Shown one piece after another: positions 1-64,000 of a stretch of DNA of 64,000 bases. The notes under the pieces are model-generated. The model did not search any database and had not been told where the DNA came from. It saw only the letters and a list, made by a program, of their open reading frames with translations. The position numbers and the translations under genes are program-made. Within the stretch, counting starts at the first letter, position 1. Every line of letters begins with the position of its first letter. The stretch lies in the IMG/VR virus record IMGVR_UViG_3300023110_000006; one strand, given 5' to 3'. This DNA comes from a virus.

Positions 1-389
1 AAAAACGTATCACAATATACATGTTTAACATGTTGCGTATCGTCGAGTAATTTGTTATTAGAAAAGAAATACACCTTCTTATCTATTGTTGTAGCAATTC
101 TGTCAACAACATTAATATAATCTAAATGTGCTTCGTGTATATCAAAAAATACAATTTTACAATAAGGCAAATCAGTTTCTTCTTTGTTTTGCTGTAAAAA
201 TTTTGTAATATTATTTTCCCATACAGAAGTTCTAAACCTTAACAAAGGCATGAATATTGGAATGATAAATGGTTTAACTGCGTCTTTAATAACTATATTA
301 TTAACATATGGTCCAATGATTTCATTTATAGTTTTTTCGTTAATGTAGTTATTATACTGGCAATCGTCTATTATTTTTAAATTAATCAT
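1..389 (-). CDS. hypothetical protein, runs off the left edge (partial)
   Basis: ATG at 389 overlaps the stop of the upstream ORF. The frame MINLKIIDDCQYNNYINEK... stays open to position 1. Not in the ORF track. Confidence 0.7.
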   Translation of the reverse strand, partial: MINLKIIDDCQYNNYINEKTINEIIGPYVNNIVIKDAVKPFIIPIFMPLLRFRTSVWENNITKFLQQNKEETDLPYCKIVFFDIHEAHLDYINVVDRIATTIDKKVYFFSNNKLLDDTQHVKHVYCDTF

Positions 390-606
390 CTAGTACTAGT
401 GTTACATCTTTCCCTGGTCCTGTTTTACTAGGCAAATCTCCGTATTGATTTACATACCAGTCTATTACAGCTTTATACCAATTTTGACTATTGTGATGTG
501 CCTGTTTATTAAATTGGTATATATTATTGTTAGTAGCTTCCATTGTGCTTAAGGCTCTTGCACTTTCTTTTTGTAATTCTCTAATTGACATTTTACTTGT
601 ATCCAA
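382..606 (-). CDS. hypothetical protein (74 aa)
   Basis: ORF overlaps both neighbours on the same strand. Confidence 0.75.
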   Translation of the reverse strand: MDTSKMSIRELQKESARALSTMEATNNNIYQFNKQAHHNSQNWYKAVIDWYVNQYGDLPSKTGPGKDVTLVLDD

Positions 607-3600
607 TTTTCATAAACCTCCTGTACTCCCCAAGTTCTAATTGTCCTTCATATAACACACGTTCCATAGGAGCACTTTCACTAAATTCTTGTAGATCTTT
701 ACTACAGTTTACGTGTTCTGCAATTGAAAAATAATCATTACTTTGTAGTACAATTAATTTATTTACAGGTAATTTTGCATACCATTTGTCAAAGTCTTTT
801 ATGTGTTCACAACTTGTATTAATAATTGTATGAGGTTGATCTACAATTTTTATTAATGTTCCGTCTGATTTTAAAGTTTCGAATTCATAATTTTCATAAT
901 CTATTTCATGAATATCTGCAACAGTACCTTTAAATTTCCAATCGTCATTGACTAAATCTTTATTCCAAATTTCGCTTATTTGTATTGCGCTAGGATCAAT
1001 ATCAAAATTTCTAAACTTTTGAAACTTTAATTTTCTTTCTTGGAACATAGGAACTATTGTGCCATACCAACCTGCACATAAAAACACTACGCCTAAATAT
1101 TCATCTAGTTTTTCTAATCTATCTACCAACCATTTTTTACTTTTTAATTGTCCTCTACTTAAACAATCTTTATCATATTCTACATTATTAGTGTGTAATG
1201 TACGCAATGGTTTAATCAATTTGCTTTCTGTATATTTTTCTAATATATTCCAAAGTTTATCATAATTATTATCCATAGCTAATAAAACTTCGTCTTTGAT
1301 ACTTGGTTCTAATTTTTTCAATGCCCAAATATTATTGTCAAAAGCAACTGATTTTAAATTTTCAACAGTTTCATCTTTTTCTAACAATCTATACAAAGAA
1401 TGTTCATTATCAGATACTAATATTTTACGCAAATCGTCATGGCCATTTATAAATTTAAAAATGTCGTTTGGATTTTTGCTAACAACAGCTTGTCTTAGGT
1501 CATAATAATTATCGCCCAAGTATCTAAATATACTGTGAATGTTTTCATCGGTCACTGCTTTGCGTAATTCTTCGTAGTCTAAACCGATTACTCTAAATAG
1601 GGCATGTAAGTTTTGTTCTAGTACCGCCTTGCGTAGGTCTTCAAACTCATTACCAAGCAGTCTAAATAGACTGTGAATATTTTTTTCTGTTACTGCTTTG
1701 CGTAATTCTTCATGCTCATCACCTAGCAGTCTAAAAATGCTGTGCAAATTTTCTTCAGTTACACTTTTACGCAAATCTTCATAATCTTCACCTAGTAACC
1801 TAAATAAACTGTGTAAGTTTTTTTCTAAAAATACTTTACGTAATTCGTCTACATCATGTCCTTTAGTTTCTAAGTATCTAAACATACTGTGATAATTTTT
1901 CTCACTTATATATTTGCGAAGATTTTCATCACCTATAATTTTTAGCAAATCAAGTATATGTCCGTCATTATAAAAGCGTCTAATATTTGCAAGTTTTTCA
2001 CCATACAAAATTTCAAATCTATCTAAAATATCAACAATATCATTATCTCTGTCAGATAAAACAACTTGGCGTGTAGCTTGCACGGCCTCTATTTTTTTAG
2101 GTTGTTGTATAACTGGTGCATCTACTGAAACTATTTTTTGTACCTTTTCATCTGGGTAGTCATGCTGGAATTTTTCCATTAACCAATCAAAATCGTTTAT
2201 CTTACGGAGTGCATCTTTGTTATCTTTGTTTGCTTCGCCATAATCTTTACCTGCTCTTGCTCCCGCTAGTGCATAACTACCATATTTGTGTCCTAAATCT
2301 ACGTTACACCAAATATGTAAACGTTCTTCTGTTTCGTCATTTTTTTGTCTGTTAATTACTTTAGATGATAGTTTGCAACATTCTCTAAATGCACTTTTCC
2401 AAGTGTTGAAAGGACTTGTATCAAATGCTGTGGTATTAGAAATTACATCCATTTTTACAAATCTGTTACTTATACTTGTTGTCATATCAGGAGTGTTAAC
2501 GTCCATATCTCTTGTCATTTGAGTAGGGAATAATTTCAATCCACCATAACCGTATTGCATTCCGTTTACAGGATTAACACTTCTCCACACATGGACAGCT
2601 TTAGTATCTTTTGCAATATAATCAAAATTAAAATCAGATTCTAGTACAGCATCTCCGTCAACAATCCAAAACATTTCAGTTGTGCATAGATTTGCGGCCG
2701 CTACATGAGCTTGGTGTATTCCTTTTACTCCGTGTATTCTCTGTGCTCTTGGAAATTTTTTCTTGAGAGCTTCATAATTTTCATTAGCATTTTCTTCGTT
2801 ATAGCTAATCATTACGATATCGTATACATTGTTTTGCTCAATTGGTGCAGGACTTACATTTCCTAACTTGTTACTAATTAAATGATGCACAGGTCTGGCA
2901 GGATTTTTGTAAGTAGTTTTGTAAAAGGCACTTTGCTGTTCGTCAAAAGGAACAACAGGAATAGGAATATCTAAATCAAAACGTAGTGTTTCACCCAAGC
3001 CTTGGATTTCGTAAGGAAGCATTTTTTCTGTAATTTGACTATATTCGTCATTCCAAATTTTATTAAGATATTCAAAATCACGTACATTTACATAATCCCA
3101 ATCAGTACACATAGTTTTGTACATGCCTTCTCTAGCACCATATATTGCCCACATTCCGTTTTTGACATCAGCACCAACTGTACTCCATACATATAGTCGT
3201 TCTAAATTTTTCCAATGATTATGTATTAAATCTTTAGCTTTAGGCTTATTACCTTCTATTAGACACATTTTTACGCCTTCACGGAAACCTGCTCTCCACG
3301 CTTGATGCGGAGTTGCATTATTATGAATAGTACTCATAAGTTCACTTACTTGAACATATTCTAAATCCCAACAAAAGTCTATACCAGCCGCTGTGTTGCC
3401 AGGATCTGCGTTTTCATGCGTTTTCATACGTAAAACAGTTTCTTTATCCCAACATTTAATTCCTCCATTGCCATATTGCAATCCGTTAATTAAATTATCA
3501 GCAGTCCAACTAATAACATGACGGGACAAATCAACACCAGGTTGGAAAGAAATAACTTGATTCAAGAAATTTGGATTAATTTTGTTATCACCGTCAACTG

Positions 3601-3784
3601 TAACAAATCTATAAGTATCACTTATTTCTGCACAGGCTTTATGAGCCGCATCTGAACCTTCAACACCATGCACACGTTTTGCCCAAGGCACTTTTGTTAA
3701 CAAATCAGCATAATTTTCTTCTGCGTTTGGTTCATCATAGCTTAGATAAATGATATCAAAGTCAATTATTTTATACGTTGTCAT
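593..3784 (-). CDS. multidomain protein: two GT-A-like glycosyltransferase domains, 23-aa helical repeats, C-terminal class I SAM-dependent methyltransferase-like domain
   Basis: Internal duplication (DIIYLSYDEPNAEENY / DIVMISYNEENANENY; VTVDGD / WIVDGD DxD motifs; AWRAGFREGVK / TWKSAFRECCK). C-terminal VFLCAGWYG, FDID and INTSCEH motifs. Confidence 0.65.
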   Translation of the reverse strand: MTTYKIIDFDIIYLSYDEPNAEENYADLLTKVPWAKRVHGVEGSDAAHKACAEISDTYRFVTVDGDNKINPNFLNQVISFQPGVDLSRHVISWTADNLINGLQYGNGGIKCWDKETVLRMKTHENADPGNTAAGIDFCWDLEYVQVSELMSTIHNNATPHQAWRAGFREGVKMCLIEGNKPKAKDLIHNHWKNLERLYVWSTVGADVKNGMWAIYGAREGMYKTMCTDWDYVNVRDFEYLNKIWNDEYSQITEKMLPYEIQGLGETLRFDLDIPIPVVPFDEQQSAFYKTTYKNPARPVHHLISNKLGNVSPAPIEQNNVYDIVMISYNEENANENYEALKKKFPRAQRIHGVKGIHQAHVAAANLCTTEMFWIVDGDAVLESDFNFDYIAKDTKAVHVWRSVNPVNGMQYGYGGLKLFPTQMTRDMDVNTPDMTTSISNRFVKMDVISNTTAFDTSPFNTWKSAFRECCKLSSKVINRQKNDETEERLHIWCNVDLGHKYGSYALAGARAGKDYGEANKDNKDALRKINDFDWLMEKFQHDYPDEKVQKIVSVDAPVIQQPKKIEAVQATRQVVLSDRDNDIVDILDRFEILYGEKLANIRRFYNDGHILDLLKIIGDENLRKYISEKNYHSMFRYLETKGHDVDELRKVFLEKNLHSLFRLLGEDYEDLRKSVTEENLHSIFRLLGDEHEELRKAVTEKNIHSLFRLLGNEFEDLRKAVLEQNLHALFRVIGLDYEELRKAVTDENIHSIFRYLGDNYYDLRQAVVSKNPNDIFKFINGHDDLRKILVSDNEHSLYRLLEKDETVENLKSVAFDNNIWALKKLEPSIKDEVLLAMDNNYDKLWNILEKYTESKLIKPLRTLHTNNVEYDKDCLSRGQLKSKKWLVDRLEKLDEYLGVVFLCAGWYGTIVPMFQERKLKFQKFRNFDIDPSAIQISEIWNKDLVNDDWKFKGTVADIHEIDYENYEFETLKSDGTLIKIVDQPHTIINTSCEHIKDFDKWYAKLPVNKLIVLQSNDYFSIAEHVNCSKDLQEFSESAPMERVLYEGQLELGEYRRFMKIGYK
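1400..1900 (-). repeat. about 7-8 degenerate in-frame 69-bp (23-aa) tandem repeats, consensus NLHSLFRLLGxDYEDLRKAVTEE
   Basis: Visible in the protein. DNA units recur about every 69 bp (near 1535, 1602, 1671, 1740, 1809). Confidence 0.9.
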
Positions 3785-4298
3785 TAATTACCCCATACGA
3801 ATCAAAAATTTTAGGTGTGTATATACTTACATCTTCCTTTTCATCATCATCTATAAAGCTGACTTGGTGCTTATTTGTTATTTGTTCTACTGTTGCTTCA
3901 AATGTTCTTATCAAATAGTGAGGATCGTGTTTTTTTGTTACACTAAATTTACAAAGTCTATGCGGATGTAATAAAATTTCATCTTCTTTTGTAACATTAA
4001 TACTCACTACATAACCATTTTGATTTTTTGTAATTAAACATTGACTATTTTTGTCACTTGTTGCTTCAACAAATATTTCTCTAACATCAAATACTGTTTT
4101 TTCATCCTTGTAAGGAACTAGCACATAATCTTTTTTTGTTACACTGTATTTTACAATATAGTTTTTCCTTTCAGACGCTTTAGTCCTAAATTTTACAAAT
4201 GTATCTTCATCTATTTCAAAAATATTTTCTTCGTCAGGCTTAACATTTGACAGTCCTGTAATTTGTCCGGTAGCTTTATCAAATTTACACCAATACAT
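3771..4298 (-). CDS. hypothetical protein (175 aa)
   Basis: ORF overlaps both neighbours in the operon. Confidence 0.8.
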   Translation of the reverse strand: MYWCKFDKATGQITGLSNVKPDEENIFEIDEDTFVKFRTKASERKNYIVKYSVTKKDYVLVPYKDEKTVFDVREIFVEATSDKNSQCLITKNQNGYVVSINVTKEDEILLHPHRLCKFSVTKKHDPHYLIRTFEATVEQITNKHQVSFIDDDEKEDVSIYTPKIFDSYGVINDNV

Positions 4299-5088
4299 CG
4301 TTATATCTTTCTAAAATCTTATCACAAAAATCTTTTTCAGTGTAATGAAATATTCCATGTTGGGTATAATTGCCAATTTTTAGTCTATCTTTCATATACC
4401 AATTTACTTTTTGTTGCCAACTATCATTTGTGTACACCCAATTTTGGGCATGTAGCTTCATGTGTACAAAAGGTACCACATCTGTGTTTTGCTGTACATT
4501 ATATCCAACTATTAAACAAGCAATAGCAGAACATACATCTACACTAACATGATTTGGTTTGTTTTGATAGCAAAATATTGTATAGAAATCCTTCCAATTT
4601 TCCATAACAAGTTCAAGTGTTAAAAAATATTGTTCAACATTTTCATCTTTTCGGAAATAATACATACCCATATAAATGTTAGGTAAATTGTTGTACATAA
4701 ATGCTTTTCTATAGTATGTTTCATTTATATCTTCGCCTCTATAAGTTATTGGATTTTGTGTAAAATACAAATTTGTGTTAAATTTATTCCAATTAATTTT
4801 ATCTAGTATTAAAGTATCACTGTCTAATACAATAGTTTCGTCATAGGGCGTAAGCTCATATGCTTTATATCTGTTTTCTATTTTCCAATCACTGTCTTGT
4901 GCTTTATCTTTTTCTAAATATATTACATTATCAAAGACATTGTAGTATGTTTTTGGTACTTCGTTATCAGTTACAAGCGTAAAATTTTTATTTCCGCTGT
5001 GTATACCACTTAATGCACAAAGGTATGCTTGCTTTACATAATCGTCTTGATCATTATTCTGTGCAAAAATTAAAAATCCTCTACTCAT
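4285..5088 (-). CDS. GT-A fold glycosyltransferase-like protein
   Basis: TPYDETIVLDSD DxD motif. Paralog of the next gene (SRGFLIFAQNN / TKGVLVFARNN). Confidence 0.65.
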   Translation of the reverse strand: MSRGFLIFAQNNDQDDYVKQAYLCALSGIHSGNKNFTLVTDNEVPKTYYNVFDNVIYLEKDKAQDSDWKIENRYKAYELTPYDETIVLDSDTLILDKINWNKFNTNLYFTQNPITYRGEDINETYYRKAFMYNNLPNIYMGMYYFRKDENVEQYFLTLELVMENWKDFYTIFCYQNKPNHVSVDVCSAIACLIVGYNVQQNTDVVPFVHMKLHAQNWVYTNDSWQQKVNWYMKDRLKIGNYTQHGIFHYTEKDFCDKILERYNDVLV

Positions 5089-5891
5089 AATACATCCTGT
5101 AAGCTAAATTTATTCATCGCATGTACTGTTATACCTTTTGTACGCAAAGGTGTAAACAAATTAGTGTCTGGATTTTCTAAAAGAAACATACAACTATCAT
5201 CTTTTATGTTTAACAATACATCTTTATCTGTTGTATAATATAATTTTCCTGGCATTGCACCTGCAAACGTACCTTTTTGATGTCCGTTCATAATATGTAT
5301 AGCAATACTAAATGCAAAATCATTTCTAAATGTTTGACTTTGAATATTGTAAAGCAATCTATAATGATTGTAATGATCTTCAATGTGTTTTATTAAATTA
5401 AAAAATATTTTATTAGTTTTTGTTTTCCTAAAAAACAAACAAGTTGCCCAATAAAAGTCTACACTGCTGTCATTAATTTTATCAAACTCATGATAATTTC
5501 TTAATTGTCCTAAATCATAAGAATCTTTATAACATAAAAAGTCTTCTTGTTGTTCAAAACAATTTAGGTATGTTTTATCACAAATCAAAATATCGCTATC
5601 TAGTACAATAGTTTCATCGTAGGGAGATAAGTCATAGGACATTGACCTTCTACTATTTTTAAATGTTAAAACAGTTGAAGATATACCATTATTATATCCT
5701 TTACTAGTGTATTGATATTCTTTTGTTTCAACAATAATATTGTCAAATGTATCATCATCTAGTTCTTTATCAGTAACTAGTGTTGTAGGTAAATCTAAAT
5801 ATTGCTTGGCACGTTTTGCGAGAAACTTAGCTTGTTTAATATAATCTATAGATTCATTATTACGTGCAAAGACTAAAACTCCTTTAGTCAC
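5085..5891 (-). CDS. GT-A fold glycosyltransferase-like protein (start revised to GTG at 5891)
   Basis: SPYDETIVLDSD, FRNDFAFS. The GTG has a GAGG Shine-Dalgarno and gives MTKGVLVFA, matching the paralog's N-terminus. Confidence 0.65.
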   Translation of the reverse strand: MTKGVLVFARNNESIDYIKQAKFLAKRAKQYLDLPTTLVTDKELDDDTFDNIIVETKEYQYTSKGYNNGISSTVLTFKNSRRSMSYDLSPYDETIVLDSDILICDKTYLNCFEQQEDFLCYKDSYDLGQLRNYHEFDKINDSSVDFYWATCLFFRKTKTNKIFFNLIKHIEDHYNHYRLLYNIQSQTFRNDFAFSIAIHIMNGHQKGTFAGAMPGKLYYTTDKDVLLNIKDDSCMFLLENPDTNLFTPLRTKGITVHAMNKFSLQDVL

Positions 5892-6216
5892 CGAACAAAT
5901 CCTCAACTTTTCTGTTTTTACAAAGTTTTTTATATTCTTTGTAGTAAGACTCTTTTGCAATATTATATTGATTTTTTATATGATCATAAAAATCATCACC
6001 ATTCAGTTCTATAGGAATATTATTGCTGTCCACAATAATAGTCAAATCCTTATTTGCTGAAGCATAATTTATAAGAGAAATATCAATAGAAAATGTTCCG
6101 CCTGCATAATAGCAAACACAATCATTTTTAAACTTTTCTAGTAATATTCTTTTTTGATCTTGAAATGCTTTGACAAATTCTGCACGTTCTAGTGCGGCTG
6201 AAAGTCTTTCATCCAT
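5884..6216 (-). CDS. phage hypothetical protein (110 aa)
   Basis: GGAG RBS; first gene after the sigma70 promoter. Confidence 0.8.
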   Translation of the reverse strand: MDERLSAALERAEFVKAFQDQKRILLEKFKNDCVCYYAGGTFSIDISLINYASANKDLTIIVDSNNIPIELNGDDFYDHIKNQYNIAKESYYKEYKKLCKNRKVEDLFGD

Positions 6217-6239
6217 AAACTACTCCATATTATAGACAT

Positions 6240-6268
6240 ATTATATGTTCTTTTAGGAGATTTGTCAA
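6240..6268 (-). promoter_or_regulatory. consensus sigma70 promoter TTGACA-N17-TATAAT driving the glycosyltransferase cluster
   Basis: Forward tgtcaa at 6263-6268 and attata at 6240-6245, with a 17-nt spacer. Confidence 0.85.
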
Positions 6269-6271
6269 GTA

Positions 6272-7216
6272 TTAACTGCCTGCAAAATTGCTGTGTCTTA
6301 CGATTGTAGGAGCATTTACATCTACATAAACACCACTTGCACGTACAAATCCTATTTGATGTGTAAGATTACCTTGTACGTATTCATCAATAGGTACAAC
6401 ACCTTTAGCAGTGCTTGTACTACCAGTATCAGCTTCATTCATCCATATACGGAATTCTATTACAGTAGCACTAATATTTCTTGCCCTAATGTAATAGTTG
6501 TTATCTGCGTAAACACCACTTCCTGTTTTACGGTAAAGTTGTTGTTCACTATTTGTAAGTTGATAATTTCCTATTGCTGATCCTGTACCACTGTTGTCAC
6601 TTGCTGTACTATTATAGTTAAAACTTACTGTACCAGAATTACTCAACATTGTTGCCCAGTCATTAGTTTTGTTAATGTTTCCACCTGATGCTGTACTAAC
6701 AAGATTTACTTCAAATGTTATGCTACCGCCACTGTTAAAAAAGTGTCTACGTGTATCTTCACTTGTGAACGTAGCTCTGTAATATCCATTTAGGTTTGTA
6801 TTCCATTGAGCTGTACGGGTTAGAGTTGCTACATTATTATTAGAAGTACTTTGTGTAGGATGAAGTGCAAATCTTTGAGGATCTGCTTCAACAAGTGCCA
6901 TAAAATCTATATAGTCTTGCCATCCTTTAAGTACGCCGTTAGGATTATCACTTGTGTCCCATGCAATTAAATCTTCAACAGCAGGAATCGCCAAAGAACC
7001 TGCAGGAGATGAATTAGCTTGGTGTCTATAAATTTTGTCAAAATCTGTGTATAGTGCGTTTAGATCATTGGCATAAATTATATCGTCTACAGCAACATTA
7101 TTACTTGCTGTAGTTTCGCCATATCCTTCGGTGCCGCTACCATTTCCTAAGATAGCTTCTACCCTATTTTGGACTGCATTATAATTGTTGGCTGTGATAA
7201 TATCACCGACTGCCAT
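6272..7216 (-). CDS. virion structural protein (tail/baseplate associated), paralog A
   Basis: Paralog of 7238..8146 (MAVGDIIT, GNGSGxEGYG, RRHFFNxGGS, SAIGNYxLT); tail module context. Confidence 0.65.
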   Translation of the reverse strand: MAVGDIITANNYNAVQNRVEAILGNGSGTEGYGETTASNNVAVDDIIYANDLNALYTDFDKIYRHQANSSPAGSLAIPAVEDLIAWDTSDNPNGVLKGWQDYIDFMALVEADPQRFALHPTQSTSNNNVATLTRTAQWNTNLNGYYRATFTSEDTRRHFFNSGGSITFEVNLVSTASGGNINKTNDWATMLSNSGTVSFNYNSTASDNSGTGSAIGNYQLTNSEQQLYRKTGSGVYADNNYYIRARNISATVIEFRIWMNEADTGSTSTAKGVVPIDEYVQGNLTHQIGFVRASGVYVDVNAPTIVRHSNFAGS

Positions 7217-7237
7217 ATTTTAATCTCCATACTTTGC

Positions 7238-8146
7238 CTATAAGGCATTAGTTATTGCAAAAGCAGGCAATGCAACATCTACATACAACCCGCTTGCTCT
7301 TACATATCCAACTTGTGCTTTTAGAACTCCTTGAACTGGTTCGTCAATTTTGTAACCACCAGGATTATGATCATAGTAGTAAAATCTAATAGCAATAGTT
7401 TTTGCATCAGGTGCTTTTGCTTCGATAATATAATTATTATTTCCGTAAACGCCTGTTGCACTTCTTCTGTAAATTTCTTGGTATGAAGTAGTTAAATCAT
7501 AATTTCCAATCGCAGATGGTGTACCTTGTCCAGTAGTGCTAGTTGTATCATAATTAATACTGACAGTGCCTGCTGTTGCAAGGATATTTGCCCAGTCTTG
7601 GCTTTTAGCAACACTATCACCTGAAACTGGTGTGTTACTTAATGCACTTATCATGGTTAAAGACCCGCCTGCATTAAAAAAATGCCTTCTATGATCTGCA
7701 TCATCAAATGTCATAGTAATTTCAGTATCAATTGGAGCTCTCCATTGATTTCTTCTTTCGGCAATTTTTGCGGCATTATCGTCACTACTTTGTGCAACTG
7801 CTAATTTAAATCTTTCTGCAGGTGATTCAATTACTGTAATAAAATCTTCATAGTCTGCAAACCCTTTTAAAACATCACCGTCACTTGTATCTTCTGCAAT
7901 GGTGTCACCAATTGCTACTGTTGCAATGCTGTTTGGCACTGCACCGATTTGATGTATTTTAATTTTATTAAGATCTGTAAAAAGATTGTTAATGTCTTGT
8001 GCAGTTACTCTTAAACCGCTTGATACTTGCTGGCTTGTTACTTCTTGTCCGTAACCTTCATTACCCGAACCGTTACCTAAAACTGCGGCAACTCTACCTT
8101 GAGCATTGTTGTATCTTGCAGATGTTATAATGTCGTTTACTGCCAT
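7238..8146 (-). CDS. virion structural protein, paralog B
   Basis: Same shared motifs as 6272..7216. Confidence 0.65.
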   Translation of the reverse strand: MAVNDIITSARYNNAQGRVAAVLGNGSGNEGYGQEVTSQQVSSGLRVTAQDINNLFTDLNKIKIHQIGAVPNSIATVAIGDTIAEDTSDGDVLKGFADYEDFITVIESPAERFKLAVAQSSDDNAAKIAERRNQWRAPIDTEITMTFDDADHRRHFFNAGGSLTMISALSNTPVSGDSVAKSQDWANILATAGTVSINYDTTSTTGQGTPSAIGNYDLTTSYQEIYRRSATGVYGNNNYIIEAKAPDAKTIAIRFYYYDHNPGGYKIDEPVQGVLKAQVGYVRASGLYVDVALPAFAITNAL

Positions 8147-8178
8147 TACTTCACTTCCTATTATGTGCGTGTTTTAAA

Positions 8179-8186
8179 TATTTATA
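8179..8186 (-). promoter_or_regulatory. T4-type late promoter TATAAATA
   Basis: Exact T4 late consensus upstream of the 8146 start; a gp55 homolog is in the window. Confidence 0.7.
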
Positions 8187-9660
8187 CTTTTAACACACAC
8201 TCGATTAACTTTTCGCCGTCGTCATTACTTGACTCTAGTGCAACTCCAACCAATCCATTACTTGAAATAGTAGAAGCAACACCATCCTGCCATGCGTAAA
8301 CAGCCTGTCCTTTAGATACAGGACCTGTTACTCTTACAGGAACACGACCTTTTAAAGCAATAGGGTGTCCATCTGATTCTGCATTCATTAAATATGCAGG
8401 TTTATCTGAAATAACTCCAATAGCAAAATCACTTACTTTTGCCGCTCTTGTTTCTGCTTCTCCTCCAACAGCCATTACTGTACCTACTGGATATTCTTTG
8501 TCTGTTGTGTATTTTTCTGCTAAATCAGCATACTGAGCTTGAATAGCAGTTCCTCTGAAAAAGTTTGCAAAAATATCACCTGAATTGTCTCTTAGTGCAG
8601 TAGTATTTGCTGTAGCACTAGTATCACCAGCATAAGATGCACTGTTGTATAAAATAGCAGTAGCTGATGTTGCATTTCCTCTTAAATTGTCAGCCCACAC
8701 ATCGCTCCATTTTGCTGTGCTTGAACCAAGTGTATATGTGCTTGTAGATCCAGGATTAATTCCTGTTGATTGTACAATAGCACTTGTAATTTGTGTACTG
8801 TTTGCGTTACTTGTTTTTAATTTTATTACATTGTTAACACCAACTTCGTTTGCAACCACACCTTGGTTACCGTTTTCAATGTATAAGTGTAAATCATTTT
8901 GATCACCTATAGTTATTCCGCTATCTGGAAAACGCACTGTTGTTGAAAATGTTGTTGGTTGTCCTGGAACTGTTTGCACAAAAGAACTTGCATCAATTCC
9001 GTTTAATTTTAATGCGTTACTTGAAGTACCCCAATAATAATGATTAGTAGTTGTAACACCGTTTGTTGCCGCTTGGGTGTTTACCAATGTTGTACCTTTT
9101 TTGATTACATCAAATCCAGTAATTGCGTTTGCAGGATCAGTTGAATCAATAGTAAATTCTTGTGAGCTAATTGTAAAAATAACTTCGTCATCGATGGTTG
9201 CGGCAATAATACTGTGGTTGACAGATTGCGTATCACGAACTGTACGTGATTGCATCTGTGTTAAACCTGTTCCTGTACCTTGCGGACCTACTAAAATAAA
9301 ACTACTTCCGTTATATGTGTAAAGTTGGTTGTTTCCTGAATCCCACCAAAAATCACCAGTAGTTAAACCTGTTGGTTGAGTAGTAGCAACTTCTGCGCCA
9401 CCTGTAGTTTTAAATTTACTACCATCATAAAATTTAATTTTATTTGTGGCTTGATCGTGCCATATTTGTCCGCTTACTGGTTTAGGTGGTTGAGATGTTC
9501 CGGAAAAATTTTCTAACAAAAACAAAAAGTTTTCGTTTTGTATTTCACCGTACCCAGCATAATTTTTACCAACAAACGTTAAATCTGTTGTTGTGTCTAT
9601 TGTACCATCTTGAACAACTACTAATGTTGCTCCGCTATATTTGTTTATCGTATATGCCAT
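8182..9660 (-). CDS. tail fibre protein with C-terminal intramolecular chaperone/autocleavage (peptidase G2-like) domain
   Basis: Shared N-terminal anchor domain; C-terminal YADLAEKY...GVISDKPAYLMN...IALKGRVPVRVTG. Confidence 0.7.
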   Translation of the reverse strand: MAYTINKYSGATLVVVQDGTIDTTTDLTFVGKNYAGYGEIQNENFLFLLENFSGTSQPPKPVSGQIWHDQATNKIKFYDGSKFKTTGGAEVATTQPTGLTTGDFWWDSGNNQLYTYNGSSFILVGPQGTGTGLTQMQSRTVRDTQSVNHSIIAATIDDEVIFTISSQEFTIDSTDPANAITGFDVIKKGTTLVNTQAATNGVTTTNHYYWGTSSNALKLNGIDASSFVQTVPGQPTTFSTTVRFPDSGITIGDQNDLHLYIENGNQGVVANEVGVNNVIKLKTSNANSTQITSAIVQSTGINPGSTSTYTLGSSTAKWSDVWADNLRGNATSATAILYNSASYAGDTSATANTTALRDNSGDIFANFFRGTAIQAQYADLAEKYTTDKEYPVGTVMAVGGEAETRAAKVSDFAIGVISDKPAYLMNAESDGHPIALKGRVPVRVTGPVSKGQAVYAWQDGVASTISSNGLVGVALESSNDDGEKLIECVLKV

Positions 9661-9690
9661 GTTTCAACCTTTACATTTAATATATTTATC

Positions 9691-11517
9691 TTAAACACTT
9701 GACACTAGATCCTGACTAAATGTCCAAGCGCCACTGCTTGTTACATATTCTTTTAAAGCTCTTGTTATAGTTACACTAACTGTACCTGTTGCGCTTCCAA
9801 AAGCTACATCTTGAAGCACAGATTCATTCTGTACACCAGCTGAATCTACAGCAATGAATGATTTTGTTGTTACAGCGGTAATATCAATATTACTTACTGT
9901 TGCACCTGCAAGTGATGTACAGTGTATTCTTGCTATTGTGCCGTTTGCCGCAACTGATGATGCCGGAACAAGATCTTCAAGAACAAGACCGATCTGTGTG
10001 TCATTAAGTCCTGTTGCATCCATACTGAATGATATCGCGGCCGCCGCAATTTGTTCATCAACGTAAACTTTAGAAGCCGCATCAGTATCTGCACTAGGCA
10101 CACCTAGTCCTGTAATTTTATTATTATTTGTTAGGTCTAAATTACCTGCTAGTGTTAAGTTTAAGCCACCGCCTGTAGTTGTAATTGTATTACCGTCTAT
10201 GGAAACGTTGTCAACTGCTAAACTTGTAAGAGTACCAATGCTAGATAAACCGTTTGCACTTGTAACACCAGTACCTAATGCTGTTGCACTTAATACGTCA
10301 TTACCATCTATTTTGTATGTGTTTCCACTTGTTAAGTTTGCATTTACATTGCTTGTCCATGAATTTGTAGCTTGTATCCAAGTCCATTTTTTATCATTAC
10401 CTGTTACCCTTACAACCATACCTGCATCATCTGCCGCAGTATCAGTTACAAGTGTACTATCATCTGTAATTGCAAGTTCTATTTGTTTATCTTGAATTCT
10501 TAAATTATTAACATCTATACTTGCTTGTGTGCCTTCAACAAGTAAATTACCTGTGATTCTTAAATCGCCTGAGACATCTAAAGTATAATCTGGATTAGAT
10601 TTAAAGACGCCAACTCTTTGATTTTGTGCATCAATATAAATTGCATCAACTTGACCTGCACCAGAACCACTTGATGTAACTCTAAATATTACGTTTTCAT
10701 CTAGTAATTGATTTGAATAAACAAAGTCAGCACCTAATGGACTAATAACTGTGTTAGCATTTGGACCAATAGTAATACCTGCACTGTTGGATACTGTTAA
10801 ACTTCCTGATATAATACTATTCGTACTTGTTGTAAGGAAATCATCTGCAACAACTCTTTGCCCACTTGATGTAAGAAGTGCTTTTGCAATGTCAGCAGTT
10901 CCTTCGTATATAAAATCAGAAGATACAATGTTGATACCTTTTTTAATATTTCCTGTAATACCAGCTATCTCAAAACCAACAGCAGGTGTAAATTCTAAGT
11001 TACTAATTACTGCAACTCTTTCTGTTCCAGTTGAAGCGTTTCCTATGTATAAACTAGCTACAGTTCTTGTTCTGTCTTGTACATCTCTGAGTGTTTCTAC
11101 TTTGAATCCTGTTAGCCCTTGATCTTTTGTATACAACGGACCTGCTAGTACTGGAGTACCTTCACCATCATAAAAATATATTTGATCATTAAGGTTGTCT
11201 ATCCATAAATCACCAGCTACCATATTAGGTTCTGTTTTTTGAACGAAAGGTCCACCAACTGCTTTAAATGTTTGGCCTTCATAAACTTTTAATCTTGCTT
11301 GTGTAGTATCCCACCAAAGTTGCCCAGTAATAGGATTGCTTGGAGCATTTGTATTACTAAAGTTTTCTAAAAGTTTTATATAGTTTTCATTTAGATATTC
11401 ACCAAAACCTGTGTAGTTTCTCCCTACTAAAGTTAATGAAGTACTACTTGTATCAATAGTACCGTCAATTAAATCAACAAGTAATGATCCATCTGTTTTA
11501 TTAAGTTTATAAGCCAT
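9691..11517 (-). CDS. tail fibre / baseplate-attached protein
   Basis: Shared N-terminus (LVGRNYTGFGEYLNENYIKLLENFS...GQLWWD); G/T/S/N-rich fibre repeats. Confidence 0.7.
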   Translation of the reverse strand: MAYKLNKTDGSLLVDLIDGTIDTSSTSLTLVGRNYTGFGEYLNENYIKLLENFSNTNAPSNPITGQLWWDTTQARLKVYEGQTFKAVGGPFVQKTEPNMVAGDLWIDNLNDQIYFYDGEGTPVLAGPLYTKDQGLTGFKVETLRDVQDRTRTVASLYIGNASTGTERVAVISNLEFTPAVGFEIAGITGNIKKGINIVSSDFIYEGTADIAKALLTSSGQRVVADDFLTTSTNSIISGSLTVSNSAGITIGPNANTVISPLGADFVYSNQLLDENVIFRVTSSGSGAGQVDAIYIDAQNQRVGVFKSNPDYTLDVSGDLRITGNLLVEGTQASIDVNNLRIQDKQIELAITDDSTLVTDTAADDAGMVVRVTGNDKKWTWIQATNSWTSNVNANLTSGNTYKIDGNDVLSATALGTGVTSANGLSSIGTLTSLAVDNVSIDGNTITTTGGGLNLTLAGNLDLTNNNKITGLGVPSADTDAASKVYVDEQIAAAAISFSMDATGLNDTQIGLVLEDLVPASSVAANGTIARIHCTSLAGATVSNIDITAVTTKSFIAVDSAGVQNESVLQDVAFGSATGTVSVTITRALKEYVTSSGAWTFSQDLVSSV

Positions 11518-13553
11518 TAAACATTCCCAGTATAAATTATATAATTCAAACTCATAAATGGATTCATTATATCCACTGCTTGACCTGTAGTTCCTGCAAC
11601 ACTACCACTTGATGTTGCCGCTTGTCCAGCATTTTGTCCTGTAGGTGCATCAAATACAATTGATTCTGCAGGACTTCCTGGACCTTTTGCCGCATCTAGT
11701 ATAGTGTAAAATTGTGTTTTATTACCATCTGGACCAATTTGTAAATCGTGTTCGTGATCTGGTATTTGATTTGCACTAAGCGTTACATCTTCTGTACCGC
11801 CAGTATTACCAAGTTCGCTACCTCTAAGTCCAGTAATCCTATTAGCGGCTGTACCTCCCATATCATCAAGACCTGCGATTGTTCTACCACGTAAGTCAGG
11901 TAATGCAAATTTAGCAACACCGCCATCACTAACTAGATTTGCTTGTAAATAGTTAAATCCTATTACTTGGAATAGTTTAGGATAATCAATTTGTAGTACT
12001 TCACTACCATCACATATAAGCCAATTTAAAGGTGCTGTGGTTCCTGCATACGGTAAAATTACACCTGGTGGATTAGTAGGAACACTTGACAGCAAATCTT
12101 CTTGTCTAATTCTATATAGACCAACTTGTCCTTGCGTTCTGTTTAATAAAAATTCATCTGTAGTTGTTGACGCATTCGTAAATGTTTTATTACTAATAAA
12201 ACTGTTAGATACAGTAGTAACAAAAGTTTTTTGGTTGCCGCCTACTTGTCCGTCAAATGTAAATGCGGGTGCATTTACTTCACCGCTCATAGCAAATGTA
12301 GTTGCACTAGAAATTTTATCAGCACTACCTGATCTACCACTTACTTGCCCTGTTACATTACCAATTAAATTTCCTGTAAAGTCTGTAGCATAAATGTTTC
12401 TAAATTTGTTACTTGCAGAACCAATTGTATATGTATTAGTTGTGTCTGGCACAATATTTCTTACTTCAGTATCACCGATAATATTTAAAGTACCGCCAAT
12501 ATTTGTATCGCCTGCTATACCTGTGCCACCTTTTACAACTAACGCACCTGTGCCAAAATTTGTACTTGCAGTTGTGCCATCAATTGTAATAGCGTCACTT
12601 ACCTTTATTTTTCCTGTAACATCTAATGCTTCACTAGGTGCTGTATTGTTAATACCAATATTAGTTGTACTGTCTACACGCATTACAGTTTTAATTTGGC
12701 CTTCATTGTTTACACGAATGTCTAATGAACTGCCACTAGTATTGTGTGTAATAATACCTGCTTGTCCTTCAACACCTATTGACAATTGGTTACCACTACC
12801 AACTAACATACCGTCATCAGTTCTAATTCTTAATTGTTCTGTTGTAGTACTAGCTACATCTCCTCTTAAAAAATTAGAGGCTTCAATTTTTGTCCCATTT
12901 ACAATTAGGCTTTCTGCTTGTTCTGCAGGTCCATAAAACTTAGGTGTACCTGCACCAGTTATATCTGCAACGCTTAAATTAACTCCTGGATTAATTTGGT
13001 TAAATCCATTAATTTGTGCTTTTGGTGTAAATGTATCACTGGCAATAATAGCAACAGGTAATTGATTTATTTCAACAAGTAATGCTGTGTAATCAATATT
13101 ATCTTGGCCTTGGATTACTGTTGCACTAACACCTGTGCTCAAACCTCCTGCATATTCTGGACCTACTAATGTCCAGCCCGAACCTGTATACAAATATAAT
13201 TGTTGGTTGTCTGTATCGACCCAAAGATCACCTGTTAAACTGTTAGATGCCTCAGGAGCTGTACTTGCTTTTTTCAAACCACCACTTGCTATCCATTGTG
13301 TTCCATCATAAACTTTTAATTGTTCACTGCCTGGTGTTGTGTCATACCATAACTGTCCTTCAACCGGATTAGCAGGAGCAGATGCGTTAGCAAAATTTTC
13401 TAAAAGTTTTAGAAAGTTTTGATTAAATTCAACACCATAACTTGTTGTGTTTCTACCTACTAAACTTAAACTTGTTTGGTTGTTAATATCATTATCTTCA
13501 ACAGTTATACTGCCTTTGTTTGTAACGTCAGTGAAATTAATTGTATATGGCAT
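11517..13553 (-). CDS. short tail fibre-like protein with phage tail collar domain
   Basis: PPGVILPYAGTTAPLNWLICDG...YPKLFQVIG...FALPDLRGR collar motif; same N-terminal anchor domain. Confidence 0.8.
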   Translation of the reverse strand: MPYTINFTDVTNKGSITVEDNDINNQTSLSLVGRNTTSYGVEFNQNFLKLLENFANASAPANPVEGQLWYDTTPGSEQLKVYDGTQWIASGGLKKASTAPEASNSLTGDLWVDTDNQQLYLYTGSGWTLVGPEYAGGLSTGVSATVIQGQDNIDYTALLVEINQLPVAIIASDTFTPKAQINGFNQINPGVNLSVADITGAGTPKFYGPAEQAESLIVNGTKIEASNFLRGDVASTTTEQLRIRTDDGMLVGSGNQLSIGVEGQAGIITHNTSGSSLDIRVNNEGQIKTVMRVDSTTNIGINNTAPSEALDVTGKIKVSDAITIDGTTASTNFGTGALVVKGGTGIAGDTNIGGTLNIIGDTEVRNIVPDTTNTYTIGSASNKFRNIYATDFTGNLIGNVTGQVSGRSGSADKISSATTFAMSGEVNAPAFTFDGQVGGNQKTFVTTVSNSFISNKTFTNASTTTDEFLLNRTQGQVGLYRIRQEDLLSSVPTNPPGVILPYAGTTAPLNWLICDGSEVLQIDYPKLFQVIGFNYLQANLVSDGGVAKFALPDLRGRTIAGLDDMGGTAANRITGLRGSELGNTGGTEDVTLSANQIPDHEHDLQIGPDGNKTQFYTILDAAKGPGSPAESIVFDAPTGQNAGQAATSSGSVAGTTGQAVDIMNPFMSLNYIIYTGNV

Positions 13554-13556
13554 CTA

Positions 13557-14159
13557 TTACACTCCTGACAAACTTTGTACTCTAACTGTATAATCTATTT
13601 GTACTAATCTGTTTAAAGATTTTTGTACTGGATGAAAAATTACATGTGTAATTAATCTACCTGTACCTGACGGATTATAACTTTTTAAACCTAGCTCATC
13701 AAAAACATATAGTGCTTCGTTACTGTTTGACGTATCAAAAGCATCTTGTCCTTGTGGCTCTCCGTAGTCGAGTAAACATGTAACAACAATGTCAGTATAG
13801 TTTGTTCCGCTAACATGACGTGTTTCTATTTTATTTCTAACTGGATCTGTGTTACTTGTACTTCTATCGTCTACAACTTTTGTAAATGTTTGATTATATA
13901 AACTAGCATTAGTTCCTGTTGAGTTTGGTGTAAGATATGTAATAATACCTGTTGGATCAACGCTTGTGCCGCCGTTACCAAAGCTCATTTCATATATCAT
14001 ACCTTGGCCTTGGTTTGCAAGGCTTTCAGCAAGAGCAATACTCATATTTTCATAGTGAATAGCATTTCGCTTATCAACATACACTTCACCTGTATTAGGA
14101 TCATGTATTTTGATGTGTCCTTTAACTACTACTCCTGATTTGTCTTTAATGTCCGTCAT
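13557..14159 (-). CDS. baseplate/virion structural protein (start revised to 14159)
   Basis: ATG at 14159 (MTDIKDKSG) has an AGGA RBS and TAAATA at 14179-14184 upstream; FDELGL motif; baseplate context. Confidence 0.65.
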   Translation of the reverse strand: MTDIKDKSGVVVKGHIKIHDPNTGEVYVDKRNAIHYENMSIALAESLANQGQGMIYEMSFGNGGTSVDPTGIITYLTPNSTGTNASLYNQTFTKVVDDRSTSNTDPVRNKIETRHVSGTNYTDIVVTCLLDYGEPQGQDAFDTSNSNEALYVFDELGLKSYNPSGTGRLITHVIFHPVQKSLNRLVQIDYTVRVQSLSGV

Positions 14160-14184
14160 GTTGTCTTTCCTGCTACTGTATTTA

Positions 14185-17100
14185 TTAATTTGGCAACTCC
14201 GTCGTTCTAGCACGAATAAAGTTTGCTATGTCATTGTCTGCATCTGCTAAACTCTCGCCTAAATTTGTCCAAGTTTTACCAATACGTCTAATAACCACTA
14301 TTTTTTGTCCATCAGTTGGAGTTTCTGCAAGTTGTATTGTATTACCGTTAAGTGTAAACTCTGCATTTGCTGTTATATCTCCTTCTGGGCTATCTTGATC
14401 TACAAATCTTGTTACAAAATTACCTTGGGCATCTTTTGTATCAGTTTGGTAAACACTAATAGCACTTTTACGTAATCTACGTCCTGCTACAAAAACTTCA
14501 AATAAATCTGCTGTAATTTCAGCTACAGTTTTAGTAGATCCCGAATCTTGTTTGTACTGTGTTGCAATAGCTGAAGCATCAAAATCTAATTCATATGTGC
14601 TTGCAACGCCATCTGCTGTGAAAATTTGAGTAATTGTTTCATCTCTGTAGGGGATATTTTCGCTTGGTCCTTGTTCAATAACTTCTGTTCCTGTAGTTAA
14701 AAGTGTATTAACACCAGTACCTAGTGTACCTCTACGTATTTGACGTAAACTATTACCCTGTTTCACAAAATATTCTATTCTTTCACCATTTATAAACACT
14801 ACACCAGGTATTTTGCTTGCTTTACTAGGAGCATTCAAACCTGTTGCATCAACAAGATCTATTTTTGTATCAAACCAATTTAAATCACTTGCTAGTTTGT
14901 ACTTAGTATTATCATCAATGCGTTTGTAGTGAACGCGATTCAATATATCTTTAAATTCTCTAAATCCAAACTTGACTGTTAATTTTTCCTGACTCCATTC
15001 AATATATTCTATAGTATCATTTGCACTGATATTTTTTAATATTTTAATATAATATGGATCATCTGTAGTTCTGTAATCAACATTTGCTACTAATCTATCA
15101 CCATTTAAGAAAACCCAAACATCTTGTGCATGAGACGCTTCTTTTCTTAATTTTATAATGCCATTTGCAAGGCTTACATAGTCTGCGAATGCTTGTGTAC
15201 CTCCAACAAGAGTTTTTCTTGTTAAGAAATCATATTTTGTTCTAGTTAAGTTTTGAATATCATGATTACTAAACATTTGCACTTCAACTGTTGATCCTAG
15301 TACAGGTGCTGTGTCAAAGTAAACTTTGTCTCTAGTTGATATAAATCTTTGTGTGCTTGTTTCATCTGTACCTACATATCCAAATGCATATTCACCATCT
15401 GCCATTAGGAATATTTCTAGTTTGTCTCCAACTACTCCTATTCCTTGTGTAAGTGTAATACTGTTTGCTGTACTATTCCATCTATAATCAATTGCTTTGC
15501 GTAATAATTCATCGTTTAGATATACTTCAACTTCACTTGTTTTCACGCTGTTAGAATAGTATTGCCAATCTTCTATGAAGTATTCTCTTTCGTTTGCTTC
15601 GATTAACATTTCTATATTATATCCTGCTTGAAGTATAACATCATTAACACTTACTATTGTGTTATGTTGAGTAGGTAATCCACCAATAGAATCTGTTTGT
15701 ATATCAAATACTGTTGTACTACCGTCACCAACAAAAGTATGAGTAGTTGTAGAACTATATGACTTATTACTTCCGTAGAAAATACCGTAGTCTACTACTT
15801 GTCCTATCTGAGGTGCAACATTAAATTCTATACCAATTAATCCATCATCTGTTTTATAAAGCTGACTTGATATTTCTACACCATTTATATTTGCAAAGTG
15901 TGTGGCATTATCTGTCCAAATTGCATTTGTAACAAAAGTATTAGTGCTTCCGTCTGCTACAAATTTATCAATGTCGAGAATTTTCTCTCCACTGTTACCC
16001 ATAGTAACAATGTTAAGAACTTTACCAGCTGTAGGTATAGTGTCAAACGTTAATGTATCATTTACCCAATCAATAGTATAATCTACTTTTTTAATTGTAG
16101 CATTATCTAATTTGACCCACACAGCATCTATACTATTAGGATGCTGACCTAGATCAAATGTTCCGTTGACTCCATCAGTAGTCCAAAACTTACTAATTAT
16201 TTCGCTTGCACCATCATCTGGTCTATGATAAACTTGAATATCTACAGTATCTGCAATTCTACCCGGAACTAGTTCTTCAGGTCCTGTAGTTGTCATAGGA
16301 GTAATAAAATTATCTCCGTCTACAATTATTTCTGCCGCATCTATACCTTTTGCATTATTATATGATAATGCTCCTCCTGATAGTTGCGTGTCGTAACTTG
16401 CACTATCTGGCTTAAAGCTACCATCACTTGTAACTTTTCTTAAAATGAACACATCACCATTTGTGCTTGGTATTACAAGATCATCTAAATTAAGTGTTGT
16501 TTGCTGACCGTCTCCTGTAATACTACGCATTATAGCATTTGGATTTGCACCTCTGGAACTATCATGTAGGTAATTAGGATCATCAATTCGTACATTATTT
16601 TTGTATACATTATATACAACACCATTTTCTAAAGGATTATCCCAACTAAATTCTACTGTTGATCCATCTAGCTGAACTATGATATCTTCATATGTATTAT
16701 CGTAAATATCATATGGTACTGTTCCATAACCGTCTACTTCAAAGCCACCGCTACCTTTAAAATCGAAGCTCTTAACTTCGACACCACCAAAATCAACACC
16801 TTCCATTAACTGTGTAATGTCCTTGCCAAGCATGCCTGAGGTAGGTGCATAGTACATTTCAATTCTATCTTGGGCTGTTAATAAATTAGGTGATAGTTCA
16901 TAATCTACTTTTACGACTGTGCCTAACTTAGGCGCATCAGTAAATATAATTCTTCCCTTTTCTCTTGTATATGTTTTTGTTTTATCTATATAATTTTCAA
17001 AAGTATATTCGCTTCTTAGTGATTCTACTCCATTTAGATAAACTTTAACTTTAGCACCATTTAAATTCATAGGCCATTTTAAATTAAACACACTAGTAAC

Positions 17101-20100
17101 TGCTGTTCCTGTAAATGTTTCTGATTTTTTAACTTCTAGTATGTAAGGAGTTCCGCTAACTCTGTCAAATTTAGTAATTACATGCATTGCTCTTACTTTA
17201 CCATTGCCAAGAACTGCACTTGCTGAACCAAACTCGCCGCCATCAGATACTGAACCGTTTAATACTACGTCAGGTATACTTGTATAACCGCTACCAGGAG
17301 TTAATATTTCAATTTTGCTCAACTTGCTATTACTTAGGTATGCTTTTGCAGTGGCACCTGATCCGCCGCCTCCTTCAATAGTAACTTTAGGAGGTAATAC
17401 ATATAAATTTCCAGTTTTACCTATTGTTATTTCTTTAATTTCATAGCCTACATTATCTTTCCACCATTTGTCAGGATACTGATCAATACTATCAGGTAGA
17501 TTAGTTATTACATTGTTATTAATTTTTGTATTTGTAGGAATAATTTTTTGTTTAATGTAATCATATCTCGGAGGTAAATCAAAATCAGAAATTGTAGTAT
17601 TTGTAGGTTCTACCTTTTCATAAGAACTTACATACTGTCTAACTTTAGTTTTGTATGGTTTTACTTCGTTGATATAATCTTGGTAACTTTCAATGCTATC
17701 ATTTTTAAATGTAATTCTTTGGCTTAAATCGCCAACATTGTGTACTGCTTGAATAAAGCTAGTTTTGAATGCCCAATCTATATTAGGTTGTTCTTTAAAT
17801 GCATATCTTAGGCTTGCTACAAATAACTTGTTGTATTCGTCATTCAGATTGTCAACAAACAAATTGTCTCTCAAAACTTCAAGTATAATACGTGTTTCAG
17901 TAACAGGCTGATTGTCATAAAAATTAGTATCAAAAGTGTTACTATCAAATCCAGTTAAATTATTTTCAACATCATACAACCCTGACTTAAATTGTATTGT
18001 TGCATTTTGTTTACCAACTACTGCATAATTTACTGTGTAATCTACATTTTGTTGATCGTCTATCTTTTCTAACAACAACCAACCGCCTGTGCCAACACTA
18101 CTAATTTTTACAATATCACCTACATTGTTTTGTAAGCCATCTAACTGATAGCTGTAGTCTATAAGATCTTTAATTTCAGTAAATGCGTTGAACCCATCTT
18201 CGTACCAATCTTTGTATTCCCAAAATAGATTTGTATCAAACCTCTGCGCTACTGTTCTATTCCATTTAGATCCATTGTAATTGTATAAACTCCATTTATT
18301 AGAAACTGTATCGTCATTTACAACTAGAACAGTAAAGTTTCTTACTGTAAGTGTAGTAGCAGAATCGTAACCTTCGCCTGGATCTACAATATTAACACTA
18401 GTAATTTTACCGACCTCGTCAATTGTTGTTTCTATTATAGCATCTGTACCTATACCATTTACAGTAACGGTTGGTCCTAATCTTGATGTTAATGTTTCTG
18501 TGTAACTAGGATCAATATAACCTCTACCAGGATTAGTAATAGCTACAGACACAATTCTACCGTCTATAATTGTAGGTGTTAACTCAGCTGTGATACGCTT
18601 TGCTACACCTACAAAAGGTAAATCTTGGAATGTGTCAATTGCTAGGTCATATCTTCTTGATGTAATATTAGGTTGTGGATCACTTTCTCTAAGTCTACTA
18701 ATGTCAAACTCGTCTACAATAATATTTTTAATTAAAACACCGTTAGCTCTTTCAATTACTTCTTTAAGAGCTTCAGTTCTATTAACAAACATACTTTGTC
18801 TTGGTTTGTTATTAATACCATATTTTGCTTTTGCACTTAATCTTGGATCTGGGACTTGTCTATCTTTTCTATCATAACCTATTAGACTATCAAACCATTT
18901 TAATTCAATATCTCTATTTGGTCTACTAGAGCCAATTCCGTCTGTTAAGATTTGGTACTCTAAATGTCTATTCTGTTCTTGATTATCTAAAGTGTAATAA
19001 CTTAAATTCAATGCAACATTGTTTCCTGACAGTAGAGGTTTTACATTAAACAGAGCCATTCTATCTTTACTCTGTAGTGCCGCAAAAGCATAACCTTGTC
19101 CTGCTGGATCATTAATTAATTGGCGGACGGCAAATGCAGTTAATTTTCTATTTTCTACACTAGGTAATACCTTTTTGTTTGCTACCCAATAAAAATATTT
19201 AGGTTTACTTCTACCTGCGACACTATCCCATACTAGTCTTGTGCTGTAAACTTCGTCACCATATCTACTAATTCCACTTATGCCCCTGTCTAAACCATCA
19301 TTAGTATCAGCAATCTCATTCCATTCTGCAGGTAATAAATCAGTCATTACCCATTCATAAACATTTACTATACCATTAGGGAATGGTTTGCCCCAATAAT
19401 TTGTTTGATATTGTATATCATTTTGATAATAGTTATAATATTTAACTGCACCTATATCCCACCATAGTTGTCCTACATGATCTGCACCCCAACTATTTTG
19501 TTCATCAACTACAACCGTATCATCTCCTATGCTATAAGTTGCAGGATCATAATATGTTTTGTAACTTATTTCTTGTTCTGCAGGACCTGCAATTTTTCCT
19601 TGTACAGGATCAATAAAGTCTAGTGATTGTACTAGAGTATTAGTTTCAGTATTGTAAAGGAATAAGTTTTTAATATTTGGAATATCAATTTGATCAATTG
19701 GTGATCTATGTGTGTTCCATGCTTTGCTTCCTATTGGTTTTCTAAAGTCTACAATAATACCTTGATAAGTTGCTAAATCTGTCATTTCTGGAATAGCAGT
19801 ATAAACATGATTTTGTTTTACAAGCAGATTTTTACCAAATTGTATTGCGTTAGGATCATCAAATATAAACTGTTCAGAATAAATTAAACTTTTGTTTATT
19901 CTTTCGTACATAAAAATTACGCCAGCGTCAATATTAGATGCTTTCTTAAATTTTGTAAACCCATCATCAAAAGTTGTAGTATCATTGTCAAAAGTATTAG
20001 GTATTTCAATATCACCATTTAATGATGTTACTGCAAGCTGATTACCGTCAAAGTTAATATATGCACCAAAATGTTCTGTTTGTTCATTGTTAGGTGATTT

Positions 20101-23100
20101 TAACGTTTGGTTTAAAACAAACTGTTGATTTTGTAATGTGTAAACATATACTACACCTTGATCTCTTTTAATATTATCATTAAAAGTTTCTGATATAGCA
20201 ATCATTTCACCGTCTGTAGAAATACTTACAGCATCACCAAAGCCGCTTAAATTGCCTGTAGATAAATCTACATATGGTGCTTCTATACTTTGAGAAAGTA
20301 TATATTGTCCTCCTGGTAATTGTCTATAAACATTTACTATACGTTCTCCTGTACTATCGTTTCCTTGTATGCGAGAACTTACAATCATTACAGAACCATC
20401 CGGCGTCTGATCAAAACTCTTAGCAAAATCTCTAATTCCAAATTCTGGATCGAATGTTTCTTCACCTACAAATGCATTTAAAGGAGTATTTGGAATATAT
20501 CCAACATGACTAATTCCAATATCTAATGCTGTCCAATCAGCTTGTATAAATGCACTTCCGCTTGCAATGTTTCTAAGAGCTTGATATGGTTTTCCTAAAT
20601 ATTCTACAATTTCATTTTGTTTATAGAATGTTTGTGAATCAAACTCTCCTCTAAATAAAGGATTAATATCTAAATTAAAATCAAAAGTATTTGCATCTGT
20701 ATCAGTGCCATGTTTAATAAAATGTATACTACCTGCATTATTGGAAGTATTGTTACCATTGCTTGCTACTGAAATTCTATAAATTCCACCATCTTTTGAA
20801 AAACTAATTTCATCGCCCAGTCTCTTGTAGTTTTGTCTTTCTGGCACAGTATAACTATTATAAACTTGGTACTGTCCGGTGTTACTTATATCATATACAG
20901 TAAACATACCTTCTTCTGTTAAGCCACTCACTGTTGTACCAGGACCGTCTTTAACAATTAGGTTGTTTACAAGATTCCAGTCGTTATTATTTGAGGAAGG
21001 AATATTTGGATCCCTTGGAATACCCTGTAATGTGTCTACATCATAGAAGAAGTATTCAAAATTAGTAAGTTGAGATTGAGCAACGTTTGCAAAATTACTG
21101 TCCTCTTCTATAACAATAATTTTACCAACCAACGAACCAGCAATGCTTACTTGCTTAATTTCACCTATAGGTCTTGCGTTTGCCCTAATTCGAAGTATGT
21201 TTGCAGTTGTTCCAAAATTATCACCAACACTCCATGTACCTGTGACATTTTTAACATAGATTCTTACATCGTTAAATTGTCGTTTGTAAAACGCAACTTC
21301 TGCTTCAGCACCTGTAACACTGTCTCTAACTGTATCGCCTATTACTAATTCAAATGGTAACTGTTGTCCGCCAACATTTTGGAACTGTGTGAATTCAAAA
21401 TCAATATAACCATCCCATAAATCACTTACTGTATGCTCTTTGTTAATTAATGTTCTGTCAATTGCTGTATCAGTGAAATCAGTATTAATTACATCTACAT
21501 CCATATAAAATTTATCACCATTGCTTAGTGTAGATGTAAATGTAGCTGGTCCTCTTACAGTCCATAGAGGAGATGGATAAACTGCAAAGTTGTTGTTTGG
21601 ATCTCCTTCGTATGTAAGTGTTTCCATAAATGATGCTTGTTCATTTAAAGTAACTGGCAAAAGTAGTTGTGTTTGATTGTTTTGAGCTGTAACTTCTGTA
21701 GGTGTAATGTTGTAATAAAAGTTAGGTGTTGTTCTTCCACTTGCGGCAGTCAATATATCAACATACACTAATCCATGACCCGGATCTGTAAACACGTTTG
21801 AACTATCGTTACTTGTAGTATATGTTGGTGTATCTATCCACCAATAACCACCAAGGACATTTGTATTATCTTGGAAGTCTTCACTAAAGTCTCCTATGCG
21901 TAAATTGCCTACAAACAAAGTACCAGATTGTTCAAAAGTACCATTTACATTTGAAACATAAATTGTTAATGTTTCAATATTATTTGCAACATGAACTATT
22001 TCACCACTTGCAACTGCACTTGATATAGTTTCACCAACTGACGGTAAGTTAACGTAGTTTTGTACTACTAAGACGTTATCAACTTTCTTTTGTATGGTGT
22101 GCTGATCACTTATTACACCGTCTGTGATAGCTGGAAATTCTCCATTGAAAGGTTGTACATCAACATTGTATCCTTCAGGATGAACATAGCTAAAGTTATT
22201 CCAATTAAGAACTAATGTATCTCCAACAGCTGAAGCATTATAAGCTGTATATGGTGCTCTTACAAGTACATGGCTTGTTTGCTGATTGTTTAATTTGTAA
22301 TCACCCGCTTGTAGTAAATTAACTAAACTACTATCAGATTGAGACACAATGTTTACAAAACTATCAAAACTAGAAAATTCAATAGCACTGGTGCTAGGAT
22401 CAATTGCCTGAATTGCTTCAAATAAGTTTGGTCCGTATTTTACAATTTGTCTTTTATTATAAGCTCTTGAAGGATTAAACTCTCCTTGATAAAAAGAATA
22501 AACACTTGATGCTTTTGGTGAACCTACTACAACATACAATCCATCTGGACTTACTGCAACACTTTCTCCAAATTGTGGTGCAACACTAGTATTTCCTATT
22601 ACGCTAATAGGTGCATCTAAAATTTGATCTAGTACAAAATTTGTGCTGTCGCTTGCACGTTTGTAAATATGGACTTGTCCATTACCTTTGTATGGAATAC
22701 CAACTGCCATAACTGTATTAGATTCATTGACGCTTATACTGTGCCCAAAGCCGTGGAAGGAACTATCAAGTTCTATAGAACTTAATATTTTTTGGTGCTC
22801 GTTATAAACTTTATTATTTTTTAGTACAGTCCACTTATTATTGTCATCATTGTCTACCCAAATTATTTCATTTTGCTTTAAACTTGATGTTACATTGTCA
22901 TTTGCACTTTGTAAATCTGCTTCTCGCTGACTTGTAAAAAATGATATTGTTCCTTGAGGATTTGCATCATCATAATTACTATAATCATCTTTGGTAGTTG
23001 TAAACTCAATTATATTATTATAAACTTTTGTTGCTTTATAAAAACCATCCATATTTGTATAGGTAGTGGTATTCATATTTGTAATACCAAATATATCACC

Positions 23101-26100
23101 TACGCTTATATCTCTGACTGTTTCATTTAAAGTAATTGTTATGACACTATTATTATTGTTAAAGCCAACTATTCTCAGTGAGCTTTCTGTATGTTGTAAA
23201 ACATCCCATGTTTGGTTGTTAGTGGCTACCCAGATATAAGCATGTTTGTCTATATCAGTAATGTTAAAATCTAATATACCGTCTTTAGTGGTAACTGCAC
23301 GGTTGACATCTTGTCCTGTTACATATCCTACTGTTTTTACAAAAAAATCATCGTTGTATTTTGTAGGTAATTTGTTTGTGTCATATCCTGTTGGTTTTAA
23401 AAATACATCATAGTTTGGTATTCTGTAAACAAGATCAGTTTTTCCTACTGGAACATTATCTACTAGTTCAATTGTTTGCGGCTCAACTTTAAATTGATTT
23501 TCGTCTAGTTGCCATTCAATTTCATCATAATTATCTGTAGCACCATAACTACCTGTTTTGATTGCCCATTCTTCGTTAAAATCTACACTTTCTTTGTTTG
23601 CACTAGCCAAACTATCAAATAGTTTATCAATACTATTACGTGTACCTTTGTCTTGTATAAATCCTTGGTAGAATTTAAACTGGCTTACATCATCATTTAT
23701 TATGTTTTCTAAATACTGTCTTTTTTGGTAGCCAGTTAAATGTTGAGCAAGTTTTTGTTGCTCTACATCGAAATTATCACTTTCTAATTCATAAAAATCT
23801 GTAAACTGATTAACTCTATAATCAAAGTTTGTAAGTAATTTAGGAGTAGGTTTAGAATCTAATTTATTCCATTTATTAGCAACAAATTTTTCAGTACCAG
23901 GCACTGTATTTTTTGCAGTATAATAAAATTCTTTATAAAGCACTGTGTCGCCAATAGCATAATCTTTGTATTGTTCCCAATCTGATACTTCAGCTTTATC
24001 GTATACGAATCCTGGAATATTTAAACTTCCATCCCAGCCATCGCTTACATAACCTAAAACTCTAATTCTTTCTTGCCTATATCCTGTCACAGGATCATAA
24101 ATTACATCACCGAACACACTTGTATTATCTAAAAGTGCCACATGTTCTATTTGAACTAAGGGTAGTTCAACAAAGTACACTCCGTCTGCGGTGTTTACTA
24201 ATGTTATATTGAAGTCATTACCAGATCTTGCTAATCTTGTAAATTCTCCTTTAAGTTGTTCACCACCTGCATTTTGCATTTTATTTTCATAAAATTTGTT
24301 TTGAAGATCATCAACTACATTGTATTCTTTTTTAAAGGTAATTTGATTAGCACTAGGACTTAGTGTTAAAACAGTACCCGGTGCCCATCCTTGAGTGGTC
24401 CAATACATAAATTCTTTAGTGCTTAATTTCCAATCTTCTACAGTTTGAGATTCTTGGTTGTAATAATCAAAAGTGAATCCTTGTGTTTCTAAATAGTTTC
24501 CGTAACCTAAAAGAAAATCAACAACTTCTTGTGTAGTATTAAAAACATGACCATAAGGAAGAGTTTCTACATCTGTATCAAAGGCAGTTCTAAATTGAGC
24601 AGTTACTCCGCCTCTTGTTGGTATTGTAGGAATTTTGGTATATTTGCTTGGATCAAAAACAGTTGTGCTTGTATGTTCTTCAACTACTTTATAAAAAGTA
24701 TTTTCATATCTAACATAACTGTCAATAGTATATTTTTTATCAGTATCCCATTCTACAAAACTTTCACTTACTCCTCCAACATTTATGTTAGGGTCATCTA
24801 CTCTTTGTTTTGCAGGTGTATAGTAAAATAAAGGATCTAATTTGTTATATCCTCTAATAACATATCCATATGATTGTTTTTCTATTATTACGCCGCTATA
24901 AGATACAATACTAGTAGGCGAACTTCTGTTTAATGCAACTGTATAATTTTCAAAAGGTAAAAATACGTTACCTTTATTAAACGGAGTTCTGCTGTCTAAA
25001 ATAAATCTCAATTTATTCTTATCTGTAAATGCGCCTAGTTTAATTCCTAGCTGTAACTTCAATCCTTTTAATTCTGCTTCATATTGATTATTTGTAATTT
25101 CACTATTTTTCAAAACATAATTTACAACATAATCTACAAAACCGCTTGTATAAACTCTTGTTACATCGCCATACAAATTACTAAATTCTAAGTTTTCTAT
25201 TGCAACTGGTTTATTTGTATTTCTGTAAACCCATTGTCCTGCAAGGTTTCTTTTTACAGCTGAAATATCCCAACCTAGTCCCATTACTTTAGAAGGTTGT
25301 GATAATAACCATGCTTTTACAATACTAAAAGGATATTCTCCACTTCTTCTCCAAGCAGTTTCTGCAGGGCTTTGATCACCAAACTTAAATCCTTTTCTTG
25401 CATAAGACTGTACATAGTCTTTTGCATATCCGCTGGCTAGTGGACTTATTAGATTACCATCTACATCAACAGGAATATGTTTTGAAAGATCTTGTCTAAC
25501 ATATTTTTCATTGTATATTACAGGTTTACCTGGTTCTGCAATTTTTCCTGCTTCTAAATCTTCCCATAGTATTAAGTTATCAGAAGTATACGGAGCAGGA
25601 CCATACTTTTTCTCCCACCATTTAGGTTTAATACTAAACCCTAGCATTTCCCAAGGTGTAGTATGAGGTGTGTCAGTGTCGTATGCTTCTTTATATACAT
25701 TTCTCCAGAACCCGTCAATTCTTATTTTGCCAGGGCCTGTCATGTCTGAGTAGTTGTAAGTAAAGCTGTCTGTCTCTAAGAAACTATTATTTGTAGTATA
25801 ATCTACTCCGCCTAGACTTTCTGACCATTTTACAAAGTCTTTTAACAAAATATTGTCTATTTGTTTTTTTGTAAACTTTGTATCTCTGTCTTTTGACGGT
25901 ACAAAGTCATTTATGTCTAACTTTGTTGTATCATAATTTACTTTACAGTTATTATAGATTCTTCTTTCTAATTCTAATAATAAATTGTCTCTAAAATCAT
26001 TATATCCTACTGTTTTACTTCCGTCATGTCCAATAATTACTGTTGTAGGTGTTCTATATGAATTATCAATTTCTATTCTAGGCAAAAACTTAGGATATAA

Positions 26101-29037
26101 ACCTAGTTTTGTAGGAGTAGGTGGTACAAAACTTCCGTCTGTACTTTCATACTCAAAAATTTCTATTTTGTCACCTTCTATTTTAGGTGCAGTTATTACA
26201 GCAAATCCGTCATTGTTAAATGTGTAATCTATATCATAAGCTAATTGTTGTCCGTTTTTATAAATTAGTACAGATTTATTTGACATTTTTGATAAATCAA
26301 ATACTTCACTTAAACTAAAAAAGTTATTTTCTTCATCGTATACTGTAAACTCTAATCTTTTATAACCTTGGTAAGGAATCATGTCACTAAAATAAAAAGG
26401 ATCATTAGTAGTTTTTGTTTTGAATGCTTCCTTTAGTATTCTATCAACATGTTGTCTAACAGGTCCTTCATAACCTAATGTGTCAGCAATTTGTATAAAA
26501 GATCTTTTAAATGTTCTATATTCTTTTCTAGCAAAGTCTATAGCTTTTACTATGTTGCCGCCTTGTGTTGTAATATGGTAAAAAGGTAATACAGCAGGGC
26601 CTGCATGTTGTAAGAATTTTTTACCAAATTGGTTAACATCTCCTAAGTCACCTAAGTTACTGTTACCGGGAAACTCTCCTTTAAAATCTTTTAAGTCTTC
26701 TATCATGCCAAAAACATGATCGTTAATTTCGCCTAAAGTAAATGTTGATAAATCTTTATTTGCACTATTTCTTTCTAGTCCAAACGGAAATTCGTAATGT
26801 CCGTTTTGATTTTTAGATGTAGCACTATGAGTTTTAATAATAACTTTTGCTTCGCCTTCAATAGGTGTGTCGAAAGTTACAATAGCTTTTTCATTTTGTT
26901 TTGACAAACTCCAGTCATATCTATACTTGTTGTCTACTAATACAGAAATATCTAAGTCTGTTAAAAGACCGCTTTTATCATAAACATCTATCTCAAATGC
27001 TTGTGCAGTATCTACGATATTATATTGTGCAACAACTTTTTGCCTTAGGTCATTTTTACCTTTTGTCCAACCATTTTTATATTCAAACGTACTAATATCT
27101 GAATACTTACGCAAAAATCCTTCTTTTGTTTTTTTGCTTACTACATTATTATTTTCTTGGTATGTAAAAGAGTTTGTAACTAGATCAAAATTAAACGTAA
27201 TATCTCCTACGTTTTCTAATGCTCTGTAAACTAAAGGAAACCCTAGTTCGACGTCATCGGTGCCTGTACCAACAGCATAAGAAAATAATTTAGTTCCTTC
27301 AAATGTTGTTGTGGAATATACAGATGTATCACTAAAACTTACACCGTTTTCGTCAAATAAATCAAAATGCGGTTGTTGATTTAATTTTGTTTTTTCCTGT
27401 CCTTTAATCCACTTTGTTCCATTATACCACCAATGTTTTCCTCCGTTTTCAGTTCCTTTTTTAATTAGAACTACATCATTATTTTGTGGATTTGCATTAG
27501 TGTCTTCTATAAGAGCAATTTGTGGCACTGTTCTATTATGTGTGATAAACTTAACAAGATATATTTTATTATTAACACGGATATCAGTATCTGCAACAAA
27601 CAATACACGCATGCCGTCAGTTAAATCTACTCCGTCAATATTATATCCTACACCGCCTTCAATGTCACTAAACACATCTTTACTTTGTGTGTCAATAATA
27701 TCAATATCGTATGCTTTCGATTGTGTTCCAAAATTATTTAATTTTATACCAGCTTCGAATTCTATAATAGGTCTTTTAGCTCTTTGTGATTGGTCAATAT
27801 CAACTATATTACCATTTAATTCTGCGGCTTTTTCGATAACACTACGATGGAACCATTTGTTGTTACGTGACCAAGCGTTCCTGTCAGGAGATGCCCTGTT
27901 AATTACAATATAATCTTTATTAGCACTGTAACTAGCCGCATTACCATAAGGCAGTCTATCAAAACTTTGTCCATCAAACGGTATAGGAACATCGTCAGCA
28001 TACGCAAGATTAATTACTAAATCTTGCTCGTTTATTAATTTAATTGAACTACCAACACCTTCTACAATATATTCACCTAACGCAAATTTTGCAGGTGTTA
28101 CATCTCCTGCAAAATTAATTTTCATTCCGTTTTGTAAATTAAAACCTTTTGCAGTTTTATAAGTTTTTTTACCTAATATTTCTGCTTCTACATCTATTGC
28201 TGTTGCTTCGTCTGCATCAGATATTCTAATTATGCCGCCTGCATTGATATTGTTACTATCTACATAATATAATCTATTAGGTGCATCGTTAGGAACAGTA
28301 AAAGTAATTGTTCCTTCTTCTATATTATTATTAATTAAAGAATTATCTTCATAGATAAATTCATCATCTAAGTTTCTTTCTGTTCTAATACTGAATTTCA
28401 TTTCAGGAGTGCTTACCTGAAAATTATAAGTTTGTCCTCTGAATAATTCAATAGTTGCATTTTGTTCTAAATTACTATTAAAAACAAATGCAGGACTAAT
28501 ATCATTTTGAACACTGTTAACTAAAAAAGTAGTTTCTATTTCTGTGCTTTGTCCTACAACTTGTACAGATGCTGGACCGTTTGGTAGCCAAAAGTATTCT
28601 CTAAAGTTTACAAGTTTATCCCAATCTACATTAGGATTCCAAGAATAATATTCTGCTTGATTAAGTTTACTATGGTTAGTAACATCACTACCAAAATTTC
28701 TTAACTGGTTAATATAATCATTATAATCTTTGTAATAATTTACATTGTCTAATAAATCTTTATTTACAACTACAGGTTCTAATTGATATGTTTCTCTGTC
28801 AGAGTTAATATCTTCTACATAATTGTCTGCAACACGAAACGCTTTTGCATCACGTCTGCCGTAATAACCATTTAACTTTACTGCAACACCCGGTTGAGTA
28901 ATTTGATCTAAAGTTCCATCTAAAAACTTTTCATTTTTTGGAGTACGAAAATACTTAGGAAGAAAGTCTTTTGTTTTTCTTCCTCTTTTGCCGCCAGCTG
29001 GTAACGGGCTTTCATTTTGCTTGTTATCGTATGCCAT
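14185..29037 (-). CDS. giant (4950 aa) baseplate wedge/virion protein, gp7-like position
   Basis: Uninterrupted 14.85-kb ORF coupled to gp6 (TAATG overlap), with beta-propeller-like FG repeats and CBM-like aromatic modules. Confidence 0.7.
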   Translation of the reverse strand: MAYDNKQNESPLPAGGKRGRKTKDFLPKYFRTPKNEKFLDGTLDQITQPGVAVKLNGYYGRRDAKAFRVADNYVEDINSDRETYQLEPVVVNKDLLDNVNYYKDYNDYINQLRNFGSDVTNHSKLNQAEYYSWNPNVDWDKLVNFREYFWLPNGPASVQVVGQSTEIETTFLVNSVQNDISPAFVFNSNLEQNATIELFRGQTYNFQVSTPEMKFSIRTERNLDDEFIYEDNSLINNNIEEGTITFTVPNDAPNRLYYVDSNNINAGGIIRISDADEATAIDVEAEILGKKTYKTAKGFNLQNGMKINFAGDVTPAKFALGEYIVEGVGSSIKLINEQDLVINLAYADDVPIPFDGQSFDRLPYGNAASYSANKDYIVINRASPDRNAWSRNNKWFHRSVIEKAAELNGNIVDIDQSQRAKRPIIEFEAGIKLNNFGTQSKAYDIDIIDTQSKDVFSDIEGGVGYNIDGVDLTDGMRVLFVADTDIRVNNKIYLVKFITHNRTVPQIALIEDTNANPQNNDVVLIKKGTENGGKHWWYNGTKWIKGQEKTKLNQQPHFDLFDENGVSFSDTSVYSTTTFEGTKLFSYAVGTGTDDVELGFPLVYRALENVGDITFNFDLVTNSFTYQENNNVVSKKTKEGFLRKYSDISTFEYKNGWTKGKNDLRQKVVAQYNIVDTAQAFEIDVYDKSGLLTDLDISVLVDNKYRYDWSLSKQNEKAIVTFDTPIEGEAKVIIKTHSATSKNQNGHYEFPFGLERNSANKDLSTFTLGEINDHVFGMIEDLKDFKGEFPGNSNLGDLGDVNQFGKKFLQHAGPAVLPFYHITTQGGNIVKAIDFARKEYRTFKRSFIQIADTLGYEGPVRQHVDRILKEAFKTKTTNDPFYFSDMIPYQGYKRLEFTVYDEENNFFSLSEVFDLSKMSNKSVLIYKNGQQLAYDIDYTFNNDGFAVITAPKIEGDKIEIFEYESTDGSFVPPTPTKLGLYPKFLPRIEIDNSYRTPTTVIIGHDGSKTVGYNDFRDNLLLELERRIYNNCKVNYDTTKLDINDFVPSKDRDTKFTKKQIDNILLKDFVKWSESLGGVDYTTNNSFLETDSFTYNYSDMTGPGKIRIDGFWRNVYKEAYDTDTPHTTPWEMLGFSIKPKWWEKKYGPAPYTSDNLILWEDLEAGKIAEPGKPVIYNEKYVRQDLSKHIPVDVDGNLISPLASGYAKDYVQSYARKGFKFGDQSPAETAWRRSGEYPFSIVKAWLLSQPSKVMGLGWDISAVKRNLAGQWVYRNTNKPVAIENLEFSNLYGDVTRVYTSGFVDYVVNYVLKNSEITNNQYEAELKGLKLQLGIKLGAFTDKNKLRFILDSRTPFNKGNVFLPFENYTVALNRSSPTSIVSYSGVIIEKQSYGYVIRGYNKLDPLFYYTPAKQRVDDPNINVGGVSESFVEWDTDKKYTIDSYVRYENTFYKVVEEHTSTTVFDPSKYTKIPTIPTRGGVTAQFRTAFDTDVETLPYGHVFNTTQEVVDFLLGYGNYLETQGFTFDYYNQESQTVEDWKLSTKEFMYWTTQGWAPGTVLTLSPSANQITFKKEYNVVDDLQNKFYENKMQNAGGEQLKGEFTRLARSGNDFNITLVNTADGVYFVELPLVQIEHVALLDNTSVFGDVIYDPVTGYRQERIRVLGYVSDGWDGSLNIPGFVYDKAEVSDWEQYKDYAIGDTVLYKEFYYTAKNTVPGTEKFVANKWNKLDSKPTPKLLTNFDYRVNQFTDFYELESDNFDVEQQKLAQHLTGYQKRQYLENIINDDVSQFKFYQGFIQDKGTRNSIDKLFDSLASANKESVDFNEEWAIKTGSYGATDNYDEIEWQLDENQFKVEPQTIELVDNVPVGKTDLVYRIPNYDVFLKPTGYDTNKLPTKYNDDFFVKTVGYVTGQDVNRAVTTKDGILDFNITDIDKHAYIWVATNNQTWDVLQHTESSLRIVGFNNNNSVITITLNETVRDISVGDIFGITNMNTTTYTNMDGFYKATKVYNNIIEFTTTKDDYSNYDDANPQGTISFFTSQREADLQSANDNVTSSLKQNEIIWVDNDDNNKWTVLKNNKVYNEHQKILSSIELDSSFHGFGHSISVNESNTVMAVGIPYKGNGQVHIYKRASDSTNFVLDQILDAPISVIGNTSVAPQFGESVAVSPDGLYVVVGSPKASSVYSFYQGEFNPSRAYNKRQIVKYGPNLFEAIQAIDPSTSAIEFSSFDSFVNIVSQSDSSLVNLLQAGDYKLNNQQTSHVLVRAPYTAYNASAVGDTLVLNWNNFSYVHPEGYNVDVQPFNGEFPAITDGVISDQHTIQKKVDNVLVVQNYVNLPSVGETISSAVASGEIVHVANNIETLTIYVSNVNGTFEQSGTLFVGNLRIGDFSEDFQDNTNVLGGYWWIDTPTYTTSNDSSNVFTDPGHGLVYVDILTAASGRTTPNFYYNITPTEVTAQNNQTQLLLPVTLNEQASFMETLTYEGDPNNNFAVYPSPLWTVRGPATFTSTLSNGDKFYMDVDVINTDFTDTAIDRTLINKEHTVSDLWDGYIDFEFTQFQNVGGQQLPFELVIGDTVRDSVTGAEAEVAFYKRQFNDVRIYVKNVTGTWSVGDNFGTTANILRIRANARPIGEIKQVSIAGSLVGKIIVIEEDSNFANVAQSQLTNFEYFFYDVDTLQGIPRDPNIPSSNNNDWNLVNNLIVKDGPGTTVSGLTEEGMFTVYDISNTGQYQVYNSYTVPERQNYKRLGDEISFSKDGGIYRISVASNGNNTSNNAGSIHFIKHGTDTDANTFDFNLDINPLFRGEFDSQTFYKQNEIVEYLGKPYQALRNIASGSAFIQADWTALDIGISHVGYIPNTPLNAFVGEETFDPEFGIRDFAKSFDQTPDGSVMIVSSRIQGNDSTGERIVNVYRQLPGGQYILSQSIEAPYVDLSTGNLSGFGDAVSISTDGEMIAISETFNDNIKRDQGVVYVYTLQNQQFVLNQTLKSPNNEQTEHFGAYINFDGNQLAVTSLNGDIEIPNTFDNDTTTFDDGFTKFKKASNIDAGVIFMYERINKSLIYSEQFIFDDPNAIQFGKNLLVKQNHVYTAIPEMTDLATYQGIIVDFRKPIGSKAWNTHRSPIDQIDIPNIKNLFLYNTETNTLVQSLDFIDPVQGKIAGPAEQEISYKTYYDPATYSIGDDTVVVDEQNSWGADHVGQLWWDIGAVKYYNYYQNDIQYQTNYWGKPFPNGIVNVYEWVMTDLLPAEWNEIADTNDGLDRGISGISRYGDEVYSTRLVWDSVAGRSKPKYFYWVANKKVLPSVENRKLTAFAVRQLINDPAGQGYAFAALQSKDRMALFNVKPLLSGNNVALNLSYYTLDNQEQNRHLEYQILTDGIGSSRPNRDIELKWFDSLIGYDRKDRQVPDPRLSAKAKYGINNKPRQSMFVNRTEALKEVIERANGVLIKNIIVDEFDISRLRESDPQPNITSRRYDLAIDTFQDLPFVGVAKRITAELTPTIIDGRIVSVAITNPGRGYIDPSYTETLTSRLGPTVTVNGIGTDAIIETTIDEVGKITSVNIVDPGEGYDSATTLTVRNFTVLVVNDDTVSNKWSLYNYNGSKWNRTVAQRFDTNLFWEYKDWYEDGFNAFTEIKDLIDYSYQLDGLQNNVGDIVKISSVGTGGWLLLEKIDDQQNVDYTVNYAVVGKQNATIQFKSGLYDVENNLTGFDSNTFDTNFYDNQPVTETRIILEVLRDNLFVDNLNDEYNKLFVASLRYAFKEQPNIDWAFKTSFIQAVHNVGDLSQRITFKNDSIESYQDYINEVKPYKTKVRQYVSSYEKVEPTNTTISDFDLPPRYDYIKQKIIPTNTKINNNVITNLPDSIDQYPDKWWKDNVGYEIKEITIGKTGNLYVLPPKVTIEGGGGSGATAKAYLSNSKLSKIEILTPGSGYTSIPDVVLNGSVSDGGEFGSASAVLGNGKVRAMHVITKFDRVSGTPYILEVKKSETFTGTAVTSVFNLKWPMNLNGAKVKVYLNGVESLRSEYTFENYIDKTKTYTREKGRIIFTDAPKLGTVVKVDYELSPNLLTAQDRIEMYYAPTSGMLGKDITQLMEGVDFGGVEVKSFDFKGSGGFEVDGYGTVPYDIYDNTYEDIIVQLDGSTVEFSWDNPLENGVVYNVYKNNVRIDDPNYLHDSSRGANPNAIMRSITGDGQQTTLNLDDLVIPSTNGDVFILRKVTSDGSFKPDSASYDTQLSGGALSYNNAKGIDAAEIIVDGDNFITPMTTTGPEELVPGRIADTVDIQVYHRPDDGASEIISKFWTTDGVNGTFDLGQHPNSIDAVWVKLDNATIKKVDYTIDWVNDTLTFDTIPTAGKVLNIVTMGNSGEKILDIDKFVADGSTNTFVTNAIWTDNATHFANINGVEISSQLYKTDDGLIGIEFNVAPQIGQVVDYGIFYGSNKSYSSTTTHTFVGDGSTTVFDIQTDSIGGLPTQHNTIVSVNDVILQAGYNIEMLIEANEREYFIEDWQYYSNSVKTSEVEVYLNDELLRKAIDYRWNSTANSITLTQGIGVVGDKLEIFLMADGEYAFGYVGTDETSTQRFISTRDKVYFDTAPVLGSTVEVQMFSNHDIQNLTRTKYDFLTRKTLVGGTQAFADYVSLANGIIKLRKEASHAQDVWVFLNGDRLVANVDYRTTDDPYYIKILKNISANDTIEYIEWSQEKLTVKFGFREFKDILNRVHYKRIDDNTKYKLASDLNWFDTKIDLVDATGLNAPSKASKIPGVVFINGERIEYFVKQGNSLRQIRRGTLGTGVNTLLTTGTEVIEQGPSENIPYRDETITQIFTADGVASTYELDFDASAIATQYKQDSGSTKTVAEITADLFEVFVAGRRLRKSAISVYQTDTKDAQGNFVTRFVDQDSPEGDITANAEFTLNGNTIQLAETPTDGQKIVVIRRIGKTWTNLGESLADADNDIANFIRARTTELPN

Positions 29038-32000
29038 TAGTAACCATAACCTCCACCGGAATTACTATTTGTATCTAAGCCGCCTCCTGTTGAGCCGGAT
29101 GATATAACACTACCTGAAGATGAACTTTGAACTCCAGTGTTTGCAGTTTCTTGACTTGCGGTTACTACGTTACCTGTTGCTTTTAGTCTGCCTGCTGTAA
29201 CTGCATCTATAATTTCTACATTATTAACTGTTGCACTGTTTACAAAAATTTCATCAGCTTCTGATTTTATTTCAAACAAACTACCAAATGACTGATCGCT
29301 TGCATTTGGTACAATTACAATACTAACAACGTCTGGAGTAAGTTCATTCATAATAAATGTACTCAATTCAGTAAAGTAAAAACTTTCTCCAAATTCCCAA
29401 TTATCTAAATTAAAGAATGTGTTAATGGCACTAATTACTCTTGATTTTATTTCATTGTCATTTACAACTGTATCAGGATTCTTTACTATTTTAAATGTTG
29501 CTTGCAAACTTGTCTCAGCTTTCGATCCAAATAAAGGTTTATATTTTACAGGATGATAAATTACTTCATCACTTATACTTTTTATCTTATCTAATTCTGT
29601 ACCATAGCTTTGGAACAATTGATCCGCACTTGCAGGAATTGGTTTTTGTGCTATATCTCCTGCTAACCATTGTCTATAAAAAGTATCATAACTTCTTGTT
29701 AGCAAATATGTGTCAATAATATTCGAAGCCGCAGGATCAATTCTTTGATTGTAATCAGCACTGTGTAGGTAACGGAATTTAAGTTTATCTCTACCAATGT
29801 AACCTCTATAATCTTCAATAATGTTTAAATTTTTCTTGGCATTGTCTAGTTTGTAAAATAATGAAGTTGATCTATCAAAAAATAGTTGTCCAGCATTGTA
29901 TTGACTATATGCACCTATAGCACTTGTAGAAGCAACAATATTAATGCCTTCTTCTGTAGCGTCTACAAATTTGAAATCCTCAACTTGGTCTGTAGTGATG
30001 TATTTTTTAACAAATATATATTTTTCTGCAGGATTAACAGTTTCTGCAACAATGTCTACAAATCCTTCAGGATTATCCACAACACCGTCATCGTCTACAT
30101 CAAAAAATCCAATTTCTATTTTTTTAGTATCAATATAACCTTCTGCATCTCTATATTCTTTAACCACTTCAAAATCATAACTTCTTGTAAGTGGGCTTGT
30201 AGTATCCGGTTTTGGATTGATTTCTAAAACTTCAACTTTATCTTTAATAATTTTTCCTGTCAAATTATCATATGTTTTGTTGGTGCTATCATAAAAGAAT
30301 TTTATTTCTTTATCACTTTCAAAAACATACGTTAATGTACGATAAGTGATATCATATTTTTCACCATCAGTTTTAAAATATAGTAACCAACTTGCATCTA
30401 GATTTTGATTGCTTGTATCACCTGATTTACCTGTGCTAAACGAAGAAACAGTATCTATATTTTGATTTGTAATTAATCGCCAAGTTCTTGTTTCTACATC
30501 ATATCTTAAACCAAATGTGTTGGTTGCAAACGCTTGGTCAATAATTTGTGTTTTAACTGCATCAATAATTACGTTTGCTAACTTAGGTTTAACTTCTTGA
30601 AGGATTGCATCAGTAGGAATAATATCATTTAAAACAATCGGTCCTAATCCGTTGTCTGCTATAATTGTTCCATTACCTGATACACTAATAACTTTTGTCC
30701 AAAGATAATCCACTGCACCAGGATGATTGCTTTGACCTGCCATCAAAATGTTTTTCTTATTAGTCATAAAATGATAGCCTTGCGGTGCAACAAATTTTAA
30801 GAGTGTTCCCGGTTCTACAAATCTTAAATTGTTTGCAGTAAATGTATTAACAGGATATGCAAACGCATTTGGGTTACTTGCTTCTGGTTGTTGTGTAAAA
30901 TAACCTGTTGTTCTGTTTGTATCTGCTGTGCTTGATACCCATGAAGCGTCTAAATCAGACGTTAAAATTTTTGTAAAGTTTGCAAGATAATAATTTTGTA
31001 TTTTTCTATCTCTTATAATAGGTTCAATTACATTAGTTATTGCACTCTCGATATCAGTTTGTGTAATAAAATCAAAACTTGTTCTTAGATCTTTTGTTTG
31101 CTTATAGATAACACCGTCGTTTGCATACAAGTTTGTGCTACTGTATTTTCCTGTTGTATCTTTTAGATCAAAATATCTACTTATTCCACTAGCATTTCTG
31201 TTAACACTTTTTACTTTTACTATTTCTTGGCTTATACCTAATGGTGCAACATTATAATCTTCTGCTGTTATCATTCTATTTTGTGTATAAAATGTTGCAG
31301 GTGCATTTGCTTTTATACTTGCATTTGTTTCACTTACACTAGCATTAGATACTGTATTATTTAAACTTGCAGTAATTGTTAACGTTTCAGGTATACCTGT
31401 TTTGCTTAGATAGGGAATTAAAATCCTTATGTTTTGCATTTCTTCAGGTTTAATTGTGTATCTTTGATTTGCGCCTGTTCTATAAACAGCTTTAAATCTT
31501 CCTTTTGGCAGATTTCCAAAAACACCATCACTAAAAACTAAACTAATCCTATCTTGAATTCTTGTTTTGACAGCAAATAAATTTCTTATATTTTTATTAA
31601 TACTATTATAAATGACATTGTTACCTTCAACTGCATCTACTTTAGTCCATTCTGCAACTTCTTGTCCTGTATCGTCTAGCTCAAACAACCAAACATCTTT
31701 ATCGTTAATGTTGATTGCATCAATATCAATAATTTGATTTGTAGTTGGATTTGTTACTGCAAACTCTCCTTCGTCGAGTGTTCCTTGTTTAAACTGTAAG
31801 AAGAATCCTGTATTAGTACTTGCTGGTCCTTGATTGTCATCTTTGTACAAACATGCTAGACTGTTACCAACAATAGGAAGTTCTTCAGACACTGTACCAG
31901 ATTCTAAATCACTACTAACAACTTCAAATGGTAGTGTTTGTCCTTGCACTGTAGAACTGTATGTATAGATAGGTCTATCTGTGTTTAGAGCATTAAATCT

Positions 32001-32561
32001 ATATTGATAGTGCGGTATGCTTGCTACTGTTTCAATTTTTAATGGTTTGCCAAATTGATTTTGTCCTCCCAAACAAGCATTCATTACTTTAATAAATTGT
32101 TCATACCAATCAGGATTACTTGGATCATTCCAATTAATTCTTTGTCCTGCAAGGTTAAAATTATTACTGTCTAGTACATCTTCACTTGTATTAATACTAT
32201 CAATTTTTAACATGCCAGTCGCTGATTGATTTCTTTTAGGATTATAAGACAATAGTCTTGCTAGACGTAGTACGCTTTCGCGACGTTCTGCTAATTCAAG
32301 GAAGTTTTCTCTAGCATTTAAATCAACACGGAAACTTATATTTTGTCCTAGGAATGCAATTAGATCAATTAGTGCTAGGTATTCTGAACTTTCAATATAA
32401 TCATTAAAATCCTCAGGATAATTTTGTCTGAGGTAGTTTATCATTGTTCTGCGTAAATTGTCAAAGTCATAACTTTGAAAATCTGCGTTCTTAAAACTTT
32501 GATATATGCGTTTCCAATCTTCGGCAACCAATAATCGATTTTGTCTGTCTGTTGATGACAT
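29037..32561 (-). CDS. baseplate wedge subunit gp6-like
   Basis: YDFDNLRRTMINYL...FNDYIESSE...ENFLELAERRESVLRLARLLSYNPKR and QNRMITAEDY are gp6/baseplate J motifs. Confidence 0.85.
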   Translation of the reverse strand: MSSTDRQNRLLVAEDWKRIYQSFKNADFQSYDFDNLRRTMINYLRQNYPEDFNDYIESSEYLALIDLIAFLGQNISFRVDLNARENFLELAERRESVLRLARLLSYNPKRNQSATGMLKIDSINTSEDVLDSNNFNLAGQRINWNDPSNPDWYEQFIKVMNACLGGQNQFGKPLKIETVASIPHYQYRFNALNTDRPIYTYSSTVQGQTLPFEVVSSDLESGTVSEELPIVGNSLACLYKDDNQGPASTNTGFFLQFKQGTLDEGEFAVTNPTTNQIIDIDAININDKDVWLFELDDTGQEVAEWTKVDAVEGNNVIYNSINKNIRNLFAVKTRIQDRISLVFSDGVFGNLPKGRFKAVYRTGANQRYTIKPEEMQNIRILIPYLSKTGIPETLTITASLNNTVSNASVSETNASIKANAPATFYTQNRMITAEDYNVAPLGISQEIVKVKSVNRNASGISRYFDLKDTTGKYSSTNLYANDGVIYKQTKDLRTSFDFITQTDIESAITNVIEPIIRDRKIQNYYLANFTKILTSDLDASWVSSTADTNRTTGYFTQQPEASNPNAFAYPVNTFTANNLRFVEPGTLLKFVAPQGYHFMTNKKNILMAGQSNHPGAVDYLWTKVISVSGNGTIIADNGLGPIVLNDIIPTDAILQEVKPKLANVIIDAVKTQIIDQAFATNTFGLRYDVETRTWRLITNQNIDTVSSFSTGKSGDTSNQNLDASWLLYFKTDGEKYDITYRTLTYVFESDKEIKFFYDSTNKTYDNLTGKIIKDKVEVLEINPKPDTTSPLTRSYDFEVVKEYRDAEGYIDTKKIEIGFFDVDDDGVVDNPEGFVDIVAETVNPAEKYIFVKKYITTDQVEDFKFVDATEEGINIVASTSAIGAYSQYNAGQLFFDRSTSLFYKLDNAKKNLNIIEDYRGYIGRDKLKFRYLHSADYNQRIDPAASNIIDTYLLTRSYDTFYRQWLAGDIAQKPIPASADQLFQSYGTELDKIKSISDEVIYHPVKYKPLFGSKAETSLQATFKIVKNPDTVVNDNEIKSRVISAINTFFNLDNWEFGESFYFTELSTFIMNELTPDVVSIVIVPNASDQSFGSLFEIKSEADEIFVNSATVNNVEIIDAVTAGRLKATGNVVTASQETANTGVQSSSSGSVISSGSTGGGLDTNSNSGGGYGY

Positions 32562-32622
32562 ATTACATTCCTTAGTTAACTATTGTATTTATTTGAGATT
32601 GTAAAGTGCGTATATTATTTTG

Positions 32623-33069
32623 TTAGATAAGTCCGTTGTTTTCGTCAAAATCTAGACGCATTTTTTCGGAAATATTGTAGGGCAAATATGTTAGATCAAC
32701 TTCAATTTGTATTCCACTCTCATATGTTGATACTGATATGCCATTGACCTGTAATCTAGGGTCATAATTTACTATATTTGTTACATTCTCTGCAATAGCT
32801 TTTTTTAAATCATCTGTAAATGGTTCGTACAAAGCGTCCCATATAATAGTACCAAATTCAGGATTTTCTAATTTTTCACCTTGACGTATATGAAAATGGT
32901 TAATCAAGTCCTGTTTGATTAGAGCAAGATCATAAAGTGTAGTACTTTTTTGTGCAGGATTTACTGTTGAAAGCCCTCTATATGCTTTGCTAGACACAAC
33001 AGGTTTTGGCCTATTTGTGTTACTATTAACAGCAATTCTTTTGTATAAATTTTTTTCTATAGTGCTCAT
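32623..33069 (-). CDS. baseplate wedge subunit gp25-like
   Basis: LIKQDLINHFHIRQGEKLENPEFGTIIWDALYEP...YDPRL matches the GPW/gp25 pattern. Confidence 0.85.
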   Translation of the reverse strand: MSTIEKNLYKRIAVNSNTNRPKPVVSSKAYRGLSTVNPAQKSTTLYDLALIKQDLINHFHIRQGEKLENPEFGTIIWDALYEPFTDDLKKAIAENVTNIVNYDPRLQVNGISVSTYESGIQIEVDLTYLPYNISEKMRLDFDENNGLI

Positions 33070-33076
33070 ACTGTAT

Positions 33077-33379
33077 TTATTGTCCTATGTTTACAAAACT
33101 TGCGCCGCTTGTTATTTTGTCATTATCACATGCATCGTTTTTCCTTGCTACATATGCACCCACGATCTTTACAACTGAACTACTTCCTGCTATAGCCGCA
33201 GTGTGGTCTGGGCAAGGTGGATTAGGTGGTGCAGGATGAGATACTGTCAAGTCGCCTTTTCTACACACAAGTTCTCCTTGTATTTTTACAAATGTTTGAC
33301 TAGGTGCATCAAGTGTTGTAGTACCTGTACAACTATGTCCTGTGCTTACTGTATCTCCTTGTCTTGCTACTTCTGGCAT
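33077..33379 (-). CDS. PAAR-repeat spike tip protein (gp5.4-like)
   Basis: VARQGD, VCRKGD and VARKND repeats with His/Cys metal ligands. Confidence 0.85.
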   Translation of the reverse strand: MPEVARQGDTVSTGHSCTGTTTLDAPSQTFVKIQGELVCRKGDLTVSHPAPPNPPCPDHTAAIAGSSSVVKIVGAYVARKNDACDNDKITSGASFVNIGQ

Positions 33380-34140
33380 TATACTGTTGTATCCTCTGAT
33401 CCTGTAGTTGTTACTGCTGTTGATCCATCAATTGGAACATCTGCTTCGGCAGGTAAACTCCAGTTTCTTTTTACACTTCTCACATATTGACTGTTGCTGT
33501 TAAATCTATAATTTGATACTTTTGCATCATTGCCTTGGTTTCCACCTAAAACTTTTATTACACCATTGCTTGTAATTTCTTGAATAAATCCTATGTGTCC
33601 TCCGCTACGTGTTTTTGATTTGAATATTACAACGTCCCATTTACGTATTTTTCCTGTGTCTCTCCAATCAACTTCGCTACCCCAGTTGTACCATGCTTGA
33701 CTTGACATTGTAGGATTGACTGGTATTTGTGCAGTATACAAAGCCCAACTTACAAAAGCCGCACACCATGCGTATGTCATAGCACTACTATCTTGTGTGT
33801 ACGCATTTCCACAAACTTTGTAACATTCTAATATCCTAGGATTGCCTGGATTTCCTCTTTCTTTCCAGTCTTGAGTGAGAACATTTTTTAAAAGTGCATC
33901 TAATCTTTCATAACCTGGTCCAGATGGTAATGGTCCTGGAGTAATATTAGGATCAAGCGGAGGTAAATTTGTACTGTTGCTTCCTGTGTAAGCTCTACTA
34001 CCAGGACCTGTGCTAGGATAATCTCCTTCTAAATCAAGGTAATCATATCTGTTTGCTTCTAGTAAATCGTTCCAGGCGGCATTATCCTGTATTTGTGCAG
34101 GATTTACTACCGGGCTAAAAGGAATATACACTTGACACAT
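33379..34140 (-). CDS. TIGR02594-like CHAP/NlpC-type cell wall amidase
   Basis: AWCAAFVSW...GHIGF...LGGNQ Cys-His motif set. Confidence 0.75.
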   Translation of the reverse strand: MCQVYIPFSPVVNPAQIQDNAAWNDLLEANRYDYLDLEGDYPSTGPGSRAYTGSNSTNLPPLDPNITPGPLPSGPGYERLDALLKNVLTQDWKERGNPGNPRILECYKVCGNAYTQDSSAMTYAWCAAFVSWALYTAQIPVNPTMSSQAWYNWGSEVDWRDTGKIRKWDVVIFKSKTRSGGHIGFIQEITSNGVIKVLGGNQGNDAKVSNYRFNSNSQYVRSVKRNWSLPAEADVPIDGSTAVTTTGSEDTTV

Positions 34141-34141
34141 T

Positions 34142-36745
34142 TTAACTTACTCCACTATTCAAATTTGGATCTATACTTGCTACTAATATTGGACTTCTTA
34201 CCCAATCAGGATCATATCTACCATTAGACAAAAACTTAGCTTGATAGTAACCTTGATCTTTTGGATAGCCAAGATTAAATCCGCCTTCTGTACCAGCAAT
34301 GGCCATTCTAAAGTTTCCTAAAACACCTCTACCAAAATCTCTATATCTTTCTTTAAGGTATGCGGCAGTAACAGCAACACTCTTTGCTACATCTGTAAGC
34401 ATCAACGTAGGATCATCTACAATTTCTACACCGAATGGATTATAATCTGACACTAACTCTTCTTTTGTAAGTCCAGCAAGTTTACCATAACGTTCGTGAT
34501 TGCCTTTACCTGTTAGCTGTATAAGTCCTCTTCCGATAAATTTAGCACCATCACCTGCTGTTGTATTGCCCATGTTACGTCCAAGTCTATGTTGATTACC
34601 GTAAACATATTCAAAAAATTGTGCTTTATCAGCTTTAAGTTCTGTTAGTGCAGAATCACTAAGTTGTCGTGTACTGCTAAAAATACTACGTATTCTATCG
34701 TTGCTTGTTCCGCCATATCCGCCTTCAGTTTTCAATTCTAATCCGGATTCAGTTTCAGCACAAGCAATAGCAGAGTAAACTTGTTCTTCTGTAAATCCTT
34801 CTGCATAAAGAGCTTGTGCAAATACACGAGATAACTCTTGTTTACTTACTTTTACAGGTTCTGGATCAGGTGGAATATTTGCCGCTCCTACAGGATCAAA
34901 TCTTGCACTTCCTTCCGGTGCTGTTCCTGAGGTATTGTAACTATTTGGTTGAGATCCTGAAAGTACAACTGTTCCTCCAGGTCCTCTAGCAAATGTATCT
35001 GGAGTGCTAGGAGGATAAGTTTCAGGTTGTGAGTTTCCTGCACGTATATTATCTGAACTATATTTTACTGGATCTAAATGTTCATGTTCAAACCAAGGTT
35101 CTTGTGAAGGACGTCTACTTGTTTCTCTTGCTAATTCAGGAGGAGTAGGATCTACAATATTTGGAGCAGGTGGAATAACTGCTTCTGCAGGTGCTTGCGG
35201 CGCTGGAGGAGTTGATCCTTGAATATCAATATCGTTTCCGTCAGCATATATTACCATGTTTGCACCAGCATGTAAATTTTGTGTAGCATCAGATCGTAGT
35301 GTCATAGTGCCTACACTCTTAACATGAAAAATATTCCCTGCTTCTATTTTCGTTGCTAATGCACTTTTTTGCGAAATCTCGGCTTCTGCTAATACTTTAA
35401 TATTTCCTAATGCTTTTAAATTGTAATCTCCATCAGTAGTAATGTTTACATATCCACAACCTTCTATACCTACACCTGTTGCACTACCAAGAGCTAAATT
35501 TTCTCCAGATATAACACTTTGTTTTGCACCTGCAACAATACTACCTTCGTTAGTCGCATATAGTATCATATTAGTGTTGGTTTGCATACTTATATCAGCA
35601 CTTGCATTTACACTAAACTGTGTACCGCTTACCATATTGGTGCTGTTAATAGTGCTTGTTTTAATTTTATCTGCTACAAGATTAAATGTTTGACCAGCTG
35701 TAATGTTAACATCTTTATCTGCCGTAAAATTAATATCTTCTTGAGATCTTACACTAATACTATCTCTACTGTAAATATCAATTTTTCCGTTACTTGTAAG
35801 TTCAATCCACGCTGTTCCTCTACTGTTACTAATGTAAATTAAATCTTCAGTATTGTGCAACACAATTTGGTGTCCTGTACGTGTTCTTAATCGGACATGC
35901 TCATTGTGAGGAAGTGTAGGATCGCCGCCATCTTCTCTAGCCTCTAAATTTATATATTGCATAGGTGTTTCCCAAGGTTTACCTATACGTAAAAATTTAT
36001 CATCACCGTCGTCCATTACAAAACTAGAACCGCCTAATCTACTTTTGAACATGCTTACTTTAGTACCTTCGTGTCCAATTTCAGCTTTTGGAGCACCTTC
36101 TCTTTTATCTAAAGGTCCTGGTGTACTCCATCCAAATACTGCACTCGGAATATCTCTTCTAGCACTTGATGTTGTGATTCCCCTTACTTCGTCTTCAATT
36201 AAACCACTTTGTATAAGACTTTTTGCCAAATCTAAATGAACAGATTTTTGCACTGTTGTAGGATCTGATGGAGTTTGATGAATAAATTTATTAAATTCTG
36301 CGGCTGGTGCTTTTTTCGGAAAGTCTCGCAAATTTGCTGTTGAAGAATTTCCGGGTACCATAAAATTCATAAATTCGTCTTGGATACATCCTATCCAATA
36401 ACACTTGCTTGTATTTCCTTCTGCAAAAATTACAAGAACTCTTGTACCAACATCAGGTGGCACTGCCCAAAATCCTGAACTTTGTTGTGTGTGTCTATAA
36501 CCTTCATTTCTTGATGATTGAGAAACTGGTGTTACATTGTAAAAGGGACTCAAATAACTTGCTTCAAATATTTGTCCTGATCTTTCTGGTTGGTTACCCG
36601 AAGCAGACTGTTTTAGCAATTCAACCTGTAGTGTACCCATGTATTTTGTATCAAGATTGTTAATTACAATAGCTTCAAACGGACCTGGACTTAGAGGTTG
36701 TGTAGGCCTTACTGATCTTCCTTGTGTTCTACTCATTCCTGCCAT
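34142..36745 (-). CDS. gp5-like baseplate central spike with C-terminal GH19-family lysozyme domain (start revised to 36745)
   Basis: OB-fold WAVPPDVGTRVLVIF, RLRTRTGHQI, beta-helix repeats, Pro-rich linker, then ETESG and GRGLIQLTGK GH19 motifs. Confidence 0.8.
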   Translation of the reverse strand: MAGMSRTQGRSVRPTQPLSPGPFEAIVINNLDTKYMGTLQVELLKQSASGNQPERSGQIFEASYLSPFYNVTPVSQSSRNEGYRHTQQSSGFWAVPPDVGTRVLVIFAEGNTSKCYWIGCIQDEFMNFMVPGNSSTANLRDFPKKAPAAEFNKFIHQTPSDPTTVQKSVHLDLAKSLIQSGLIEDEVRGITTSSARRDIPSAVFGWSTPGPLDKREGAPKAEIGHEGTKVSMFKSRLGGSSFVMDDGDDKFLRIGKPWETPMQYINLEAREDGGDPTLPHNEHVRLRTRTGHQIVLHNTEDLIYISNSRGTAWIELTSNGKIDIYSRDSISVRSQEDINFTADKDVNITAGQTFNLVADKIKTSTINSTNMVSGTQFSVNASADISMQTNTNMILYATNEGSIVAGAKQSVISGENLALGSATGVGIEGCGYVNITTDGDYNLKALGNIKVLAEAEISQKSALATKIEAGNIFHVKSVGTMTLRSDATQNLHAGANMVIYADGNDIDIQGSTPPAPQAPAEAVIPPAPNIVDPTPPELARETSRRPSQEPWFEHEHLDPVKYSSDNIRAGNSQPETYPPSTPDTFARGPGGTVVLSGSQPNSYNTSGTAPEGSARFDPVGAANIPPDPEPVKVSKQELSRVFAQALYAEGFTEEQVYSAIACAETESGLELKTEGGYGGTSNDRIRSIFSSTRQLSDSALTELKADKAQFFEYVYGNQHRLGRNMGNTTAGDGAKFIGRGLIQLTGKGNHERYGKLAGLTKEELVSDYNPFGVEIVDDPTLMLTDVAKSVAVTAAYLKERYRDFGRGVLGNFRMAIAGTEGGFNLGYPKDQGYYQAKFLSNGRYDPDWVRSPILVASIDPNLNSGVS

Positions 36746-39700
36746 TAAAATCCACCTTCCCATCTACCAGTTCTTTTATTGTAGCGAACATTTCCACCAA
36801 GATCTGCTCTTGGTAAATTTACTGCCGGAGCATCAATATTTCCTTCATTAAGACGCTGAAGTTGTGAAGCCGCTTCACTAGCCGATTGTTCTATAGCTGT
36901 TGGAATTTGTACTGGAATATTTTGATTAGCAATATTAATTGCTTGTTCTGTACTTACAGGACCATTAGGTAGACCTCCTCTTAGCAAAGGACTTACTCCT
37001 AATGTATCTCTATTTAATAATTGTTCTGAACTCATAATACTATCTGTGTATGCACTTGGATTGATTGTAGTAACAGCATCGTTAAGACTAGAAAGATTTT
37101 GTCCTAAACTATTTTGTAAGTTACTTCCAACACTTGATCCAATGTTTCCTAAAACATCGCCTCCATTTAAATTTAGCTGTGTAAGACCTAGTAAGTCTTG
37201 AGAAGCGGCTGTAAGTGCATTGAAGTCTGTACCTATCTGTGCTAGATCTTTTATGTTTATACCATTTTGGAATGTTTCAAATGCACTTGCAACTTGACCA
37301 AATGCCGCAAACGCATCACTGCCTATTATATCTCTTGTTTTTGTAATGACACTTCTAAGGTTATTAAATCCTGGTAAAATGTTTTCTGCTTCTACCATCC
37401 AGTCTAATCTATTAGCTGTATCACCTACTCTAGAATTTGTAGCTGTCAATCGTTTTGCAAATTCTGCTGTAATCTCATTTACACTTTCTGCTGGATTAGT
37501 AATAGGAACTAGAGCTCCTACATTTTGGCTTGGTCCAGATTCTTCTTGATTACGCATTCTAATCATTTGCAATTCTTGTGTAAATACACCTTCTTCAAAT
37601 TTATGCTGTATTTGAATCACTCTATATAAACCACTAAACGTATCAACAATTATTAAATCTTCTGGAAAGATCATTTTGCCCGAAGTTGGATCTGTATCTA
37701 CAGGTGTCCTAAATAATACATTACAATAAACTTCACTTCTTCCTGTATTCACTTGCCCGTCAGCTGTCATTGCTGTGTAAGCAGTATCTCTAGCATGATA
37801 GTTACCTACACCGTTATCAGATAACCAAAAAGGATCACCTACAATACGCATGTCTACCCTAATCATGTCTACATTAGAAAAAATTAATCTATCGTTAAAA
37901 GCTCTAGCAACTTGTATTTGAGGATCTGCAATTCCGCTACTGTGATCATTTCCTGAAGCGTTATTAACAGTTTCAACAGCTGATGCTTGTCCTTCTATAG
38001 GTGTGGTAGTGCCTGCTCCGTCACCTCCTGATCTAAAGCCAGGATGAGGGTGTCTTGCGGCTTGCCCTTCTGCCGCACCTACTCTATCTGCGGCTGAACC
38101 TGATCCTCTGTCAGCTGTAAAAGGTGCCAAAAATGCGTAATTGTATTCTATATTAAAATCAAGGACTGATTTATTTTTTCCTGTATAAACATAGTTGTAT
38201 TCTTTTGCGGCTTGTACTTTTCTTTCTGCTACTCCTTGTGTAGGTTCACTTACTGCCGCAAAATGTTCGTGACCGTATTTTTTTGGAACAACACGATAAA
38301 CATACAAAGACGGATATTGACCACCTCTTTGCAATTCTTCTTCGTCTTTGATGACGTATGTATCTGTCTGTATGTCATACCAATCTACCATGCCATCTTC
38401 TGGAAGATCATTTAGTTGGCGTGCAAGAGCCCTTCCGTATTGGCTACTAATTAAAACTTCTTCAATAATTTCTTGTATTCTAGTACCTGCCTTAAATGAA
38501 AATACTCTTATATCATCTGAAAGTTGTAAATTTCTACTAGTTCGGTTAAAAATAGGATACCTTTGTGATAAACTTTCTTGGTCTGCTAAACCTTGCGAAT
38601 TCATTGGTTGAGTTCCTCCTGCAAGAGGATCGTCAATAATCCATTTACTTCCAATTTTATTATTGCTGTAATCACTTGCCGCATATTTCTTAAACATTGT
38701 TTCTAACAAACTACTATCAGTAGTTCTATTTGCTAAACCGTTATAAAATTCTGCGAAGGTTCCTGGCACTTCTTCTGAACCGGCATCTGTACCTACTAAA
38801 CTTTGATAGTATTCTGATAGATATGCATCAGTAGTTGGTCTATTAGTGTCTGCTGGACTGCTTACACCAAATTCGTCATAGCCCGGTTGCGCTGTAGCTG
38901 TGCCTGTATCAAATTCTCCTCCAGCACCATATGCATCATAAATGCTTTTTGGTTCAGATTCTCCTGGAAACAATATAACATATTGATCCGGAGCGGCTAC
39001 TTGATTTTTTTCTTTTAACTCTTTTAATCTTTTGTTGTTTATTTCAGTTAAGCTCTGTGCACCTGTTTGTAACATTTCTCTAATTGTTCTGCCACGTAAT
39101 GCTACATCTGTTTTTATTTGTGTCACTGAATCGTGTAGTGCCTGCTCATTCCATGCTATAGCTTCTACTTTGTAGGTTGATCCACCTTCGTTTGTTACAA
39201 ACTGACTATTGATTAATTTTATAGGAAGTAACCTTCTACCATAAGGAACGTCCATTACGTTACCATCAACGTCATAACCTTTAAAATCAATTGTTAACAA
39301 AAAAGGCGCTTGTATGTAATGACCAAAACCTGCTGACTTTGCGGCAACTAAAAGTGCTTGATAAAAAAGTCCCATACTGTAAGGTTCGTAAACTTCAAAT
39401 TCAATTTTTGTTGCATTAGAATTTCTATTCCTAGAACCCATCATAACTATGGACTGTATGTTAAGATTATCCATAAAGAATTCAACACTTGCACCCATTG
39501 CTTGTTCTACTCTAGTTCTTGATTCTTTACCTGTGCGTTTAGCACCGCCACCATTTTGTATAATAGACCATTTGGGTTTTGTAGTTCTATAAAGTTCTGG
39601 TTTGTTTATTTCATCTTGAGTAAGTATATGCAAACCAAGAATAGCGTTCATACTTGAATAATCTTCTAATTCATTTGGCCAAGGTGGAGGAGTTACTCCA

Positions 39701-39978
39701 GGTACCAGTTCTCCAGCACGTACCGAATGTCCAATGGGTCCTGGTTTTGGAGATAAATTACTTTTAAACTGTGTTGGATTTTGTGTAGCAAAAGGAGACT
39801 TATTTGTAACTAACCCTAATGCTCCTTGTGCTTCGCCTTGTAAACCTTCTAACTGAGTTTTTACATTTTGTGTAGCACTAAAAAGTTTATTACGAAAATT
39901 ATTTTCAAACTCTGGTACAAAGTTTGCTAAATCGTTAAGTTTTTTGTTTACTCCATTTAGGATGTTTCGGAATGCCAT
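36745..39978 (-). CDS. baseplate hub protein (gp27/gpD-like)
   Basis: Lies between gp53 and gp5; MRIVGDPFW and FSGLYRVIQIQHKFEEGVFTQEL resemble hub C-terminal motifs. Confidence 0.6.
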   Translation of the reverse strand: MAFRNILNGVNKKLNDLANFVPEFENNFRNKLFSATQNVKTQLEGLQGEAQGALGLVTNKSPFATQNPTQFKSNLSPKPGPIGHSVRAGELVPGVTPPPWPNELEDYSSMNAILGLHILTQDEINKPELYRTTKPKWSIIQNGGGAKRTGKESRTRVEQAMGASVEFFMDNLNIQSIVMMGSRNRNSNATKIEFEVYEPYSMGLFYQALLVAAKSAGFGHYIQAPFLLTIDFKGYDVDGNVMDVPYGRRLLPIKLINSQFVTNEGGSTYKVEAIAWNEQALHDSVTQIKTDVALRGRTIREMLQTGAQSLTEINNKRLKELKEKNQVAAPDQYVILFPGESEPKSIYDAYGAGGEFDTGTATAQPGYDEFGVSSPADTNRPTTDAYLSEYYQSLVGTDAGSEEVPGTFAEFYNGLANRTTDSSLLETMFKKYAASDYSNNKIGSKWIIDDPLAGGTQPMNSQGLADQESLSQRYPIFNRTSRNLQLSDDIRVFSFKAGTRIQEIIEEVLISSQYGRALARQLNDLPEDGMVDWYDIQTDTYVIKDEEELQRGGQYPSLYVYRVVPKKYGHEHFAAVSEPTQGVAERKVQAAKEYNYVYTGKNKSVLDFNIEYNYAFLAPFTADRGSGSAADRVGAAEGQAARHPHPGFRSGGDGAGTTTPIEGQASAVETVNNASGNDHSSGIADPQIQVARAFNDRLIFSNVDMIRVDMRIVGDPFWLSDNGVGNYHARDTAYTAMTADGQVNTGRSEVYCNVLFRTPVDTDPTSGKMIFPEDLIIVDTFSGLYRVIQIQHKFEEGVFTQELQMIRMRNQEESGPSQNVGALVPITNPAESVNEITAEFAKRLTATNSRVGDTANRLDWMVEAENILPGFNNLRSVITKTRDIIGSDAFAAFGQVASAFETFQNGINIKDLAQIGTDFNALTAASQDLLGLTQLNLNGGDVLGNIGSSVGSNLQNSLGQNLSSLNDAVTTINPSAYTDSIMSSEQLLNRDTLGVSPLLRGGLPNGPVSTEQAINIANQNIPVQIPTAIEQSASEAASQLQRLNEGNIDAPAVNLPRADLGGNVRYNKRTGRWEGGF

Positions 39979-39979
39979 T

Positions 39980-40285
39980 TTAAATTCCTAACATTGTTTT
40001 CAAAGCCGGCCCTTTTGGCAAATATATTTTTGTTCCTGCTTCTATATCAAAAACAGGATCTTTAATTGTATCCATATTTCTTTGTGCAAATACCCACCAT
40101 AATTTTGTAGTGCCATATAAATCATAAGCTAATAAATCTGGACGGTGTGTGTATTGAGTTTCTATTTCATAAAGTACATCATCTGCTTCAGCAGGCACTG
40201 GTCTAATCGAAAAAACTCCTAGATAGTCATTTCCTACTTTAGGTGTATTTTTCCAAGGACTTGAAGCACTATAACTTGCAGGCAT
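39980..40285 (-). CDS. baseplate wedge gp53-like (LysM-type) protein
   Basis: HRPDLLAYDLYGTTKLWWVFAQRN...IYLP. Confidence 0.85.
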   Translation of the reverse strand: MPASYSASSPWKNTPKVGNDYLGVFSIRPVPAEADDVLYEIETQYTHRPDLLAYDLYGTTKLWWVFAQRNMDTIKDPVFDIEAGTKIYLPKGPALKTMLGI

Positions 40286-41142
40286 TATATCATTCCATTA
40301 TTACTAATTAATTTTCCACTTACAAAATCTTGTAGTGTAAATTTTTCTATATGTGTTCTACTGTAAATTGGTTGTACAGTAACAGCAATTAAACTTTGTG
40401 AAGGTACCCAGGTTCCTGGTTTTGTTTGATTTCCTGGAGTATCTGTTTCTCCCTCAATATCTGTTTTTAGATAATCAACATCTTGCGGCATATCAATATT
40501 AAAACCTGTTACTACACATGGTACATTTTTAAACACATATTCACCATAACCATTAAGTTTTGTAATAGGTGGCGGATTTCCTGTGTTAGCTCCATTGTCT
40601 CCATAAAACATTTTAGTCAATGTTCTTAAGAATGTAACTGCGGCTACCCAATATTTTGCATCTGTGTTGTTTTCAATAAAAAAGTCACCACTAATTGTAA
40701 TTGCATCCACAGATGATGTTTGATAATTAAAAAAAGGATAATTAGTATGTACAGGTTGCATTGAGTTGTAGCTTGCAGAGTGTGAAAATATTATCGAAGG
40801 AGTAAAAGGAAATATCATTCTGTTACCAGTTCCGTCTGTTCCGAGAGGTTTTAATAATTCACTGTTAAGTTCTTGTAATACTGGAGGTACAGATAAACTT
40901 ACACGCCAATCGTTGTCGCCAGCATCATCTATAACCAATGCAGTTGTTGTAGTACGTTCTTCAGGCACACCATTAGCAGGTAAATTCCTACTGCGTACAG
41001 ATCTCATGTATCCAGCGGCTTCGCCAGTAAATTTAGCAACTTTATTTGCTTTTTCTGAAATTGCACCCTGCAAAACACCACGTGCATCTCTAGCTATTTG
41101 TACACCAGGCTTGTTAGGATCTGCGTCTTTAAATGTTGGCAT
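40285..41142 (-). CDS. tail tube initiator / baseplate-tube junction protein (gp48/gp54-like)
   Basis: FPFTPSI, PPPITKLNGYG...VPCVVTGF tube-fold pattern; context. Confidence 0.55.
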   Translation of the reverse strand: MPTFKDADPNKPGVQIARDARGVLQGAISEKANKVAKFTGEAAGYMRSVRSRNLPANGVPEERTTTTALVIDDAGDNDWRVSLSVPPVLQELNSELLKPLGTDGTGNRMIFPFTPSIIFSHSASYNSMQPVHTNYPFFNYQTSSVDAITISGDFFIENNTDAKYWVAAVTFLRTLTKMFYGDNGANTGNPPPITKLNGYGEYVFKNVPCVVTGFNIDMPQDVDYLKTDIEGETDTPGNQTKPGTWVPSQSLIAVTVQPIYSRTHIEKFTLQDFVSGKLISNNGMI

Positions 41143-41165
41143 AATTATTTTACTCCTAGTAGTAT

Positions 41166-41171
41166 TATTTA
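41166..41171 (-). promoter_or_regulatory. late promoter TAAATA for the baseplate operon
   Basis: 24 nt upstream of the 41142 start, ahead of an AGGAG RBS. Confidence 0.6.
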
Positions 41172-41172
41172 G

Positions 41173-41201
41173 TTGACTTTTTAATGTACGTATATTATAA
41201 T
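41173..41201 (+). promoter_or_regulatory. sigma70 promoter TTGACT-N17-TATAAT for gp55
   Basis: -35 at 41173-41178, -10 at 41196-41201. Confidence 0.85.
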
Positions 41202-41226
41202 AAGGCTATAAAACGGAAAGAGGAAT

Positions 41227-42057
41227 ATGAGAAAAACAAATTACTTAAACAATAAAGACATATTAGCAGAAATACATAAATCAAAAAATACGTTTAATAG
41301 TTATACAGATCCAGAATATGGATATTTTGATATTATTTTACCAGACGTGTCTAAAATAAACATAAGAACTATTGCAGAAGCAAAAAGAAATAAAGCAAAA
41401 AAATTAAGCACACAAGCGTTTGAACAAGCAAAAGCTCAGGGTAAAAAAGTAAAACAAGCAGATTGTGCTATAGATTACAAAAAAATTGACAAAAATGAAT
41501 TAATTTTTAGAATTATGACTTACGAACATATTCCTGAAGAGCCAGGACGTAAGAAAAATCCAAAAACTGTAGCAGATACAAAAGTAAAATTAAATTTTCC
41601 GCCTTTCCAGCACTACAAATTCAATGACGACAATGAATTAATAGTAGTTGGAAAAAGCCATTGGCAAGGAGGCATGGAAAATGGCCATTTTTCACTTACG
41701 CACGGCCAAGCAACAAATAAACTTGCTATGATGTGGATGAAATTGTGTGATCGTTATGCTACAAGAGGTAATGTAAGAGGATATACTTACAATGATGAAA
41801 TGCGAGGACAAGCAATACTGCAATTAGCACAGATTGGATTGCAGTTTGACGAATCTAAAAGTAACAACCCGTTTGCTTACTACACAGCGGCAGTCACAAA
41901 CTCATTTGTACGTGTTATCAACCTTGAAAAACGTAATCAGAACATTAGAGACGACATCCTTGAAATGAATGATATGAACCCAAGTTATACTAGACAGCAT
42001 CAAGGCGAATGGGAAGCAAGTGTTAGACGCGAAAAAGAAGCGGCAGAGGCAAAATAA
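41227..42057 (+). CDS. late transcription sigma factor gp55-like
   Basis: NYLNNKDIL, RGYTYNDEM, FDESKSNNPFAYYT, EKRNQNIRD. Confidence 0.85.
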   Translation: MRKTNYLNNKDILAEIHKSKNTFNSYTDPEYGYFDIILPDVSKINIRTIAEAKRNKAKKLSTQAFEQAKAQGKKVKQADCAIDYKKIDKNELIFRIMTYEHIPEEPGRKKNPKTVADTKVKLNFPPFQHYKFNDDNELIVVGKSHWQGGMENGHFSLTHGQATNKLAMMWMKLCDRYATRGNVRGYTYNDEMRGQAILQLAQIGLQFDESKSNNPFAYYTAAVTNSFVRVINLEKRNQNIRDDILEMNDMNPSYTRQHQGEWEASVRREKEAAEAK

Positions 42058-42061
42058 CCTC

Positions 42062-42090
42062 TTGACTTTATACAATTTTTAGTGTAAGCT
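42062..42090 (+). promoter_or_regulatory. sigma70-like promoter TTGACT-N17-TAAGCT
   Basis: Correct spacing upstream of gp47. Confidence 0.6.
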
Positions 42091-42116
42091 AGTAAAAAAT
42101 ATTAAGAGGATATTAA

Positions 42117-43127
42117 ATGTTTAAGAAAGCGGCTGTCTTTACAGATATCCATTTTGGCCTTAAAGGCAATAGTAAGGTTCACAACGATGATTGTGAAAGA
42201 TTTATAGACTGGTACATAGAACGTGCAAAAGAGCACGGTTGTGAAACTGGTATATTTTGTGGTGATTGGCACCACAACAGGAATAGTCTTAATCTTACAA
42301 CTATGGATGCTACTATACGTTGTTTAGAAAAACTTGGACAAGCATTTGAAAATTTTTATATGTTTGTTGGCAATCACGATTTGTACTACAAAGACAAACG
42401 TGATGTAAGTTCAACAGAGTTTGCAAGGCATATTCCAGGTATTACAGTAGTAGAAAATTTTACTGAAATTGAAGATGTAGCACTTGTTCCTTGGTTAGTT
42501 GGAGACGAGTGGCAAAAAATACAAAAATGTAAAGCCAAATATATGTTTGGTCATTTTGAATTACCTCATTTTTATATGAATGCTATGGTGCAAATGCCAG
42601 ATCATGGTGATTTGAAAGCAGAACACTTTGTAAATCAAGAGTATGTGTTTAGCGGACATTTTCATAAACGTCAACGACAAGGAAAAATACATTATCTGGG
42701 TAATGCATTTCCGCACAACTATGCAGATGCATGGGATGACAAACGCGGAATGATGGTGCTTGATAGAGAAAACAACGAAGAGCCTGTGTACATTGACTGG
42801 GAAGATTGTCCAAAATACAGAACAACTACATTAAGCAAACTTCTAGACCCACAATCAGATGTTATCAAAGCTAATATGTATCTGCGTGTTACTATTGACG
42901 TTCCAATTAGCTACGAAGAAGCAAGTTTTATTAAAGAAACTTATGTAAACAATTATGGATGTAGAGAAATAACACTAATTCCTGAAAAACAAATGGAAGA
43001 AATTAGTACAAACTTAGATATTACTAAGTTTGAAAGTGTTGATCAAATTGTTTCAAAAGAAATTGAAGCTATTGAAAGTGAACAATTTAATAAAAAAATG
43101 TTACTAGACATATACAACGAGTTATAA
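42117..43127 (+). CDS. recombination endonuclease subunit gp47 (Mre11/SbcD-like)
   Basis: Metallophosphoesterase motifs DIHFG, GDWHH, GNHD, GHFH. Confidence 0.92.
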   Translation: MFKKAAVFTDIHFGLKGNSKVHNDDCERFIDWYIERAKEHGCETGIFCGDWHHNRNSLNLTTMDATIRCLEKLGQAFENFYMFVGNHDLYYKDKRDVSSTEFARHIPGITVVENFTEIEDVALVPWLVGDEWQKIQKCKAKYMFGHFELPHFYMNAMVQMPDHGDLKAEHFVNQEYVFSGHFHKRQRQGKIHYLGNAFPHNYADAWDDKRGMMVLDRENNEEPVYIDWEDCPKYRTTTLSKLLDPQSDVIKANMYLRVTIDVPISYEEASFIKETYVNNYGCREITLIPEKQMEEISTNLDITKFESVDQIVSKEIEAIESEQFNKKMLLDIYNEL

Positions 43128-44900
43128 ATGCTAAAAATAAAAGATTTAACAGTAAAGAATTTTATGAGTGTGGGTAATCAAACCCAAGCTGTTGATTTTA
43201 ACAAACAACAACTAACACTCGTGCTTGGTGAAAACTTAGATCAAGGAGGTGATGATTCTGGATCACGTAACGGTACAGGCAAAACTACAATAATCAATGC
43301 ATTATCGTATGCACTGTATGGCCAAGCATTGACCAACATCAAACGGAACAATCTTATTAATAAGACTAATTCTAAAGGGATGTTGGTCACCCTACATTTT
43401 GAGAAAGATGGACAAGACTACAGAATTGAGCGCGGACGCTCTCCCAATGTTTTGAAATTCTTTATCAATAATGAAGAGCAAGAACTAATTGATGAATCTC
43501 AAGGTGACAGCCGCAAGACCCAAGAGACTATCAATAGCTTGCTAGGTATGAGTCACGATATGTTTAAACATGTCGTGGCTCTTAATACCTATACTGAACC
43601 TTTTTTATCATTGCGGCAAAATGATCAACGTGCAATTATTGAACAACTTTTAGGCATTACAATACTAACTGAAAAAGCAGAAATACTTAAAGAACAGATC
43701 AAACAAACAAAAGATGCAATTACGGAAGAAACTGCAAAAATTACAGGTATACAAACTGCTAACGAAAGAGTACAAAGTACTATCACTAGTTTACAAGGAA
43801 CACAACGGGCTTGGCAAGCAAAGAAAAAAGCAGATGAAGAAAAACTTGCACAATCAATTGACGAACTAGAACATTTAGATATAGACAAAGAATTAGATGC
43901 ACATGAAAAACTAGCCAATTGGACAGAAATGAACAATGCTATTATGGCTCTTAACAAAGAAAAAAGCACACTAGAGAGTGCATTACTACGTGCTAACAAG
44001 TCTGTGGAAAAAGCAGAAAAAGACATCGCAAATCTAGAAGATGCTACTTGTTATACATGTGGACAAGCACTACATGATGATAAAAAAGCTGAATTAGAGA
44101 CACGTAAAACTAAAGAACTAGAAGATGCACTTGCATACCAAACAGAAGTAGCAGACAAACTTGAAGATGTTGTTAAAGGACTAAATGAAATTGGTGATAT
44201 TAACGGAAGACCTAACACATTTTACGAAAGTGCAAAAGAAGCATATGAGCATAGACAGAATGTTGATAGCTTAAAACAAGCATTAGAAAACAAAACCAAC
44301 GAAGATGATCCGTATGCAGAGCAAATTAAAGAATTAGAAACAACTGCACTACAAGAAATAGATTGGCAGGCTGTAAACACACTAGATACATTTAAAGAAC
44401 ACCAAGAATTTTTATTAAAATTACTGACAAACAAAGATAGTTTTATACGTAAGAAAATTATTGATCAGAATCTTGCATATTTGAACAATAGACTTACACA
44501 TTATTTAGATAAACTAGGACTTCCTCATCAAGTTGAATTCCAAAATGATTTAAATGTACAAATTACACAACTTGGACAAGACTTAGACTTTGATAACTTG
44601 AGTCGAGGTGAGAGAAATAGACTTATACTTGGTATGAGCTTTTCATTCCGAGATGTATGGGAAAGTTTGTATCAAAATATTAACTTGTTGTTTATTGATG
44701 AGCTTATTGATAGTGGTATGGACACAGCTGGTGTAGAAAGTTCATTAGCAGTAATCAAGAAAATGGGTAGAGAATTACAGAAAAATGTATTCCTCATCTC
44801 ACACAAAGATGAACTTGTAGGTAGAGTAAATCATGTTATGAAAGTTATTAAAGAAAACGGATTTACATCGTATGAAAATGATATAGAGATAGTAGAATGA
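43128..44900 (+). CDS. recombination ATPase subunit gp46 (Rad50/SbcC-like)
   Basis: Walker A NGTGKTT, CYTC zinc hook, LSRGE signature, FIDE Walker B, ISH. Confidence 0.93.
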   Translation: MLKIKDLTVKNFMSVGNQTQAVDFNKQQLTLVLGENLDQGGDDSGSRNGTGKTTIINALSYALYGQALTNIKRNNLINKTNSKGMLVTLHFEKDGQDYRIERGRSPNVLKFFINNEEQELIDESQGDSRKTQETINSLLGMSHDMFKHVVALNTYTEPFLSLRQNDQRAIIEQLLGITILTEKAEILKEQIKQTKDAITEETAKITGIQTANERVQSTITSLQGTQRAWQAKKKADEEKLAQSIDELEHLDIDKELDAHEKLANWTEMNNAIMALNKEKSTLESALLRANKSVEKAEKDIANLEDATCYTCGQALHDDKKAELETRKTKELEDALAYQTEVADKLEDVVKGLNEIGDINGRPNTFYESAKEAYEHRQNVDSLKQALENKTNEDDPYAEQIKELETTALQEIDWQAVNTLDTFKEHQEFLLKLLTNKDSFIRKKIIDQNLAYLNNRLTHYLDKLGLPHQVEFQNDLNVQITQLGQDLDFDNLSRGERNRLILGMSFSFRDVWESLYQNINLLFIDELIDSGMDTAGVESSLAVIKKMGRELQKNVFLISHKDELVGRVNHVMKVIKENGFTSYENDIEIVE

Positions 44901-45163
44901 GTAAAGATGTAGTTGTATCAAACTGTTTAGGTGAAGAAGCAACTCCTATAGATCGCCTCTATGGCGATTTGCACGGAAAATATTTTGTTGTACAAAAAGA
45001 CTTTACACATTACAAAGGCAAAATTCATAAAAAAGGCACACTAGTAAAAGGACTTGACGGCAATAGGTTTAGAAGCCATTGTTTTGTAACAGATGATAAC
45101 CGTTGGTTTGACCGTTGTGGTATGCCAATAGCAAAACCTTCTAATTTAGTGAACGATGAGTGA
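44897..45163 (+). CDS. hypothetical protein (88 aa)
   Basis: ATGA overlap with gp46. Confidence 0.7.
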   Translation: MSKDVVVSNCLGEEATPIDRLYGDLHGKYFVVQKDFTHYKGKIHKKGTLVKGLDGNRFRSHCFVTDDNRWFDRCGMPIAKPSNLVNDE

Positions 45164-45374
45164 TATAACAGACGACATACATGACCAATTGACAAAGGCA
45201 TACTTAGAATACTTCAAGGCAAATGAAAAGTTTGAAGCACGTAACTCAGTGAGAACGCACAAAGAAGTACGAAGATGGTTAAGAACTATCCGTACTTTAG
45301 CTAAAACACGGATGGAAGAGATTCATGTGCATCATAACACAACTCGAAAAACCAAATCAGACGTAGATTCTTAA
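45156..45374 (+). CDS. small helical protein, possibly Hc1 (histone H1-like) related
   Basis: ANEKFEARNSVRTHKEVRRWLRTIRTLAKTRMEEI resembles the Hc1-type helical hairpin; weak similarity. Confidence 0.45.
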   Translation: MSDITDDIHDQLTKAYLEYFKANEKFEARNSVRTHKEVRRWLRTIRTLAKTRMEEIHVHHNTTRKTKSDVDS

Positions 45375-45394
45375 TAGGCCAGGGTAAGTACCAC

Positions 45395-45829
45395 ATGCAA
45401 TGGACTTATCAAGGAAAACAAGTGACAGAAATACCAGAAGGTATTGAAGGATTTGTTTACTTGATAACAAATCTTACAAATAATAAAAAGTATATAGGCA
45501 AAAAACTAGCAAAGTTTAAAAAAACCCGTCCTCCATTAAAAGGACGGAAAAATAAACGCAGATCTAAGGTAGAATCAGATTGGAGAGACTATTGGGGATC
45601 TTCAGATAAACTAATAGCAGACGTAGAACAACTAGGCCAAGACAAATTTAGCAGGGAAATACTGTATTATTGTAAAAGTAGAGGCGAATTATCATATTTA
45701 GAGGCTAAAGAACAGTTTGCCCGTGAAGTATTGTTGAGTGATGAGTATTATAACGGGATTATTAATGTAAGGGTAGGCGGTTCTAAGATTTTAAGAGAAA
45801 ATTTAAAGGCACACAAGGACACTGTTTGA
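45395..45829 (+). CDS. GIY-YIG endonuclease (T4 EndoII/DenA-like) with Lys/Arg-rich insert
   Basis: GFVYLITNLTNNKKYIGKK, YWGSS, FSREIL, LE (metal Glu) and YYN (Asn). Confidence 0.8.
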   Translation: MQWTYQGKQVTEIPEGIEGFVYLITNLTNNKKYIGKKLAKFKKTRPPLKGRKNKRRSKVESDWRDYWGSSDKLIADVEQLGQDKFSREILYYCKSRGELSYLEAKEQFAREVLLSDEYYNGIINVRVGGSKILRENLKAHKDTV

Positions 45830-46137
45830 TCTAGATAGCTAGATCCACCTTGAGTAGCAGGAAACTGCATCAGAACTGGTGAGTCCAACAGGCTGTATGC
45901 TACGAAAACCCCTTAGCACTAGGAACGAAGCGGGGGATAGCACTTTAATTTATAAAGTGTGATGTCGACGTAGGTTGGGAAAGGTTAGAGCCCAGTAGCA
46001 TAGTCAAATACCTACTTCCGATCTCGGCTGAGCGAACTCACATGAAGTTTTCGAGATGATGGAACCGCTAGTAGGTTCCGTCTGACTAAACAATCTACAT
46101 GAAGTTACAACAATATCACTACGTGATATTGCTTTTT
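45812..46137 (+). ncRNA. unidentified large structured RNA (multi-stem, pseudoknot); boundaries approximate
   Basis: GC-enriched non-coding gap with at least 8 helices, a GAAA tetraloop, and crossing helices 45896-45903/45995-46002 and 45970-45975/46010-46015. Confidence 0.75.
46111..46137 (+). terminator. intrinsic terminator
   Basis: caatatcac-tac-gtgatattg followed by cttttt. Confidence 0.6.
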
Positions 46138-46228
46138 AATTAAATAGTTTAGTTTGAGCGCAAGCGAAAACTTATATCTACGAAGTAGATATACTAAATA
46201 CACTTATAAAACGTTTTAGGATGATAAC

Positions 46229-46876
46229 ATGCGTGTAACAGATATTACAGAACAACAAATCAACGAAGCACCAACTAGTAGACTTGGAAATTTCGCCAAA
46301 AAAATAGGTGCAAAAGCCGCAGGTGCTGTAGGTATGTCAGGAACAGCTGGACGACTTGGTGGCGGTGCAGAAGTAGGAACAAAAGCAAACGAATTATACA
46401 AATCACTTGCAAGATGGCAAGGTATTAACGGCAAAAATGATAAAAACATGACAGCGGCTGATGTTAAAGCATGGGCGGCTCAGGACAAAGTTAATGTAAG
46501 CGCAGTTCAAATGCCAAATGGTGTACTTCCTAAAAATAAATTAATGGATATTATGAAAAAAGTTGCGGCTAGTGAATTAACTGGCGGTAACGTAGGTGCA
46601 GAACCGGCATCTAAAGCGCAGGCCACACCGCAGAGCGGTGGTGGAGGAGCTATTAGCAAAGCAATTGACGCCCTACAAAAAACAACAGGTAAGGCTGGTG
46701 TAAACAATACTCCGGGTAATGCAGTTCCTGCATCTGATGAAGCAGGTTCAAAAGCAAATCAACAACCTGCAAACGTTAAAGATTTAAAAAACAAAGAAGG
46801 TATTCCACCTAACATTCAAACTATGTTAGATAAACTTACTCCTACAGAGAAAAAAGCACTTGCAGGAGCAATATAA
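46229..46876 (+). CDS. putative internal head protein (Ala/Gly/Lys-rich)
   Basis: TAAATA at 46195-46200; N-terminal ITE/INE motifs like T4 gp21 cleavage sites. Confidence 0.5.
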   Translation: MRVTDITEQQINEAPTSRLGNFAKKIGAKAAGAVGMSGTAGRLGGGAEVGTKANELYKSLARWQGINGKNDKNMTAADVKAWAAQDKVNVSAVQMPNGVLPKNKLMDIMKKVAASELTGGNVGAEPASKAQATPQSGGGGAISKAIDALQKTTGKAGVNNTPGNAVPASDEAGSKANQQPANVKDLKNKEGIPPNIQTMLDKLTPTEKKALAGAI

Positions 46877-48831
46877 TGCAACTAGGCGAAGTAACAAACT
46901 ATAATTTACGTTCACAAACGATATTAAATGAAAGTTGGCAAGATCTAACAGAAAGTCAACGCTTGTATATAGGCCGTTGGGAAAAAGAATTATGGCCTTT
47001 GTTAGAAGAATACACAAAACAAATTAATGAAGCAACACTAACTGTTGATCAAATTGAAGCAATCTTCAAAGGTGCTGAATCGCAAGCAATGGCTGGCGGT
47101 GACAATAAGAATATCCTTGGCAAAGCAGGATCGGCCGCAGGGGCAGTAGCTAAACTTCCAATTGACATTGCAAAAAAAGTAGATGCAAAAATAAATGAAC
47201 TAGGCAAAGCCGCAAAAAATGCTGGTCCAGTAAAAAACATGGACAAAAAATTTAATGATCTCAAAGCAGACATTATGGCAAACAAGCCAGACAGTAAAGT
47301 TGTACAAGGTATTGTTAAAGTAAGTGACTGGGCAAAAGCAAATCCAGGCAAGGCAAGTATTGCAGTTGGTATTCTAACAGCTATTGCGGCATTCGCAGGT
47401 GGACCAATGGGCGGTGCGGCCGCTGGTTTAATACTACGTTCAACAAATGAATTATTAAAAGGTGAAGATTTATCTTCGGCAATAGGAAAGTCTGTTAAAA
47501 CTGCCGCTTACGGTGCTCTTGCTGGCTGGGCACTTCAAGGTATTGGTGACTGGTTAGAAGGATTGCGATTTGATGCAGTACCTTATGAAAAAGCACCTGG
47601 ACTAACAACTATGGAAGTTGGATTTCAAAAAACTTTAGAAGTTCCGGGATTTAAAGCAGTTGATACACTAGGTAGTATTATAGTTCCAGAAGACCGTGTT
47701 GGAGAATTTACTCAATTACTTGACGCAATGAAAGATGCAACAGCCGCAACAGGTAGCACAACTGATCCTGCGGCACTAGATGCATTTAGTCAACTTAAAA
47801 ACTTTGTAGATGGCTTTGATAAAGGAGAATTTATCAAAGATATGAATCTTGCAAACGAAGTAGCACAAGAAATTGCCGCACAAAATGATGCATTCTTACA
47901 AAACTTAACTGCCGCTAATAGTGCTATTGCCGCAGTTGCACAAGGTAGTATACAAGGTGCAGGAGAAAAAGGTGCATTTAAAATTGGCGGTGACGAAGTT
48001 AAGCCTGGAGATGTTGTAACAAGTGCGGCAGGTAATAAAAAGGTTGCAGGTGTAGATAGTAAAGCAACAACAACTGATCCTAGCAATTTAGCTGGCAGAG
48101 CTAAAATTATGAAAGCGGCAGACGAATCAGTTGATATGGAAACAGAATTTGAACGTTTCTTAGCAGAAGCTGGAGTAATGGACAAAATTAAATCTGGTGT
48201 CAAATCAGCCGCTGGCGCAGTAGCAGGCGGTGCAAAAGCTGTTGGTAAAGAATTAGGTAACAAAGTTACATACAACAAACTTATGAAACAGTGGAAAGGA
48301 GCAGGGGAACCTGCCGACACTGCAAGTATTATGAATATATTACAAGATGCTGGACTAACTAACGACCAAATTGCAAACATAGGACAGGAAGCCAAAGTAG
48401 ATCTTGGTAAGCCTAGTGAGCAACCTAAAGCAAGTGAACCGGCAACAGCAAGTGAACCAGCACCAAGTGGTGAACAACCATCAAACACAGCAACCCAACC
48501 AACAGGAGATACTAAAGTGGAACCATCAGAAATCCAAAAAGGTGATACAAGAGAAGTAAACGGAAAAACTTACAAATGGATGGGAGCTCTTTGGGTAGAC
48601 ACAGCAACAAACAAACCTATTGGAATTTTGCCTTCAATGAAAGCAGGACTTCCTAATCCAAAATTAGATCCTATTATACAAGCCGCTAAAAACGATCCAG
48701 AACTAGCAAAATTAATAAAAGCACAAGTGACTTCAAAAGGTGTAGAAGCAGGCTCAGCAGGCGCACAACAAGCCGCACAAGCTGGTGTACAAGGTACTGA
48801 AAAACTTGATGCAAAAGGTGTAAGTACTTAA
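46876..48831 (+). CDS. putative internal head/ejection protein
   Basis: LNE/LTE/INE/LAE motifs; hydrophobic Gly/Ala hairpin IAVGILTAIAAFAGGPMGGAAAGLIL. Confidence 0.5.
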   Translation: MQLGEVTNYNLRSQTILNESWQDLTESQRLYIGRWEKELWPLLEEYTKQINEATLTVDQIEAIFKGAESQAMAGGDNKNILGKAGSAAGAVAKLPIDIAKKVDAKINELGKAAKNAGPVKNMDKKFNDLKADIMANKPDSKVVQGIVKVSDWAKANPGKASIAVGILTAIAAFAGGPMGGAAAGLILRSTNELLKGEDLSSAIGKSVKTAAYGALAGWALQGIGDWLEGLRFDAVPYEKAPGLTTMEVGFQKTLEVPGFKAVDTLGSIIVPEDRVGEFTQLLDAMKDATAATGSTTDPAALDAFSQLKNFVDGFDKGEFIKDMNLANEVAQEIAAQNDAFLQNLTAANSAIAAVAQGSIQGAGEKGAFKIGGDEVKPGDVVTSAAGNKKVAGVDSKATTTDPSNLAGRAKIMKAADESVDMETEFERFLAEAGVMDKIKSGVKSAAGAVAGGAKAVGKELGNKVTYNKLMKQWKGAGEPADTASIMNILQDAGLTNDQIANIGQEAKVDLGKPSEQPKASEPATASEPAPSGEQPSNTATQPTGDTKVEPSEIQKGDTREVNGKTYKWMGALWVDTATNKPIGILPSMKAGLPNPKLDPIIQAAKNDPELAKLIKAQVTSKGVEAGSAGAQQAAQAGVQGTEKLDAKGVST

Positions 48832-49061
48832 AAGAAAGGCTGTCCGGTCTTTTTTGTTGTTTCTAAATTTTCTTTAATTAATTCAGCTATTATTTTTCTA
48901 TCTTCAGGTTCCATCATAAATGCTTCTTCTAGTGTGATGCTTCCTCGCATGTGCCACATCATACGCATAATATCAGATTTTAGCTGTTTGCTTTGCCCTT
49001 CAAGATTTTTTACTTCTTGTAGGATCTGTTCAACGGGCCACTGAACGATCCTTACGCGAAA
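48828..49061 (-). CDS. gp51-like hub assembly chaperone segment, probably reached by -1 frameshift from gp26
   Basis: Open 77-codon frame FRVRIVQWPVEQILQEVKNL...IMRMMWHMRGSITLEEAFMMEPEDRKIIAELIKENLETTKKTGQPFF. Absent from the ORF track; first ATG only at 48968. Confidence 0.7.
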   Translation of the reverse strand, partial: FRVRIVQWPVEQILQEVKNLEGQSKQLKSDIMRMMWHMRGSITLEEAFMMEPEDRKIIAELIKENLETTKKTGQPFF

Positions 49062-49064
49062 AAA
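49021..49064 (-). promoter_or_regulatory. putative programmed -1 ribosomal frameshift signal (T TTT TTC plus hairpin)
   Basis: Slippery heptamer at 49064-49058 in the correct phase, a 5-nt spacer, then the stem AGGATC-GTTCA / TGAAC-A-GATCCT. Confidence 0.7.
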
Positions 49065-49963
49065 GTTGATTGATCAAATGTAATTGGAATTTGAAAAGTT
49101 TCCGGAACTCCTTGTTCAATTTGTTCTTCTGTTGCTCTAACATCCATAGGAGGTACTTGAAATTTTTCTTTTTCAGTTTTAATATGTTCTTGTAAAGCAT
49201 TAAAAAATTTCTTTTCACTATTTTCTAAAAATTCTGTAATAAAGGCTCTTTCAGTTACTTCTGTTGTATCTTCAGCTGATAGTAAAGTAATTTTTTCTAC
49301 ACTATTTGCAACCATTTGCAGTGTTAGGTCTCTTATTTTATTAAAACTTTCTGTAAATTTTTGAAGTTTTATATCTTCTTGCATATCATCTGTGTTTACA
49401 AGTGCAAGTATTCTTTGTTCTTCAAAAGTTTGCATGTTAATTTTACTAAAATCCATATAGGTCAACGGTTTTGTTGTAACTTCCATATTTTCAAAAGTAA
49501 ATGTTGGATTGAACACAGCATTTGTGTATCTATCTAGTACTTGTCGGAGGTCGATAGAGTAATCAACAGTTTCTTTTAAGCCTGGAGGAGTAGCAGTAAT
49601 TTCCATTGTTTCACCATAGGTTGCAATTCTAATAGCAACAAGACTTGCATCAATATCTAGTGCTGGCATTTTCCAAGGATCTTTAATATTAGGAATACAA
49701 CTTTTTATCATGTCTACAGTTGCTTGTCCATTTAAAAGAGCATCAGGTGTTTTAAGAGCTAGTTCGTCTTTTGCTGTCATAGCATAAACTGGAAGCTCTC
49801 CGTTTTCTGGCATTTCTAAACTACCTTCTGGATAGTATTTTCCTTTGCTAGGCAGTGTTAGATAAATTTTAGGTTGTCTAAAATGTTTTCTAAGTGGATT
49901 GTCTCCACTTGGTTTTATTTCTTGCATAAGTGGGTTATGTCCACTAGGCTTTATTTCTGGCAT
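49052..49963 (-). CDS. baseplate hub assembly protein gp26-like
   Basis: YLTLPSKG, VYAMTAKDEL, DIDASLVAIRIATYGE, C-terminal ...TFFA; TATAAATA at 50007-50014 upstream. Confidence 0.75.
   Translation of the reverse strand: MPEIKPSGHNPLMQEIKPSGDNPLRKHFRQPKIYLTLPSKGKYYPEGSLEMPENGELPVYAMTAKDELALKTPDALLNGQATVDMIKSCIPNIKDPWKMPALDIDASLVAIRIATYGETMEITATPPGLKETVDYSIDLRQVLDRYTNAVFNPTFTFENMEVTTKPLTYMDFSKINMQTFEEQRILALVNTDDMQEDIKLQKFTESFNKIRDLTLQMVANSVEKITLLSAEDTTEVTERAFITEFLENSEKKFFNALQEHIKTEKEKFQVPPMDVRATEEQIEQGVPETFQIPITFDQSTFFA
49892..49963 (-). repeat. 36-bp tandem duplication of the gp26 N-terminus (MPEIKPSGHNPL / MQEIKPSGDNPL)
   Basis: Directly visible in protein and DNA. Confidence 0.9.
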
Positions 49964-50006
49964 ATTTTCCTCCGCATAAATACATTATAATCGTATATAT
50001 GAATTA

Positions 50007-50014
50007 TATTTATA
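50007..50014 (-). promoter_or_regulatory. T4-type late promoter TATAAATA, divergent from a + strand TAAATA at 49977-49982
   Basis: Exact consensus in the gp26/tape measure intergenic region. Confidence 0.7.
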
Positions 50015-50041
50015 TACGCACATAATGGGATTCTGTTGTTT

Positions 50042-52507
50042 ATGACTGTAAAAGGTACTATAGGTCAAGAAGATGTAATTTTAGAAGACGCGGCCACGGA
50101 AGCCACGCTCAAATCCATACTTGCCGCTATACAAGGCGGTGGCATGGGCGGTGGTGGAGGTGCAGGAGGCGGCCCTAAGCAAGCCCAGCAAAAGCTACTG
50201 GATCTGGCCAAGCAAACTGGTAAAACTAGTAAAACCGTAAAAGATTTTGAAGAAGATGTAGAAAATGCAGGTAATGCTCTTACTAGAGGATTCGGACATA
50301 TTGGTCAAGGACTATCAAACATTGCTATGGAGTTTATGTCAGGCACTGACAGACTCAGCGAATTTAGCCAACACATAACAGGAGTAATATCTAACATTCC
50401 TATTATAGGAGGAATGCTTGGAGGTGGTCTACAATTACTTACAAGTGTAGTCGATCAACAAATTGATGTATTTAGAGACATGTCAAAAGTAGGTGCAGGT
50501 TTTGGTAATGACCTAATGGCAACTAGACTAGCGGCCGCTAATGCTGGACTACAATTAGATACGTTCACAGGTATAATTACACAAAATTTAGATAACTTAA
50601 ATTTCTTTGCAGGCTCTGCTTCTGAAGCATCAAGACGTTTTGCTAACATAAGTGGACAAGTACAAAAAAATCAAATGCAATTCTCAAGATTAGGAATGAC
50701 TATGGAAGAAGTTGGCCAATATACTGCTGACTACATAGCATTGCAAGCTAGATCCGGTAGGGCACAAAGGATGACTGATGCTCAATTAGCCGCAGGAACT
50801 CAAGGATATATCAAGAATTTAGATCAATTAGCTAGAATGACCGGTAAACAGCGTGACGAGATTGCGGCTGAACTAAAATCACAAGCAGAAGATGATAGAA
50901 TTAATTTGTTGTTTGCTAGCCTTGATGCTGGGGCACAACAAAACATACAAAATGTTCTGTCAATGGTTGGTGATGCATCTCCAGAAATGAAAAATGCACT
51001 TACAGAAATGATAGCTACAGGCGGTGCTCCTCTAACAATGTATGGAGCAGAACTTGTAAATGCAAATTCAAATTTAGCGGCCGCGGCCCAAAATTTAAAA
51101 AATAATGCACCTGGTGCAATGGAAGAATTTTTGAAAGAAATGGACATTGCTGTAAGGAATTCACAAAATGCTGGACAAGCACATTTAGATACACTAGCCG
51201 TATCTAGAGCACTAGGTAACGAATATGGTGCGGCAACATCAGACATGGTTAGTATGAATGATAATATGCTTGATAGGTATTTGGAATCGCAACGTGAGTT
51301 AAATGCACAAACAGAAGATACAAAATTAGACATGACTAATTTTGAAAGTGCAATTACAAAAATTAAAAATACTATACAAACTGCATTGATAGACAGCGGT
51401 ATCTTCACACTTATTAATACAGAAATGAGTAAATTTACAGCTTGGTTAAGTGGTCCTGAGGCACTAACAGCAGTGCAAGGAGCAATACAGCCTTTTGTAG
51501 ATTTTTTCAAAGGTTTTATTGCAGACTTTAATGATCCTACAAAAGAACCTATGGCGGTTATCAAAGAATATCTAAACAAAGGATTAAGCAAACTAGGTGA
51601 ACTAATTAAACCATTAATTGCAAGTGCATTCAGTGGACTAGGCAGTATGATTATGGGAGCTATCTTTGGCGGTGGCAGTAGTGATGAAACATCAGTACCT
51701 GGTGGACCTCCAGGGTCTGGAGATGAATCTTCGGGCGCAGGATCGGGAGGCATATTTGTAGGACTAGACGGTGCCTTAGAAAAATTAGCTACAATGGTAG
51801 CAGTAGGTGGAACAGTTTATCTTGCTATCAAAGGTTTCCAAATGTTACTAGGTGGATTTAGCGCACCAAATGTTATACTTGGTGCAGGTGTACTAGCAGG
51901 ATTATTAATCGGTACAGGCGCGGCAATAGCCCTTGCAGGCCAAGGCATAAGTTCTGCAGGTGATGGCATAGAAAAAATGGCCACAGGTGTTGAACGTATG
52001 GCCGCAGTTAAAGATACAGCAAATCTAAAAGACGTTGCAGTAGCACTTGGTGATCTAGGTAAGGCAATGATAGCTCTTACTGCTGGTGGAGTGCTTGACA
52101 GCATAATGAGTTTCTTTGGTGCCGATTCACCTTTTGAAAAACTAGTAAAAGGTATTAATGAGTTTTCACAAATTGATGCAACAGCAGTATCAAACCTAAC
52201 TGCGTCTAGCAGTGGACTTGCAAATCTTAAAGCCTTTACTGAAGATTTAGATGCAGACGGTGTACGTAACTATGCAAGAGCTCTTAGAGAGTTAACAACA
52301 GCTATGAAACAACTGAACACAGTACTAGCTGACCAAAATACAGGTAGAAAAGAGAGCGGATATGCAGTAGCAGACATGCTCAAATCTGGAGCATTAGGCG
52401 GCGGTGGCGGCATAAGTAATAGTGGAATGAGTCAATTAATTGATTTAATGCGTGAAAATAATAGAATAACAGACCAAATACGAAGGCTAACGGGCGATAC
52501 TTTGTAG
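50042..52507 (+). CDS. tape measure-like protein
   Basis: Long Ala/Gly/Gln-rich helical protein with hydrophobic segments, next to gp26/gp51. ATG at 50042 preferred over TTG at 50036. Confidence 0.65.
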   Translation: MTVKGTIGQEDVILEDAATEATLKSILAAIQGGGMGGGGGAGGGPKQAQQKLLDLAKQTGKTSKTVKDFEEDVENAGNALTRGFGHIGQGLSNIAMEFMSGTDRLSEFSQHITGVISNIPIIGGMLGGGLQLLTSVVDQQIDVFRDMSKVGAGFGNDLMATRLAAANAGLQLDTFTGIITQNLDNLNFFAGSASEASRRFANISGQVQKNQMQFSRLGMTMEEVGQYTADYIALQARSGRAQRMTDAQLAAGTQGYIKNLDQLARMTGKQRDEIAAELKSQAEDDRINLLFASLDAGAQQNIQNVLSMVGDASPEMKNALTEMIATGGAPLTMYGAELVNANSNLAAAAQNLKNNAPGAMEEFLKEMDIAVRNSQNAGQAHLDTLAVSRALGNEYGAATSDMVSMNDNMLDRYLESQRELNAQTEDTKLDMTNFESAITKIKNTIQTALIDSGIFTLINTEMSKFTAWLSGPEALTAVQGAIQPFVDFFKGFIADFNDPTKEPMAVIKEYLNKGLSKLGELIKPLIASAFSGLGSMIMGAIFGGGSSDETSVPGGPPGSGDESSGAGSGGIFVGLDGALEKLATMVAVGGTVYLAIKGFQMLLGGFSAPNVILGAGVLAGLLIGTGAAIALAGQGISSAGDGIEKMATGVERMAAVKDTANLKDVAVALGDLGKAMIALTAGGVLDSIMSFFGADSPFEKLVKGINEFSQIDATAVSNLTASSSGLANLKAFTEDLDADGVRNYARALRELTTAMKQLNTVLADQNTGRKESGYAVADMLKSGALGGGGGISNSGMSQLIDLMRENNRITDQIRRLTGDTL

Positions 52508-52521
52508 TATAGGAATAGAAA

Positions 52522-54270
52522 ATGAGTTGGAAAAAATATTTTACACCAGTGCCAACAGCTGATAACTTAGGGGGAAGTTTCAGTCCTTTAGGTGGCGGTA
52601 AAAGAGGCGGTGGTGCTACAGCAGGACCAGCAAGGTCAAATTATAACAGTTATCTACCAGATGTATATGTAGGTAGTCCAAATCGTGTAGAGCGTTATGG
52701 ACAATACAATACAATGGATTTAGATTCAGAAGTAAATGCCGCACTAGACATTTTAGCAGAATTTTGCTCCCAAAAAAATACACAAAACAAAACTCCATTC
52801 CTATTAGATTTTAAAAAGAAAGCAACTAATTCAGAAACTACTATTCTACAACAGTATCTTTTACAATGGTGTAAAGTACAAAATTTTGAAACACGTATGT
52901 TTAGAATTATGCGTAATGCATTTAAATATGGCGATCAATTTTTTATTAGAGATCCAGAAACAAAAAAATTATTTCATGTAGATCCAGCAAACGTTGTTAG
53001 GATTATTGTAAATGAAAGTGAAGGAAAAACACCTGAACAATATGTAATTAAAAATTTTAATTTAAACTTTGCTGACATGGTAGCAACAACTCCTCATCAA
53101 ACTAACGGAAATGTTACTGGTGGAGGAGATGGTTACTTAACAGGCGGTGTCAGAGGAATGGTAGGACAAGCACCTACGCAAGCTGGTAGCAGATTTCAAC
53201 AAGGTGAAAATGAAATAACTATAGATGCAAAACATGTAGTTCATTTAAGTTTGTCAGAAGGCTTAGACAACAATTTTCCATTTGGTAATTCACTATTAGA
53301 AACAATTTTTAAAGTATACAAACAAAAAGAATTATTAGAAGATGCGATTATTATCTATCGTGTCCAACGTGCACCAGAGCGCAGAGTATTCTACGTTGAT
53401 GTGGGCAACATGCCTTCACACCTTGCTATGCAGTTTGTGGAGCGTGTTAAAACGGAAATACACCAAAGACGTATCCCATCGTCGACAGGTGGCGGTACAA
53501 ATGTCATAGACAGTTCATATAATCCACTGTCAATCAATGAAGACTACTTCTTCCCACAAACTGCGGAAGGTAGAGGATCTAAAGTTGAAACACTTCCAGG
53601 CGGTACTAACCTAGGAGAAATTGATGATCTTAGATACTTCACTAATAAACTTGTACGCGGGTTACGTATACCTAGCTCGTACTTACCAACTGGAGCGGAT
53701 GATTCAGCTTCACAATATAATGATGGGCGTGTTGGTACTGCATACATTCAAGAACTTAGGTTTAACACATACTGTGAAAGACTTCAAGGACTTCTTGTAG
53801 AAGATTTAAATAACGAATTTAAAAGATATCTTTTAGAAAAGGGTGTAAACATTGATACAGCAATGTTTGACATTAGATTCCAACCGCCACAAAACTTTGC
53901 GGCTTATAGACAAAGTGAAATTGATAATGCACGTATTCCAACATTTACTCAAATGAGTGCAATACCATACATATCTAATCGTTTTGCTATGAAACGTTTC
54001 TTAGGATTAAGTGAAGAAGAGCTTGCAGAGAATGAAAGACTATGGCGAGAGGAAAATGATGAAAACCTACAACCACTACCAACAGATGCGGCAGGTGAAA
54101 TGCGCGGAGCAGGTATAAGCAGTGCAGGTATTGATGCTGACATGTCTGGAATGGATGCAGAAGTTCCAGGAGGTGATGCACCAGTTGATGGAGGAACAGG
54201 AGAAGGCCCAGAAACCGCTACAGGAGATGCAGGCGCACCAGCAGAAGGAAATACTGACGTAACAGTATAA
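52522..54270 (+). CDS. portal protein gp20
   Basis: LLEDAIIIYRVQRAPERRVFYVDVGNMP, EDYFFP, GRGSKVETLPGGTNLGEIDDLRYF. Confidence 0.95.
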   Translation: MSWKKYFTPVPTADNLGGSFSPLGGGKRGGGATAGPARSNYNSYLPDVYVGSPNRVERYGQYNTMDLDSEVNAALDILAEFCSQKNTQNKTPFLLDFKKKATNSETTILQQYLLQWCKVQNFETRMFRIMRNAFKYGDQFFIRDPETKKLFHVDPANVVRIIVNESEGKTPEQYVIKNFNLNFADMVATTPHQTNGNVTGGGDGYLTGGVRGMVGQAPTQAGSRFQQGENEITIDAKHVVHLSLSEGLDNNFPFGNSLLETIFKVYKQKELLEDAIIIYRVQRAPERRVFYVDVGNMPSHLAMQFVERVKTEIHQRRIPSSTGGGTNVIDSSYNPLSINEDYFFPQTAEGRGSKVETLPGGTNLGEIDDLRYFTNKLVRGLRIPSSYLPTGADDSASQYNDGRVGTAYIQELRFNTYCERLQGLLVEDLNNEFKRYLLEKGVNIDTAMFDIRFQPPQNFAAYRQSEIDNARIPTFTQMSAIPYISNRFAMKRFLGLSEEELAENERLWREENDENLQPLPTDAAGEMRGAGISSAGIDADMSGMDAEVPGGDAPVDGGTGEGPETATGDAGAPAEGNTDVTV

Positions 54271-54277
54271 ATACATT

Positions 54278-54526
54278 ATGATCCTAAGAGAACTATTTTA
54301 TTTTGACCGTGAAACTATTGAGCCAGTTGAGGATAAGCAATATGATCCTCAATATGATCACTCACCGGTTGACTTTGATAGCACACGTAAAACTCGATTA
54401 ACACTTAGTCAGATTAACCGTGCAAGACTAGCATCTGAAATTCATACAGAAGAACAAGAAAAGGAATTACATTTTGTTAGACAAATGTATGGATTAGCGG
54501 CAAACGCGGAGGCTGGCGGAGCGTGA
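54278..54526 (+). CDS. conserved phage hypothetical protein (head module)
   Basis: TATAAATA at 54266-54273 directly upstream; DSTRKTRLTLSQIN...VRQMYG. Confidence 0.75.
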   Translation: MILRELFYFDRETIEPVEDKQYDPQYDHSPVDFDSTRKTRLTLSQINRARLASEIHTEEQEKELHFVRQMYGLAANAEAGGA

Positions 54527-54529
54527 TAA

Positions 54530-55120
54530 TTGAGTATAGCATTTGTATTAGGTAACGGTACTTCCCGGGACGGGATTCCATTAGAATCACTTAAAAAGTT
54601 TGGAACAATTTATGCCTGCAATGCAGTCTATAGAGACTTTGATCCTGACTATCTTGTAGCAGTTGATACAAAAATGGTGAACGAAATTGTGCACCGTAAC
54701 TACCAATACAAAAGACCTGTATGGACAAATTATAACAAAACCTTTGAAAAGTACAAAGGATTAAATTATTTTACTCCGAGTAAAGGATGGAGTAGCGGCC
54801 CTACAGCATTAGATCTTGCAAGCTCACACAATCACAACACAATTTATATACTTGGTTTTGACTTTAGAGGTATAGGGCCTGAACATAAACGTGTTAATAA
54901 CTTGTATAGCGGTACTCAAAATTACAAAGGTAGTCACGATACTGCAACATATTATGGTAATTGGTTGCGCCAAACTACATTAATAATGCAACAAAATGAC
55001 AAAAAGAGATATATAAGAGTGATACTAGAAAAAGGATTTATACCAGAACCTTTAGATAAATTTAGTAACGTAACTCATGTAAATAAGGAAGATTTTTGTA
55101 AATCTTTCAATATTTTATAA
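54530..55120 (+). CDS. Maf/DUF115-like (sialyltransferase-related Rossmann fold) protein
   Basis: FVLGNGTSR, YACNAVYRD, LVAVD, WSSGPTA, IYILGFD. Confidence 0.5.
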   Translation: MSIAFVLGNGTSRDGIPLESLKKFGTIYACNAVYRDFDPDYLVAVDTKMVNEIVHRNYQYKRPVWTNYNKTFEKYKGLNYFTPSKGWSSGPTALDLASSHNHNTIYILGFDFRGIGPEHKRVNNLYSGTQNYKGSHDTATYYGNWLRQTTLIMQQNDKKRYIRVILEKGFIPEPLDKFSNVTHVNKEDFCKSFNIL

Positions 55121-55124
55121 AATT

Positions 55125-55156
55125 TGTCAAAAACTGTCTGTTTTTGGCGTATTTTC
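55125..55156 (+). terminator. possible terminator hairpin
   Basis: gtcaaaaac-tgtct-gtttttggc followed by gtatttt. Confidence 0.4.
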
Positions 55157-55236
55157 CAGTATAATATTATAATATAACTAAATAATATTGACAGCCTTAC
55201 CATAGGTAAACTAAACTATTAACACAGGAGAAAATA

Positions 55237-56253
55237 ATGGCAGACCTAACTAAATTCGAGGAAATGCTCGAAAAACTAGTTAACGAGGATCGTGCTGGTG
55301 CTGAAGAGTTATTCCACGATATCGTTGTAGAAAAATCAAGAGAAATTTATGAAAACCTACTAGAAAATGATCTAGAGGAAGAAGACAAAGAAGTTGACGA
55401 AGCGTCTAAAGATGACGAAGTTGATGAAGCATCTGATGAAGAAGTAGATGAAGCTTCAAAAGACGAAGAAGTTGACGAATCTAAAGATGAAGAAGTTGAC
55501 GAGTCAGATGACGAAGAAGTTGAAGAGTCAGACGACGAAGAAACAAAAGAAGGTTTTGATTTAGATCAAGAAGTTGTAACACCAGAAGCAGATCCAATGG
55601 ACGCAGGTGATGATTTTGAAAAAGACATCGAAATGGACATGGACGACGAAGGCGAAGACGGTGATGCAGACCATGAAGAAGAAATGGACGATCTAAAAGA
55701 CAGAATGATGGATCTAGAAAAAGAACTAGATGCATTAAAAGCCGAGTATGAAGGCGACAACGATGGCGGCGACGATGAAGAAGGCGGCGACATGGATATG
55801 GATGCTGGAGACGAAGGCGATGACGATGCTGAAGAAGGCATCGATATGCTTGGCATGGAAGCAACTGACGAAGAAGTTGATGAAGCAAACGACGAAGAAG
55901 TTGACGAATCAACTGCTCCAAAATCAAATGCTGAACTAATGCGTGAATACGTGAATAAAATGTCAAATGAACCTAAAAAAGGTGACAATGGCGATAACAC
56001 AAAATCACCAGTAGCTGGCAAAAACGATATGGGCGGAACAACTGCAAATATCGTAAAAGGTGGAGACGCTGATACAGGTGGTACATCAGGTGGCTTAGAA
56101 GGTAACTCTGCAAAAGAGGACAATATGGGCAACATTAACGTACCAGGTGGAAAAGCGGCTAAAGCAAACAAAACTATGCCAAAAGGCCATGGCGCTGAGA
56201 AAAAAGGCGCAGGCGAAACAGCTGACAATAAAAAGTCAACAATTGGCTCTTAA
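55237..56253 (+). CDS. highly acidic prohead core protein (gp67/gp68-like role)
   Basis: Lies between portal and protease; many EEVDE repeats; TAAATA at 55179-55184. Confidence 0.6.
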   Translation: MADLTKFEEMLEKLVNEDRAGAEELFHDIVVEKSREIYENLLENDLEEEDKEVDEASKDDEVDEASDEEVDEASKDEEVDESKDEEVDESDDEEVEESDDEETKEGFDLDQEVVTPEADPMDAGDDFEKDIEMDMDDEGEDGDADHEEEMDDLKDRMMDLEKELDALKAEYEGDNDGGDDEEGGDMDMDAGDEGDDDAEEGIDMLGMEATDEEVDEANDEEVDESTAPKSNAELMREYVNKMSNEPKKGDNGDNTKSPVAGKNDMGGTTANIVKGGDADTGGTSGGLEGNSAKEDNMGNINVPGGKAAKANKTMPKGHGAEKKGAGETADNKKSTIGS

Positions 56254-56278
56254 TTGTTAGTATATTAGGAAAGTAAAG

Positions 56279-56905
56279 ATGAATTTACTGAGCGAGAATT
56301 TGACATTTGACCAAGCGAAGATGGTCGTTGAATCTGCCGATAACCAAAACGGTGGCAAAGACCTTTATATGAAAGGTATTTGTATCCAAGGTGGTGTACG
56401 AAACGCAAATGAGCGTGTGTATCCTGTGGAGGAAATTGGTAGGGCTGTCAAAACTCTCAATGATCAAATCAGCACTGGTTACTCAGTTCTCGGTGAAGTT
56501 GATCATCCTGAAGGCCTAAACATTAACCTTGATAGAGTTTCACATATGATTACTAGTATGTGGATGGAAGAAAACAATGGTTATGGGAAACTAAAAATTT
56601 TACCAACCCCGATGGGACAACTAGTTAAAACAATGCTTGAAAGCGGCGTTAAACTAGGCGTTTCATCGAGAGGTAGTGGTGAAGTCGACGGCGGCGGAAA
56701 CGTTGCCGGATTCGAAATAATTACGGTAGACGTTGTGGCACAACCAAGTGCTCCTGGAGCATATCCTACGCCAATCTACGAACACCTAATGAACGCCCGT
56801 GGAGGGTACAAGGCATACGAACTTGCAAAGGCAACAAAAAATGATGAAAAGGCACAAAAGTATCTAAAGGAATCGTTGATTAATATAATCAACAAACTCC
56901 AATAG
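56279..56905 (+). CDS. prohead core protease gp21
   Basis: NANERVYP, LGEVDHP, VSH, LGVSSRGSG, DVVAQPSAPGAY. Confidence 0.93.
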   Translation: MNLLSENLTFDQAKMVVESADNQNGGKDLYMKGICIQGGVRNANERVYPVEEIGRAVKTLNDQISTGYSVLGEVDHPEGLNINLDRVSHMITSMWMEENNGYGKLKILPTPMGQLVKTMLESGVKLGVSSRGSGEVDGGGNVAGFEIITVDVVAQPSAPGAYPTPIYEHLMNARGGYKAYELAKATKNDEKAQKYLKESLINIINKLQ

Positions 56906-56919
56906 CTTAGGAGAAAAGT

Positions 56920-58014
56920 ATGATAGATGCACTGAAAACACTCTTTGAAAACGATGTTGTTTCGGAAGAAGTCAGAGCACAAATAGAAGAAGCGTGGGAA
57001 GCAAAAATTCGTGAAAATAAACAAGCTGTTACAGCTGAACTTCGCGAAGAGTTCGCTTCGAAATACGAACACGACAAGCAAACAATGGTGGAAGCTATTG
57101 ATAAAATGCTTGAAGAGCGTCTTTCGGACGAGATTGCTGAATTTGCTGAGGATCGCAAATCACTTGCTGAAGCAAAAGCTAAGTATGCCGTTAAAATGCG
57201 TGAAAACGCAGATGTAATGAAAGCATTTGTTTTTGATCAATTAGGCAAGGAAGTTTCTGAACTACACGAAGACCAAAAGAAAATGGCAATTAATTTTGCT
57301 AAACTTGAAGAATTTGTAGTAGAGGCTCTATCTAAGGAAATCGCAGAGTTTTACGAAGATAAGAAAGACCTAGCTGAGACGAAAGTTAGACTAATTCGTG
57401 AAGCTAAGGAACACTTCAATAAAGTGAAAACATCCTTTATTGAAAAGGGTGCAAAATTGGTATCTGAAACAGTTGGAAAAACTCTTAACAAAGAGATTTC
57501 TGCACTTAAAGAAGATATCGAAACTGCACGTAAAAATGACTTCGGTCGCAAGCTGTTTGAAAGTTTTGCATCCGAGTATGCTAATAGCTACTTGAATGAA
57601 AAATCAGAGACAGCTAAACTTCTAAAAGTTGTAGATGTTAAAGATCTACAGGTTAAAGAAGCGAACGAAGCCGCAGAGAAAGCAACTGCTCTTGTAAAAG
57701 AGAGAGAAGCAGAAATACAACGTATTAATGAAGCGGCTACGAGAGAAAAAACGATTAACGGATTGATTGAGCCATTAAGCAAAGATCAACGGGAAATCAT
57801 GACAGACTTACTGGAGAGCGTTCAAACAGCTAAATTAAATTCAGCTTTTGACAAGTATCTACCGGCAGTTATTGACGGAAAGAGTCCAGCGAAGCAGAAG
57901 GCAAAACTAAATGAGGCTAAAGAAATTACAGGCAATAGAGAAACTAACGTCAGTAGTAAGGCAGACGGTGACGATAATGTAATATCGATCAAACGTCTAG
58001 CTGGATTAAATTAA
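56920..58014 (+). CDS. prohead scaffold protein gp22
   Basis: Coiled-coil Glu/Lys-rich protein between gp21 and gp23. Confidence 0.8.
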   Translation: MIDALKTLFENDVVSEEVRAQIEEAWEAKIRENKQAVTAELREEFASKYEHDKQTMVEAIDKMLEERLSDEIAEFAEDRKSLAEAKAKYAVKMRENADVMKAFVFDQLGKEVSELHEDQKKMAINFAKLEEFVVEALSKEIAEFYEDKKDLAETKVRLIREAKEHFNKVKTSFIEKGAKLVSETVGKTLNKEISALKEDIETARKNDFGRKLFESFASEYANSYLNEKSETAKLLKVVDVKDLQVKEANEAAEKATALVKEREAEIQRINEAATREKTINGLIEPLSKDQREIMTDLLESVQTAKLNSAFDKYLPAVIDGKSPAKQKAKLNEAKEITGNRETNVSSKADGDDNVISIKRLAGLN

Positions 58015-58024
58015 GGAGATAATT

Positions 58025-59200
58025 ATGTCAGAACTACTAGAAAGTCGCTGGCACGAGACCAAAGATGCGCTTATGGAAGGCTTAACAGGCAACAAGAAGT
58101 CTGTTATGTCAGCTACCTTAGAAAATACTCGTAAGTATTTGGCTGAGACAGCTACAGCAGGTGCAACTAGTGCCGGTAATGTCGCAACTCTTAACAGAGT
58201 TATTTTACCAGTTATCAGACGTGTAATGCCAACAGTTATCGCAAACGAACTAGTTGGTGTACAGCCGATGACAGGTCCAGTGGGTCAAATCCACACATTG
58301 AGAGTACGCTACGCTGATACAGCTGGCACAGGCGCAAGCGGTGCAGTAACAGGCGAAGAAGCACTTTCACCATTCAAGATCGCTGAAGCATATTCAGGTG
58401 ACACAACCAACGCTACGGCGGCGGCTACTGCGGCACTTGAAGGTTCAGCAGGTAACAGACTAAGCATCCAGATCTTAAAGCAAACAGTCGAAGCAAAAAC
58501 CAGAAAGCTATCAGCTCGCTGGACTTTTGAAGCGGCTCAAGATGCACAAGCACAACACGGTATCGATGTTGAAGCTGAGATCATGGCGGCTTTAGCACAA
58601 GAAATTACTGCTGAAATCGATCAAGAAGTTTTAGCTTCATTACGTACACTATCAGGTAATGCAGTACAAACTTACGATCAAGCGGCAGTATCAGGTACAG
58701 CAACATTTGTTGGTGATGAACATGCGGCACTTGCAGTTCAAATCAACAGAGCGGCTAACTTGATTGCACAGCGTACACGTAGAGGTGCAGGTAACTATGC
58801 AGTGGTATCACCATTTGCATTAACAATCCTACAATCTGCTACAACTTCAGCGTTCGCAAGAACAACTGAAGGTACTTTTGAAGCACCAACAAACACTAAG
58901 TTTGTAGGTACTTTAAACAATGCAATGCGTGTGTACGTTGATACATATGCAGGTGACGGTACAGCAGTACTAGTTGGTTACAAAGGTTCTTCAGAATCTG
59001 ATGCACCAGCGTTCTACTGCCCATACATCCCACTAATGTCAAGTGGTGTTGTGATGGATCCAGGTACATTCGAACCAGTTGTGAGCTTCATGACTCGTTA
59101 CGGATATATCGAGCTATCAAACACAGCTTCATCTTTGGGTAATGCGGCTGATTACCTAGCAAACGTTGCAATCACAAACGCAAACGTAAGCTTCAGCTAA
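58025..59200 (+). CDS. major capsid protein gp23
   Basis: GVQPMTGPVGQI, EAKTRKLSARWTFEAAQD, EITAEIDQE, FYCPYIPL, FMTRYG. Confidence 0.96.
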   Translation: MSELLESRWHETKDALMEGLTGNKKSVMSATLENTRKYLAETATAGATSAGNVATLNRVILPVIRRVMPTVIANELVGVQPMTGPVGQIHTLRVRYADTAGTGASGAVTGEEALSPFKIAEAYSGDTTNATAAATAALEGSAGNRLSIQILKQTVEAKTRKLSARWTFEAAQDAQAQHGIDVEAEIMAALAQEITAEIDQEVLASLRTLSGNAVQTYDQAAVSGTATFVGDEHAALAVQINRAANLIAQRTRRGAGNYAVVSPFALTILQSATTSAFARTTEGTFEAPTNTKFVGTLNNAMRVYVDTYAGDGTAVLVGYKGSSESDAPAFYCPYIPLMSSGVVMDPGTFEPVVSFMTRYGYIELSNTASSLGNAADYLANVAITNANVSFS

Positions 59201-59219
59201 TATTTTTTAGCACAAATTC

Positions 59220-59250
59220 AAAATAGGGCCTTTGTAGGCCCTATTTTTTT
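59220..59250 (+). terminator. intrinsic terminator after gp23
   Basis: aaaatagggcc-tttgta-ggccctatttt followed by a T-run. Confidence 0.9.
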
Positions 59251-59264
59251 GGCTACATTTTCTA

Positions 59265-59293
59265 TTGACATTTTAGCATTATTATAATATTAT
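59265..59293 (+). promoter_or_regulatory. sigma70 promoter TTGACA-N17-TATTAT
   Basis: Upstream of the GH5 gene, which has an AAGGAGG RBS. Confidence 0.7.
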
Positions 59294-59314
59294 TAGTAAT
59301 ATAAGGAGGCTCTA

Positions 59315-60481
59315 ATGTTTAGACAAATTATGCACGTATTACTTGTAGTATTAGGAATACAACTAGCTACATCAAATTCAGCAACAGCAAATGTTGAATA
59401 TCCATCAAAAGCATTTGAAGGTACAAGTATTGTAACGAGGCTGTTATGGCACGGATACAAATATGACGATCCAAGACAGGGCGTTAAAGAATTAATTGCA
59501 AACTTAAAACAGCTAGATGTTAAACGTGTAGTTGTACCTATTTGTATTGATCATATTGCAGAAAAGGGAAATTGTAGTAATCCTTATGCATATGCAAATG
59601 ATGATGTACGCTTTAATGTTATACAACAACTTGTGAGTGCAGGTTACCATGTAACAATTAGATTTCAACCAGAACGAGGCAAAAAAGCTAACGGTTCTTT
59701 TGTAACTTTTGTTGAAGACGGTATTCGTAATGACAAATATATTAGACAAAATTACTTTGATCTTTTACACAAGTATGCATTGCAATACTCAAACTTTTCA
59801 AAAGATGAGCTAAGTTTTAATATTCTTAACGAACCGCATTTTAGAAAAGTTGATAGACTGTATTTGCGTGAATATACTAAAATTGCTAGACAGGCAGTAG
59901 AAATTATTCGCAAACAAAGTCCTGATAGAATTATTATTGTACAATCTATTGCAAAAAGTGCTTTTGCACATGCTCCTCTAAAAAATAAAATTTTAGGATT
60001 TGGACCTAATAAATTAGTAAAAGTATTACCATATGACAATATTATTTACGGATTTAACTTTTTCGAACCAAATTCATTTACTGAACAAAGAAATGGTGCT
60101 AGATCAGGTCTTTCGTGGAACAGCAAATGGAACAAACAAATAGAACGTGATGCAAAAACACTAGCAAAATGGTCAAACAAAAAAGGTGTACCTGTGATTA
60201 TTACAGAAACTGGTGCAGTTACATATTTTGATGGTAAAACATCAGGACCTAGTACAATCAAAGAACGTGCTATGTTTGGTGAACAAATGTACAACAACTT
60301 TGTTGACAAATACGGTATAGGTTTAACTTGGTGGGCAATGGAAAAAGACAAATCATTATTTGTATATTGCAGAGCTGTATCATTTAACAGCTGGTATCCA
60401 CAAATTAGAGCATGGGATATTGATCTACTTAAGAGCTTACACTTGTTGTCAAATAAGACAGAAATTAAAACTTGTAGCTAA
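59315..60481 (+). CDS. secreted glycoside hydrolase, family 5 (cellulase-like TIM barrel)
   Basis: Signal peptide, NILNEP acid/base motif, ITETG nucleophile motif, LTWW. Confidence 0.75.
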   Translation: MFRQIMHVLLVVLGIQLATSNSATANVEYPSKAFEGTSIVTRLLWHGYKYDDPRQGVKELIANLKQLDVKRVVVPICIDHIAEKGNCSNPYAYANDDVRFNVIQQLVSAGYHVTIRFQPERGKKANGSFVTFVEDGIRNDKYIRQNYFDLLHKYALQYSNFSKDELSFNILNEPHFRKVDRLYLREYTKIARQAVEIIRKQSPDRIIIVQSIAKSAFAHAPLKNKILGFGPNKLVKVLPYDNIIYGFNFFEPNSFTEQRNGARSGLSWNSKWNKQIERDAKTLAKWSNKKGVPVIITETGAVTYFDGKTSGPSTIKERAMFGEQMYNNFVDKYGIGLTWWAMEKDKSLFVYCRAVSFNSWYPQIRAWDIDLLKSLHLLSNKTEIKTCS

Positions 60482-60492
60482 ATAGTCTTCAT

Positions 60493-60867
60493 ATGTTGAA
60501 GCATAAACATTTGGTGGTAAGAGCAGAAGTTGATAATCCAATAATCAACAAAGCAAAAGCCACCAAATTTTTACGATCTTTAATCAAAAAAATTAATATG
60601 AAACCTTTGTATGGTCCAACTGCAAGCTATTGCAAAATGGAGGGTAACAAAGGAATAACTGCTTTTGCAATTATCGAAACAAGTCATATTGCAATGCACA
60701 TATGGGACGAATCACAACCTGCACTAGTACAACTAGATGTATACAGTTGTTCAGACTTTGACCCAAAAACTGTATTTGAACATTTAGAGTCAATGAAACC
60801 AGTAGTAATTGACTATAAATTTTTAGATAGAGAAAAACAATTCATTGAAATATTAAATAATAAATAA
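60493..60867 (+). CDS. speD: S-adenosylmethionine decarboxylase proenzyme (pyruvoyl-dependent)
   Basis: GITAFAIIETSHIAMHIW...LDVYSCSDF. Confidence 0.85.
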   Translation: MLKHKHLVVRAEVDNPIINKAKATKFLRSLIKKINMKPLYGPTASYCKMEGNKGITAFAIIETSHIAMHIWDESQPALVQLDVYSCSDFDPKTVFEHLESMKPVVIDYKFLDREKQFIEILNNK

Positions 60868-60870
60868 TTA

Positions 60871-60918
60871 TACGTTCAGCCTACGGGCCGGAAGTAGCAT
60901 TAAGCGAAGGAACGCACC
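60871..60918 (+). promoter_or_regulatory. glutamine riboswitch aptamer (glnA-motif type)
   Basis: P1 CGUUC/GAACG, P2 GCC-UACG-GGC, E-loop GGAAGUA.../GAAG, P3 GC-AUUAA-GC; begins just after TAAATA at 60861-60866. Confidence 0.8.
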
Positions 60919-60943
60919 TAAACTTTAACAAAGGGAGGGTGAT

Positions 60944-61099
60944 ATGAACTTTAAATGGGATTTAAAGAAACCCTTAGCAGATCTTAAACGTAAAATAAGC
61001 ACAAGTGCAGTACTACGTAAACGCTCAAAAGACAGCATTGCAAGACCTAAGGCCGAAAAAAATATACTATCTAAAGACTCAAGAATGCAAAAAATTTAA
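60944..61099 (+). CDS. unannotated 51-aa basic peptide MNFKWDLKKPLADLKRKISTSAVLRKRSKDSIARPKAEKNILSKDSRMQKI
   Basis: Strong GGGAGG RBS, directly downstream of the riboswitch; below the ORF track cutoff. Confidence 0.8.
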   Translation: MNFKWDLKKPLADLKRKISTSAVLRKRSKDSIARPKAEKNILSKDSRMQKI

Positions 61100-61118
61100 T
61101 TTTTTGGTAAAAAAGAGG

Positions 61119-61147
61119 TTGACATTTAGATAATAGTTTGCTATATT
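61119..61147 (+). promoter_or_regulatory. sigma70 promoter TTGACA-N17-TATATT for the ncRNA
   Basis: The predicted +1 (about 61154) coincides with the 5' strand of the RNA closing helix. Confidence 0.75.
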
Positions 61148-61153
61148 AGTAAC

Positions 61154-61372
61154 ATAAGCAACAAGAGAGTAATTAACTTTTGTTTTTTAGTGCATCGAAG
61201 AGGCTCTTACCAGAGGGTCGAAGATGGCTAGTTAGGGGTGGTACCCAGGCATGGTTGCAGAAATGCGTTGTGTCACATCGCTCTACCGAGCGGAACTAGG
61301 CGCCCGGGATTCAGACAGGTATCTGCGTCGAAGGGTTGTAGGTGAAACCGAGTCCTACCTAAAATTGCTTAT
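61154..61372 (+). ncRNA. standalone ~220-nt structured RNA, possibly manA-motif related
   Basis: Closing helix ATAAGCAA/TTGCTTAT, two TACC-loop and two GGTA-loop hairpins, a GAAA tetraloop and a GTAGG/CCTAC stem; own promoter and terminator. Confidence 0.8.
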
Positions 61373-61380
61373 TATCTTTT

Positions 61381-61414
61381 AAGGTTTACAAAGGAGACTT
61401 TGTAAGCCTTTTTT
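61381..61414 (+). terminator. intrinsic terminator of the ncRNA
   Basis: aaggtttacaaag-gaga-ctttgtaagcctt followed by tttt. Confidence 0.88.
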
Positions 61415-61423
61415 CATTTGTGA

Positions 61424-61523
61424 TAAATACTTGTGTCAGGTAGTGTGCCGCGAGGCGGACTTATGGGGAACCAACCCCGTAGCACCTAGAACGTGCATCG
61501 GACTTCTATAAAGGAGAAAACAA
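61424..61523 (+). promoter_or_regulatory. late promoter plus structured 5' leader
   Basis: TAAATA at 61424-61429, then three hairpins (GCC-GCGA-GGC; TATGGGG/CCCCGTA; GCAC/GTGC) before AAGGAG. Confidence 0.65.
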
Positions 61524-61970
61524 ATGGGAAGACCACTTAATAAAAGATACTTCGGCGAACCAACTGCCGGAGGTAATGAAATCAAATGCGATTTTCATAA
61601 CGGGACAGCAGTTGTTGAAGGACACATTGTTCGTCAAAAAGGTAGTAAGAAATTCGTAGTAGCAGAAATCGGTGCATCAGACACTGAATACACTTGCACA
61701 TTAACAACAGGTAAACTTATGTCAGCACTAGCGGCTGGTGAAATGGGTATCACTATGTTAATGGATGATTCAGAAACATATCAAGTTTCTAAAATCACTG
61801 GACGTAAAGCAACACTAGTTGCTCCAGATGCAACAGGAACAAACGCTTATGACGGCAAGTCAGTAGCTTGGAACTTTGACGCAGATCTAACTGATGGCGG
61901 CGCACAAGTTGAAGAAGCTGGTGATGACGATACAGCAGGCGTTGATGATGACGATTTTGCTAACGCATAA
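61524..61970 (+). CDS. hypothetical protein, probably virion-associated (148 aa)
   Basis: Strong RBS, late promoter, MGRPLNKRYFG start. Confidence 0.75.
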   Translation: MGRPLNKRYFGEPTAGGNEIKCDFHNGTAVVEGHIVRQKGSKKFVVAEIGASDTEYTCTLTTGKLMSALAAGEMGITMLMDDSETYQVSKITGRKATLVAPDATGTNAYDGKSVAWNFDADLTDGGAQVEEAGDDDTAGVDDDDFANA

Positions 61971-61978
61971 GGCAATTT

Positions 61979-62002
61979 TAGGGAGGGAGTTTTCCCTCCC
62001 TA
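61979..62002 (+). other. strong intergenic hairpin without a U-tract
   Basis: tagggaggga-gttt-tccctcccta. Confidence 0.7.
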
Positions 62003-62019
62003 CATTATAGGAATTTGAA

Positions 62020-62994
62020 ATGACAAGTGTAGTAAGAGTACCAAATGATGATTATAGTATAAAAGTTCAAGACGGTGGAACTATCACTCTTGATACTGGA
62101 CCTGTGCAAGGTGATGTAGTTGTAACAGGTAATATTACAATCAACGGTACACAAACTGTAGTTAATTCATCAGAGTTAAATATCGAAGATAACATTATTA
62201 CACTAAACTCTGGAGAAACAGGTGTAGGTGTTACGCTACTTACGTCTGGTATACAAATAGACAGAGGCGGAGCGGCAGACAGTCAATTTTTATACGATGA
62301 AGGTATAACATGGACTGATCCTGTAACTAATACTCTACAGAGCGGTGGATTTACATTTAAAAGTTTATCAGGTGCAATACTAGGTATACAAACTGTTGCA
62401 ATTGATACACTTGGCGGAGATTTACATTTAATTAATGAAGGAACTGGTGTTGTAAGTGTTACTGGCACTAATGATTATGAATTGCAAGTAACAGATGACG
62501 ACGACATTCCGAATAAAAAATATGTTGACGATGAAATTGTAACTGCATTAACTAGCACATTCCAAAGACGTATTGAAGAAGGAACAACAAGCAAGTCATT
62601 TGTTGAAGTAAGAGATCAAGAAATAAGCGGACTACAAAGTGTTGTTAATTTTAATTTAGACGGTACAGCTTCTGGACAAATTTTTGCAGACAGAGTTGAA
62701 TTCCAAGATTTACGTATAAAAGACGGTATGATTGAAACACTTATAAGTGATTCAGATTTAACATTATCAGCACCAGGTACTGGCGGAGTTGTTGTACGAG
62801 ATAATATGACTCTTACATCTACTCCAGGATTAGATGATGTTCTTGTTGATCCAGCAAGTCCGACAGATGGTATAAAATTATATGTAAAAACTCCTGAAGC
62901 AGGTGGTACTGGTTTGTTTTTCAAACATAGCGCATCAAAAGACGGAGAAATAGTAAGTAGAAATAGTGCTCTATTATTGAGCATGTTGTTTTAA
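62020..62994 (+). CDS. virion structural/fibre-like protein
   Basis: GNITINGTQTVVNSSELNIEDNIITLN and IPNKKYVD fibre motifs. Confidence 0.6.
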   Translation: MTSVVRVPNDDYSIKVQDGGTITLDTGPVQGDVVVTGNITINGTQTVVNSSELNIEDNIITLNSGETGVGVTLLTSGIQIDRGGAADSQFLYDEGITWTDPVTNTLQSGGFTFKSLSGAILGIQTVAIDTLGGDLHLINEGTGVVSVTGTNDYELQVTDDDDIPNKKYVDDEIVTALTSTFQRRIEEGTTSKSFVEVRDQEISGLQSVVNFNLDGTASGQIFADRVEFQDLRIKDGMIETLISDSDLTLSAPGTGGVVVRDNMTLTSTPGLDDVLVDPASPTDGIKLYVKTPEAGGTGLFFKHSASKDGEIVSRNSALLLSMLF

Positions 62995-63006
62995 AAAGGA
63001 AAAAAT

Positions 63007-63345
63007 ATGGCCATAGAAAACGTAGCAATAGCAAGTACAGATACAGATCTACTTGTAGTGCCAGCCGGAAAATCCTATGCTGTATTAACCATTATGGTTT
63101 GTAATACTGAAGCACCAAATCCAGTTCATTTAGAACATGGATTGACAAACTTTGATTTACACTTTGTAAAAAGTGGAGATCCTAAAAGTAATACAAATAT
63201 GGTTATCAGATCATTAGATTTGCCCGCTGGTGAAACATTTACATTTGATTCAGAAAAAATTGTTCTGAATGCAGGTGATAAAATTGTAGCACTAGGAGAG
63301 TCTCCGACAAACTTAGTTGCAACAGTAAGTTATTTGGAAGTATAA
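63007..63345 (+). CDS. small beta-rich virion protein
   Basis: AAGGA RBS; operon context. Confidence 0.6.
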   Translation: MAIENVAIASTDTDLLVVPAGKSYAVLTIMVCNTEAPNPVHLEHGLTNFDLHFVKSGDPKSNTNMVIRSLDLPAGETFTFDSEKIVLNAGDKIVALGESPTNLVATVSYLEV

Positions 63346-63347
63346 TT

Positions 63348-63848
63348 ATGAGATTAATGAAAGCACAAAGCTCTAATCTTAGAAGTATAAAAGGTAAGGG
63401 ATTAAAATACGATATTAATGACGTTATACGTATGGACAGCAACTTGGCCATGGTTGTTCCTGTAGGTAATAATGCAGAGCGTCCTGTGTTTCCTGAACCA
63501 GGAATGCTTAGATACAACACAGTTTTAGATGCTTTTGAAATGTATTCAGATGGTGCTTGGGGAGAAGTTAGAAAAAAAGAACCAACTACTATTGTTCAAC
63601 AAAATTTAGGTAATGGAGATGCTAATGAAACAGTATTTGGCCCGTTGAATAACGGTGATCCTAATTTTCCGGCACCTAAAACTGCAAAAAATATAATTGT
63701 GTTAGTGGAAAATGTATTCCAAATTTCAGGCACAAATTATCAACTAGTACAAAATCCAGGAGGAAAAGCACCTGGTTATTATATACAATTTAGTTCTGCA
63801 CCCGATTTAGGTAAGCCGGTTACAGTATTGCATAACTTTGATAAATAA
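63348..63848 (+). CDS. virion structural protein
   Basis: VPVGNNAERP...GMLRYNT...FEMY fibre module plus an Ig-like GDANETVF domain. Confidence 0.6.
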   Translation: MRLMKAQSSNLRSIKGKGLKYDINDVIRMDSNLAMVVPVGNNAERPVFPEPGMLRYNTVLDAFEMYSDGAWGEVRKKEPTTIVQQNLGNGDANETVFGPLNNGDPNFPAPKTAKNIIVLVENVFQISGTNYQLVQNPGGKAPGYYIQFSSAPDLGKPVTVLHNFDK

Positions 63849-63868
63849 TATTAGATTAGGAGTAATAA

Positions 63869-64000
63869 ATGCCGTCATTAAAATCATTGTTAGGATCAAA
63901 AAACTTTAGTACAGCAGAAGTTAACCTTGAACAAGGTAGAATTTATTCGTACATGAATGGTCAAATGTACACAAAAATGTGTAATGGTTTTTGTTTTGTA
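63869..64000 (+). CDS. hypothetical protein, partial (MPSLKSLLGSK...)
   Basis: AGGAG RBS, TAAATA at 63842-63847, frame open to the window end. Confidence 0.7.
   Translation, partial: MPSLKSLLGSKNFSTAEVNLEQGRIYSYMNGQMYTKMCNGFCFV

What the first reader, a model, noticed from the sequence alone, without database searches (positions are those of the whole stretch)
45385..46137. GIY-YIG nuclease gene joined to a ~300-nt pseudoknotted RNA: candidate nuclease-RNA system
Seen: the 400-nt gap after the nuclease gene is GC-enriched and densely base-paired. Helices include CAAGG/CCTTG (45814-18/45848-52, starting inside the last codons), GATCTAG/CTAGATC over the stop codon, GCAG-GAAA-CTGC, GCACTTTA/TAAAGTGT, ATCTCG/CGAGAT enclosing TGAG-CGAA-CTCA, and GATGGAACC/GGTTCCGTC. 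Two helices cross (45896-45903 with 45995-46002; 45970-75 with 46010-15), forming a pseudoknot. ACATGAAGTT is repeated at 46040 and 46097. The unit is bounded by a late-promoter-like TAAGTA 4 nt before the ATG and by a terminator at 46111-46137. The protein has a very basic insert (KKLAKFKKTRPPLKGRKNKRRSK). Known: a structured RNA overlapping a nuclease gene's 3' end is the layout of TnpB/omegaRNA systems. I do not recognise this RNA as a known family. Inference: a ribonucleoprotein (RNA-guided or RNA-regulated GIY-YIG nuclease), a new ribozyme, or a replication-primer RNA beside gp46/47.
Basis: partly seen in the sequence, partly recalled or inferred. Interest (0 to 1): 0.85.

Follow-up and report, generated by a model that had tools for sequence, protein, structure and literature searches.

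The report
Twin-box phage RNA beside homing nuclease
The gap after a small nuclease gene of this uncultured marine T4-like phage encodes a real, knotted non-coding RNA, common in such phages and absent from RNA catalogues, that carries one 7-letter word twice; the nuclease is a frequent but dispensable neighbour, and the RNA's job is still unknown.

Summary
Window 45828-46137, probably on to 46193, is a conserved, pseudoknotted non-coding RNA on the + strand. It starts at the stop codon of a 144-aa SegE-type GIY-YIG gene (45395-45829).

Homologous RNAs were found in over 140 viral contigs. No Rfam family matches this sequence. Sister RNAs at the same position begin with the orphan Rfam motif Polynucleobacter-1 and share this RNA's 3' half.

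The most striking feature is two same-sense 7-mers (46040-46046 and 46097-46103) that flank a hairpin. They are identical within every RNA (54 of 54 aligned) but differ between RNAs. I found no complementary partner.

The RNA-guided-nuclease reading is not favoured:
- The RNA occurs without the nuclease gene.
- The nuclease family occurs without the RNA, after nrdB and beside endolysin genes in cultured phages.
- In one contig a PD-(D/E)XK nuclease takes its place.

Most likely this is an autonomous phage RNA gene with homing-endonuclease genes lodged beside it. Its function is unknown. A self-addressing RNA:DNA grip is my leading guess and is not shown. This scan had already met the family in more than 20 other genomes.

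The parts
45384..45390 (+). Conserved GTAAGTA motif 4-7 nt before the nuclease start codon (possible promoter -10 or translation signal)
   Evidence: Present in 13 of the 19 start regions printed (window and 18 loci); function not tested.
45395..45829 (+). 144-aa SegE-type GIY-YIG endonuclease gene (catalytic domain only)
   Evidence: Pfam PF19835, E 1.5e-35, covering the whole 123-position profile. 54-79% identical homologues with invariant motif residues. More than 576 relatives in viral contigs.
45828..45882 (+). 5' module: hairpin over the stop codon (45828-45845), then helix CACC/GGTG (45846-49/45878-81) enclosing a variable hairpin (45857-68)
   Evidence: Compensatory variants seen (TCGAG/CTCGA; CGCT/AGCG; CTCC/GGAG). 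Present in a subset of RNAs and in class 2.
45896..45903 (+). 5' strand of the pseudoknot helix; pairs with 45995-46002
   Evidence: 8-bp perfect complement. More than 12 covarying sequence types across RNAs.
45909..45936 (+). Helix with strong covariation (45910-12/45933-35 and 45916-17/45930-31) around the invariant GGAACGARG loop
   Evidence: C-G, U-A and G-C exchanges at three pairs, with 16, 8 and 20 double changes.
45940..45960 (+). Variable-length hairpin; 0-70 nt inserted in relatives
   Evidence: Alignments.
45964..46028 (+). Core domain: closing helix 45964-68/46024-28, helix 45970-75/46010-15, capping hairpin 45976-79/45991-94 with a conserved 11-nt loop, and the 3' strand of the pseudoknot (45995-46002)
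   Evidence: 99%, 100% and 94% of cells paired for the three helices, with G-C/G-U/A-U and U-A/C-G changes.
46040..46046 (+). Box 1: 7-mer ACATGAA, preceded by ACTC
   Evidence: Identical to box 2 in 54 of 54 aligned RNAs; 8 different words within class 1.
46058..46082 (+). Hairpin between the boxes (9 bp, variable loop), followed by the invariant GTCTGAC
   Evidence: 99.2% of cells paired. Every class has a stable hairpin here.
46097..46103 (+). Box 2: the same 7-mer, preceded by ATCT
   Evidence: The next base (8th) agrees in only 23 of 54.
46111..46137 (+). Terminator-like hairpin plus T-run
   Evidence: Consensus scan. The sequence varies but the hairpin is kept.
46152..46193 (+). Two further conserved hairpins. 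The first (46152-71) has tandem G-A pairs and a GNNA loop (GAGCGNNAGCGA). The second (46173-93) is variable.
   Evidence: The stem covaries (GTTT/AAAC, GTGTT/AACAC). The motif occurs once in the window. It travels with the RNA even when the next gene is on the other strand.

Best explanation
Window 45828 to about 46137-46193 is a gene for an autonomous, structured non-coding RNA of a large family of aquatic T4-like phages, the 'twin-box' RNAs. Some classes of this family begin with the orphan Rfam motif Polynucleobacter-1. The GIY-YIG gene in front of it is a free-standing SegE-type homing-endonuclease gene lodged beside this conserved RNA gene. It is probably read on the same transcript. It is not the RNA's obligate partner.

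Shown: the RNA fold, the family, the linkage and its exceptions, and the rule that the two boxes are identical.

Inferred: the RNA is a rigid pseudoknotted scaffold whose 3' tail presents one 7-nt word twice, on either side of a hairpin. The two boxes change only together and no third complementary site exists nearby. Their reader is therefore most simply something that changes automatically with them, namely the complementary DNA strand of the gene itself. Box 1 in the RNA could pair with template DNA at box 2, anchoring the transcript to its locus. I give that specific step about 20%.
For: Real RNA:
- Six helices carry compensatory changes: 97.1% of cells paired against 33-46% for slid controls.
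- The pseudoknot helix has more than 12 sequence types.
- G-U pairs make the fold strand-specific.
- There is no ORF.

Family:
- nhmmer finds the RNA in 57 of 80 nuclease-anchored loci and about 85 of 118 loci from a 14-mer scan.
- Other classes share the 5' hairpin, the twin boxes and the tail hairpins.
- L026 carries RF01718 at 59.4 bits and matches this RNA's 3' domain.
- Weinberg 2010 placed that motif downstream of a gene family related to PSSM2_218. Its published flanks show twin boxes too.

Separability from the nuclease:
- RNA without the GIY-YIG gene.
- A PDDEXK_15 nuclease in its place.
- A second GIY-YIG gene inserted in L165.
- GIY-YIG without the RNA.

Boxes:
- 54 of 54 identical over 7 nt, against a mean of 28.9 and a maximum of 36 for permuted partners.
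- More than 15 different words across classes.
- Only the twin column shares full mutual information with each box column.
- No complement within about 3 kb either side.

Metatranscriptome contigs from three salt-marsh runs bridge the nuclease 3' end and the RNA 5' module. This is weak evidence because DNA carry-over is not excluded.
Against: - In the gp46 context the nuclease gene is almost always present: 116 of 128 RNA loci with room upstream. That is unusually constant for a selfish gene and would also fit a functional tie.
- No transcript ends, strand or abundance are known.
- The RNA:DNA grip has no direct support. A terminator-like hairpin follows box 2 within 8 nt, which sits awkwardly with a primer role. 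GC skew turns at about 41 kb, not at the RNA.
- Predicted accessibility of the boxes is unremarkable: 0.60 and 0.40 unpaired against 0.44 overall.
- A distant trans partner cannot be excluded, because only 6-15 kb per locus was searched.
Confidence: 0.6

Rival explanations
1. RNA-guided or RNA-regulated GIY-YIG ribonucleoprotein. The catalytic-domain-only nuclease has no DNA-binding domain and borrows specificity from the RNA, with the boxes acting as short guides.
For: The nuclease is only the GIY-YIG domain. The RNA starts at its stop codon. Co-occurrence is about 90% in the gp46 context. An unrelated nuclease occupies the same slot in L150, which could mean an exchangeable effector.
Against: The RNA occurs without any nuclease gene nearby in several phage types. 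Close GIY-YIG homologues of the same length and with the same basic insert work in loci with no RNA. There is no long variable guide segment. No box-complementary site was found.
Confidence: 0.08
2. Self-processing RNA (ribozyme). The conserved knotted core cleaves, or cleaves and rejoins, at the two equivalent box sites and so removes or releases the hairpin between them.
For: There are many invariant unpaired nucleotides and a pseudoknotted core, as in ribozymes. Two identical sites flank a discrete hairpin.
Against: No known ribozyme or group I model matches even at E up to 10. No internal guide complementary to the boxes exists. No contig joins box 1 to box 2 in four RNA libraries, though contigs are a weak test.
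Confidence: 0.1
3. Trans-acting antisense or sponge RNA. The scaffold displays two copies of a 7-nt seed that pair with a target RNA, or titrate a small RNA, encoded elsewhere in the phage or host.
For: Seven nt is a typical seed length, and duplicated seeds occur in known bacterial small RNAs (general knowledge). Box 1 is mostly unpaired in thermodynamic folds.
Against: A third partner would need three coordinated changes each time, yet more than 15 words exist. The complementary 7-mer is under-represented in the window (10 against 17.8 expected), and the sites inspected lie inside ORFs, not at gene starts. No link to the nuclease start region was found.
Confidence: 0.12
4. DNA-level signal. 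Direct repeats flanking an inverted repeat form slipped or cruciform DNA that structure-specific nucleases (GIY-YIG, PD-(D/E)XK, gp46/47) cut, to start recombination-dependent replication or to create a recombination hotspot.
For: The locus sits next to gp47-gp46 (SbcCD-like) and a nuclease gene. Direct repeats around a hairpin are the classic slipped-strand substrate (general knowledge).
Against: Long-range pseudoknot covariation and frequent G-U pairs (U-G in 50 of 54 at one pair) fit an RNA of one strand, not duplex DNA. No alleles with one or three units were seen among about 146 loci.
Confidence: 0.07
5. A purely cis-acting 3' untranslated region. A stack of stable hairpins ends the early operon and protects the nuclease mRNA from 3' exonucleases.
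For: It lies at the end of a + strand gene block, has a terminator-like hairpin and three more hairpins. RNA-library contigs run from the gene into the element.
Against: About 70 invariant nucleotides, a conserved pseudoknot and the twin-box rule far exceed what a stabiliser needs. The element also occurs behind unrelated genes.
Confidence: 0.06

Closest known systems
Polynucleobacter-1 RNA motif (Rfam RF01718; Weinberg et al. 2010, Genome Biol 11:R31, PMC2864571)
   Same: Same genomic slot. Weinberg noted the motif downstream of genes related to cyanophage locus PSSM2_218, which I take to be this GIY-YIG family (not tested). RNAs carrying it (L026) share the twin boxes, the terminator and the GA/GNNA hairpin, and match this RNA's 3' domain by nhmmer. 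Its function is also unknown.
   Different: The window's RNA gives no RF01718 hit even at E up to 10. Its 5' half is a different fold (helices at 45896-46028). The catalogued motif covers only about 141 nt, and I found no mention of the twin boxes in the paper's text on this motif or its Rfam entry.
T4 Seg free-standing GIY-YIG homing endonucleases (SegA-G; SegB lies in the T4 tRNA gene cluster; from general knowledge)
   Same: The nuclease is a full match to the SegE GIY-YIG domain. Relatives are annotated as homing endonuclease or GIY-YIG_SegABCDEFG and sit at several unrelated sites. A nuclease gene lodged beside a conserved RNA gene recalls SegB.
   Different: It is only 144 aa, with no recognisable C-terminal DNA-binding domain. 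In the gp46 context it is nearly fixed rather than sporadic. Cleavage and homing are untested.
OMEGA systems (TnpB or IscB with omega RNA; HEARO)
   Same: A structured RNA abuts or overlaps the 3' end of a small nuclease gene.
   Different: A different nuclease fold, no transposon ends seen, no 16-20-nt variable guide, and RNA and nuclease are separable.
ColE1 RNA II replication primer (works-like analogy only; general knowledge)
   Same: In ColE1 an upstream segment of a folded transcript pairs with template DNA further downstream to fix an RNA:DNA hybrid. That would require two same-sense copies of one sequence in the RNA, as seen here.
   Different: No hybrid, RNase H site or origin activity is shown. 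A terminator follows box 2. The skew minimum is 5 kb away.
DRT2 reverse-transcriptase ncRNA (rolling-circle template with short repeats for template jumping; general knowledge)
   Same: Short identical motifs bracket a structured template segment in a scaffolded ncRNA.
   Different: No reverse transcriptase lies nearby. The unit length is not a multiple of 3 in 67 of 91 RNAs, and those have no open concatemer frame.

Membership tests
Polynucleobacter-1 (RF01718) | Match to the Rfam covariance model at or above 37 bits | tested here: not met
   No hit in window 45200-46400 even at E up to 10, nor in the whole window at the gathering score. Sister RNA L026 scores 59.4 bits.
Polynucleobacter-1 (RF01718) | Location downstream of the GOS11034 / PSSM2_218-like gene | tested here: inconclusive
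   Same slot behind the GIY-YIG gene as in L026. The equivalence of GOS11034 with this gene family rests on Weinberg's note and was not tested.
Twin-box phage RNA superfamily (uncatalogued) | Two identical same-sense 7-mers after CTC and ATCT, flanking a stable hairpin, followed by a terminator-like hairpin and a GA/GNNA hairpin | tested here: met
   46040-46 and 46097-103, hairpin 46058-82, 46111-31, 46152-71. The same layout occurs in all classes.
SegE-type GIY-YIG homing endonuclease | GIY-YIG catalytic domain with conserved motif residues | tested here: met
   PF19835, E 1.5e-35, over profile positions 1-123. Invariant residues include Y22, Y33, G35, E103 and N120.
SegE-type GIY-YIG homing endonuclease | C-terminal DNA-binding domain and site-specific cleavage with homing | not testable with these tools
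   Only about 20 residues follow the catalytic domain.
SegE-type GIY-YIG homing endonuclease | Free-standing gene found at different genomic sites | tested here: met
   After gp46, after nrdB, beside endolysin genes or an NrdB-like gene in cultured phages, and as an extra copy inserted in L165.
OMEGA (TnpB/IscB plus omega RNA) | RuvC-type nuclease (TnpB or IscB) | tested here: not met
   The only Pfam hit is the GIY-YIG domain.
OMEGA (TnpB/IscB plus omega RNA) | Obligate pairing of RNA and nuclease, with a long variable guide at one RNA end | tested here: not met
   Each occurs without the other. The coordinated variable segments are only 7 nt.
Group I intron / known ribozymes | Match to Rfam intron or ribozyme models | tested here: not met
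   cmscan with permissive filters lists only chance-level hits to CRISPR repeats and small RNAs. There is no interrupted host gene.
DRT2-type rolling-circle template RNA | The repeat unit gives an endless ORF when concatenated; a reverse transcriptase gene is adjacent | tested here: not met
   67 of 91 units are not multiples of 3 and have no open concatemer frame. No reverse transcriptase gene was recognised among the neighbouring gene clusters, most of which were not annotated.

The most novel reading that the evidence does not exclude
The twin boxes are a self-addressing device. Because the RNA carries the same 7-mer twice, box 1 of the finished scaffold can pair with template-strand DNA at box 2. 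This locks the transcript onto its own locus as a structured R-loop, which would then prime replication or recruit the neighbouring nucleases and gp46/47 to start recombination-dependent replication. It would be a new kind of phage origin RNA, and the only reading found here that explains pairwise box covariation without a third partner.
Probability: 0.15. Interest if true: 0.85.

Novelty: new variant of a known kind. Interest (0 to 1): 0.6.

Why it matters
Large, strongly conserved RNAs with ribozyme-like complexity and no known function are rare, and each one solved so far has revealed new biology. This family is abundant in uncultured marine and freshwater T4-like phages. Only a fragment of one class has been catalogued, as an orphan motif since 2010.

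The strict rule that two same-sense 7-mers stay identical is a kind of covariation that ordinary RNA pairing does not explain. It points to a reader not yet identified, such as DNA of the same locus, a template-jumping polymerase or a symmetric partner. It also gives a clean experiment: change one box, then both.

The finding also cautions against reading every nuclease gene followed by a structured RNA as an RNA-guided system.

Tried and rejected
- Rfam at gathering and permissive thresholds on the window gave nothing in the gap. ARAGORN found no tRNA or tmRNA.
- I looked for a cis partner for the boxes. The exact reverse complement within the loci showed no consistent position. With G-U allowed, one bin had 13 of 118, traced to the unrelated pseudoknot strand. 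No third column in the alignment covaries with the boxes.
- In the window, the complementary 7-mer is not enriched, and a near-11-mer match at 52972 lies antisense inside the portal gene.
- The start region of the nuclease gene does not track the box.
- Whole-contig 11-mer searches gave only the gene itself, plus one AT-rich palindrome inside a long ORF, judged to be chance.
- An endless ORF from concatenated units is rejected.
- Laying contigs of four metatranscriptomes showed no joint between the boxes and no usable ends. Absence in contigs proves nothing.
- The GC-skew minimum is at about 41 kb, where gene orientation flips, not at the RNA.
- Predicted box accessibility was uninformative.
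- The boxes are not faster-evolving than the core within class 1, so diversifying selection is not indicated.
- The nearest held virus record (G001) does not contain the locus.
- The 9-bp complement 46045-53/46165-73 is specific to this window and not conserved.

Full report
**What is there**

The window comes from a T4-like phage. gp46 (SbcC-like, 43128-44900) is followed by two small ORFs and a 144-aa ORF (45395-45829). That ORF matches the whole Pfam SegE GIY-YIG domain (E 1.5e-35). Next comes a 400-nt stretch with stop codons in every + frame and raised GC. The next gene starts at 46229.

Rfam finds manA, glutamine-riboswitch and freshwater-2 RNAs elsewhere in the window. It finds nothing in the gap, even with permissive filters. 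There is no tRNA or tmRNA. A single-sequence fold is only modestly better than shuffles (z = -2.35 on +, -1.84 on -), so I turned to comparison with relatives.

**The RNA is real**

The nuclease protein retrieved 80 viral contigs (more than 576 exist). An nhmmer profile of the gap found the same element directly 3' of the nuclease gene in 57 of them. A scan for an invariant 14-mer of the element, blind to the nuclease, retrieved 118 more loci, about 85 of which hold the element.

In an alignment of 54 non-redundant copies (A1), 29 tested base pairs are 97.1% paired, against 33-46% when partners are slid. Seven pairs carry double changes and 57 cells are compensatory, a count that no shuffle of 500 reached.

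The long-range helix 45896-903/45995-46002 is too variable to align, so I tested it sequence by sequence. Own partners give -11.7 kcal/mol, swapped partners -7.6 and shuffled ones -6.1. More than a dozen distinct complementary pairs occur.

Frequent G-U pairs (U-G in 50 of 54 at one position) make the fold specific to the + strand and typical of RNA.

- CAAGG/CCTTG is replaced by a covarying CACC/GGTG helix.
- ATCTCG/CGAGAT exists only in some lineages and competes with a universal helix 45964-68/46024-28.

A terminator-like hairpin follows at 46111-31. Two further conserved hairpins follow at 46152-93. The first has tandem G-A pairs and a GNNA loop.

**The twin boxes**

Its first seven bases (46040-46 after ACTC; 46097-103 after ATCT) are identical in all 54 aligned RNAs, although eight different words occur. 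All 15 RNAs with a non-majority word agree between their two copies. The eighth base agrees in only 23 of 54. Permuting partners gives a mean of 28.9 matches and at most 36.

Other RNA classes in the same slot have quite different cores but the same layout, each with its own word present twice (for example AGATAAT, GCATGAT, AGGTAAT, GGTGAAG, GGATGAT). So do copies in other phage types (ACATCAA, ACAGAAA) and the published flanks of the Polynucleobacter genome copy. Of 149 loci with the element, 146 show the pair; the other three are cut by contig ends.

Only the twin column shares full mutual information with each box column. No complementary 7-mer sits at any consistent place within about 3 kb. 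Within class 1 the boxes evolve no faster than the rest of the RNA, so they behave like the two strands of a helix, except that they have the same sense.

**Relation to known RNAs**

One sister RNA (L026) begins with the orphan Rfam motif Polynucleobacter-1 (59.4 bits). Its 3' part matches my class-1 profile. Weinberg et al. (PMC2864571) recorded that this motif lies downstream of a gene family resembling cyanophage locus PSSM2_218, and they found no function.

The window's RNA is therefore a new class within a superfamily of which only one 141-nt fragment is catalogued. I found no mention of the twin-box module in what I read of that paper.

**Relation to the nuclease**

Linkage is strong in the gp47-gp46 context. 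Of 141 nuclease loci with room downstream, 113 show twin boxes; several of the misses are variant forms. Of 128 RNA loci with room upstream, 116 have the nuclease. The linkage is not obligatory, however:
- The RNA core stands with no GIY-YIG gene nearby in podovirus-like and other contigs (L082, L096, L132, L154, L169, L177).
- In L150 a PDDEXK_15 nuclease fills the slot.
- In L165 a second GIY-YIG gene has been inserted between the first one and the RNA.
- Conversely, 73-76% identical nuclease genes follow nrdB with no RNA (L065 and Methylophilales phage Melnitz).
- Relatives 44-50% identical in cultured Synechococcus and Sinorhizobium phages are annotated as homing endonucleases, sit beside endolysin genes or an NrdB-like gene, and are followed by only 29-88 nt.

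This is the behaviour of free-standing homing-endonuclease genes gathering next to a conserved gene. It is not the behaviour of a guide-effector pair.

**Expression**

Contigs from salt-marsh metatranscriptomes hold the region. In three separate runs an error-free 330-340-nt contig bridges the nuclease 3' end and the RNA 5' module. Short core pieces reach word depth 80, and one contig runs from 46080 into the next gene. DNA carry-over cannot be excluded. Contigs show neither ends nor strand. No joint between the boxes was seen.

**How it may work**

Shown: a scaffold closed by a pseudoknot, with about 70 invariant positions, and a 3' tail of the form box - hairpin - box - hairpin.

Inferred: identity without conservation implies reading by base pairing or by copying, not by a protein. 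Pairwise rather than three-way covariation implies that the partner changes automatically with the boxes. The complementary DNA strand of the gene itself fits this. Box 1 in the RNA could pair with template DNA at box 2, in the manner of the upstream segment of ColE1 RNA II. I rate this at about 15-20%. It is weakened by the terminator right after box 2 and by the GC-skew minimum lying at about 41 kb.

I tested and rejected a DRT2-like endless ORF. I found no trans target in the window or in two long contigs. Ribozyme, sponge, DNA-signal and plain 3'-UTR readings remain as lower-ranked rivals.

**Earlier notes**

After reaching these conclusions I consulted the scan's earlier notes. The same family had been met in more than 20 other genomes, with matching verdicts: a real RNA, twin boxes, a link to Polynucleobacter-1, and a nuclease that is separable. 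One note proposed the replication-primer reading. These notes agree with my results but are not independent evidence.

**Verdict**

This is a new class of an only fragmentarily catalogued phage RNA family. Its function is unknown, and the twin-box rule makes it directly testable.

Noticed in passing
window 45384-45390 and the same place in L002-L077: A conserved GTAAGTA motif lies 4-7 nt upstream of the GIY-YIG start codon in 13 of the 19 start regions printed. The spacing would fit a -10-like element giving a nearly leaderless mRNA, or an unusual ribosome-binding signal.
   Followed up: partly
L165:1380-2230: A second, unrelated GIY-YIG gene on the opposite strand is inserted between the usual nuclease gene and the RNA. 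A duplicated 3' fragment of the first nuclease gene (residues 110-142) lies beside it. This looks like a footprint of homing-endonuclease invasion.
   Followed up: partly
L150 (reverse strand, about 1700-2300 nt upstream of its RNA): A 184-aa PDDEXK_15 (PF24608) endonuclease gene replaces the GIY-YIG gene between the gp46 block and the twin-box RNA.
   Followed up: partly
window 45525-45548, minus strand: A terminator-like hairpin with a T-run lies on the minus strand, inside the nuclease gene, exactly over the codons of the basic insert (KTRPPLKGRK).
   Followed up: no
window 46142-46147: TAAATA, the late-promoter-like hexamer, sits 4 nt before the GA/GNNA hairpin. Similar A/T-rich hexamers precede that hairpin in several, though not all, of the relatives aligned. 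The last two hairpins might therefore belong to a separate late transcript.
   Followed up: no
L020-L022, L032-L035 (about 180 nt between the nuclease stop and the RNA core): Some class-1 RNAs carry an extra 180-nt 5' segment in place of the window's 5' module. It holds a 95-codon antisense ORF shared by 13 loci, which may be a spurious ORF across another RNA domain.
   Followed up: no
window 60871-61526: A glutamine riboswitch (RF01739), manA RNA (RF01745) and freshwater-2 RNA (RF02980) lie in tandem within 660 nt.
   Followed up: no
window about 40000-42000: The cumulative GC- and AT-skew minimum and a switch from minus- to plus-strand genes lie about 5 kb upstream of the RNA.
   Followed up: no
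L199-L227: Contigs carrying this phage nuclease and RNA are binned into genome assemblies of many unrelated phyla (Marinimicrobia, Pacearchaeota, Saccharibacteria, Bifidobacterium and others). These are most likely phage contigs mis-binned into those assemblies.
   Followed up: no

Follow-up and report, generated by a model that had tools for sequence, protein, structure and literature searches.

The window analyzed here is a 64,000-nucleotide stretch of DNA from a giant, uncultured phage from a salt marsh. It encodes a gp26-like baseplate-hub assembly protein, and a putative -1 frameshift site lies at the 3' end of the gene (Table 1). By direct reading, this 3' end is ACT TTT TTC GCG TAA. The original prediction had placed a T-TTT-TTC heptamer in the correct phase there, and the reading confirmed it: as at a canonical -1 site, the heptamer lies in the 0-frame phase and both tRNAs are able to re-pair. 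Translation likewise gave the two products foreseen, one of 303 amino acids and a fusion of 378 amino acids, the latter made up of 302 upstream residues and 76 residues from the -1 frame (open for 78 codons if both Phe codons are counted). The predicted junction peptide of the fusion, ...QSTFFRVRIVQWPVEQ, was the same as that given before. The -1 frame is closed upstream by a TGA, as had been noted, at a distance of three sense codons rather than four, which bars entry into the extension from any point further upstream. The first ATG of the -1 frame, at 48968, is codon 33; it lies about 32 codons in, not 31, and no Shine-Dalgarno sequence was visible ahead of it when the window sequence was inspected, in keeping with the earlier remark that it lacks a clear ribosome-binding site.

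Table 1. Positions of the gp26-like gene and of the predicted elements around its 3' end
Feature	Position	Strand	Description
T4 late-promoter word TATAAATA, candidate	50007..50014	-	44 nt upstream of the ATG; followed by a GGAGGA ribosome-binding site
gp26-like gene, 0 frame (short form)	49052..49963	-	gp26-like baseplate-hub assembly protein, 303 aa; TAA stop at 49054-49052
TGA closing the -1 frame	49074..49076	-	Three sense codons ahead of the heptamer
Slippery heptamer T_TTT_TTC (Phe-Phe), predicted	49058..49064	-	X_XXY_YYZ phase; one codon ahead of the 0-frame stop; read directly
-1 frame extension, predicted	48828..49058	-	76 codons from CGC 49058-56 (C re-read) to 48831; TAA 48830-28
Candidate frameshift-stimulating stem-loop	49021..49052	-	11 bp plus one bulged A; starts 5 nt 3' of the heptamer

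The late-promoter word TATAAATA occurs just three times in the window, where about 11 occurrences would be expected, and each copy precedes a gene. A gp55-like late sigma factor is encoded in the window at 41227-42057.

Conservation of the heptamer and of the -1 frame

According to the original prediction, the 3' ends of gp26 genes in relatives should share the heptamer and the -1 phase; both were kept in all relatives examined: 35 contigs from marine metagenomes, five isolates of jumbo phages, and six further phages of the T4 superfamily. The in-phase T_TTT_TTC was kept at all 47 other loci that were read across the end of the gene, in one of them as T_TTT_TTT. Among the IMG/VR loci with a match extending to the gene end and with sequence available downstream of it, the count was 35 of 35. 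A blastn search of the locus against the phage collection gave no match. With tblastn, the jumbo isolates Atu_ph07, PA5oct, 121Q, Phosso, and PHA46 were found at 28 to 33% identity; all five keep T_TTT_TTC and have a homologous -1 ORF of 72 to 79 codons. The site was also kept in P-SSM2, Melnitz-2, OLIVR5, PhiW-14, AsFcp_4, and LPCS28, together with a -1 ORF of 59 to 68 codons that is annotated as a small "gp51," as a "hub assembly catalyst," or as a hypothetical protein, or is unannotated. At locus L007, the -1 frame runs past the contig end.

The -1 ORF bears a signature of protein-coding selection without a conserved start codon of its own. Codon-position entropy was 0.68/0.51/1.42 in frame 0 upstream and 0.85/0.53/1.41 in frame -1 downstream; across the heptamer it was 0, wobble sites included, and the third-position wobble changes frame at the heptamer. 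The extension was conserved from the first post-slip residue in 23 aligned relatives. The synonymous sites of the heptamer were invariant in 17 of 17 aligned relatives, with the slip-site Phe codons being TTT (17:0) and then TTC (0:17) and an NNT codon ahead of them in every case. In the same gene, TTT and TTC are mixed at other invariant Phe columns (8:9, 10:7, 8:9, and 15:2), and the heptamer is therefore conserved far above chance. The conserved site and the -1 coding signature support the central claim of the original prediction, a programmed -1 frameshift that extends the gp26-like protein.

The same comparison bears on another reading, in which the downstream frame forms a small gene of its own, its translation depending on termination-reinitiation or on coupling at the gp26 stop, and TTTTTTC is kept for Phe-Phe only. 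GenBank records do annotate a separate ORF, and in several relatives an ATG overlaps the stop (GCATGA, TAATG). In many relatives an ATG or TTG is found 3 to 10 codons past the heptamer, so translation of a small protein may to some extent start independently there. However, the start codon is not conserved: the first ATG, GTG, or TTG of the -1 ORF is found at codon 3 to 32 across phages, and PA5oct has none. The original prediction had also raised the case of conservation beginning only at the 48968 ATG; in the window, 32 conserved codons stand ahead of this ATG, with no Shine-Dalgarno sequence. The -1 peptide is conserved from the heptamer onward even in phages whose 0 frame extends beyond it, by 11 codons in PHA46 and 3 in PA5oct. 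T4 gp26 likewise ends ...EFFELL, so Phe-Phe would be a protein-level motif, but T4 gp26 uses TTC TTT, while the TTT-TTC choice and the preceding NNT are invariant in the relatives though synonymous. Moreover, T4 gp51 has the same tail fused in frame to a PF12322 body (see below). We therefore consider a separate small gene very improbable.

A candidate stem-loop downstream of the heptamer

An 11-bp stem 5 nt past the heptamer was also part of the original prediction, and it is present in the window. One arm, AGGATCGTTCA (49052-49042), pairs with the other, TGAACAGATCCT (49032-21), and the spacer between heptamer and stem is GCGTA. The minimum free energy was -16.2 kcal/mol (z = -1.95), and an equally good fold was obtained for 6 of 200 shuffles. 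As a predicted stimulator, the stem-loop thus surpasses shuffled sequences only to a moderate degree (z about -2). Its conservation, proposed as a further check, was partial. In the nearest clades a stem begins at the same place, 5 to 6 nt past the heptamer, with differing 3' arms, and across 11 sequences 75.5% of cells were paired versus 69.9% after shuffling (0/500), with four pairs altered on both sides, a modest covariation. No convincing structure was found in L020-L043, the largest related clade, or in PHA46.

An identical fusion protein would be obtained if RNA polymerase slipped on the T run and added one U to some transcripts. A homopolymer run does exist, and Melnitz-2 has eight T. 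However, six T is short for known transcriptional slippage, and the C at the seventh base, the X_XXY_YYZ phase, and the stem 5 to 6 nt downstream suit a ribosomal site. Three metatranscriptome contigs spanning the site have the genomic T6, which counts weakly against polymerase slippage, as contigs conceal rare variants; they are of low depth, their libraries may contain DNA, and they are evidence neither of expression nor of a lack of editing. One metatranscriptome contig was short of 2 nt at 49078, which was rejected as a productive edit because it would hit the -1-frame TGA. Polymerase slippage appears extremely unlikely as the source of the long form. Finally, homopolymer runs are prone to error and T4 gp51 is an example of an unbroken long form, but the idea that one 378-amino-acid gene was split by a mistake in assembly or sequencing, or by a recent frameshift that inactivated it, has next to no probability and is, in our judgment, effectively refuted by the comparative data, since all relatives examined have the same arrangement, 11 cultured isolates from different sequencing groups among them, and the stretch was found word for word in 14 DNA runs.

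Relation of the two predicted forms to T4 gp26 and gp51

The short form matched PF12322 (T4_baseplate) at 36.6 bits (cut-off, 24.5) and phrog_150 with an E value of 1.6e-14. In T4, gp26 and gp51 are listed as hub assembly chaperones; gp51 is needed for hub assembly and is missing from the particle (Leiman et al. 2010, PMC3004832). Both T4 proteins matched PF12322 end to end as divergent paralogues, and gp51 has an extra tail at about residues 200 to 249. The pairing of gp26 with gp51 could not be upheld as it was first stated, since T4 genes 26 and 51 are not same-direction neighbours but divergent full-length PF12322 paralogues. T4 has two PF12322 genes, and the complete jumbo genomes of 121Q, PA5oct, and Atu_ph07 have one each. 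The record of the PA5oct homologue carries no MS note, unlike that of its neighbour.

Searched alone, the extension matched nothing in Pfam or PHROGs (E <= 0.01) or among PDB sequences (E <= 10); phrog_634 matched weakly, with 4 of 23 extension members at E >= 0.07. An HMM of the extension, run against the complete T4 genome, had no match at gene 51, and hhalign of the extension against the single gp51 sequence matched an unrelated stretch. The direct profile match between the window-type extension and the gp51 tail was weak (Prob 11-46%), and the case for homology of the tails therefore leans on an intermediate group. By hhalign, the window-type extension matched the cyanophage-type extension (Prob 81%, E 1e-5), which in turn matched the gp51 tail (Prob 96%, E 2e-9), and the alignment of the fused protein is colinear with gp51 through the slip site. 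Homology of the -1 extension to the C-terminal tail of T4 gp51 is thus supported via this chain of profiles. The description of the -1 frame as gp51-like was right for the tail, although only about 50 of the 249 gp51 residues are covered. That the gp51 label is wrong was also considered and was dropped on the PF12322 match of gp51 and the intermediate-profile chain. PF28602 is shown on gp51 homologues.

T4 gp26 (208 amino acids), of the same PF12322 family, would be the counterpart of the short form and ends at the Phe-Phe motif, and gp51 (249 amino acids) would be that of the long form, a body with a helical tail homologous to the extension. The body here is about 95 residues longer than that of T4, and the tail has a 14- to 16-residue insertion. 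T4 has two divergently transcribed paralogous genes without a slippery heptamer, whereas this phage and all checked non-Tevenvirinae relatives have one gene with a slip site. The small ORFs of cyanophages and relatives named "gp51 baseplate hub assembly catalyst" (P-SSM2 PSSM2_015, OLIVR5 gp242, phrog_634) have the same position, the -1 frame, an upstream heptamer, and a homologous sequence; unlike the fusion predicted here, they are annotated as free-standing from an internal ATG. These likenesses indicate that such ORFs are probably the 3' part of a frameshifted long form.

Predicted structure, neighbouring genes, and comparison with lambda gpG/gpGT

The AlphaFold model of the 303-amino-acid protein had a pLDDT of 84 and a pTM of 0.77, and the extension was predicted as three helices (pLDDT 77). 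A Foldseek search with the 303-amino-acid model gave no match at E <= 0.001, and VIA-align gave only generic helical-hairpin matches (Z <= 7.1). No tail-assembly-chaperone Pfam family matched, the Pfam search returning PF12322 only; the absence of a family or fold match leaves room for a distant relation to tail assembly chaperones.

The adjacent gene had been called tape-measure-like, which is unproven. No family was found for the neighbour P0096. P0097, a divergent neighbour, had no Pfam or PHROG match, and a language-model Atlas provided leads to the tape-measure families PF10145 and PF20155. When both were compared by BLAST with T4 gp27, gp28, gp29, gp48, and gp54 and with the neighbours in other phages, no match fell below E 0.001. 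In AsFcp_4, LPCS28, and P-SSM2, the gene is followed by an unassigned ORF of 530 to 620 amino acids with the same orientation; OLIVR5 and Melnitz-2 have one small ORF first and then a large unassigned one.

Xu, Hendrix and Duda are said to have described, in 2004, a -1 frameshift conserved in the tail assembly chaperone genes of long-tailed phages. The predicted products resemble lambda gpG/gpGT in sharing an N-terminal body, in arising by a -1 slip at a heptamer close to where the short ORF ends, in their role in tail assembly, and in being probably absent from the virion. They differ in that no relation to chaperone families, in sequence or in fold, was found for the protein here. Furthermore, the lambda-type gene sits between the tube and tape-measure genes, whereas the gene here is divergent from the tape-measure-like candidate, and the extension is short (76 amino acids) against lambda gpGT. 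The comparison would thus be a likeness of logic, not of family, and the naming of gp26/gp51 as "G/GT equivalents" remains an analogy, as no chaperone Pfam family or solved chaperone fold was matched.

Proposed mechanism and implications

From the comparisons above, it is very probable that this hub-assembly gene of the gp26/gp51 family (PF12322) yields forms of 303 and 378 amino acids by a -1 frameshift. Most ribosomes would halt at the TAA (49054-52), giving the short form. A fraction would slip back one base with two Phe-tRNAs on T_TTT_TTC, both re-pairing on UUU, and would go on in the -1 frame, adding the 76-residue three-helix tail of the long form. The slip rate is probably increased by the close 0-frame stop and by the stem-loop that starts 5 nt downstream. 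A single late-transcribed gene would then supply, in a fixed ratio, two proteins that share a body, and in T4 an equivalent pair would come from two paralogues, gp26, which lacks the tail, and gp51, which has it. By analogy with lambda G/GT, we infer that the short and long forms may act as non-virion chaperones for the hub or the tape-measure complex.

No published report of a frameshift in a gp26-like gene was found in the open-access literature searched, and none of the inspected records has a joined CDS for the gene and its extension. Many deposited genomes probably mis-annotate the locus, showing there either a free-standing small "gp51" gene or a gap without annotation. It is conceivable, though we would stop short of calling it probable, that the gp26 -1 frameshift is ancestral to the whole T4 superfamily and nearly universal in it (in the jumbo Rak2/121Q/PA5oct/Atu_ph07 types, the cyanophages, and those Straboviridae that are not T-evens), and that it is the counterpart of G/GT, with T4 gp51 as a hard-wired long form after gene duplication. 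If this is true, T4-like phages would no longer be an apparent exception to the conserved tail-chaperone frameshift, gp26 and gp51 would gain a defined mechanism, and the long-puzzling "catalytic" gp51 would be explained. With a fixed-ratio slip in one gene in most T4-superfamily phages, gp26 and gp51 would be one chaperone with or without a tail, and the theme of the tail-chaperone frameshift would reach a large phage lineage and a different protein family.

Slip site and two predicted products of the gp26-like gene

The gp26-like gene ends in a slippery heptamer in the X_XXY_YYZ phase, as the original prediction had it, and translation reproduced both proposed products, a short form of 303 aa and a long form of 378 aa made by a -1 slip. 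Two counts were corrected. The TGA closing the -1 frame is present upstream of the slip site, at a distance of three codons rather than four; the first ATG does lie late in that frame, at 48968, but it is codon 33, about 32 codons in rather than 31, and no Shine-Dalgarno sequence was seen upstream of it. One metatranscriptome contig (run X16, about 3x) lacked 2 nt at window position 49078, 14 nt upstream of the heptamer; this loss is probably an error or a rare variant, since the altered frame would reach the -1-frame TGA.

Features at and around the gp26-like gene (window positions)
Feature	Position	Strand	Basis or remark
gp26-like ORF, 303 aa	ATG 49963 to TAA 49054-49052	minus	read from sequence
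TGA closing the -1 frame	49076-49074	minus	translation
Slippery heptamer T_TTT_TTC	49064-49058	minus	gene end ACT TTT TTC GCG TAA
-1 frame, open for 78 codons including two Phe	to TAA 48830-48828	minus	translation
11-bp stem, one bulge, five nt after heptamer	49052-49021	minus	RNA folding
P0096, 651 aa, Ala/Gly-rich, hydrophobic segment	46876-48831	plus	convergent; stop overlaps extension stop by 4 nt
P0097, 823 aa, TTG start	50036-52507	plus	divergent from gp26-like gene
TATAAATA, T4 late-promoter word	50007-50014	minus	44 nt ahead of gp26-like ATG
TATAAATA, other copies	8179-8186 (-), 54266-54273 (+)		each, like the first, just ahead of a gene

With 3 copies against about 11 expected, the word TATAAATA is underrepresented in the window, and the gene-proximal position of all three copies is as expected for putative T4-type late promoters. 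The gene for a gp55-like late sigma factor lies near the gp26-like gene. Other T4-type neighbors include portal gp20, a gp46/gp47-like nuclease, the major head protein, and gp5-like and gp25-like baseplate proteins; a single 4950-aa ORF (14185-29037, minus strand) lies among baseplate and fibre genes. The short form matched PF12322 (T4_baseplate; 36.6 bits, cut-off 24.5) and phrog_150 (baseplate hub). Its structural model was confident (pLDDT 84, pTM 0.77), and comparison with solved structures gave no informative Foldseek match (E of at least 0.28) and only a generic helical hairpin with VIA-align (Z ≤ 7.1). The extension, i.e., the -1-frame tail, was predicted as three helices (pLDDT 77). 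The DNA runs containing the stretch came from salt-marsh metagenomes, and the nearest isolates according to tblastn (28-33% identity) were jumbo myophages: Phosso, Atu_ph07, PA5oct, the 121Q/PBECO4 group, and the Munch/PHA46 group.

Conservation of the slip site and of the -1 frame

In all five jumbo isolates examined, T_TTT_TTC occurs close to the 3' end with its phase unchanged, and each has a homologous -1 ORF of 72 to 79 codons. The 0 frame extends past the heptamer by 11 codons in PHA46 and by 3 in PA5oct; the conserved -1 peptide, which opens with FFR.. and goes on to a PEEI-type motif, nonetheless starts at the heptamer in both. Among 39 IMG/VR relatives (36-57% identical), 35 had a match reaching the gene end plus downstream sequence, and in all 35 the heptamer stands one codon ahead of the stop. 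The 78-codon extension is also kept in these 35 (alignment A1 of the extensions), with that of locus L007 running off its contig end.

In 18 sequences of this kind, codon-position entropy was 0.68/0.51/1.42 upstream, read in frame 0, and 0.85/0.53/1.41 downstream, read in frame -1; over the heptamer it was zero. In 17 aligned genes, the first slip-site Phe codon was always TTT (17:0) and the second always TTC (0:17), following a codon ending in T in every case, versus mixed usage at the four other invariant Phe columns (8:9, 10:7, 8:9, and 15:2). The first ATG, GTG, or TTG of the -1 ORF varies from codon 3 to codon 32 among relatives. In PA5oct, the conserved 75-codon -1 ORF after the baseplate-hub gene (L002, 3331-3555) is unannotated and contains none of the three. 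Taken together, these sequence comparisons would leave translation by slippage as the sole explanation consistent with all genomes.

Transcriptional slippage on the T run is unlikely: the run comprises six T, and it was likewise T6 in three RNA-library contigs, although this is weak evidence. What contradicts a free-standing small gene translated by coupling is that its start codon is unconserved or missing, that the heptamer is synonymously invariant, and that gp51 carries the fusion in frame. A sequencing error behind the split frames is excluded by how many independent genomes show them.

The downstream RNA stem

The stem claimed five nt past the heptamer was recovered, with an energy of -16.2 kcal/mol (z = -1.95; 6 of 200 shuffles folded equally well). 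In the clades nearest to the window, a stem starts 5 to 6 nt past the heptamer, and its 3' partner varies among sub-clades. For the helix on 11 sequences, paired cells reached 75.5% versus 69.9% in shuffles (0/500), and the covariation score was 0.206 versus 0.125 (3/500), with four pairs changing on both sides. No convincing structure was found in the clade of loci L020 to L043 or in PHA46 (z ≥ 0). The stem is therefore likely a frameshift stimulator, not a universal one. The 0-frame stop one codon past the slip site is more constant.

Relationship to gp26 and gp51 of T4

In T4, gene 25 comes after gene 26 (208 aa), and gene 51 (249 aa) lies on the opposite strand, divergent from gene 26; gene 26 has no heptamer of this type, its C-terminal Phe-Phe being coded TTC TTT. 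Both proteins match PF12322 end to end (E 9e-64 for gp26 and 4e-52 for gp51), and gp51 has an additional tail, starting near residue 200, that both phrog_634 and phrog_150 (positions up to 280) cover. PF28602, a newer Pfam family precomputed beside PF12322 on nearly all full-length gp51 homologues (248-266 aa), presumably models this tail. PF12322 genes number two in T4 and one each in 121Q, PA5oct, and Atu_ph07.

Six other T4-superfamily phages, here the middle group (P-SSM2, Melnitz-2, OLIVR5, PhiW-14, AsFcp_4, and LPCS28), carry the heptamer, which reads T_TTT_TTT in Melnitz-2, together with a -1 ORF of 59 to 68 codons; Aeromonas phage avDM4 differs, having the layout of T4. The -1 ORF is a hypothetical protein in the PhiW-14 record and unannotated in those of AsFcp_4 and LPCS28. 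The records of P-SSM2 (L056, 1578-1763), Melnitz-2 (L057), and OLIVR5 (L058) start a small "gp51," "hub assembly," or "baseplate hub assembly catalyst" gene at an internal ATG; this annotation is probably wrong, each small ORF being the 3' part of a frameshifted long form of gp26.

Profile comparison linked the window-type extension to the middle group over the full length (Prob 81%, E 1e-5), and the middle group to the tail of 90 gp51 homologues (Prob 96%, E 2e-9). The fused-protein alignment of the jumbo group was colinear with gp51 through the slip site (Prob 46%). These links indicate a predicted gp51 architecture for the long form and a gp26 architecture for the short form. The proposed gp51-like nature of the -1 frame stands, for the gp51 tail, through the middle group, but the direct match of the window-type extension to that tail is weak taken alone.

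Flanking genes and comparison with lambda G/GT

A published list counts T4 gp26 and gp51 among the hub assembly chaperones and gives gp51 as missing from the particle (PMC3004832). In certain GenBank entries, homologues of gp26 already go by the name "tape measure protein assembly chaperone" or "baseplate hub assembly chaperone." As to the tape-measure-like gene said to adjoin, P0097 is a candidate: 23 of 30 named language-model matches (ESM-Atlas) were to tape-measure families (PF10145 and PF20155, at 0.93-0.94), but neither Pfam nor PHROGs gave a tape-measure match. P0097 contains patches rich in Gly and, toward its C terminus, hydrophobic segments. Its gene and the gp26-like gene are likewise adjacent in 121Q, PHA46, PA5oct, and Phosso (phrog_14121, "virion structural protein"). 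No family was found for P0096 in Pfam, PHROGs, or the Atlas.

The proposed equivalence to G/GT, the lambda tail assembly chaperone pair made by a -1 frameshift, would hold by analogy as logic: a common body to which a tail may be added, a ratio that is fixed, and a role in assembly. The equivalence does not extend to family membership: the gp26-like protein matched no tail-assembly-chaperone family in Pfam, and its model gave no informative fold match. No report of a gp26 frameshift was found in the open-access literature searched, and none of the deposited records examined had a joined CDS of both frames. The mechanism belongs to a known kind, and what is new is its presence in this gene family and lineage.

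Follow-up and report, generated by a model that had tools for sequence, protein, structure and literature searches.

A predicted type 1 glutamine riboswitch behind a late-promoter-like element precedes a conserved 51-codon phage gene

Riboswitches in viruses are rare. The closest described counterpart of the element analyzed here is the leader of gifB (IF17) in Synechocystis sp. PCC 6803, where an aptamer of the glnA RNA motif (Weinberg et al., 2010; PMC2864571) forms part of a type 1 switch through which glutamine raises translation (Klahn et al., 2018; PMC6212724). In the model proposed by the latter authors, the C that follows helix P1 pairs, along with its neighbours, with the ribosome binding site (RBS) until glutamine melts the helix. 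T4-like cyanophages carry glnA, manA and wcaG RNAs (Weinberg et al., 2010; S-CREM1, PMC9964418), with no regulated phage gene named for the glnA RNA in these reports. Glutamine riboswitches have been described as well in the Methylophilales phage Melnitz, the Pelagibacter phage Mosig and pelagimyophage MAVGs (Buchholz et al., 2022; PMC9004378), and in that work the ssrA gene upstream was taken as the target of the switch, with a link to lysis put forward as speculation. Phage glutamine riboswitches are thus already published (cyanophages, Melnitz, Mosig); what is new here is the controlled gene family, the coupling to a late promoter, the covarying expression platform and a presence/absence polymorphism.

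The window, i.e. the whole 64,000-nucleotide stretch of a virus record from IMG/VR that was analyzed, corresponds to the head and virion-gene region of a phage. Jumbo T4-superfamily phages such as Phosso, Atu_ph07 and PA5oct have the closest counterparts (50-72% identity) of its gp23-type capsid and gp20-type portal proteins, and the phage belongs to a different structural lineage from Melnitz and Mosig. It shares with these phages and the MAVGs an RNA class found in phages whose hosts are streamlined marine heterotrophs. The leader region is similar in nucleotide sequence to Melnitz (79% identity) and the manA RNA to that of Mosig. As in gifB, an aptamer of this class lies in a 5' leader ahead of a gene for a small basic protein, and a short helix links the bases after P1 to the RBS, a helix that for gifB has been proposed. 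Unlike gifB, the promoter is of the phage late type and not NtcA-controlled, the regulated protein is not DUF4278/IF17, and the switch resides in a phage whose lineage is not cyanobacterial. The proximity of a manA RNA recalls the phage-borne RNA set of T4-like cyanophages. With IF7 and IF17 (DUF4278, PF14105) the 51-residue protein has in common its small size, its basic nature and its position behind a glutamine riboswitch, but there is no detectable homology, the YRG motif is missing, and the gene is often found without a riboswitch.

The features of the locus are listed in Table 1. When the whole window was searched against Rfam with cmscan, the Glutamine riboswitch family (RF01739) was matched over the full model (1-53) with 47.6 bits, the gathering score being 35 bits. 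This was the first of three consecutive hits on the + strand, followed by a manA RNA (61160-61368) and a freshwater-2 RNA (61444-61526). An earlier, sequence-only reading of this DNA had written out the aptamer and called it glnA-type; the string is present as it was written, and the Rfam score agrees with the assignment. The same reading had proposed a comparison with the Downstream-peptide model, which yielded 17.2 bits against a gathering score of 33 bits, and the Glutamine-II class (RF01704) was rejected on this basis. A single copy of the core pattern CGGAAGTAG-N-GAAGGAACG is present in the window, and none turned up in 100 shuffles. Three helices are arranged round the conserved junction strands CGUUCA, CGGAAGUAG and GAAGGAACGCA, with CGGAAGUAG and GAAGGAACG as the conserved junction of the window aptamer, and every invariant column of the class is retained. 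The aptamer is located in a 5' leader with an expression platform, its 3' end 25 nt before the ATG.

Table 1. Position of the features identified at the locus (coordinates of the window)
Feature	Position	Strand	Basis or remark
Late-promoter-like element AATAAATA, core ATAAATA at 60860-60866	60859..60866	+	Motif statistics, position
Type 1 glutamine riboswitch aptamer (predicted)	60871..60918	+	RF01739 match, invariant columns, P2/P3 covariation
Aptamer helix P1	60873-77/60910-14	+	Five-pair stem
Aptamer helix P2	60879-81/60886-88	+	
Aptamer helix P3	60897-98/60904-05	+	2 pairs in the window
Aptamer 3' tail CACCU, 5' arm of the platform helix	60915..60919	+	Covariation and permutation test
Shine-Dalgarno (SD) GGGAGGG, 4-5 nt before the ATG	60933..60939	+	Read from the sequence
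Anti-tail GGGUG, 3' arm of the platform helix, overlapping the last three G of the SD	60937..60941	+	Covariation, permutation test, RNAfold
Gene for the 51-aa basic protein	60944..61099	+	GGGAGGG RBS, conserved family

To evaluate covariation, 53 distinct phage leaders, starting at P1 and ending at the ATG, were aligned with MAFFT, and the alignment was scored for a structure of four helices; the sequences are related, and the counts given below do not represent independent events. P1 was invariant across the 53 leaders, while compensatory changes on both sides were observed at every pair of P2 and P3. The third pair of P3, missing in the window, is also missing in 15 of the 53 leaders. The covariation score of the four-helix structure was 0.392, compared with 0.158 for shuffled controls and no more than 0.094 for controls with slid partners. 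Judged by these sequence features, the element is a genuine type 1 (glnA-type) glutamine riboswitch, which would be expected to bind glutamine.

The position C60915 aligns with the conserved C directly 3' of P1. In the 53 phage leaders, 96.9% of the cells of the platform helix (columns 54-58 with 83-87) were paired, and three of its five pairs varied on both sides, with CG in 31 leaders and UA in 18 at one of them, CG in 45, UA in 4 and AU in 1 at another, and AU in 49 and GC in 1 at the last. In an independent permutation test, four Watson-Crick pairs were found in 50 of 83 unique leaders, compared with 20.2 +/- 3.2 by chance and no more than 31 in any of 2000 shuffles. All five pairs between CACCU and GGGUG appeared in both the minimum free energy (MFE) and the centroid structures given by RNAfold for the window leader, and the pairing of CACC (60915-18) with GGTG (60938-41) pointed out in the sequence-only reading lies precisely there. 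The helix is short, with 4-5 pairs closing a loop of around 17-19 nt, and the folding energy of the window leader is no better than that of shuffled sequence (z = -0.56). Transcription attenuation was rejected, as no terminator is present 3' of the aptamer.

The covariation in the phage leaders fits the published glutamine-ON model and adds comparative support for the anti-RBS helix postulated in it. An ON logic is predicted because the tail base needed by the bound aptamer also closes the anti-RBS helix, and the element is most likely a glutamine-ON translational switch, its direction being taken by homology from the Synechocystis gifB leader.

Upstream of the aptamer, AATAAATA overlaps the stop codon of a speD-like gene. 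It is a TATAAATA-like -10 element of the kind that stands before T4-type late genes, with A in place of the T of TATAAATA as its first base. The core ATAAATA has 11 copies in the 64-kb window, where 35.6 +/- 6.1 would be expected, i.e. an approximately threefold depletion, and all 11 are located at gene boundaries or starts on the strand of the downstream gene. This combination of depletion and placement at gene starts points to a functional motif that is avoided elsewhere. It had been claimed that TAAATA (60861-66) is followed at once by CGTTC, which is not the case: the six bases ATTATA (60867-72) separate the end of the motif from the first base of P1. This spacing is the modal distance between promoter and aptamer in other phages, since an ATAAATA ends 5-11 nt before P1 (searched within 12 nt), mostly at 6-8 nt, in 42 of the 123 unique contexts of phage glutamine riboswitches drawn from IMG/VR, for a background frequency of the motif of 0.0002 per nt. 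Taken together, motif depletion, position and spacing support the late promoter that had been proposed, and the start of the transcript is predicted from it. There is no terminator between speD and the switch, so that read-through transcripts are also likely.

The 51-aa Lys/Arg-rich open reading frame noticed in the earlier reading proved to be real. The product contains 16 Lys and Arg and 5 Asp and Glu residues, for a pI of 10.9 and a net charge of about +11, and has no membrane segment. Its relatives make up 152 protein clusters in a collection of 5.8 billion proteins, nearly all of exactly 51 residues, and an RSxxSxARPxA core is invariant in both peptide alignments. Among 53 distinct coding sequences the dN/dS was 0.18 and third codon positions were by far the most variable, so that on sequence grounds this is a conserved protein under purifying selection. 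An AlphaFold2 model (mean pLDDT 85) consists of one long helix (residues 3-33) and a conserved extended tail; if the model is right, a basic helix plus a conserved tail would be the shape of a partner-binding peptide. Neither Pfam (no hit at E values up to 1) nor PHROGs contains a family for it, only chance coiled-coil matches (E > 2) were obtained in a profile search of the PDB, and the ESM Atlas gave no usable match. A profile search of 1.84 billion representatives returned 55 short relatives, with no fusions and no relatives of known domain, and no relationship was detected with hhalign to three other riboswitch-linked phage peptide families. An antisense frame at 60925-61038 was also considered and rejected, since only about half of the homologues keep this frame open.

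The best overall explanation, to which we give a probability of roughly 0.75, is that a late promoter and a glutamine-ON translational switch act on this 51-codon phage gene. ATAAATA would start an mRNA whose first nucleotides form the P1 helix. At low host glutamine, CACCU would pair with GGGUG in a short helix stacked on P1, hiding the 3' half of the GGGAGGG RBS up to 2 nt from the AUG, and the gene would consequently be translated weakly. Upon binding of glutamine, the conserved C after P1 would be pulled into the long-range pair of the aptamer, the platform helix would melt, and the freed RBS would allow the small basic protein to be made.

At least 347 loci encoding the peptide were found in IMG/VR, and the peptide is carried on long contigs of 197-286 kb. 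A search of prokaryotes, with each of 185,579 species represented by a single genome, gave 5 hits, all on MAG contigs, and the one that was checked (L204) had a Mosig-like layout. Among 50,697 isolate phage records the only carriers were four Pelagibacter phages, HTVC023P, HTVC103P, HTVC104P and Mosig. These results define a widespread small-protein family that, by its distribution, is essentially phage-specific and all of whose cultured carriers infect SAR11. The suggestion of a SAR11-like host, made originally from a resemblance to small Pelagibacter proteins, is thus in line with the isolate carriers, but the resemblance itself did not hold, and a Pelagibacter cellular origin of the peptide was rejected, as no Pelagibacter cellular protein in the species genomes matches it. 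Nor was the peptide entirely hidden: the annotations of Mosig, HTVC023P and HTVC104P already list it as a hypothetical protein.

Mosig has the same riboswitch-peptide pair as the window, with the aptamer (L206, 2389-2442) directly before Mosig_00116. In Melnitz the aptamer lies 3' of the tmRNA and is followed by an unannotated 32-codon ORF that belongs to a riboswitch-linked peptide family. In both phages the aptamer therefore precedes a small ORF, unlike what the ssrA assignment of Buchholz et al. (2022) would imply, and it is most likely a small protein, not the tmRNA, that is controlled by the glutamine switches published for pelagiphages and methylophages. The Melnitz riboswitch (MZ577095.1, 45146-45315; L001, 3003-3172) is located at the 3' edge of the annotated ssrA; the 32-codon ORF is on the + strand with the SD GGGGAGAG, and the record has in its place a 33-aa ORF annotated on the other strand. 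Peptides with a WC motif related to the Melnitz ORF follow many phage switches.

The riboswitch was detected at 43 of 90 peptide genes with a regular expression and at 44 after an Rfam check, that is, at about half of them. Peptide genes lacking it are plain late genes or are located inside other operons. In a T4-like lineage with the gene order Hsp20, peptide, peroxiredoxin, gp45, gp44, close contigs differ by a clean indel, the riboswitch being either present or absent between the late promoter and the start codon: TATAAATA keeps its place and, together with a terminator hairpin, is followed either directly by the ATG or by a riboswitch-plus-SD unit of about 75 nt. Without this unit the message is nearly leaderless. 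The riboswitch is dispensable for the peptide gene. The record nearest to the window, a 23-kb fragment (G001), has no riboswitch. Mosig and HTCC1062 are both in culture and natural switch-plus and switch-minus variants exist, which makes the use of host nitrogen status late in infection directly testable. Two ATAAATA copies in the window, at 54267-54280 and at 33066-33080 (-), end only 4 nt before an ATG that has no SD, which by their layout implies nearly leaderless late mRNAs like those expected from the riboswitch-less peptide alleles.

With respect to the function of the peptide, our proposal is tentative: phages infecting streamlined marine heterotrophs of the SAR11 type might produce small basic effectors unrelated to IF7 and IF17, which in some lineages would have come under a host-style glutamine sensor, gating a late-infection decision by host nitrogen. 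If this were true, what is decided could be when the cell lyses or whether nitrogen assimilation by the host is held back, and the natural riboswitch-plus and -minus variants would be alternative strategies, one conditional and one constitutive, within a single phage population.

Our leading guess for the activity itself, which we regard as possible though well short of even odds, is a lysis-linked factor of the late phase, with glutamine gating coupling lysis timing to the nitrogen state of the host. The late promoter would agree with such a role, and a connection between riboswitch and lysis was already the speculation made for Melnitz (Buchholz et al., 2022). Immediately downstream of the peptide gene, podoviruses have a gene for a protein of about 120-140 aa that combines a single N-terminal transmembrane helix with a coiled-coil domain, after which HTVC023P has an M15 endolysin gene; the transmembrane neighbour is the first gene downstream in 12 of 71 non-redundant contexts and is present within 1.4 kb in 21. 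Every one of these lysis-linked copies, however, lacks the riboswitch, and the neighbours are speD and the manA RNA in the window and Hsp20 and peroxiredoxin in 28 contexts (T4-like myophages). The peptide itself has no segment that would insert in a membrane, and adjacency alone is weak evidence. A literature search on the HTVC023P lysis cassette and on DUF4278 in phages returned nothing relevant.

The sequence-only reading had suggested a glutamine synthetase inhibitor as a possibility. Formulated as a functional analogue of IF7/IF17, made at high glutamine to stop the ATP-consuming glutamine synthetase of the host, this function is unlikely, and the idea comes from analogy: type 1 switches of cyanobacteria drive IF17/DUF4278 genes with ON logic, YRG-repeat peptides that match PF14105 lie behind some of the other phage switches collected, and the window peptide is small, basic and modelled as a single helix with an extended tail. 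In addition, bacteria of the order of MAG G002 carry the aptamer in 20 of 46 genomes before glutamine synthetase (glnA) and ammonium transporter (amt) genes, which indicates that glutamine acts there as a nitrogen signal. Against these points, the peptide does not match PF14105, its hhalign probability versus the DUF4278-like phage peptides was 0.1%, and its distant homologues include none with known domains. About half of the genes of the family would escape such control for want of a riboswitch, and a late promoter would be an odd time to begin retuning host metabolism. Furthermore, Melnitz has a riboswitch and a small basic ORF, yet its OM43 host is said to lack glnA (Buchholz et al., 2022; PMC9004378).

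A third alternative, quite unlikely in our view, is a nucleic-acid-binding or virion-internal basic protein, costly in nitrogen and made only when glutamine is plentiful. The charge of the peptide and the late promoter could be accommodated by it, the window gene is within the block of head and virion-protein genes, about 1.7 kb after gp23, and the adjoining speD suggests a concern with polycations. Nevertheless, no homology to known DNA- or RNA-binding or internal head proteins was found, the invariant core speaks for a specific partner and not for bulk charge, and the gene occurs in many non-structural neighbourhoods. Finally, that the switch is glutamine-OFF or a decaying relic without regulation is very unlikely: its direction comes from homology only, riboswitch-less variants are viable, and the glnA and amt leaders of the order of MAG G002, which share the aptamer, are expected to be glutamine-repressed, so that both logics probably exist, but the platform of these bacterial leaders is a different one, with a CGGTA...TACCG hairpin, the dual use of the tail base predicts ON, and the aptamer has lost no invariant position and clearly exceeds the cut-off in score.

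Beyond the glutamine-ON reading of this locus, more than 120 phage glutamine riboswitches were collected, and nearly all of them have a small ORF with a strong SD 20-35 nt further 3'; these ORFs encode several unrelated peptide families. Tandem glutamine aptamers in seven loci (L014, L028, L057, L079, L092, L093 and L095) precede peptides of 46-53 aa with DNPFYP-like ends, two of which also have the YRG motif. In loci of small-genome marine bacteria of the order of MAG G002 (L210-L221, genomes G004-G035), RF01739 aptamers, often in tandem, are located before genes for an ammonium transporter, glutamine synthetase and a 122-aa secreted protein; in two of these loci (L217 and L218) tandem aptamers precede a 35-aa basic ORF with a phage-type CACT/AGTG platform.

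As for the surroundings of the locus, the speD-like gene, which would encode an S-adenosylmethionine (AdoMet) decarboxylase, is itself preceded by a gene for a GH5 glycoside hydrolase (cellulase family, with a hydrophobic N-terminus), and both occupy 59315-60867, between the capsid gene and the riboswitch. The manA RNA starts 60 nt after the peptide gene and scores 59.3 bits. A sigma-70-type promoter with 11 of 12 matches, TTGACA-17-TATATT with TG (61119-47), stands before it and an intrinsic terminator (61381-61410) after it, so that it seems to form a transcription unit of its own and not a 5' leader. The Mosig copy, 75% identical, is located before a rubrerythrin gene. In the 61423-61526 region, the freshwater-2 RNA (RF02980, 73.3 bits) lies 14 nt after another ATAAATA and runs into the SD and ATG of an ORF for a 148-aa acidic protein (61524-61970) that matches no family. 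Elsewhere in the phage structural region, a single ORF of 4950 aa extends over 14185-29037 (-).

Follow-up and report, generated by a model that had tools for sequence, protein, structure and literature searches.

The window analysed here, the 64,000-nt stretch of IMG/VR virus record IMGVR_UViG_3300023110_000006, carries a manA RNA that we consider probable to be the product of a gene of its own: an RNA of a Mosig-related phage, made as a discrete transcript of about 220–265 nt that assembles with other copies and acts as free RNA. The free RNA as product is indicated by a conserved promoter, paired RNA ends, a terminator that has been kept through 11 sequence replacements, and neighbours that are unrelated or independently promoted. 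The manA family was already known (PMC2864571), as was self-assembly through exactly these loops (10.64898/2026.07.01.735769). Found in neither paper are the self-contained gene form and the near-universal promoter, nor the divergent non-cyanophage clade and a single loop code that serves both contacts. A clade with manA as a complete gene provides the first genomic argument for the free RNA as the functional product, and the gene form supplies defined, predicted transcript ends for tests in vitro and in vivo.

Locus and family membership

The source is an uncultured marine T4-like myovirus, with Pelagibacter phage Mosig and the Methylophilales Melnitz phages as the nearest isolates by DNA. 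A cmscan of the whole window gave three RNA families in a row, namely glutamine riboswitch, manA and freshwater-2, and the locus contains the following features.

58025–59200: major head protein
60871–60918: glutamine riboswitch (Rfam, cmscan, 47.6 bits)
61160–61368, + strand: match to manA, RF01745 (cmscan, 59.3 bits)
61423–61429, + strand: ATAAATA box of the late-promoter type, outside the RNA gene and serving the next gene
61444–61526, + strand: freshwater-2 (RF02980, 73.3 bits), leader of the next gene, outside the RNA gene
61524–61970, + strand: next gene, an ORF of 148 aa without Pfam or PHROG match

A likeness to manA had been noticed in the original prediction, and it is confirmed by the RF01745 match, which exceeds the gathering score of 55.2 bits by a narrow margin and covers model positions 1–192 of 192 (E = 1.4e-12). 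The sister sequences L044, L052, L015, L021 and L128 score below the gathering score; the clade of the window is divergent, non-cyanophage, and located at the edge of the Rfam model.

The RNA is a manA by membership, fold and loop identities. All elements of the manA architecture, P1, P2, P3, the four-way junction P4-P5-P6-P7, P8 and P9, could be placed, and one more helix, P0, pairs both RNA ends.

61154–61372, + strand: manA RNA body, 219 nt
61154–60/61366–72, + strand: P0, AUAAGCA/UGCUUAU, 7 bp, pairs both RNA ends
61161–67/61177–83, + strand: P1, 5' hairpin
61186–90/61359–63, + strand: P2, closing helix, UUUAG/CUAAA
61193–96/61223–26, + strand: P3a
61202–07/61214–19, + strand: P3b, GGCUCU/AGGGUC
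61228–33/61294–99, + strand: P4, CTAGTT/AACTAG
61235–37/61244–46, + strand: P5, 3 bp
61248–52/61270–74 plus 61256–59/61264–67, + strand: P6, long, with an internal loop, GCA-GAAA-TGC
61278–83/61288–93, + strand: P7
61302–05/61333–36 plus 61312–15/61322–25, + strand: P8
61338–42/61354–58, + strand: P9, GTAGG/CCTAC

The stems now named P4, P6 and P9 had all been predicted and are present. Four hairpins with UACC or GGUA loops had also been predicted, and these loops are found at the expected positions, but the first hairpin had been drawn in the register CUCU/AGAG. This register was rejected, since a double change in Mosig, C to G and G to C, fits only GGCUCU/AGGGUC, which is also the register of the Rfam alignment and of the minimum-energy fold. 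A reading of the "[[[[[" in the Rfam structure line as a pseudoknot was likewise rejected; the brackets stand for P2, a nested closing helix.

The fold is more stable than shuffled sequences (z-score -2.7). Relatives were gathered by pattern scans that do not select on the kissing loops, followed by a covariance model, and 101 manA RNAs were aligned. In this alignment 88% of the cells are paired, against 37–48% in slid controls, 55 of the 59 pairs have changed on both sides, and none of 500 shuffles reaches the observed pairing values. The alignment of the 25 sequences of the window's clade has 81.7% of its cells paired and 41 of 74 pairs changed on both sides, again with 0/500 shuffles as high; among its helices P4 has such changes in 6/6 pairs, P7 in 5/6 and P5 in 2/3. 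P0 covaries as well (AUAAGCA/UGCUUAU, AAUAUGC/GCAUAUU, UAUAUGC/GCAUAUA), and P2 is UUUAG/CUAAA in the window, GGGAG/CUCCC in the Rfam consensus, and UGUAG/CUACA, GCUUUG/CAAAGC or GGAAG/CUUCC in relatives. As this covariation shows, the RNA folds with P2 as the closing helix around P3, the four-way junction P4–P7, P8 and P9. Small ORFs of 39, 35 and 43 aa are present within the manA RNA, and its substitution pattern is helix-preserving.

Predicted promoter, terminator and transcription unit

The RNA body is enclosed by the following signals.

61119–61147, + strand: sigma70-type promoter with extended -10, 11/12 consensus matches plus TG
61119–61124, + strand: -35 region, TTGACA
61139–61140, + strand: TG of the extended -10
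61142–61147, + strand: -10 region, TATATT, with a 17-nt spacer from the -35 region
61381–61416, + strand: intrinsic terminator, a 13-bp stem (61381–61410) followed by a U-run, -16.7 kcal/mol

P0 begins with the predicted +1, at about 61154, and the terminator begins about 9 nt after the closed P0 helix without overlap with the manA fold; the promoter, the closing helix at the predicted +1 and the terminator named in the original prediction are all located as described. A promoter match is not rare in itself, and because 10 matches of at least 11/12 are found in the window it was set aside as sole evidence. The promoter and the 4-bp loop match described below are each weak alone, so conservation in relatives carries both. 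The same promoter with the same spacing is found in Mosig and in all close relatives, and P0 follows the -10 box at a fixed distance of 6 nt in the window's clade. Of about 80 phage manA loci, of both the cyanophage type and the window type, almost all have a near-consensus promoter that ends 20–38 nt before P2, indicating that manA probably lies at the outermost 5' end of early transcripts throughout the family. Among the approximately 80 viral-contig loci L135–L234, nearly every cyanophage-type manA has TTGACA-16/17-TATAAT with 10–12/12 matches, ending 20–32 nt before P2. One contig, L214, has two manA copies 3.3 kb apart.

Eleven different terminator hairpins follow manA (in the window, L127, L124, L128, L044, L270, L282, L267, L272, L259 and L047), and in these clade copies the hairpin and U-run are located within about 15 nt after manA. 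The function has seemingly been kept while the sequence was replaced, as would be expected for a terminator under selection. These 11 unrelated sequences have no common antiterminator element. The two terminator arms of the window gave -5.8 and -11.8 kcal/mol when paired with the RNA body, against -8.4 and -9.7 (sd 1.8) for shuffled sequences; no riboswitch-type expression platform overlapping the aptamer was found, as these arm duplex energies are within or weaker than the shuffled controls.

Late promoters of this type are established for T4-like phages. The motif ATAAATA is strongly avoided, with 5 occurrences on the + strand of the window against 22 expected, and all five, at 49976, 54267, 60860, 61423 and 63841, are located just upstream of genes or leaders, a pattern that fits a T4-type late promoter. 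In five members including the window (the others are L128, L044, L270 and L282) the manA terminator is followed by an ATAAATA box and a freshwater-2 leader. In L267 and L272 the terminator is followed by a new sigma70-type promoter. In L127 a convergent ORF of 87 aa lies behind the terminator, and a separate ATAAATAC box precedes the next gene on the same strand. In Mosig, which has no terminator here, a rubrerythrin gene comes 23 nt behind manA. Homology of the downstream genes was considered and rejected: the window ORF at 61524–61970 is unrelated to the Mosig rubrerythrin, and the genes after manA differ among relatives.

The window copy is not arranged as a cis-regulatory 5' UTR, being followed by the terminator at 61381–61416, a separate late box at 61423 and a leader that belongs to the next gene, and the "cis-regulatory" label of Rfam does not fit this copy. 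These signals argue strongly that a separate early RNA is transcribed, running from about 61154 to about 61416. The host RNA polymerase should start at the sigma70-type promoter, judging from its sequence and conservation, the first seven bases of the RNA would pair with the last seven of the fold, and the intrinsic terminator would end the transcript 10–45 nt after the fold to give an RNA of about 220–265 nt. A standalone early RNA in place of a cis element had been proposed from the start, and the proposal is upheld by the conserved promoter spacing, the 11 terminators, the late box that the downstream gene has of its own and the convergent gene of L127.

The freshwater-2 RNA holds the Shine-Dalgarno sequence and the ATG of the 148-aa ORF (61524–61970), and has the appearance of a 5' leader belonging to a late phage gene. 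On the other side of manA, an ATAAATA box at 60860 is followed by the glutamine riboswitch at 60871–60918 and an ORF of 51 aa at 60944–61099. No terminator was found between this unit and the manA promoter, and late transcripts from the glutamine-riboswitch unit may therefore read through manA.

Leader and terminated forms across the family

An ORF starts at most 40 nt after manA in 37/71 cyanophage-type and 13/24 window-type contexts, and a terminator follows in only 12/71 and 5/24 respectively; as the pattern scans selected for either P9 or the segment running from P2 into P3, these rates are indicative and not unbiased. The leader form is therefore the majority across the family, which is not generally free-standing. 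The common denominator appears to be a promoter-plus-manA cassette at the 5' end of early transcripts, whatever follows, and in late-gene territory the cassette is apparently closed by a terminator. Such a 5'-end cassette with a varied or terminated downstream region is the pattern expected if the RNA is the product and not the regulator of a particular gene. The Rfam model and the "Cis-reg" label under-describe the non-cyanophage branch, including the relatives of Pelagibacter phage Mosig.

A tmRNA-linked subgroup has manA close behind a permuted alpha-type tmRNA, with about 10 nt separating it from the 3' CCA end, or at a distance of about 1.2 kb on the downstream side, and on other contigs it lies directly upstream of tRNA genes (set: L120:3764-4308; L004, L054, L026, L037 and others; L280/L117). 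With such a placement in RNA-gene clusters, processing could release manA. BLAST of the tmRNA-linked subgroup against isolated phages gave no match, and a literature search for cyanophage transcript maps covering manA gave nothing usable.

Complementarity of the loops

Six loops of the window RNA are as follows.

61208–61213, + strand: L3, UACCAG, with UACC at 61208–11
61238–61243, + strand: L5, GUGGUA, with GGUA at 61240–43; nearly invariant in the clade, GUGGUG in the cyanophage type
61260–61263, + strand: L6, GAAA tetraloop (GNRA)
61284–61287, + strand: L7, UACC, complementary to the GGUA of L5 and of L8
61316–61321, + strand: L8, CAGGUA, with GGUA at 61318–21
61343–61353, + strand: L9, UGAAACCGAGU, only 3 bp (ACC/GGU) with L8

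The conserved manA loops, L5 GUGGUR, L7 with ACC and L6 GNRA, are found here as GUGGUA, UACC and GAAA. L5 and L7 match by 4 bp and so do L3 and L8 (UACC/GGUA), while the alternative combinations give 5 bp for L3-L5 (UACCA/UGGUA) and 4 bp for L7-L8. As both contacts share one word, L3-L5 and L7-L8 are equally possible, and the partners are unassignable from sequence alone.

A check of the loop pairs by covariation had been called for. The complementarity is conserved in the clade but covaries very little: L3-L8 has at least 4 bp (4–5) in 11 of the 14 distinct loop sets of the clade, with no double change, and L5-L7 has at least 4 bp in 9/14. Where L7 is UCAC it pairs with GUGG in a shifted register, but the five loop sets with UCCC as L7 lose the contact, having only 2 bp with L5. 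In the alignment of the 25 clade sequences no L3-L8 or L5-L7 pair has changed on both sides, and the single double change of the clade, between L5 and L7, came in with the metagenome additions, in L047, where L5 goes from GGUA to AGUG together with L7 from UACC to UACU. With so little variation in L5 and in the GGUA core of L8 across the clade, the loop pairs rest on conservation and not on covariation.

A contact between L8 and L9 was also considered and was rejected for the window's clade, where it amounts to only 3 bp. In the cyanophage type these two loops do covary (CUGUA/UACAG, AAUGUA/UACAUU, AUGU/ACAU), with a mean Watson-Crick run of 4.67 against 4.31 ± 0.06 for shuffled partners (0/500 as high). 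The L3 of the clade has changed from the UGGCAxx of the family to UACCA, and now matches L8.

Comparison with known RNA assemblies

The manA family was described as a riboswitch candidate with no ligand and drawn with a tentative "pseudoknot?" (Weinberg et al. 2010, PMC2864571), and is typed as Cis-reg in Rfam (RF01745). Five manA RNAs were solved by cryo-EM in a bioRxiv preprint dated 1 July 2026, and a pentamer or related ring underlies every assembly: decamers for three of the RNAs, octamers as well as decamers for a fourth, and an icosahedral cage of 60 subunits for the fifth (10.64898/2026.07.01.735769). The four RNAs with described contacts (A767, A28C, 67AA and A0F1) have intermolecular L5-L7' kissing, and the second contact is L3-L8' together with the L6 GNRA loop to P6' in the two long-P6 Photobacterium RNAs, or L8-L9' in the two marine RNAs. 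The assemblies, all of RNAs outside the window's clade, were formed in vitro at about 3 mg/mL RNA and 10 mM Mg2+; the cages are thus in vitro structures, and the preprint is silent on manA biology (10.64898/2026.07.01.735769). Intermolecular kissing and oligomers had been proposed for the window RNA before this comparison was made, and agree with these five other RNAs, which use the same loops (L5-L7', L3-L8'); the four loops predicted in the window coincide with the published contact sites L3, L5, L7 and L8.

The manA RNAs of Photobacterium angustum S14 and Photobacterium sp. SKA34 (manA_pho_A28C, manA_pho34_A767) belong to the same Rfam family and have the same helix plan as the window RNA. 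Both have a long P6 with a GNRA-type cap, an L3 complementary to L8 and an L5 complementary to L7, and the assemblies of the Photobacterium RNAs, pentamers and decamers, are held by L5-L7', L3-L8' and L6-P6' (10.64898/2026.07.01.735769). The L3-L8 word is UCAGC/GCUGA in Photobacterium and UACC/GGUA in the window, and the kissing pairs of Photobacterium have different words and unambiguous partners, whereas in the window one word serves both. The Photobacterium copies are bacterial and located in 5' UTRs, while the window copy is phage-borne with its own promoter and terminator. The cyanophage and marine-metagenome RNAs (manA_A0F1, manA_67AA; P-HM2, P-SSM2) have the same family and core, and share with the window a sigma70-type promoter directly upstream, L5 GUGGUR, L7 with ACC and an L6 that is mostly GNRA. 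They differ in the second contact, a covarying L8-L9' (CUGUA/UACAG) where the window has only 3 bp, and in L3, UGGCAxx against UACCAG; most cyanophage-type copies are at most 40 nt before an ORF and 12/71 have a terminator, whereas the window copy is terminated.

The comparison to phi29 pRNA made in the original prediction holds for a functional analogue, a phage-encoded RNA that forms rings by 4-bp intermolecular loop-loop pairing, but not for a relative. No pRNA match was found among 4227 Rfam families, in the window at the gathering score or around the locus at E up to 1, and the window RNA, with its early-type promoter, has no relation in sequence or structure to pRNA. The pRNA acts on the portal of phi29-like podoviruses, and T4-like packaging needs no RNA. 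ROOL, GOLLD and OLE are RNA-only assemblies (Kretsch et al., Nature 2025, PMC12286853), and like manA they occur naturally, do not code for protein, are often associated with phages or prophages and build symmetric homo-oligomers or cages. They differ in being several hundred nt long, in having dihedral assemblies and in belonging to unrelated families, which have no Rfam match here.

Proposed function and alternative explanations

By homology to the solved manA assemblies, the ACC-type loops L3 and L7 most likely pair between molecules with the GGU-type loops L5 and L8, as L5-L7' and L3-L8', and pentamer-based closed oligomers would be built. The phage would then need the free RNA particle itself, and not the regulation of a downstream gene. 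A more specific version, which we regard as possible but doubtful, is that manA in this clade of marine T4-like phages is an autonomous early gene with a self-assembling RNA particle, formed in the infected cell, as its sole product. With one four-letter code (UACC/GGUA) for both kissing contacts, two topologies (L5-L7' with L3-L8', or L3-L5' with L7-L8') could give polymorphic rings or cages able to sequester, or act as scaffold for, a component of host or phage. If true, manA would serve as an RNA compartment that the phage encodes, and not as a regulator of genes.

The loop pairs might instead be intramolecular, with L5-L7 and L3-L8 locking the fold of a monomer and no oligomer formed in vivo. 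Loop-loop contacts often stabilise single RNA folds, Weinberg 2010 (PMC2864571) tentatively considered a pseudoknot, and RNA and Mg2+ levels in the cell are far below the assembly conditions; yet the four described manA structures pair these loops between neighbouring protomers (10.64898/2026.07.01.735769), and an L5-L7 kiss within one molecule would be sterically unlikely with the 3-bp P5 placed beside P6 and P7 in the four-way junction, so that we hold a purely intramolecular role to be unlikely. Slightly less probable is a cis-acting riboswitch or attenuator, with manA as a leader that senses a ligand and the hairpin at 61381–61410 as the expression platform that would gate early read-through into the gene at 61524. 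Its proposal as a candidate, the Rfam type, the position of most members directly upstream of ORFs and the mix of copies with and without terminator, which is typical of riboswitch classes, speak for such a role. Against it, the terminator arms pair with the RNA body no better than shuffled controls, the terminator lies outside the fold, about 9 nt past the closed P0, and the 11 unrelated terminators have no antiterminator element in common; moreover the downstream gene has its own late box and structured leader, L127 has a convergent gene behind the terminator, and L267 and L272 have a fresh sigma70-type promoter past it.

A generic module that protects or insulates RNA ends, with no function of its own, either as a stable 5' cap or as the 3' end of the upstream late mRNA against RNases or read-through, would agree with the burial of the 5' end in P0, with the position of manA at the very 5' end of early transcripts family-wide, and with its location downstream of the late glutamine-riboswitch/51-aa ORF unit without a terminator between. 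Such a role would need far less, however, than a four-way-junction fold of about 200 nt whose loops are invariant and whose non-helical modules are conserved, and the terminated copies leave no message to protect, making it a highly improbable explanation. The reading as a free, assembling RNA made from its own gene is the one we prefer.

Other features of the locus

The trio of glutamine riboswitch, small ORF and manA is also kept in L127 and L124. The region of the glutamine riboswitch (60869–60951) has 79% identity to a stretch annotated as "SsrA" in the Melnitz phages MZ577095-98, where either the riboswitch abuts a tmRNA gene or the annotation covers the riboswitch. Between the major head gene and the RNA cluster, positions 59315–60867 carry an ORF of the GH5 cellulase family (PF00150, E = 5e-17) and an ORF similar to S-adenosylmethionine decarboxylase (phrog_3125).
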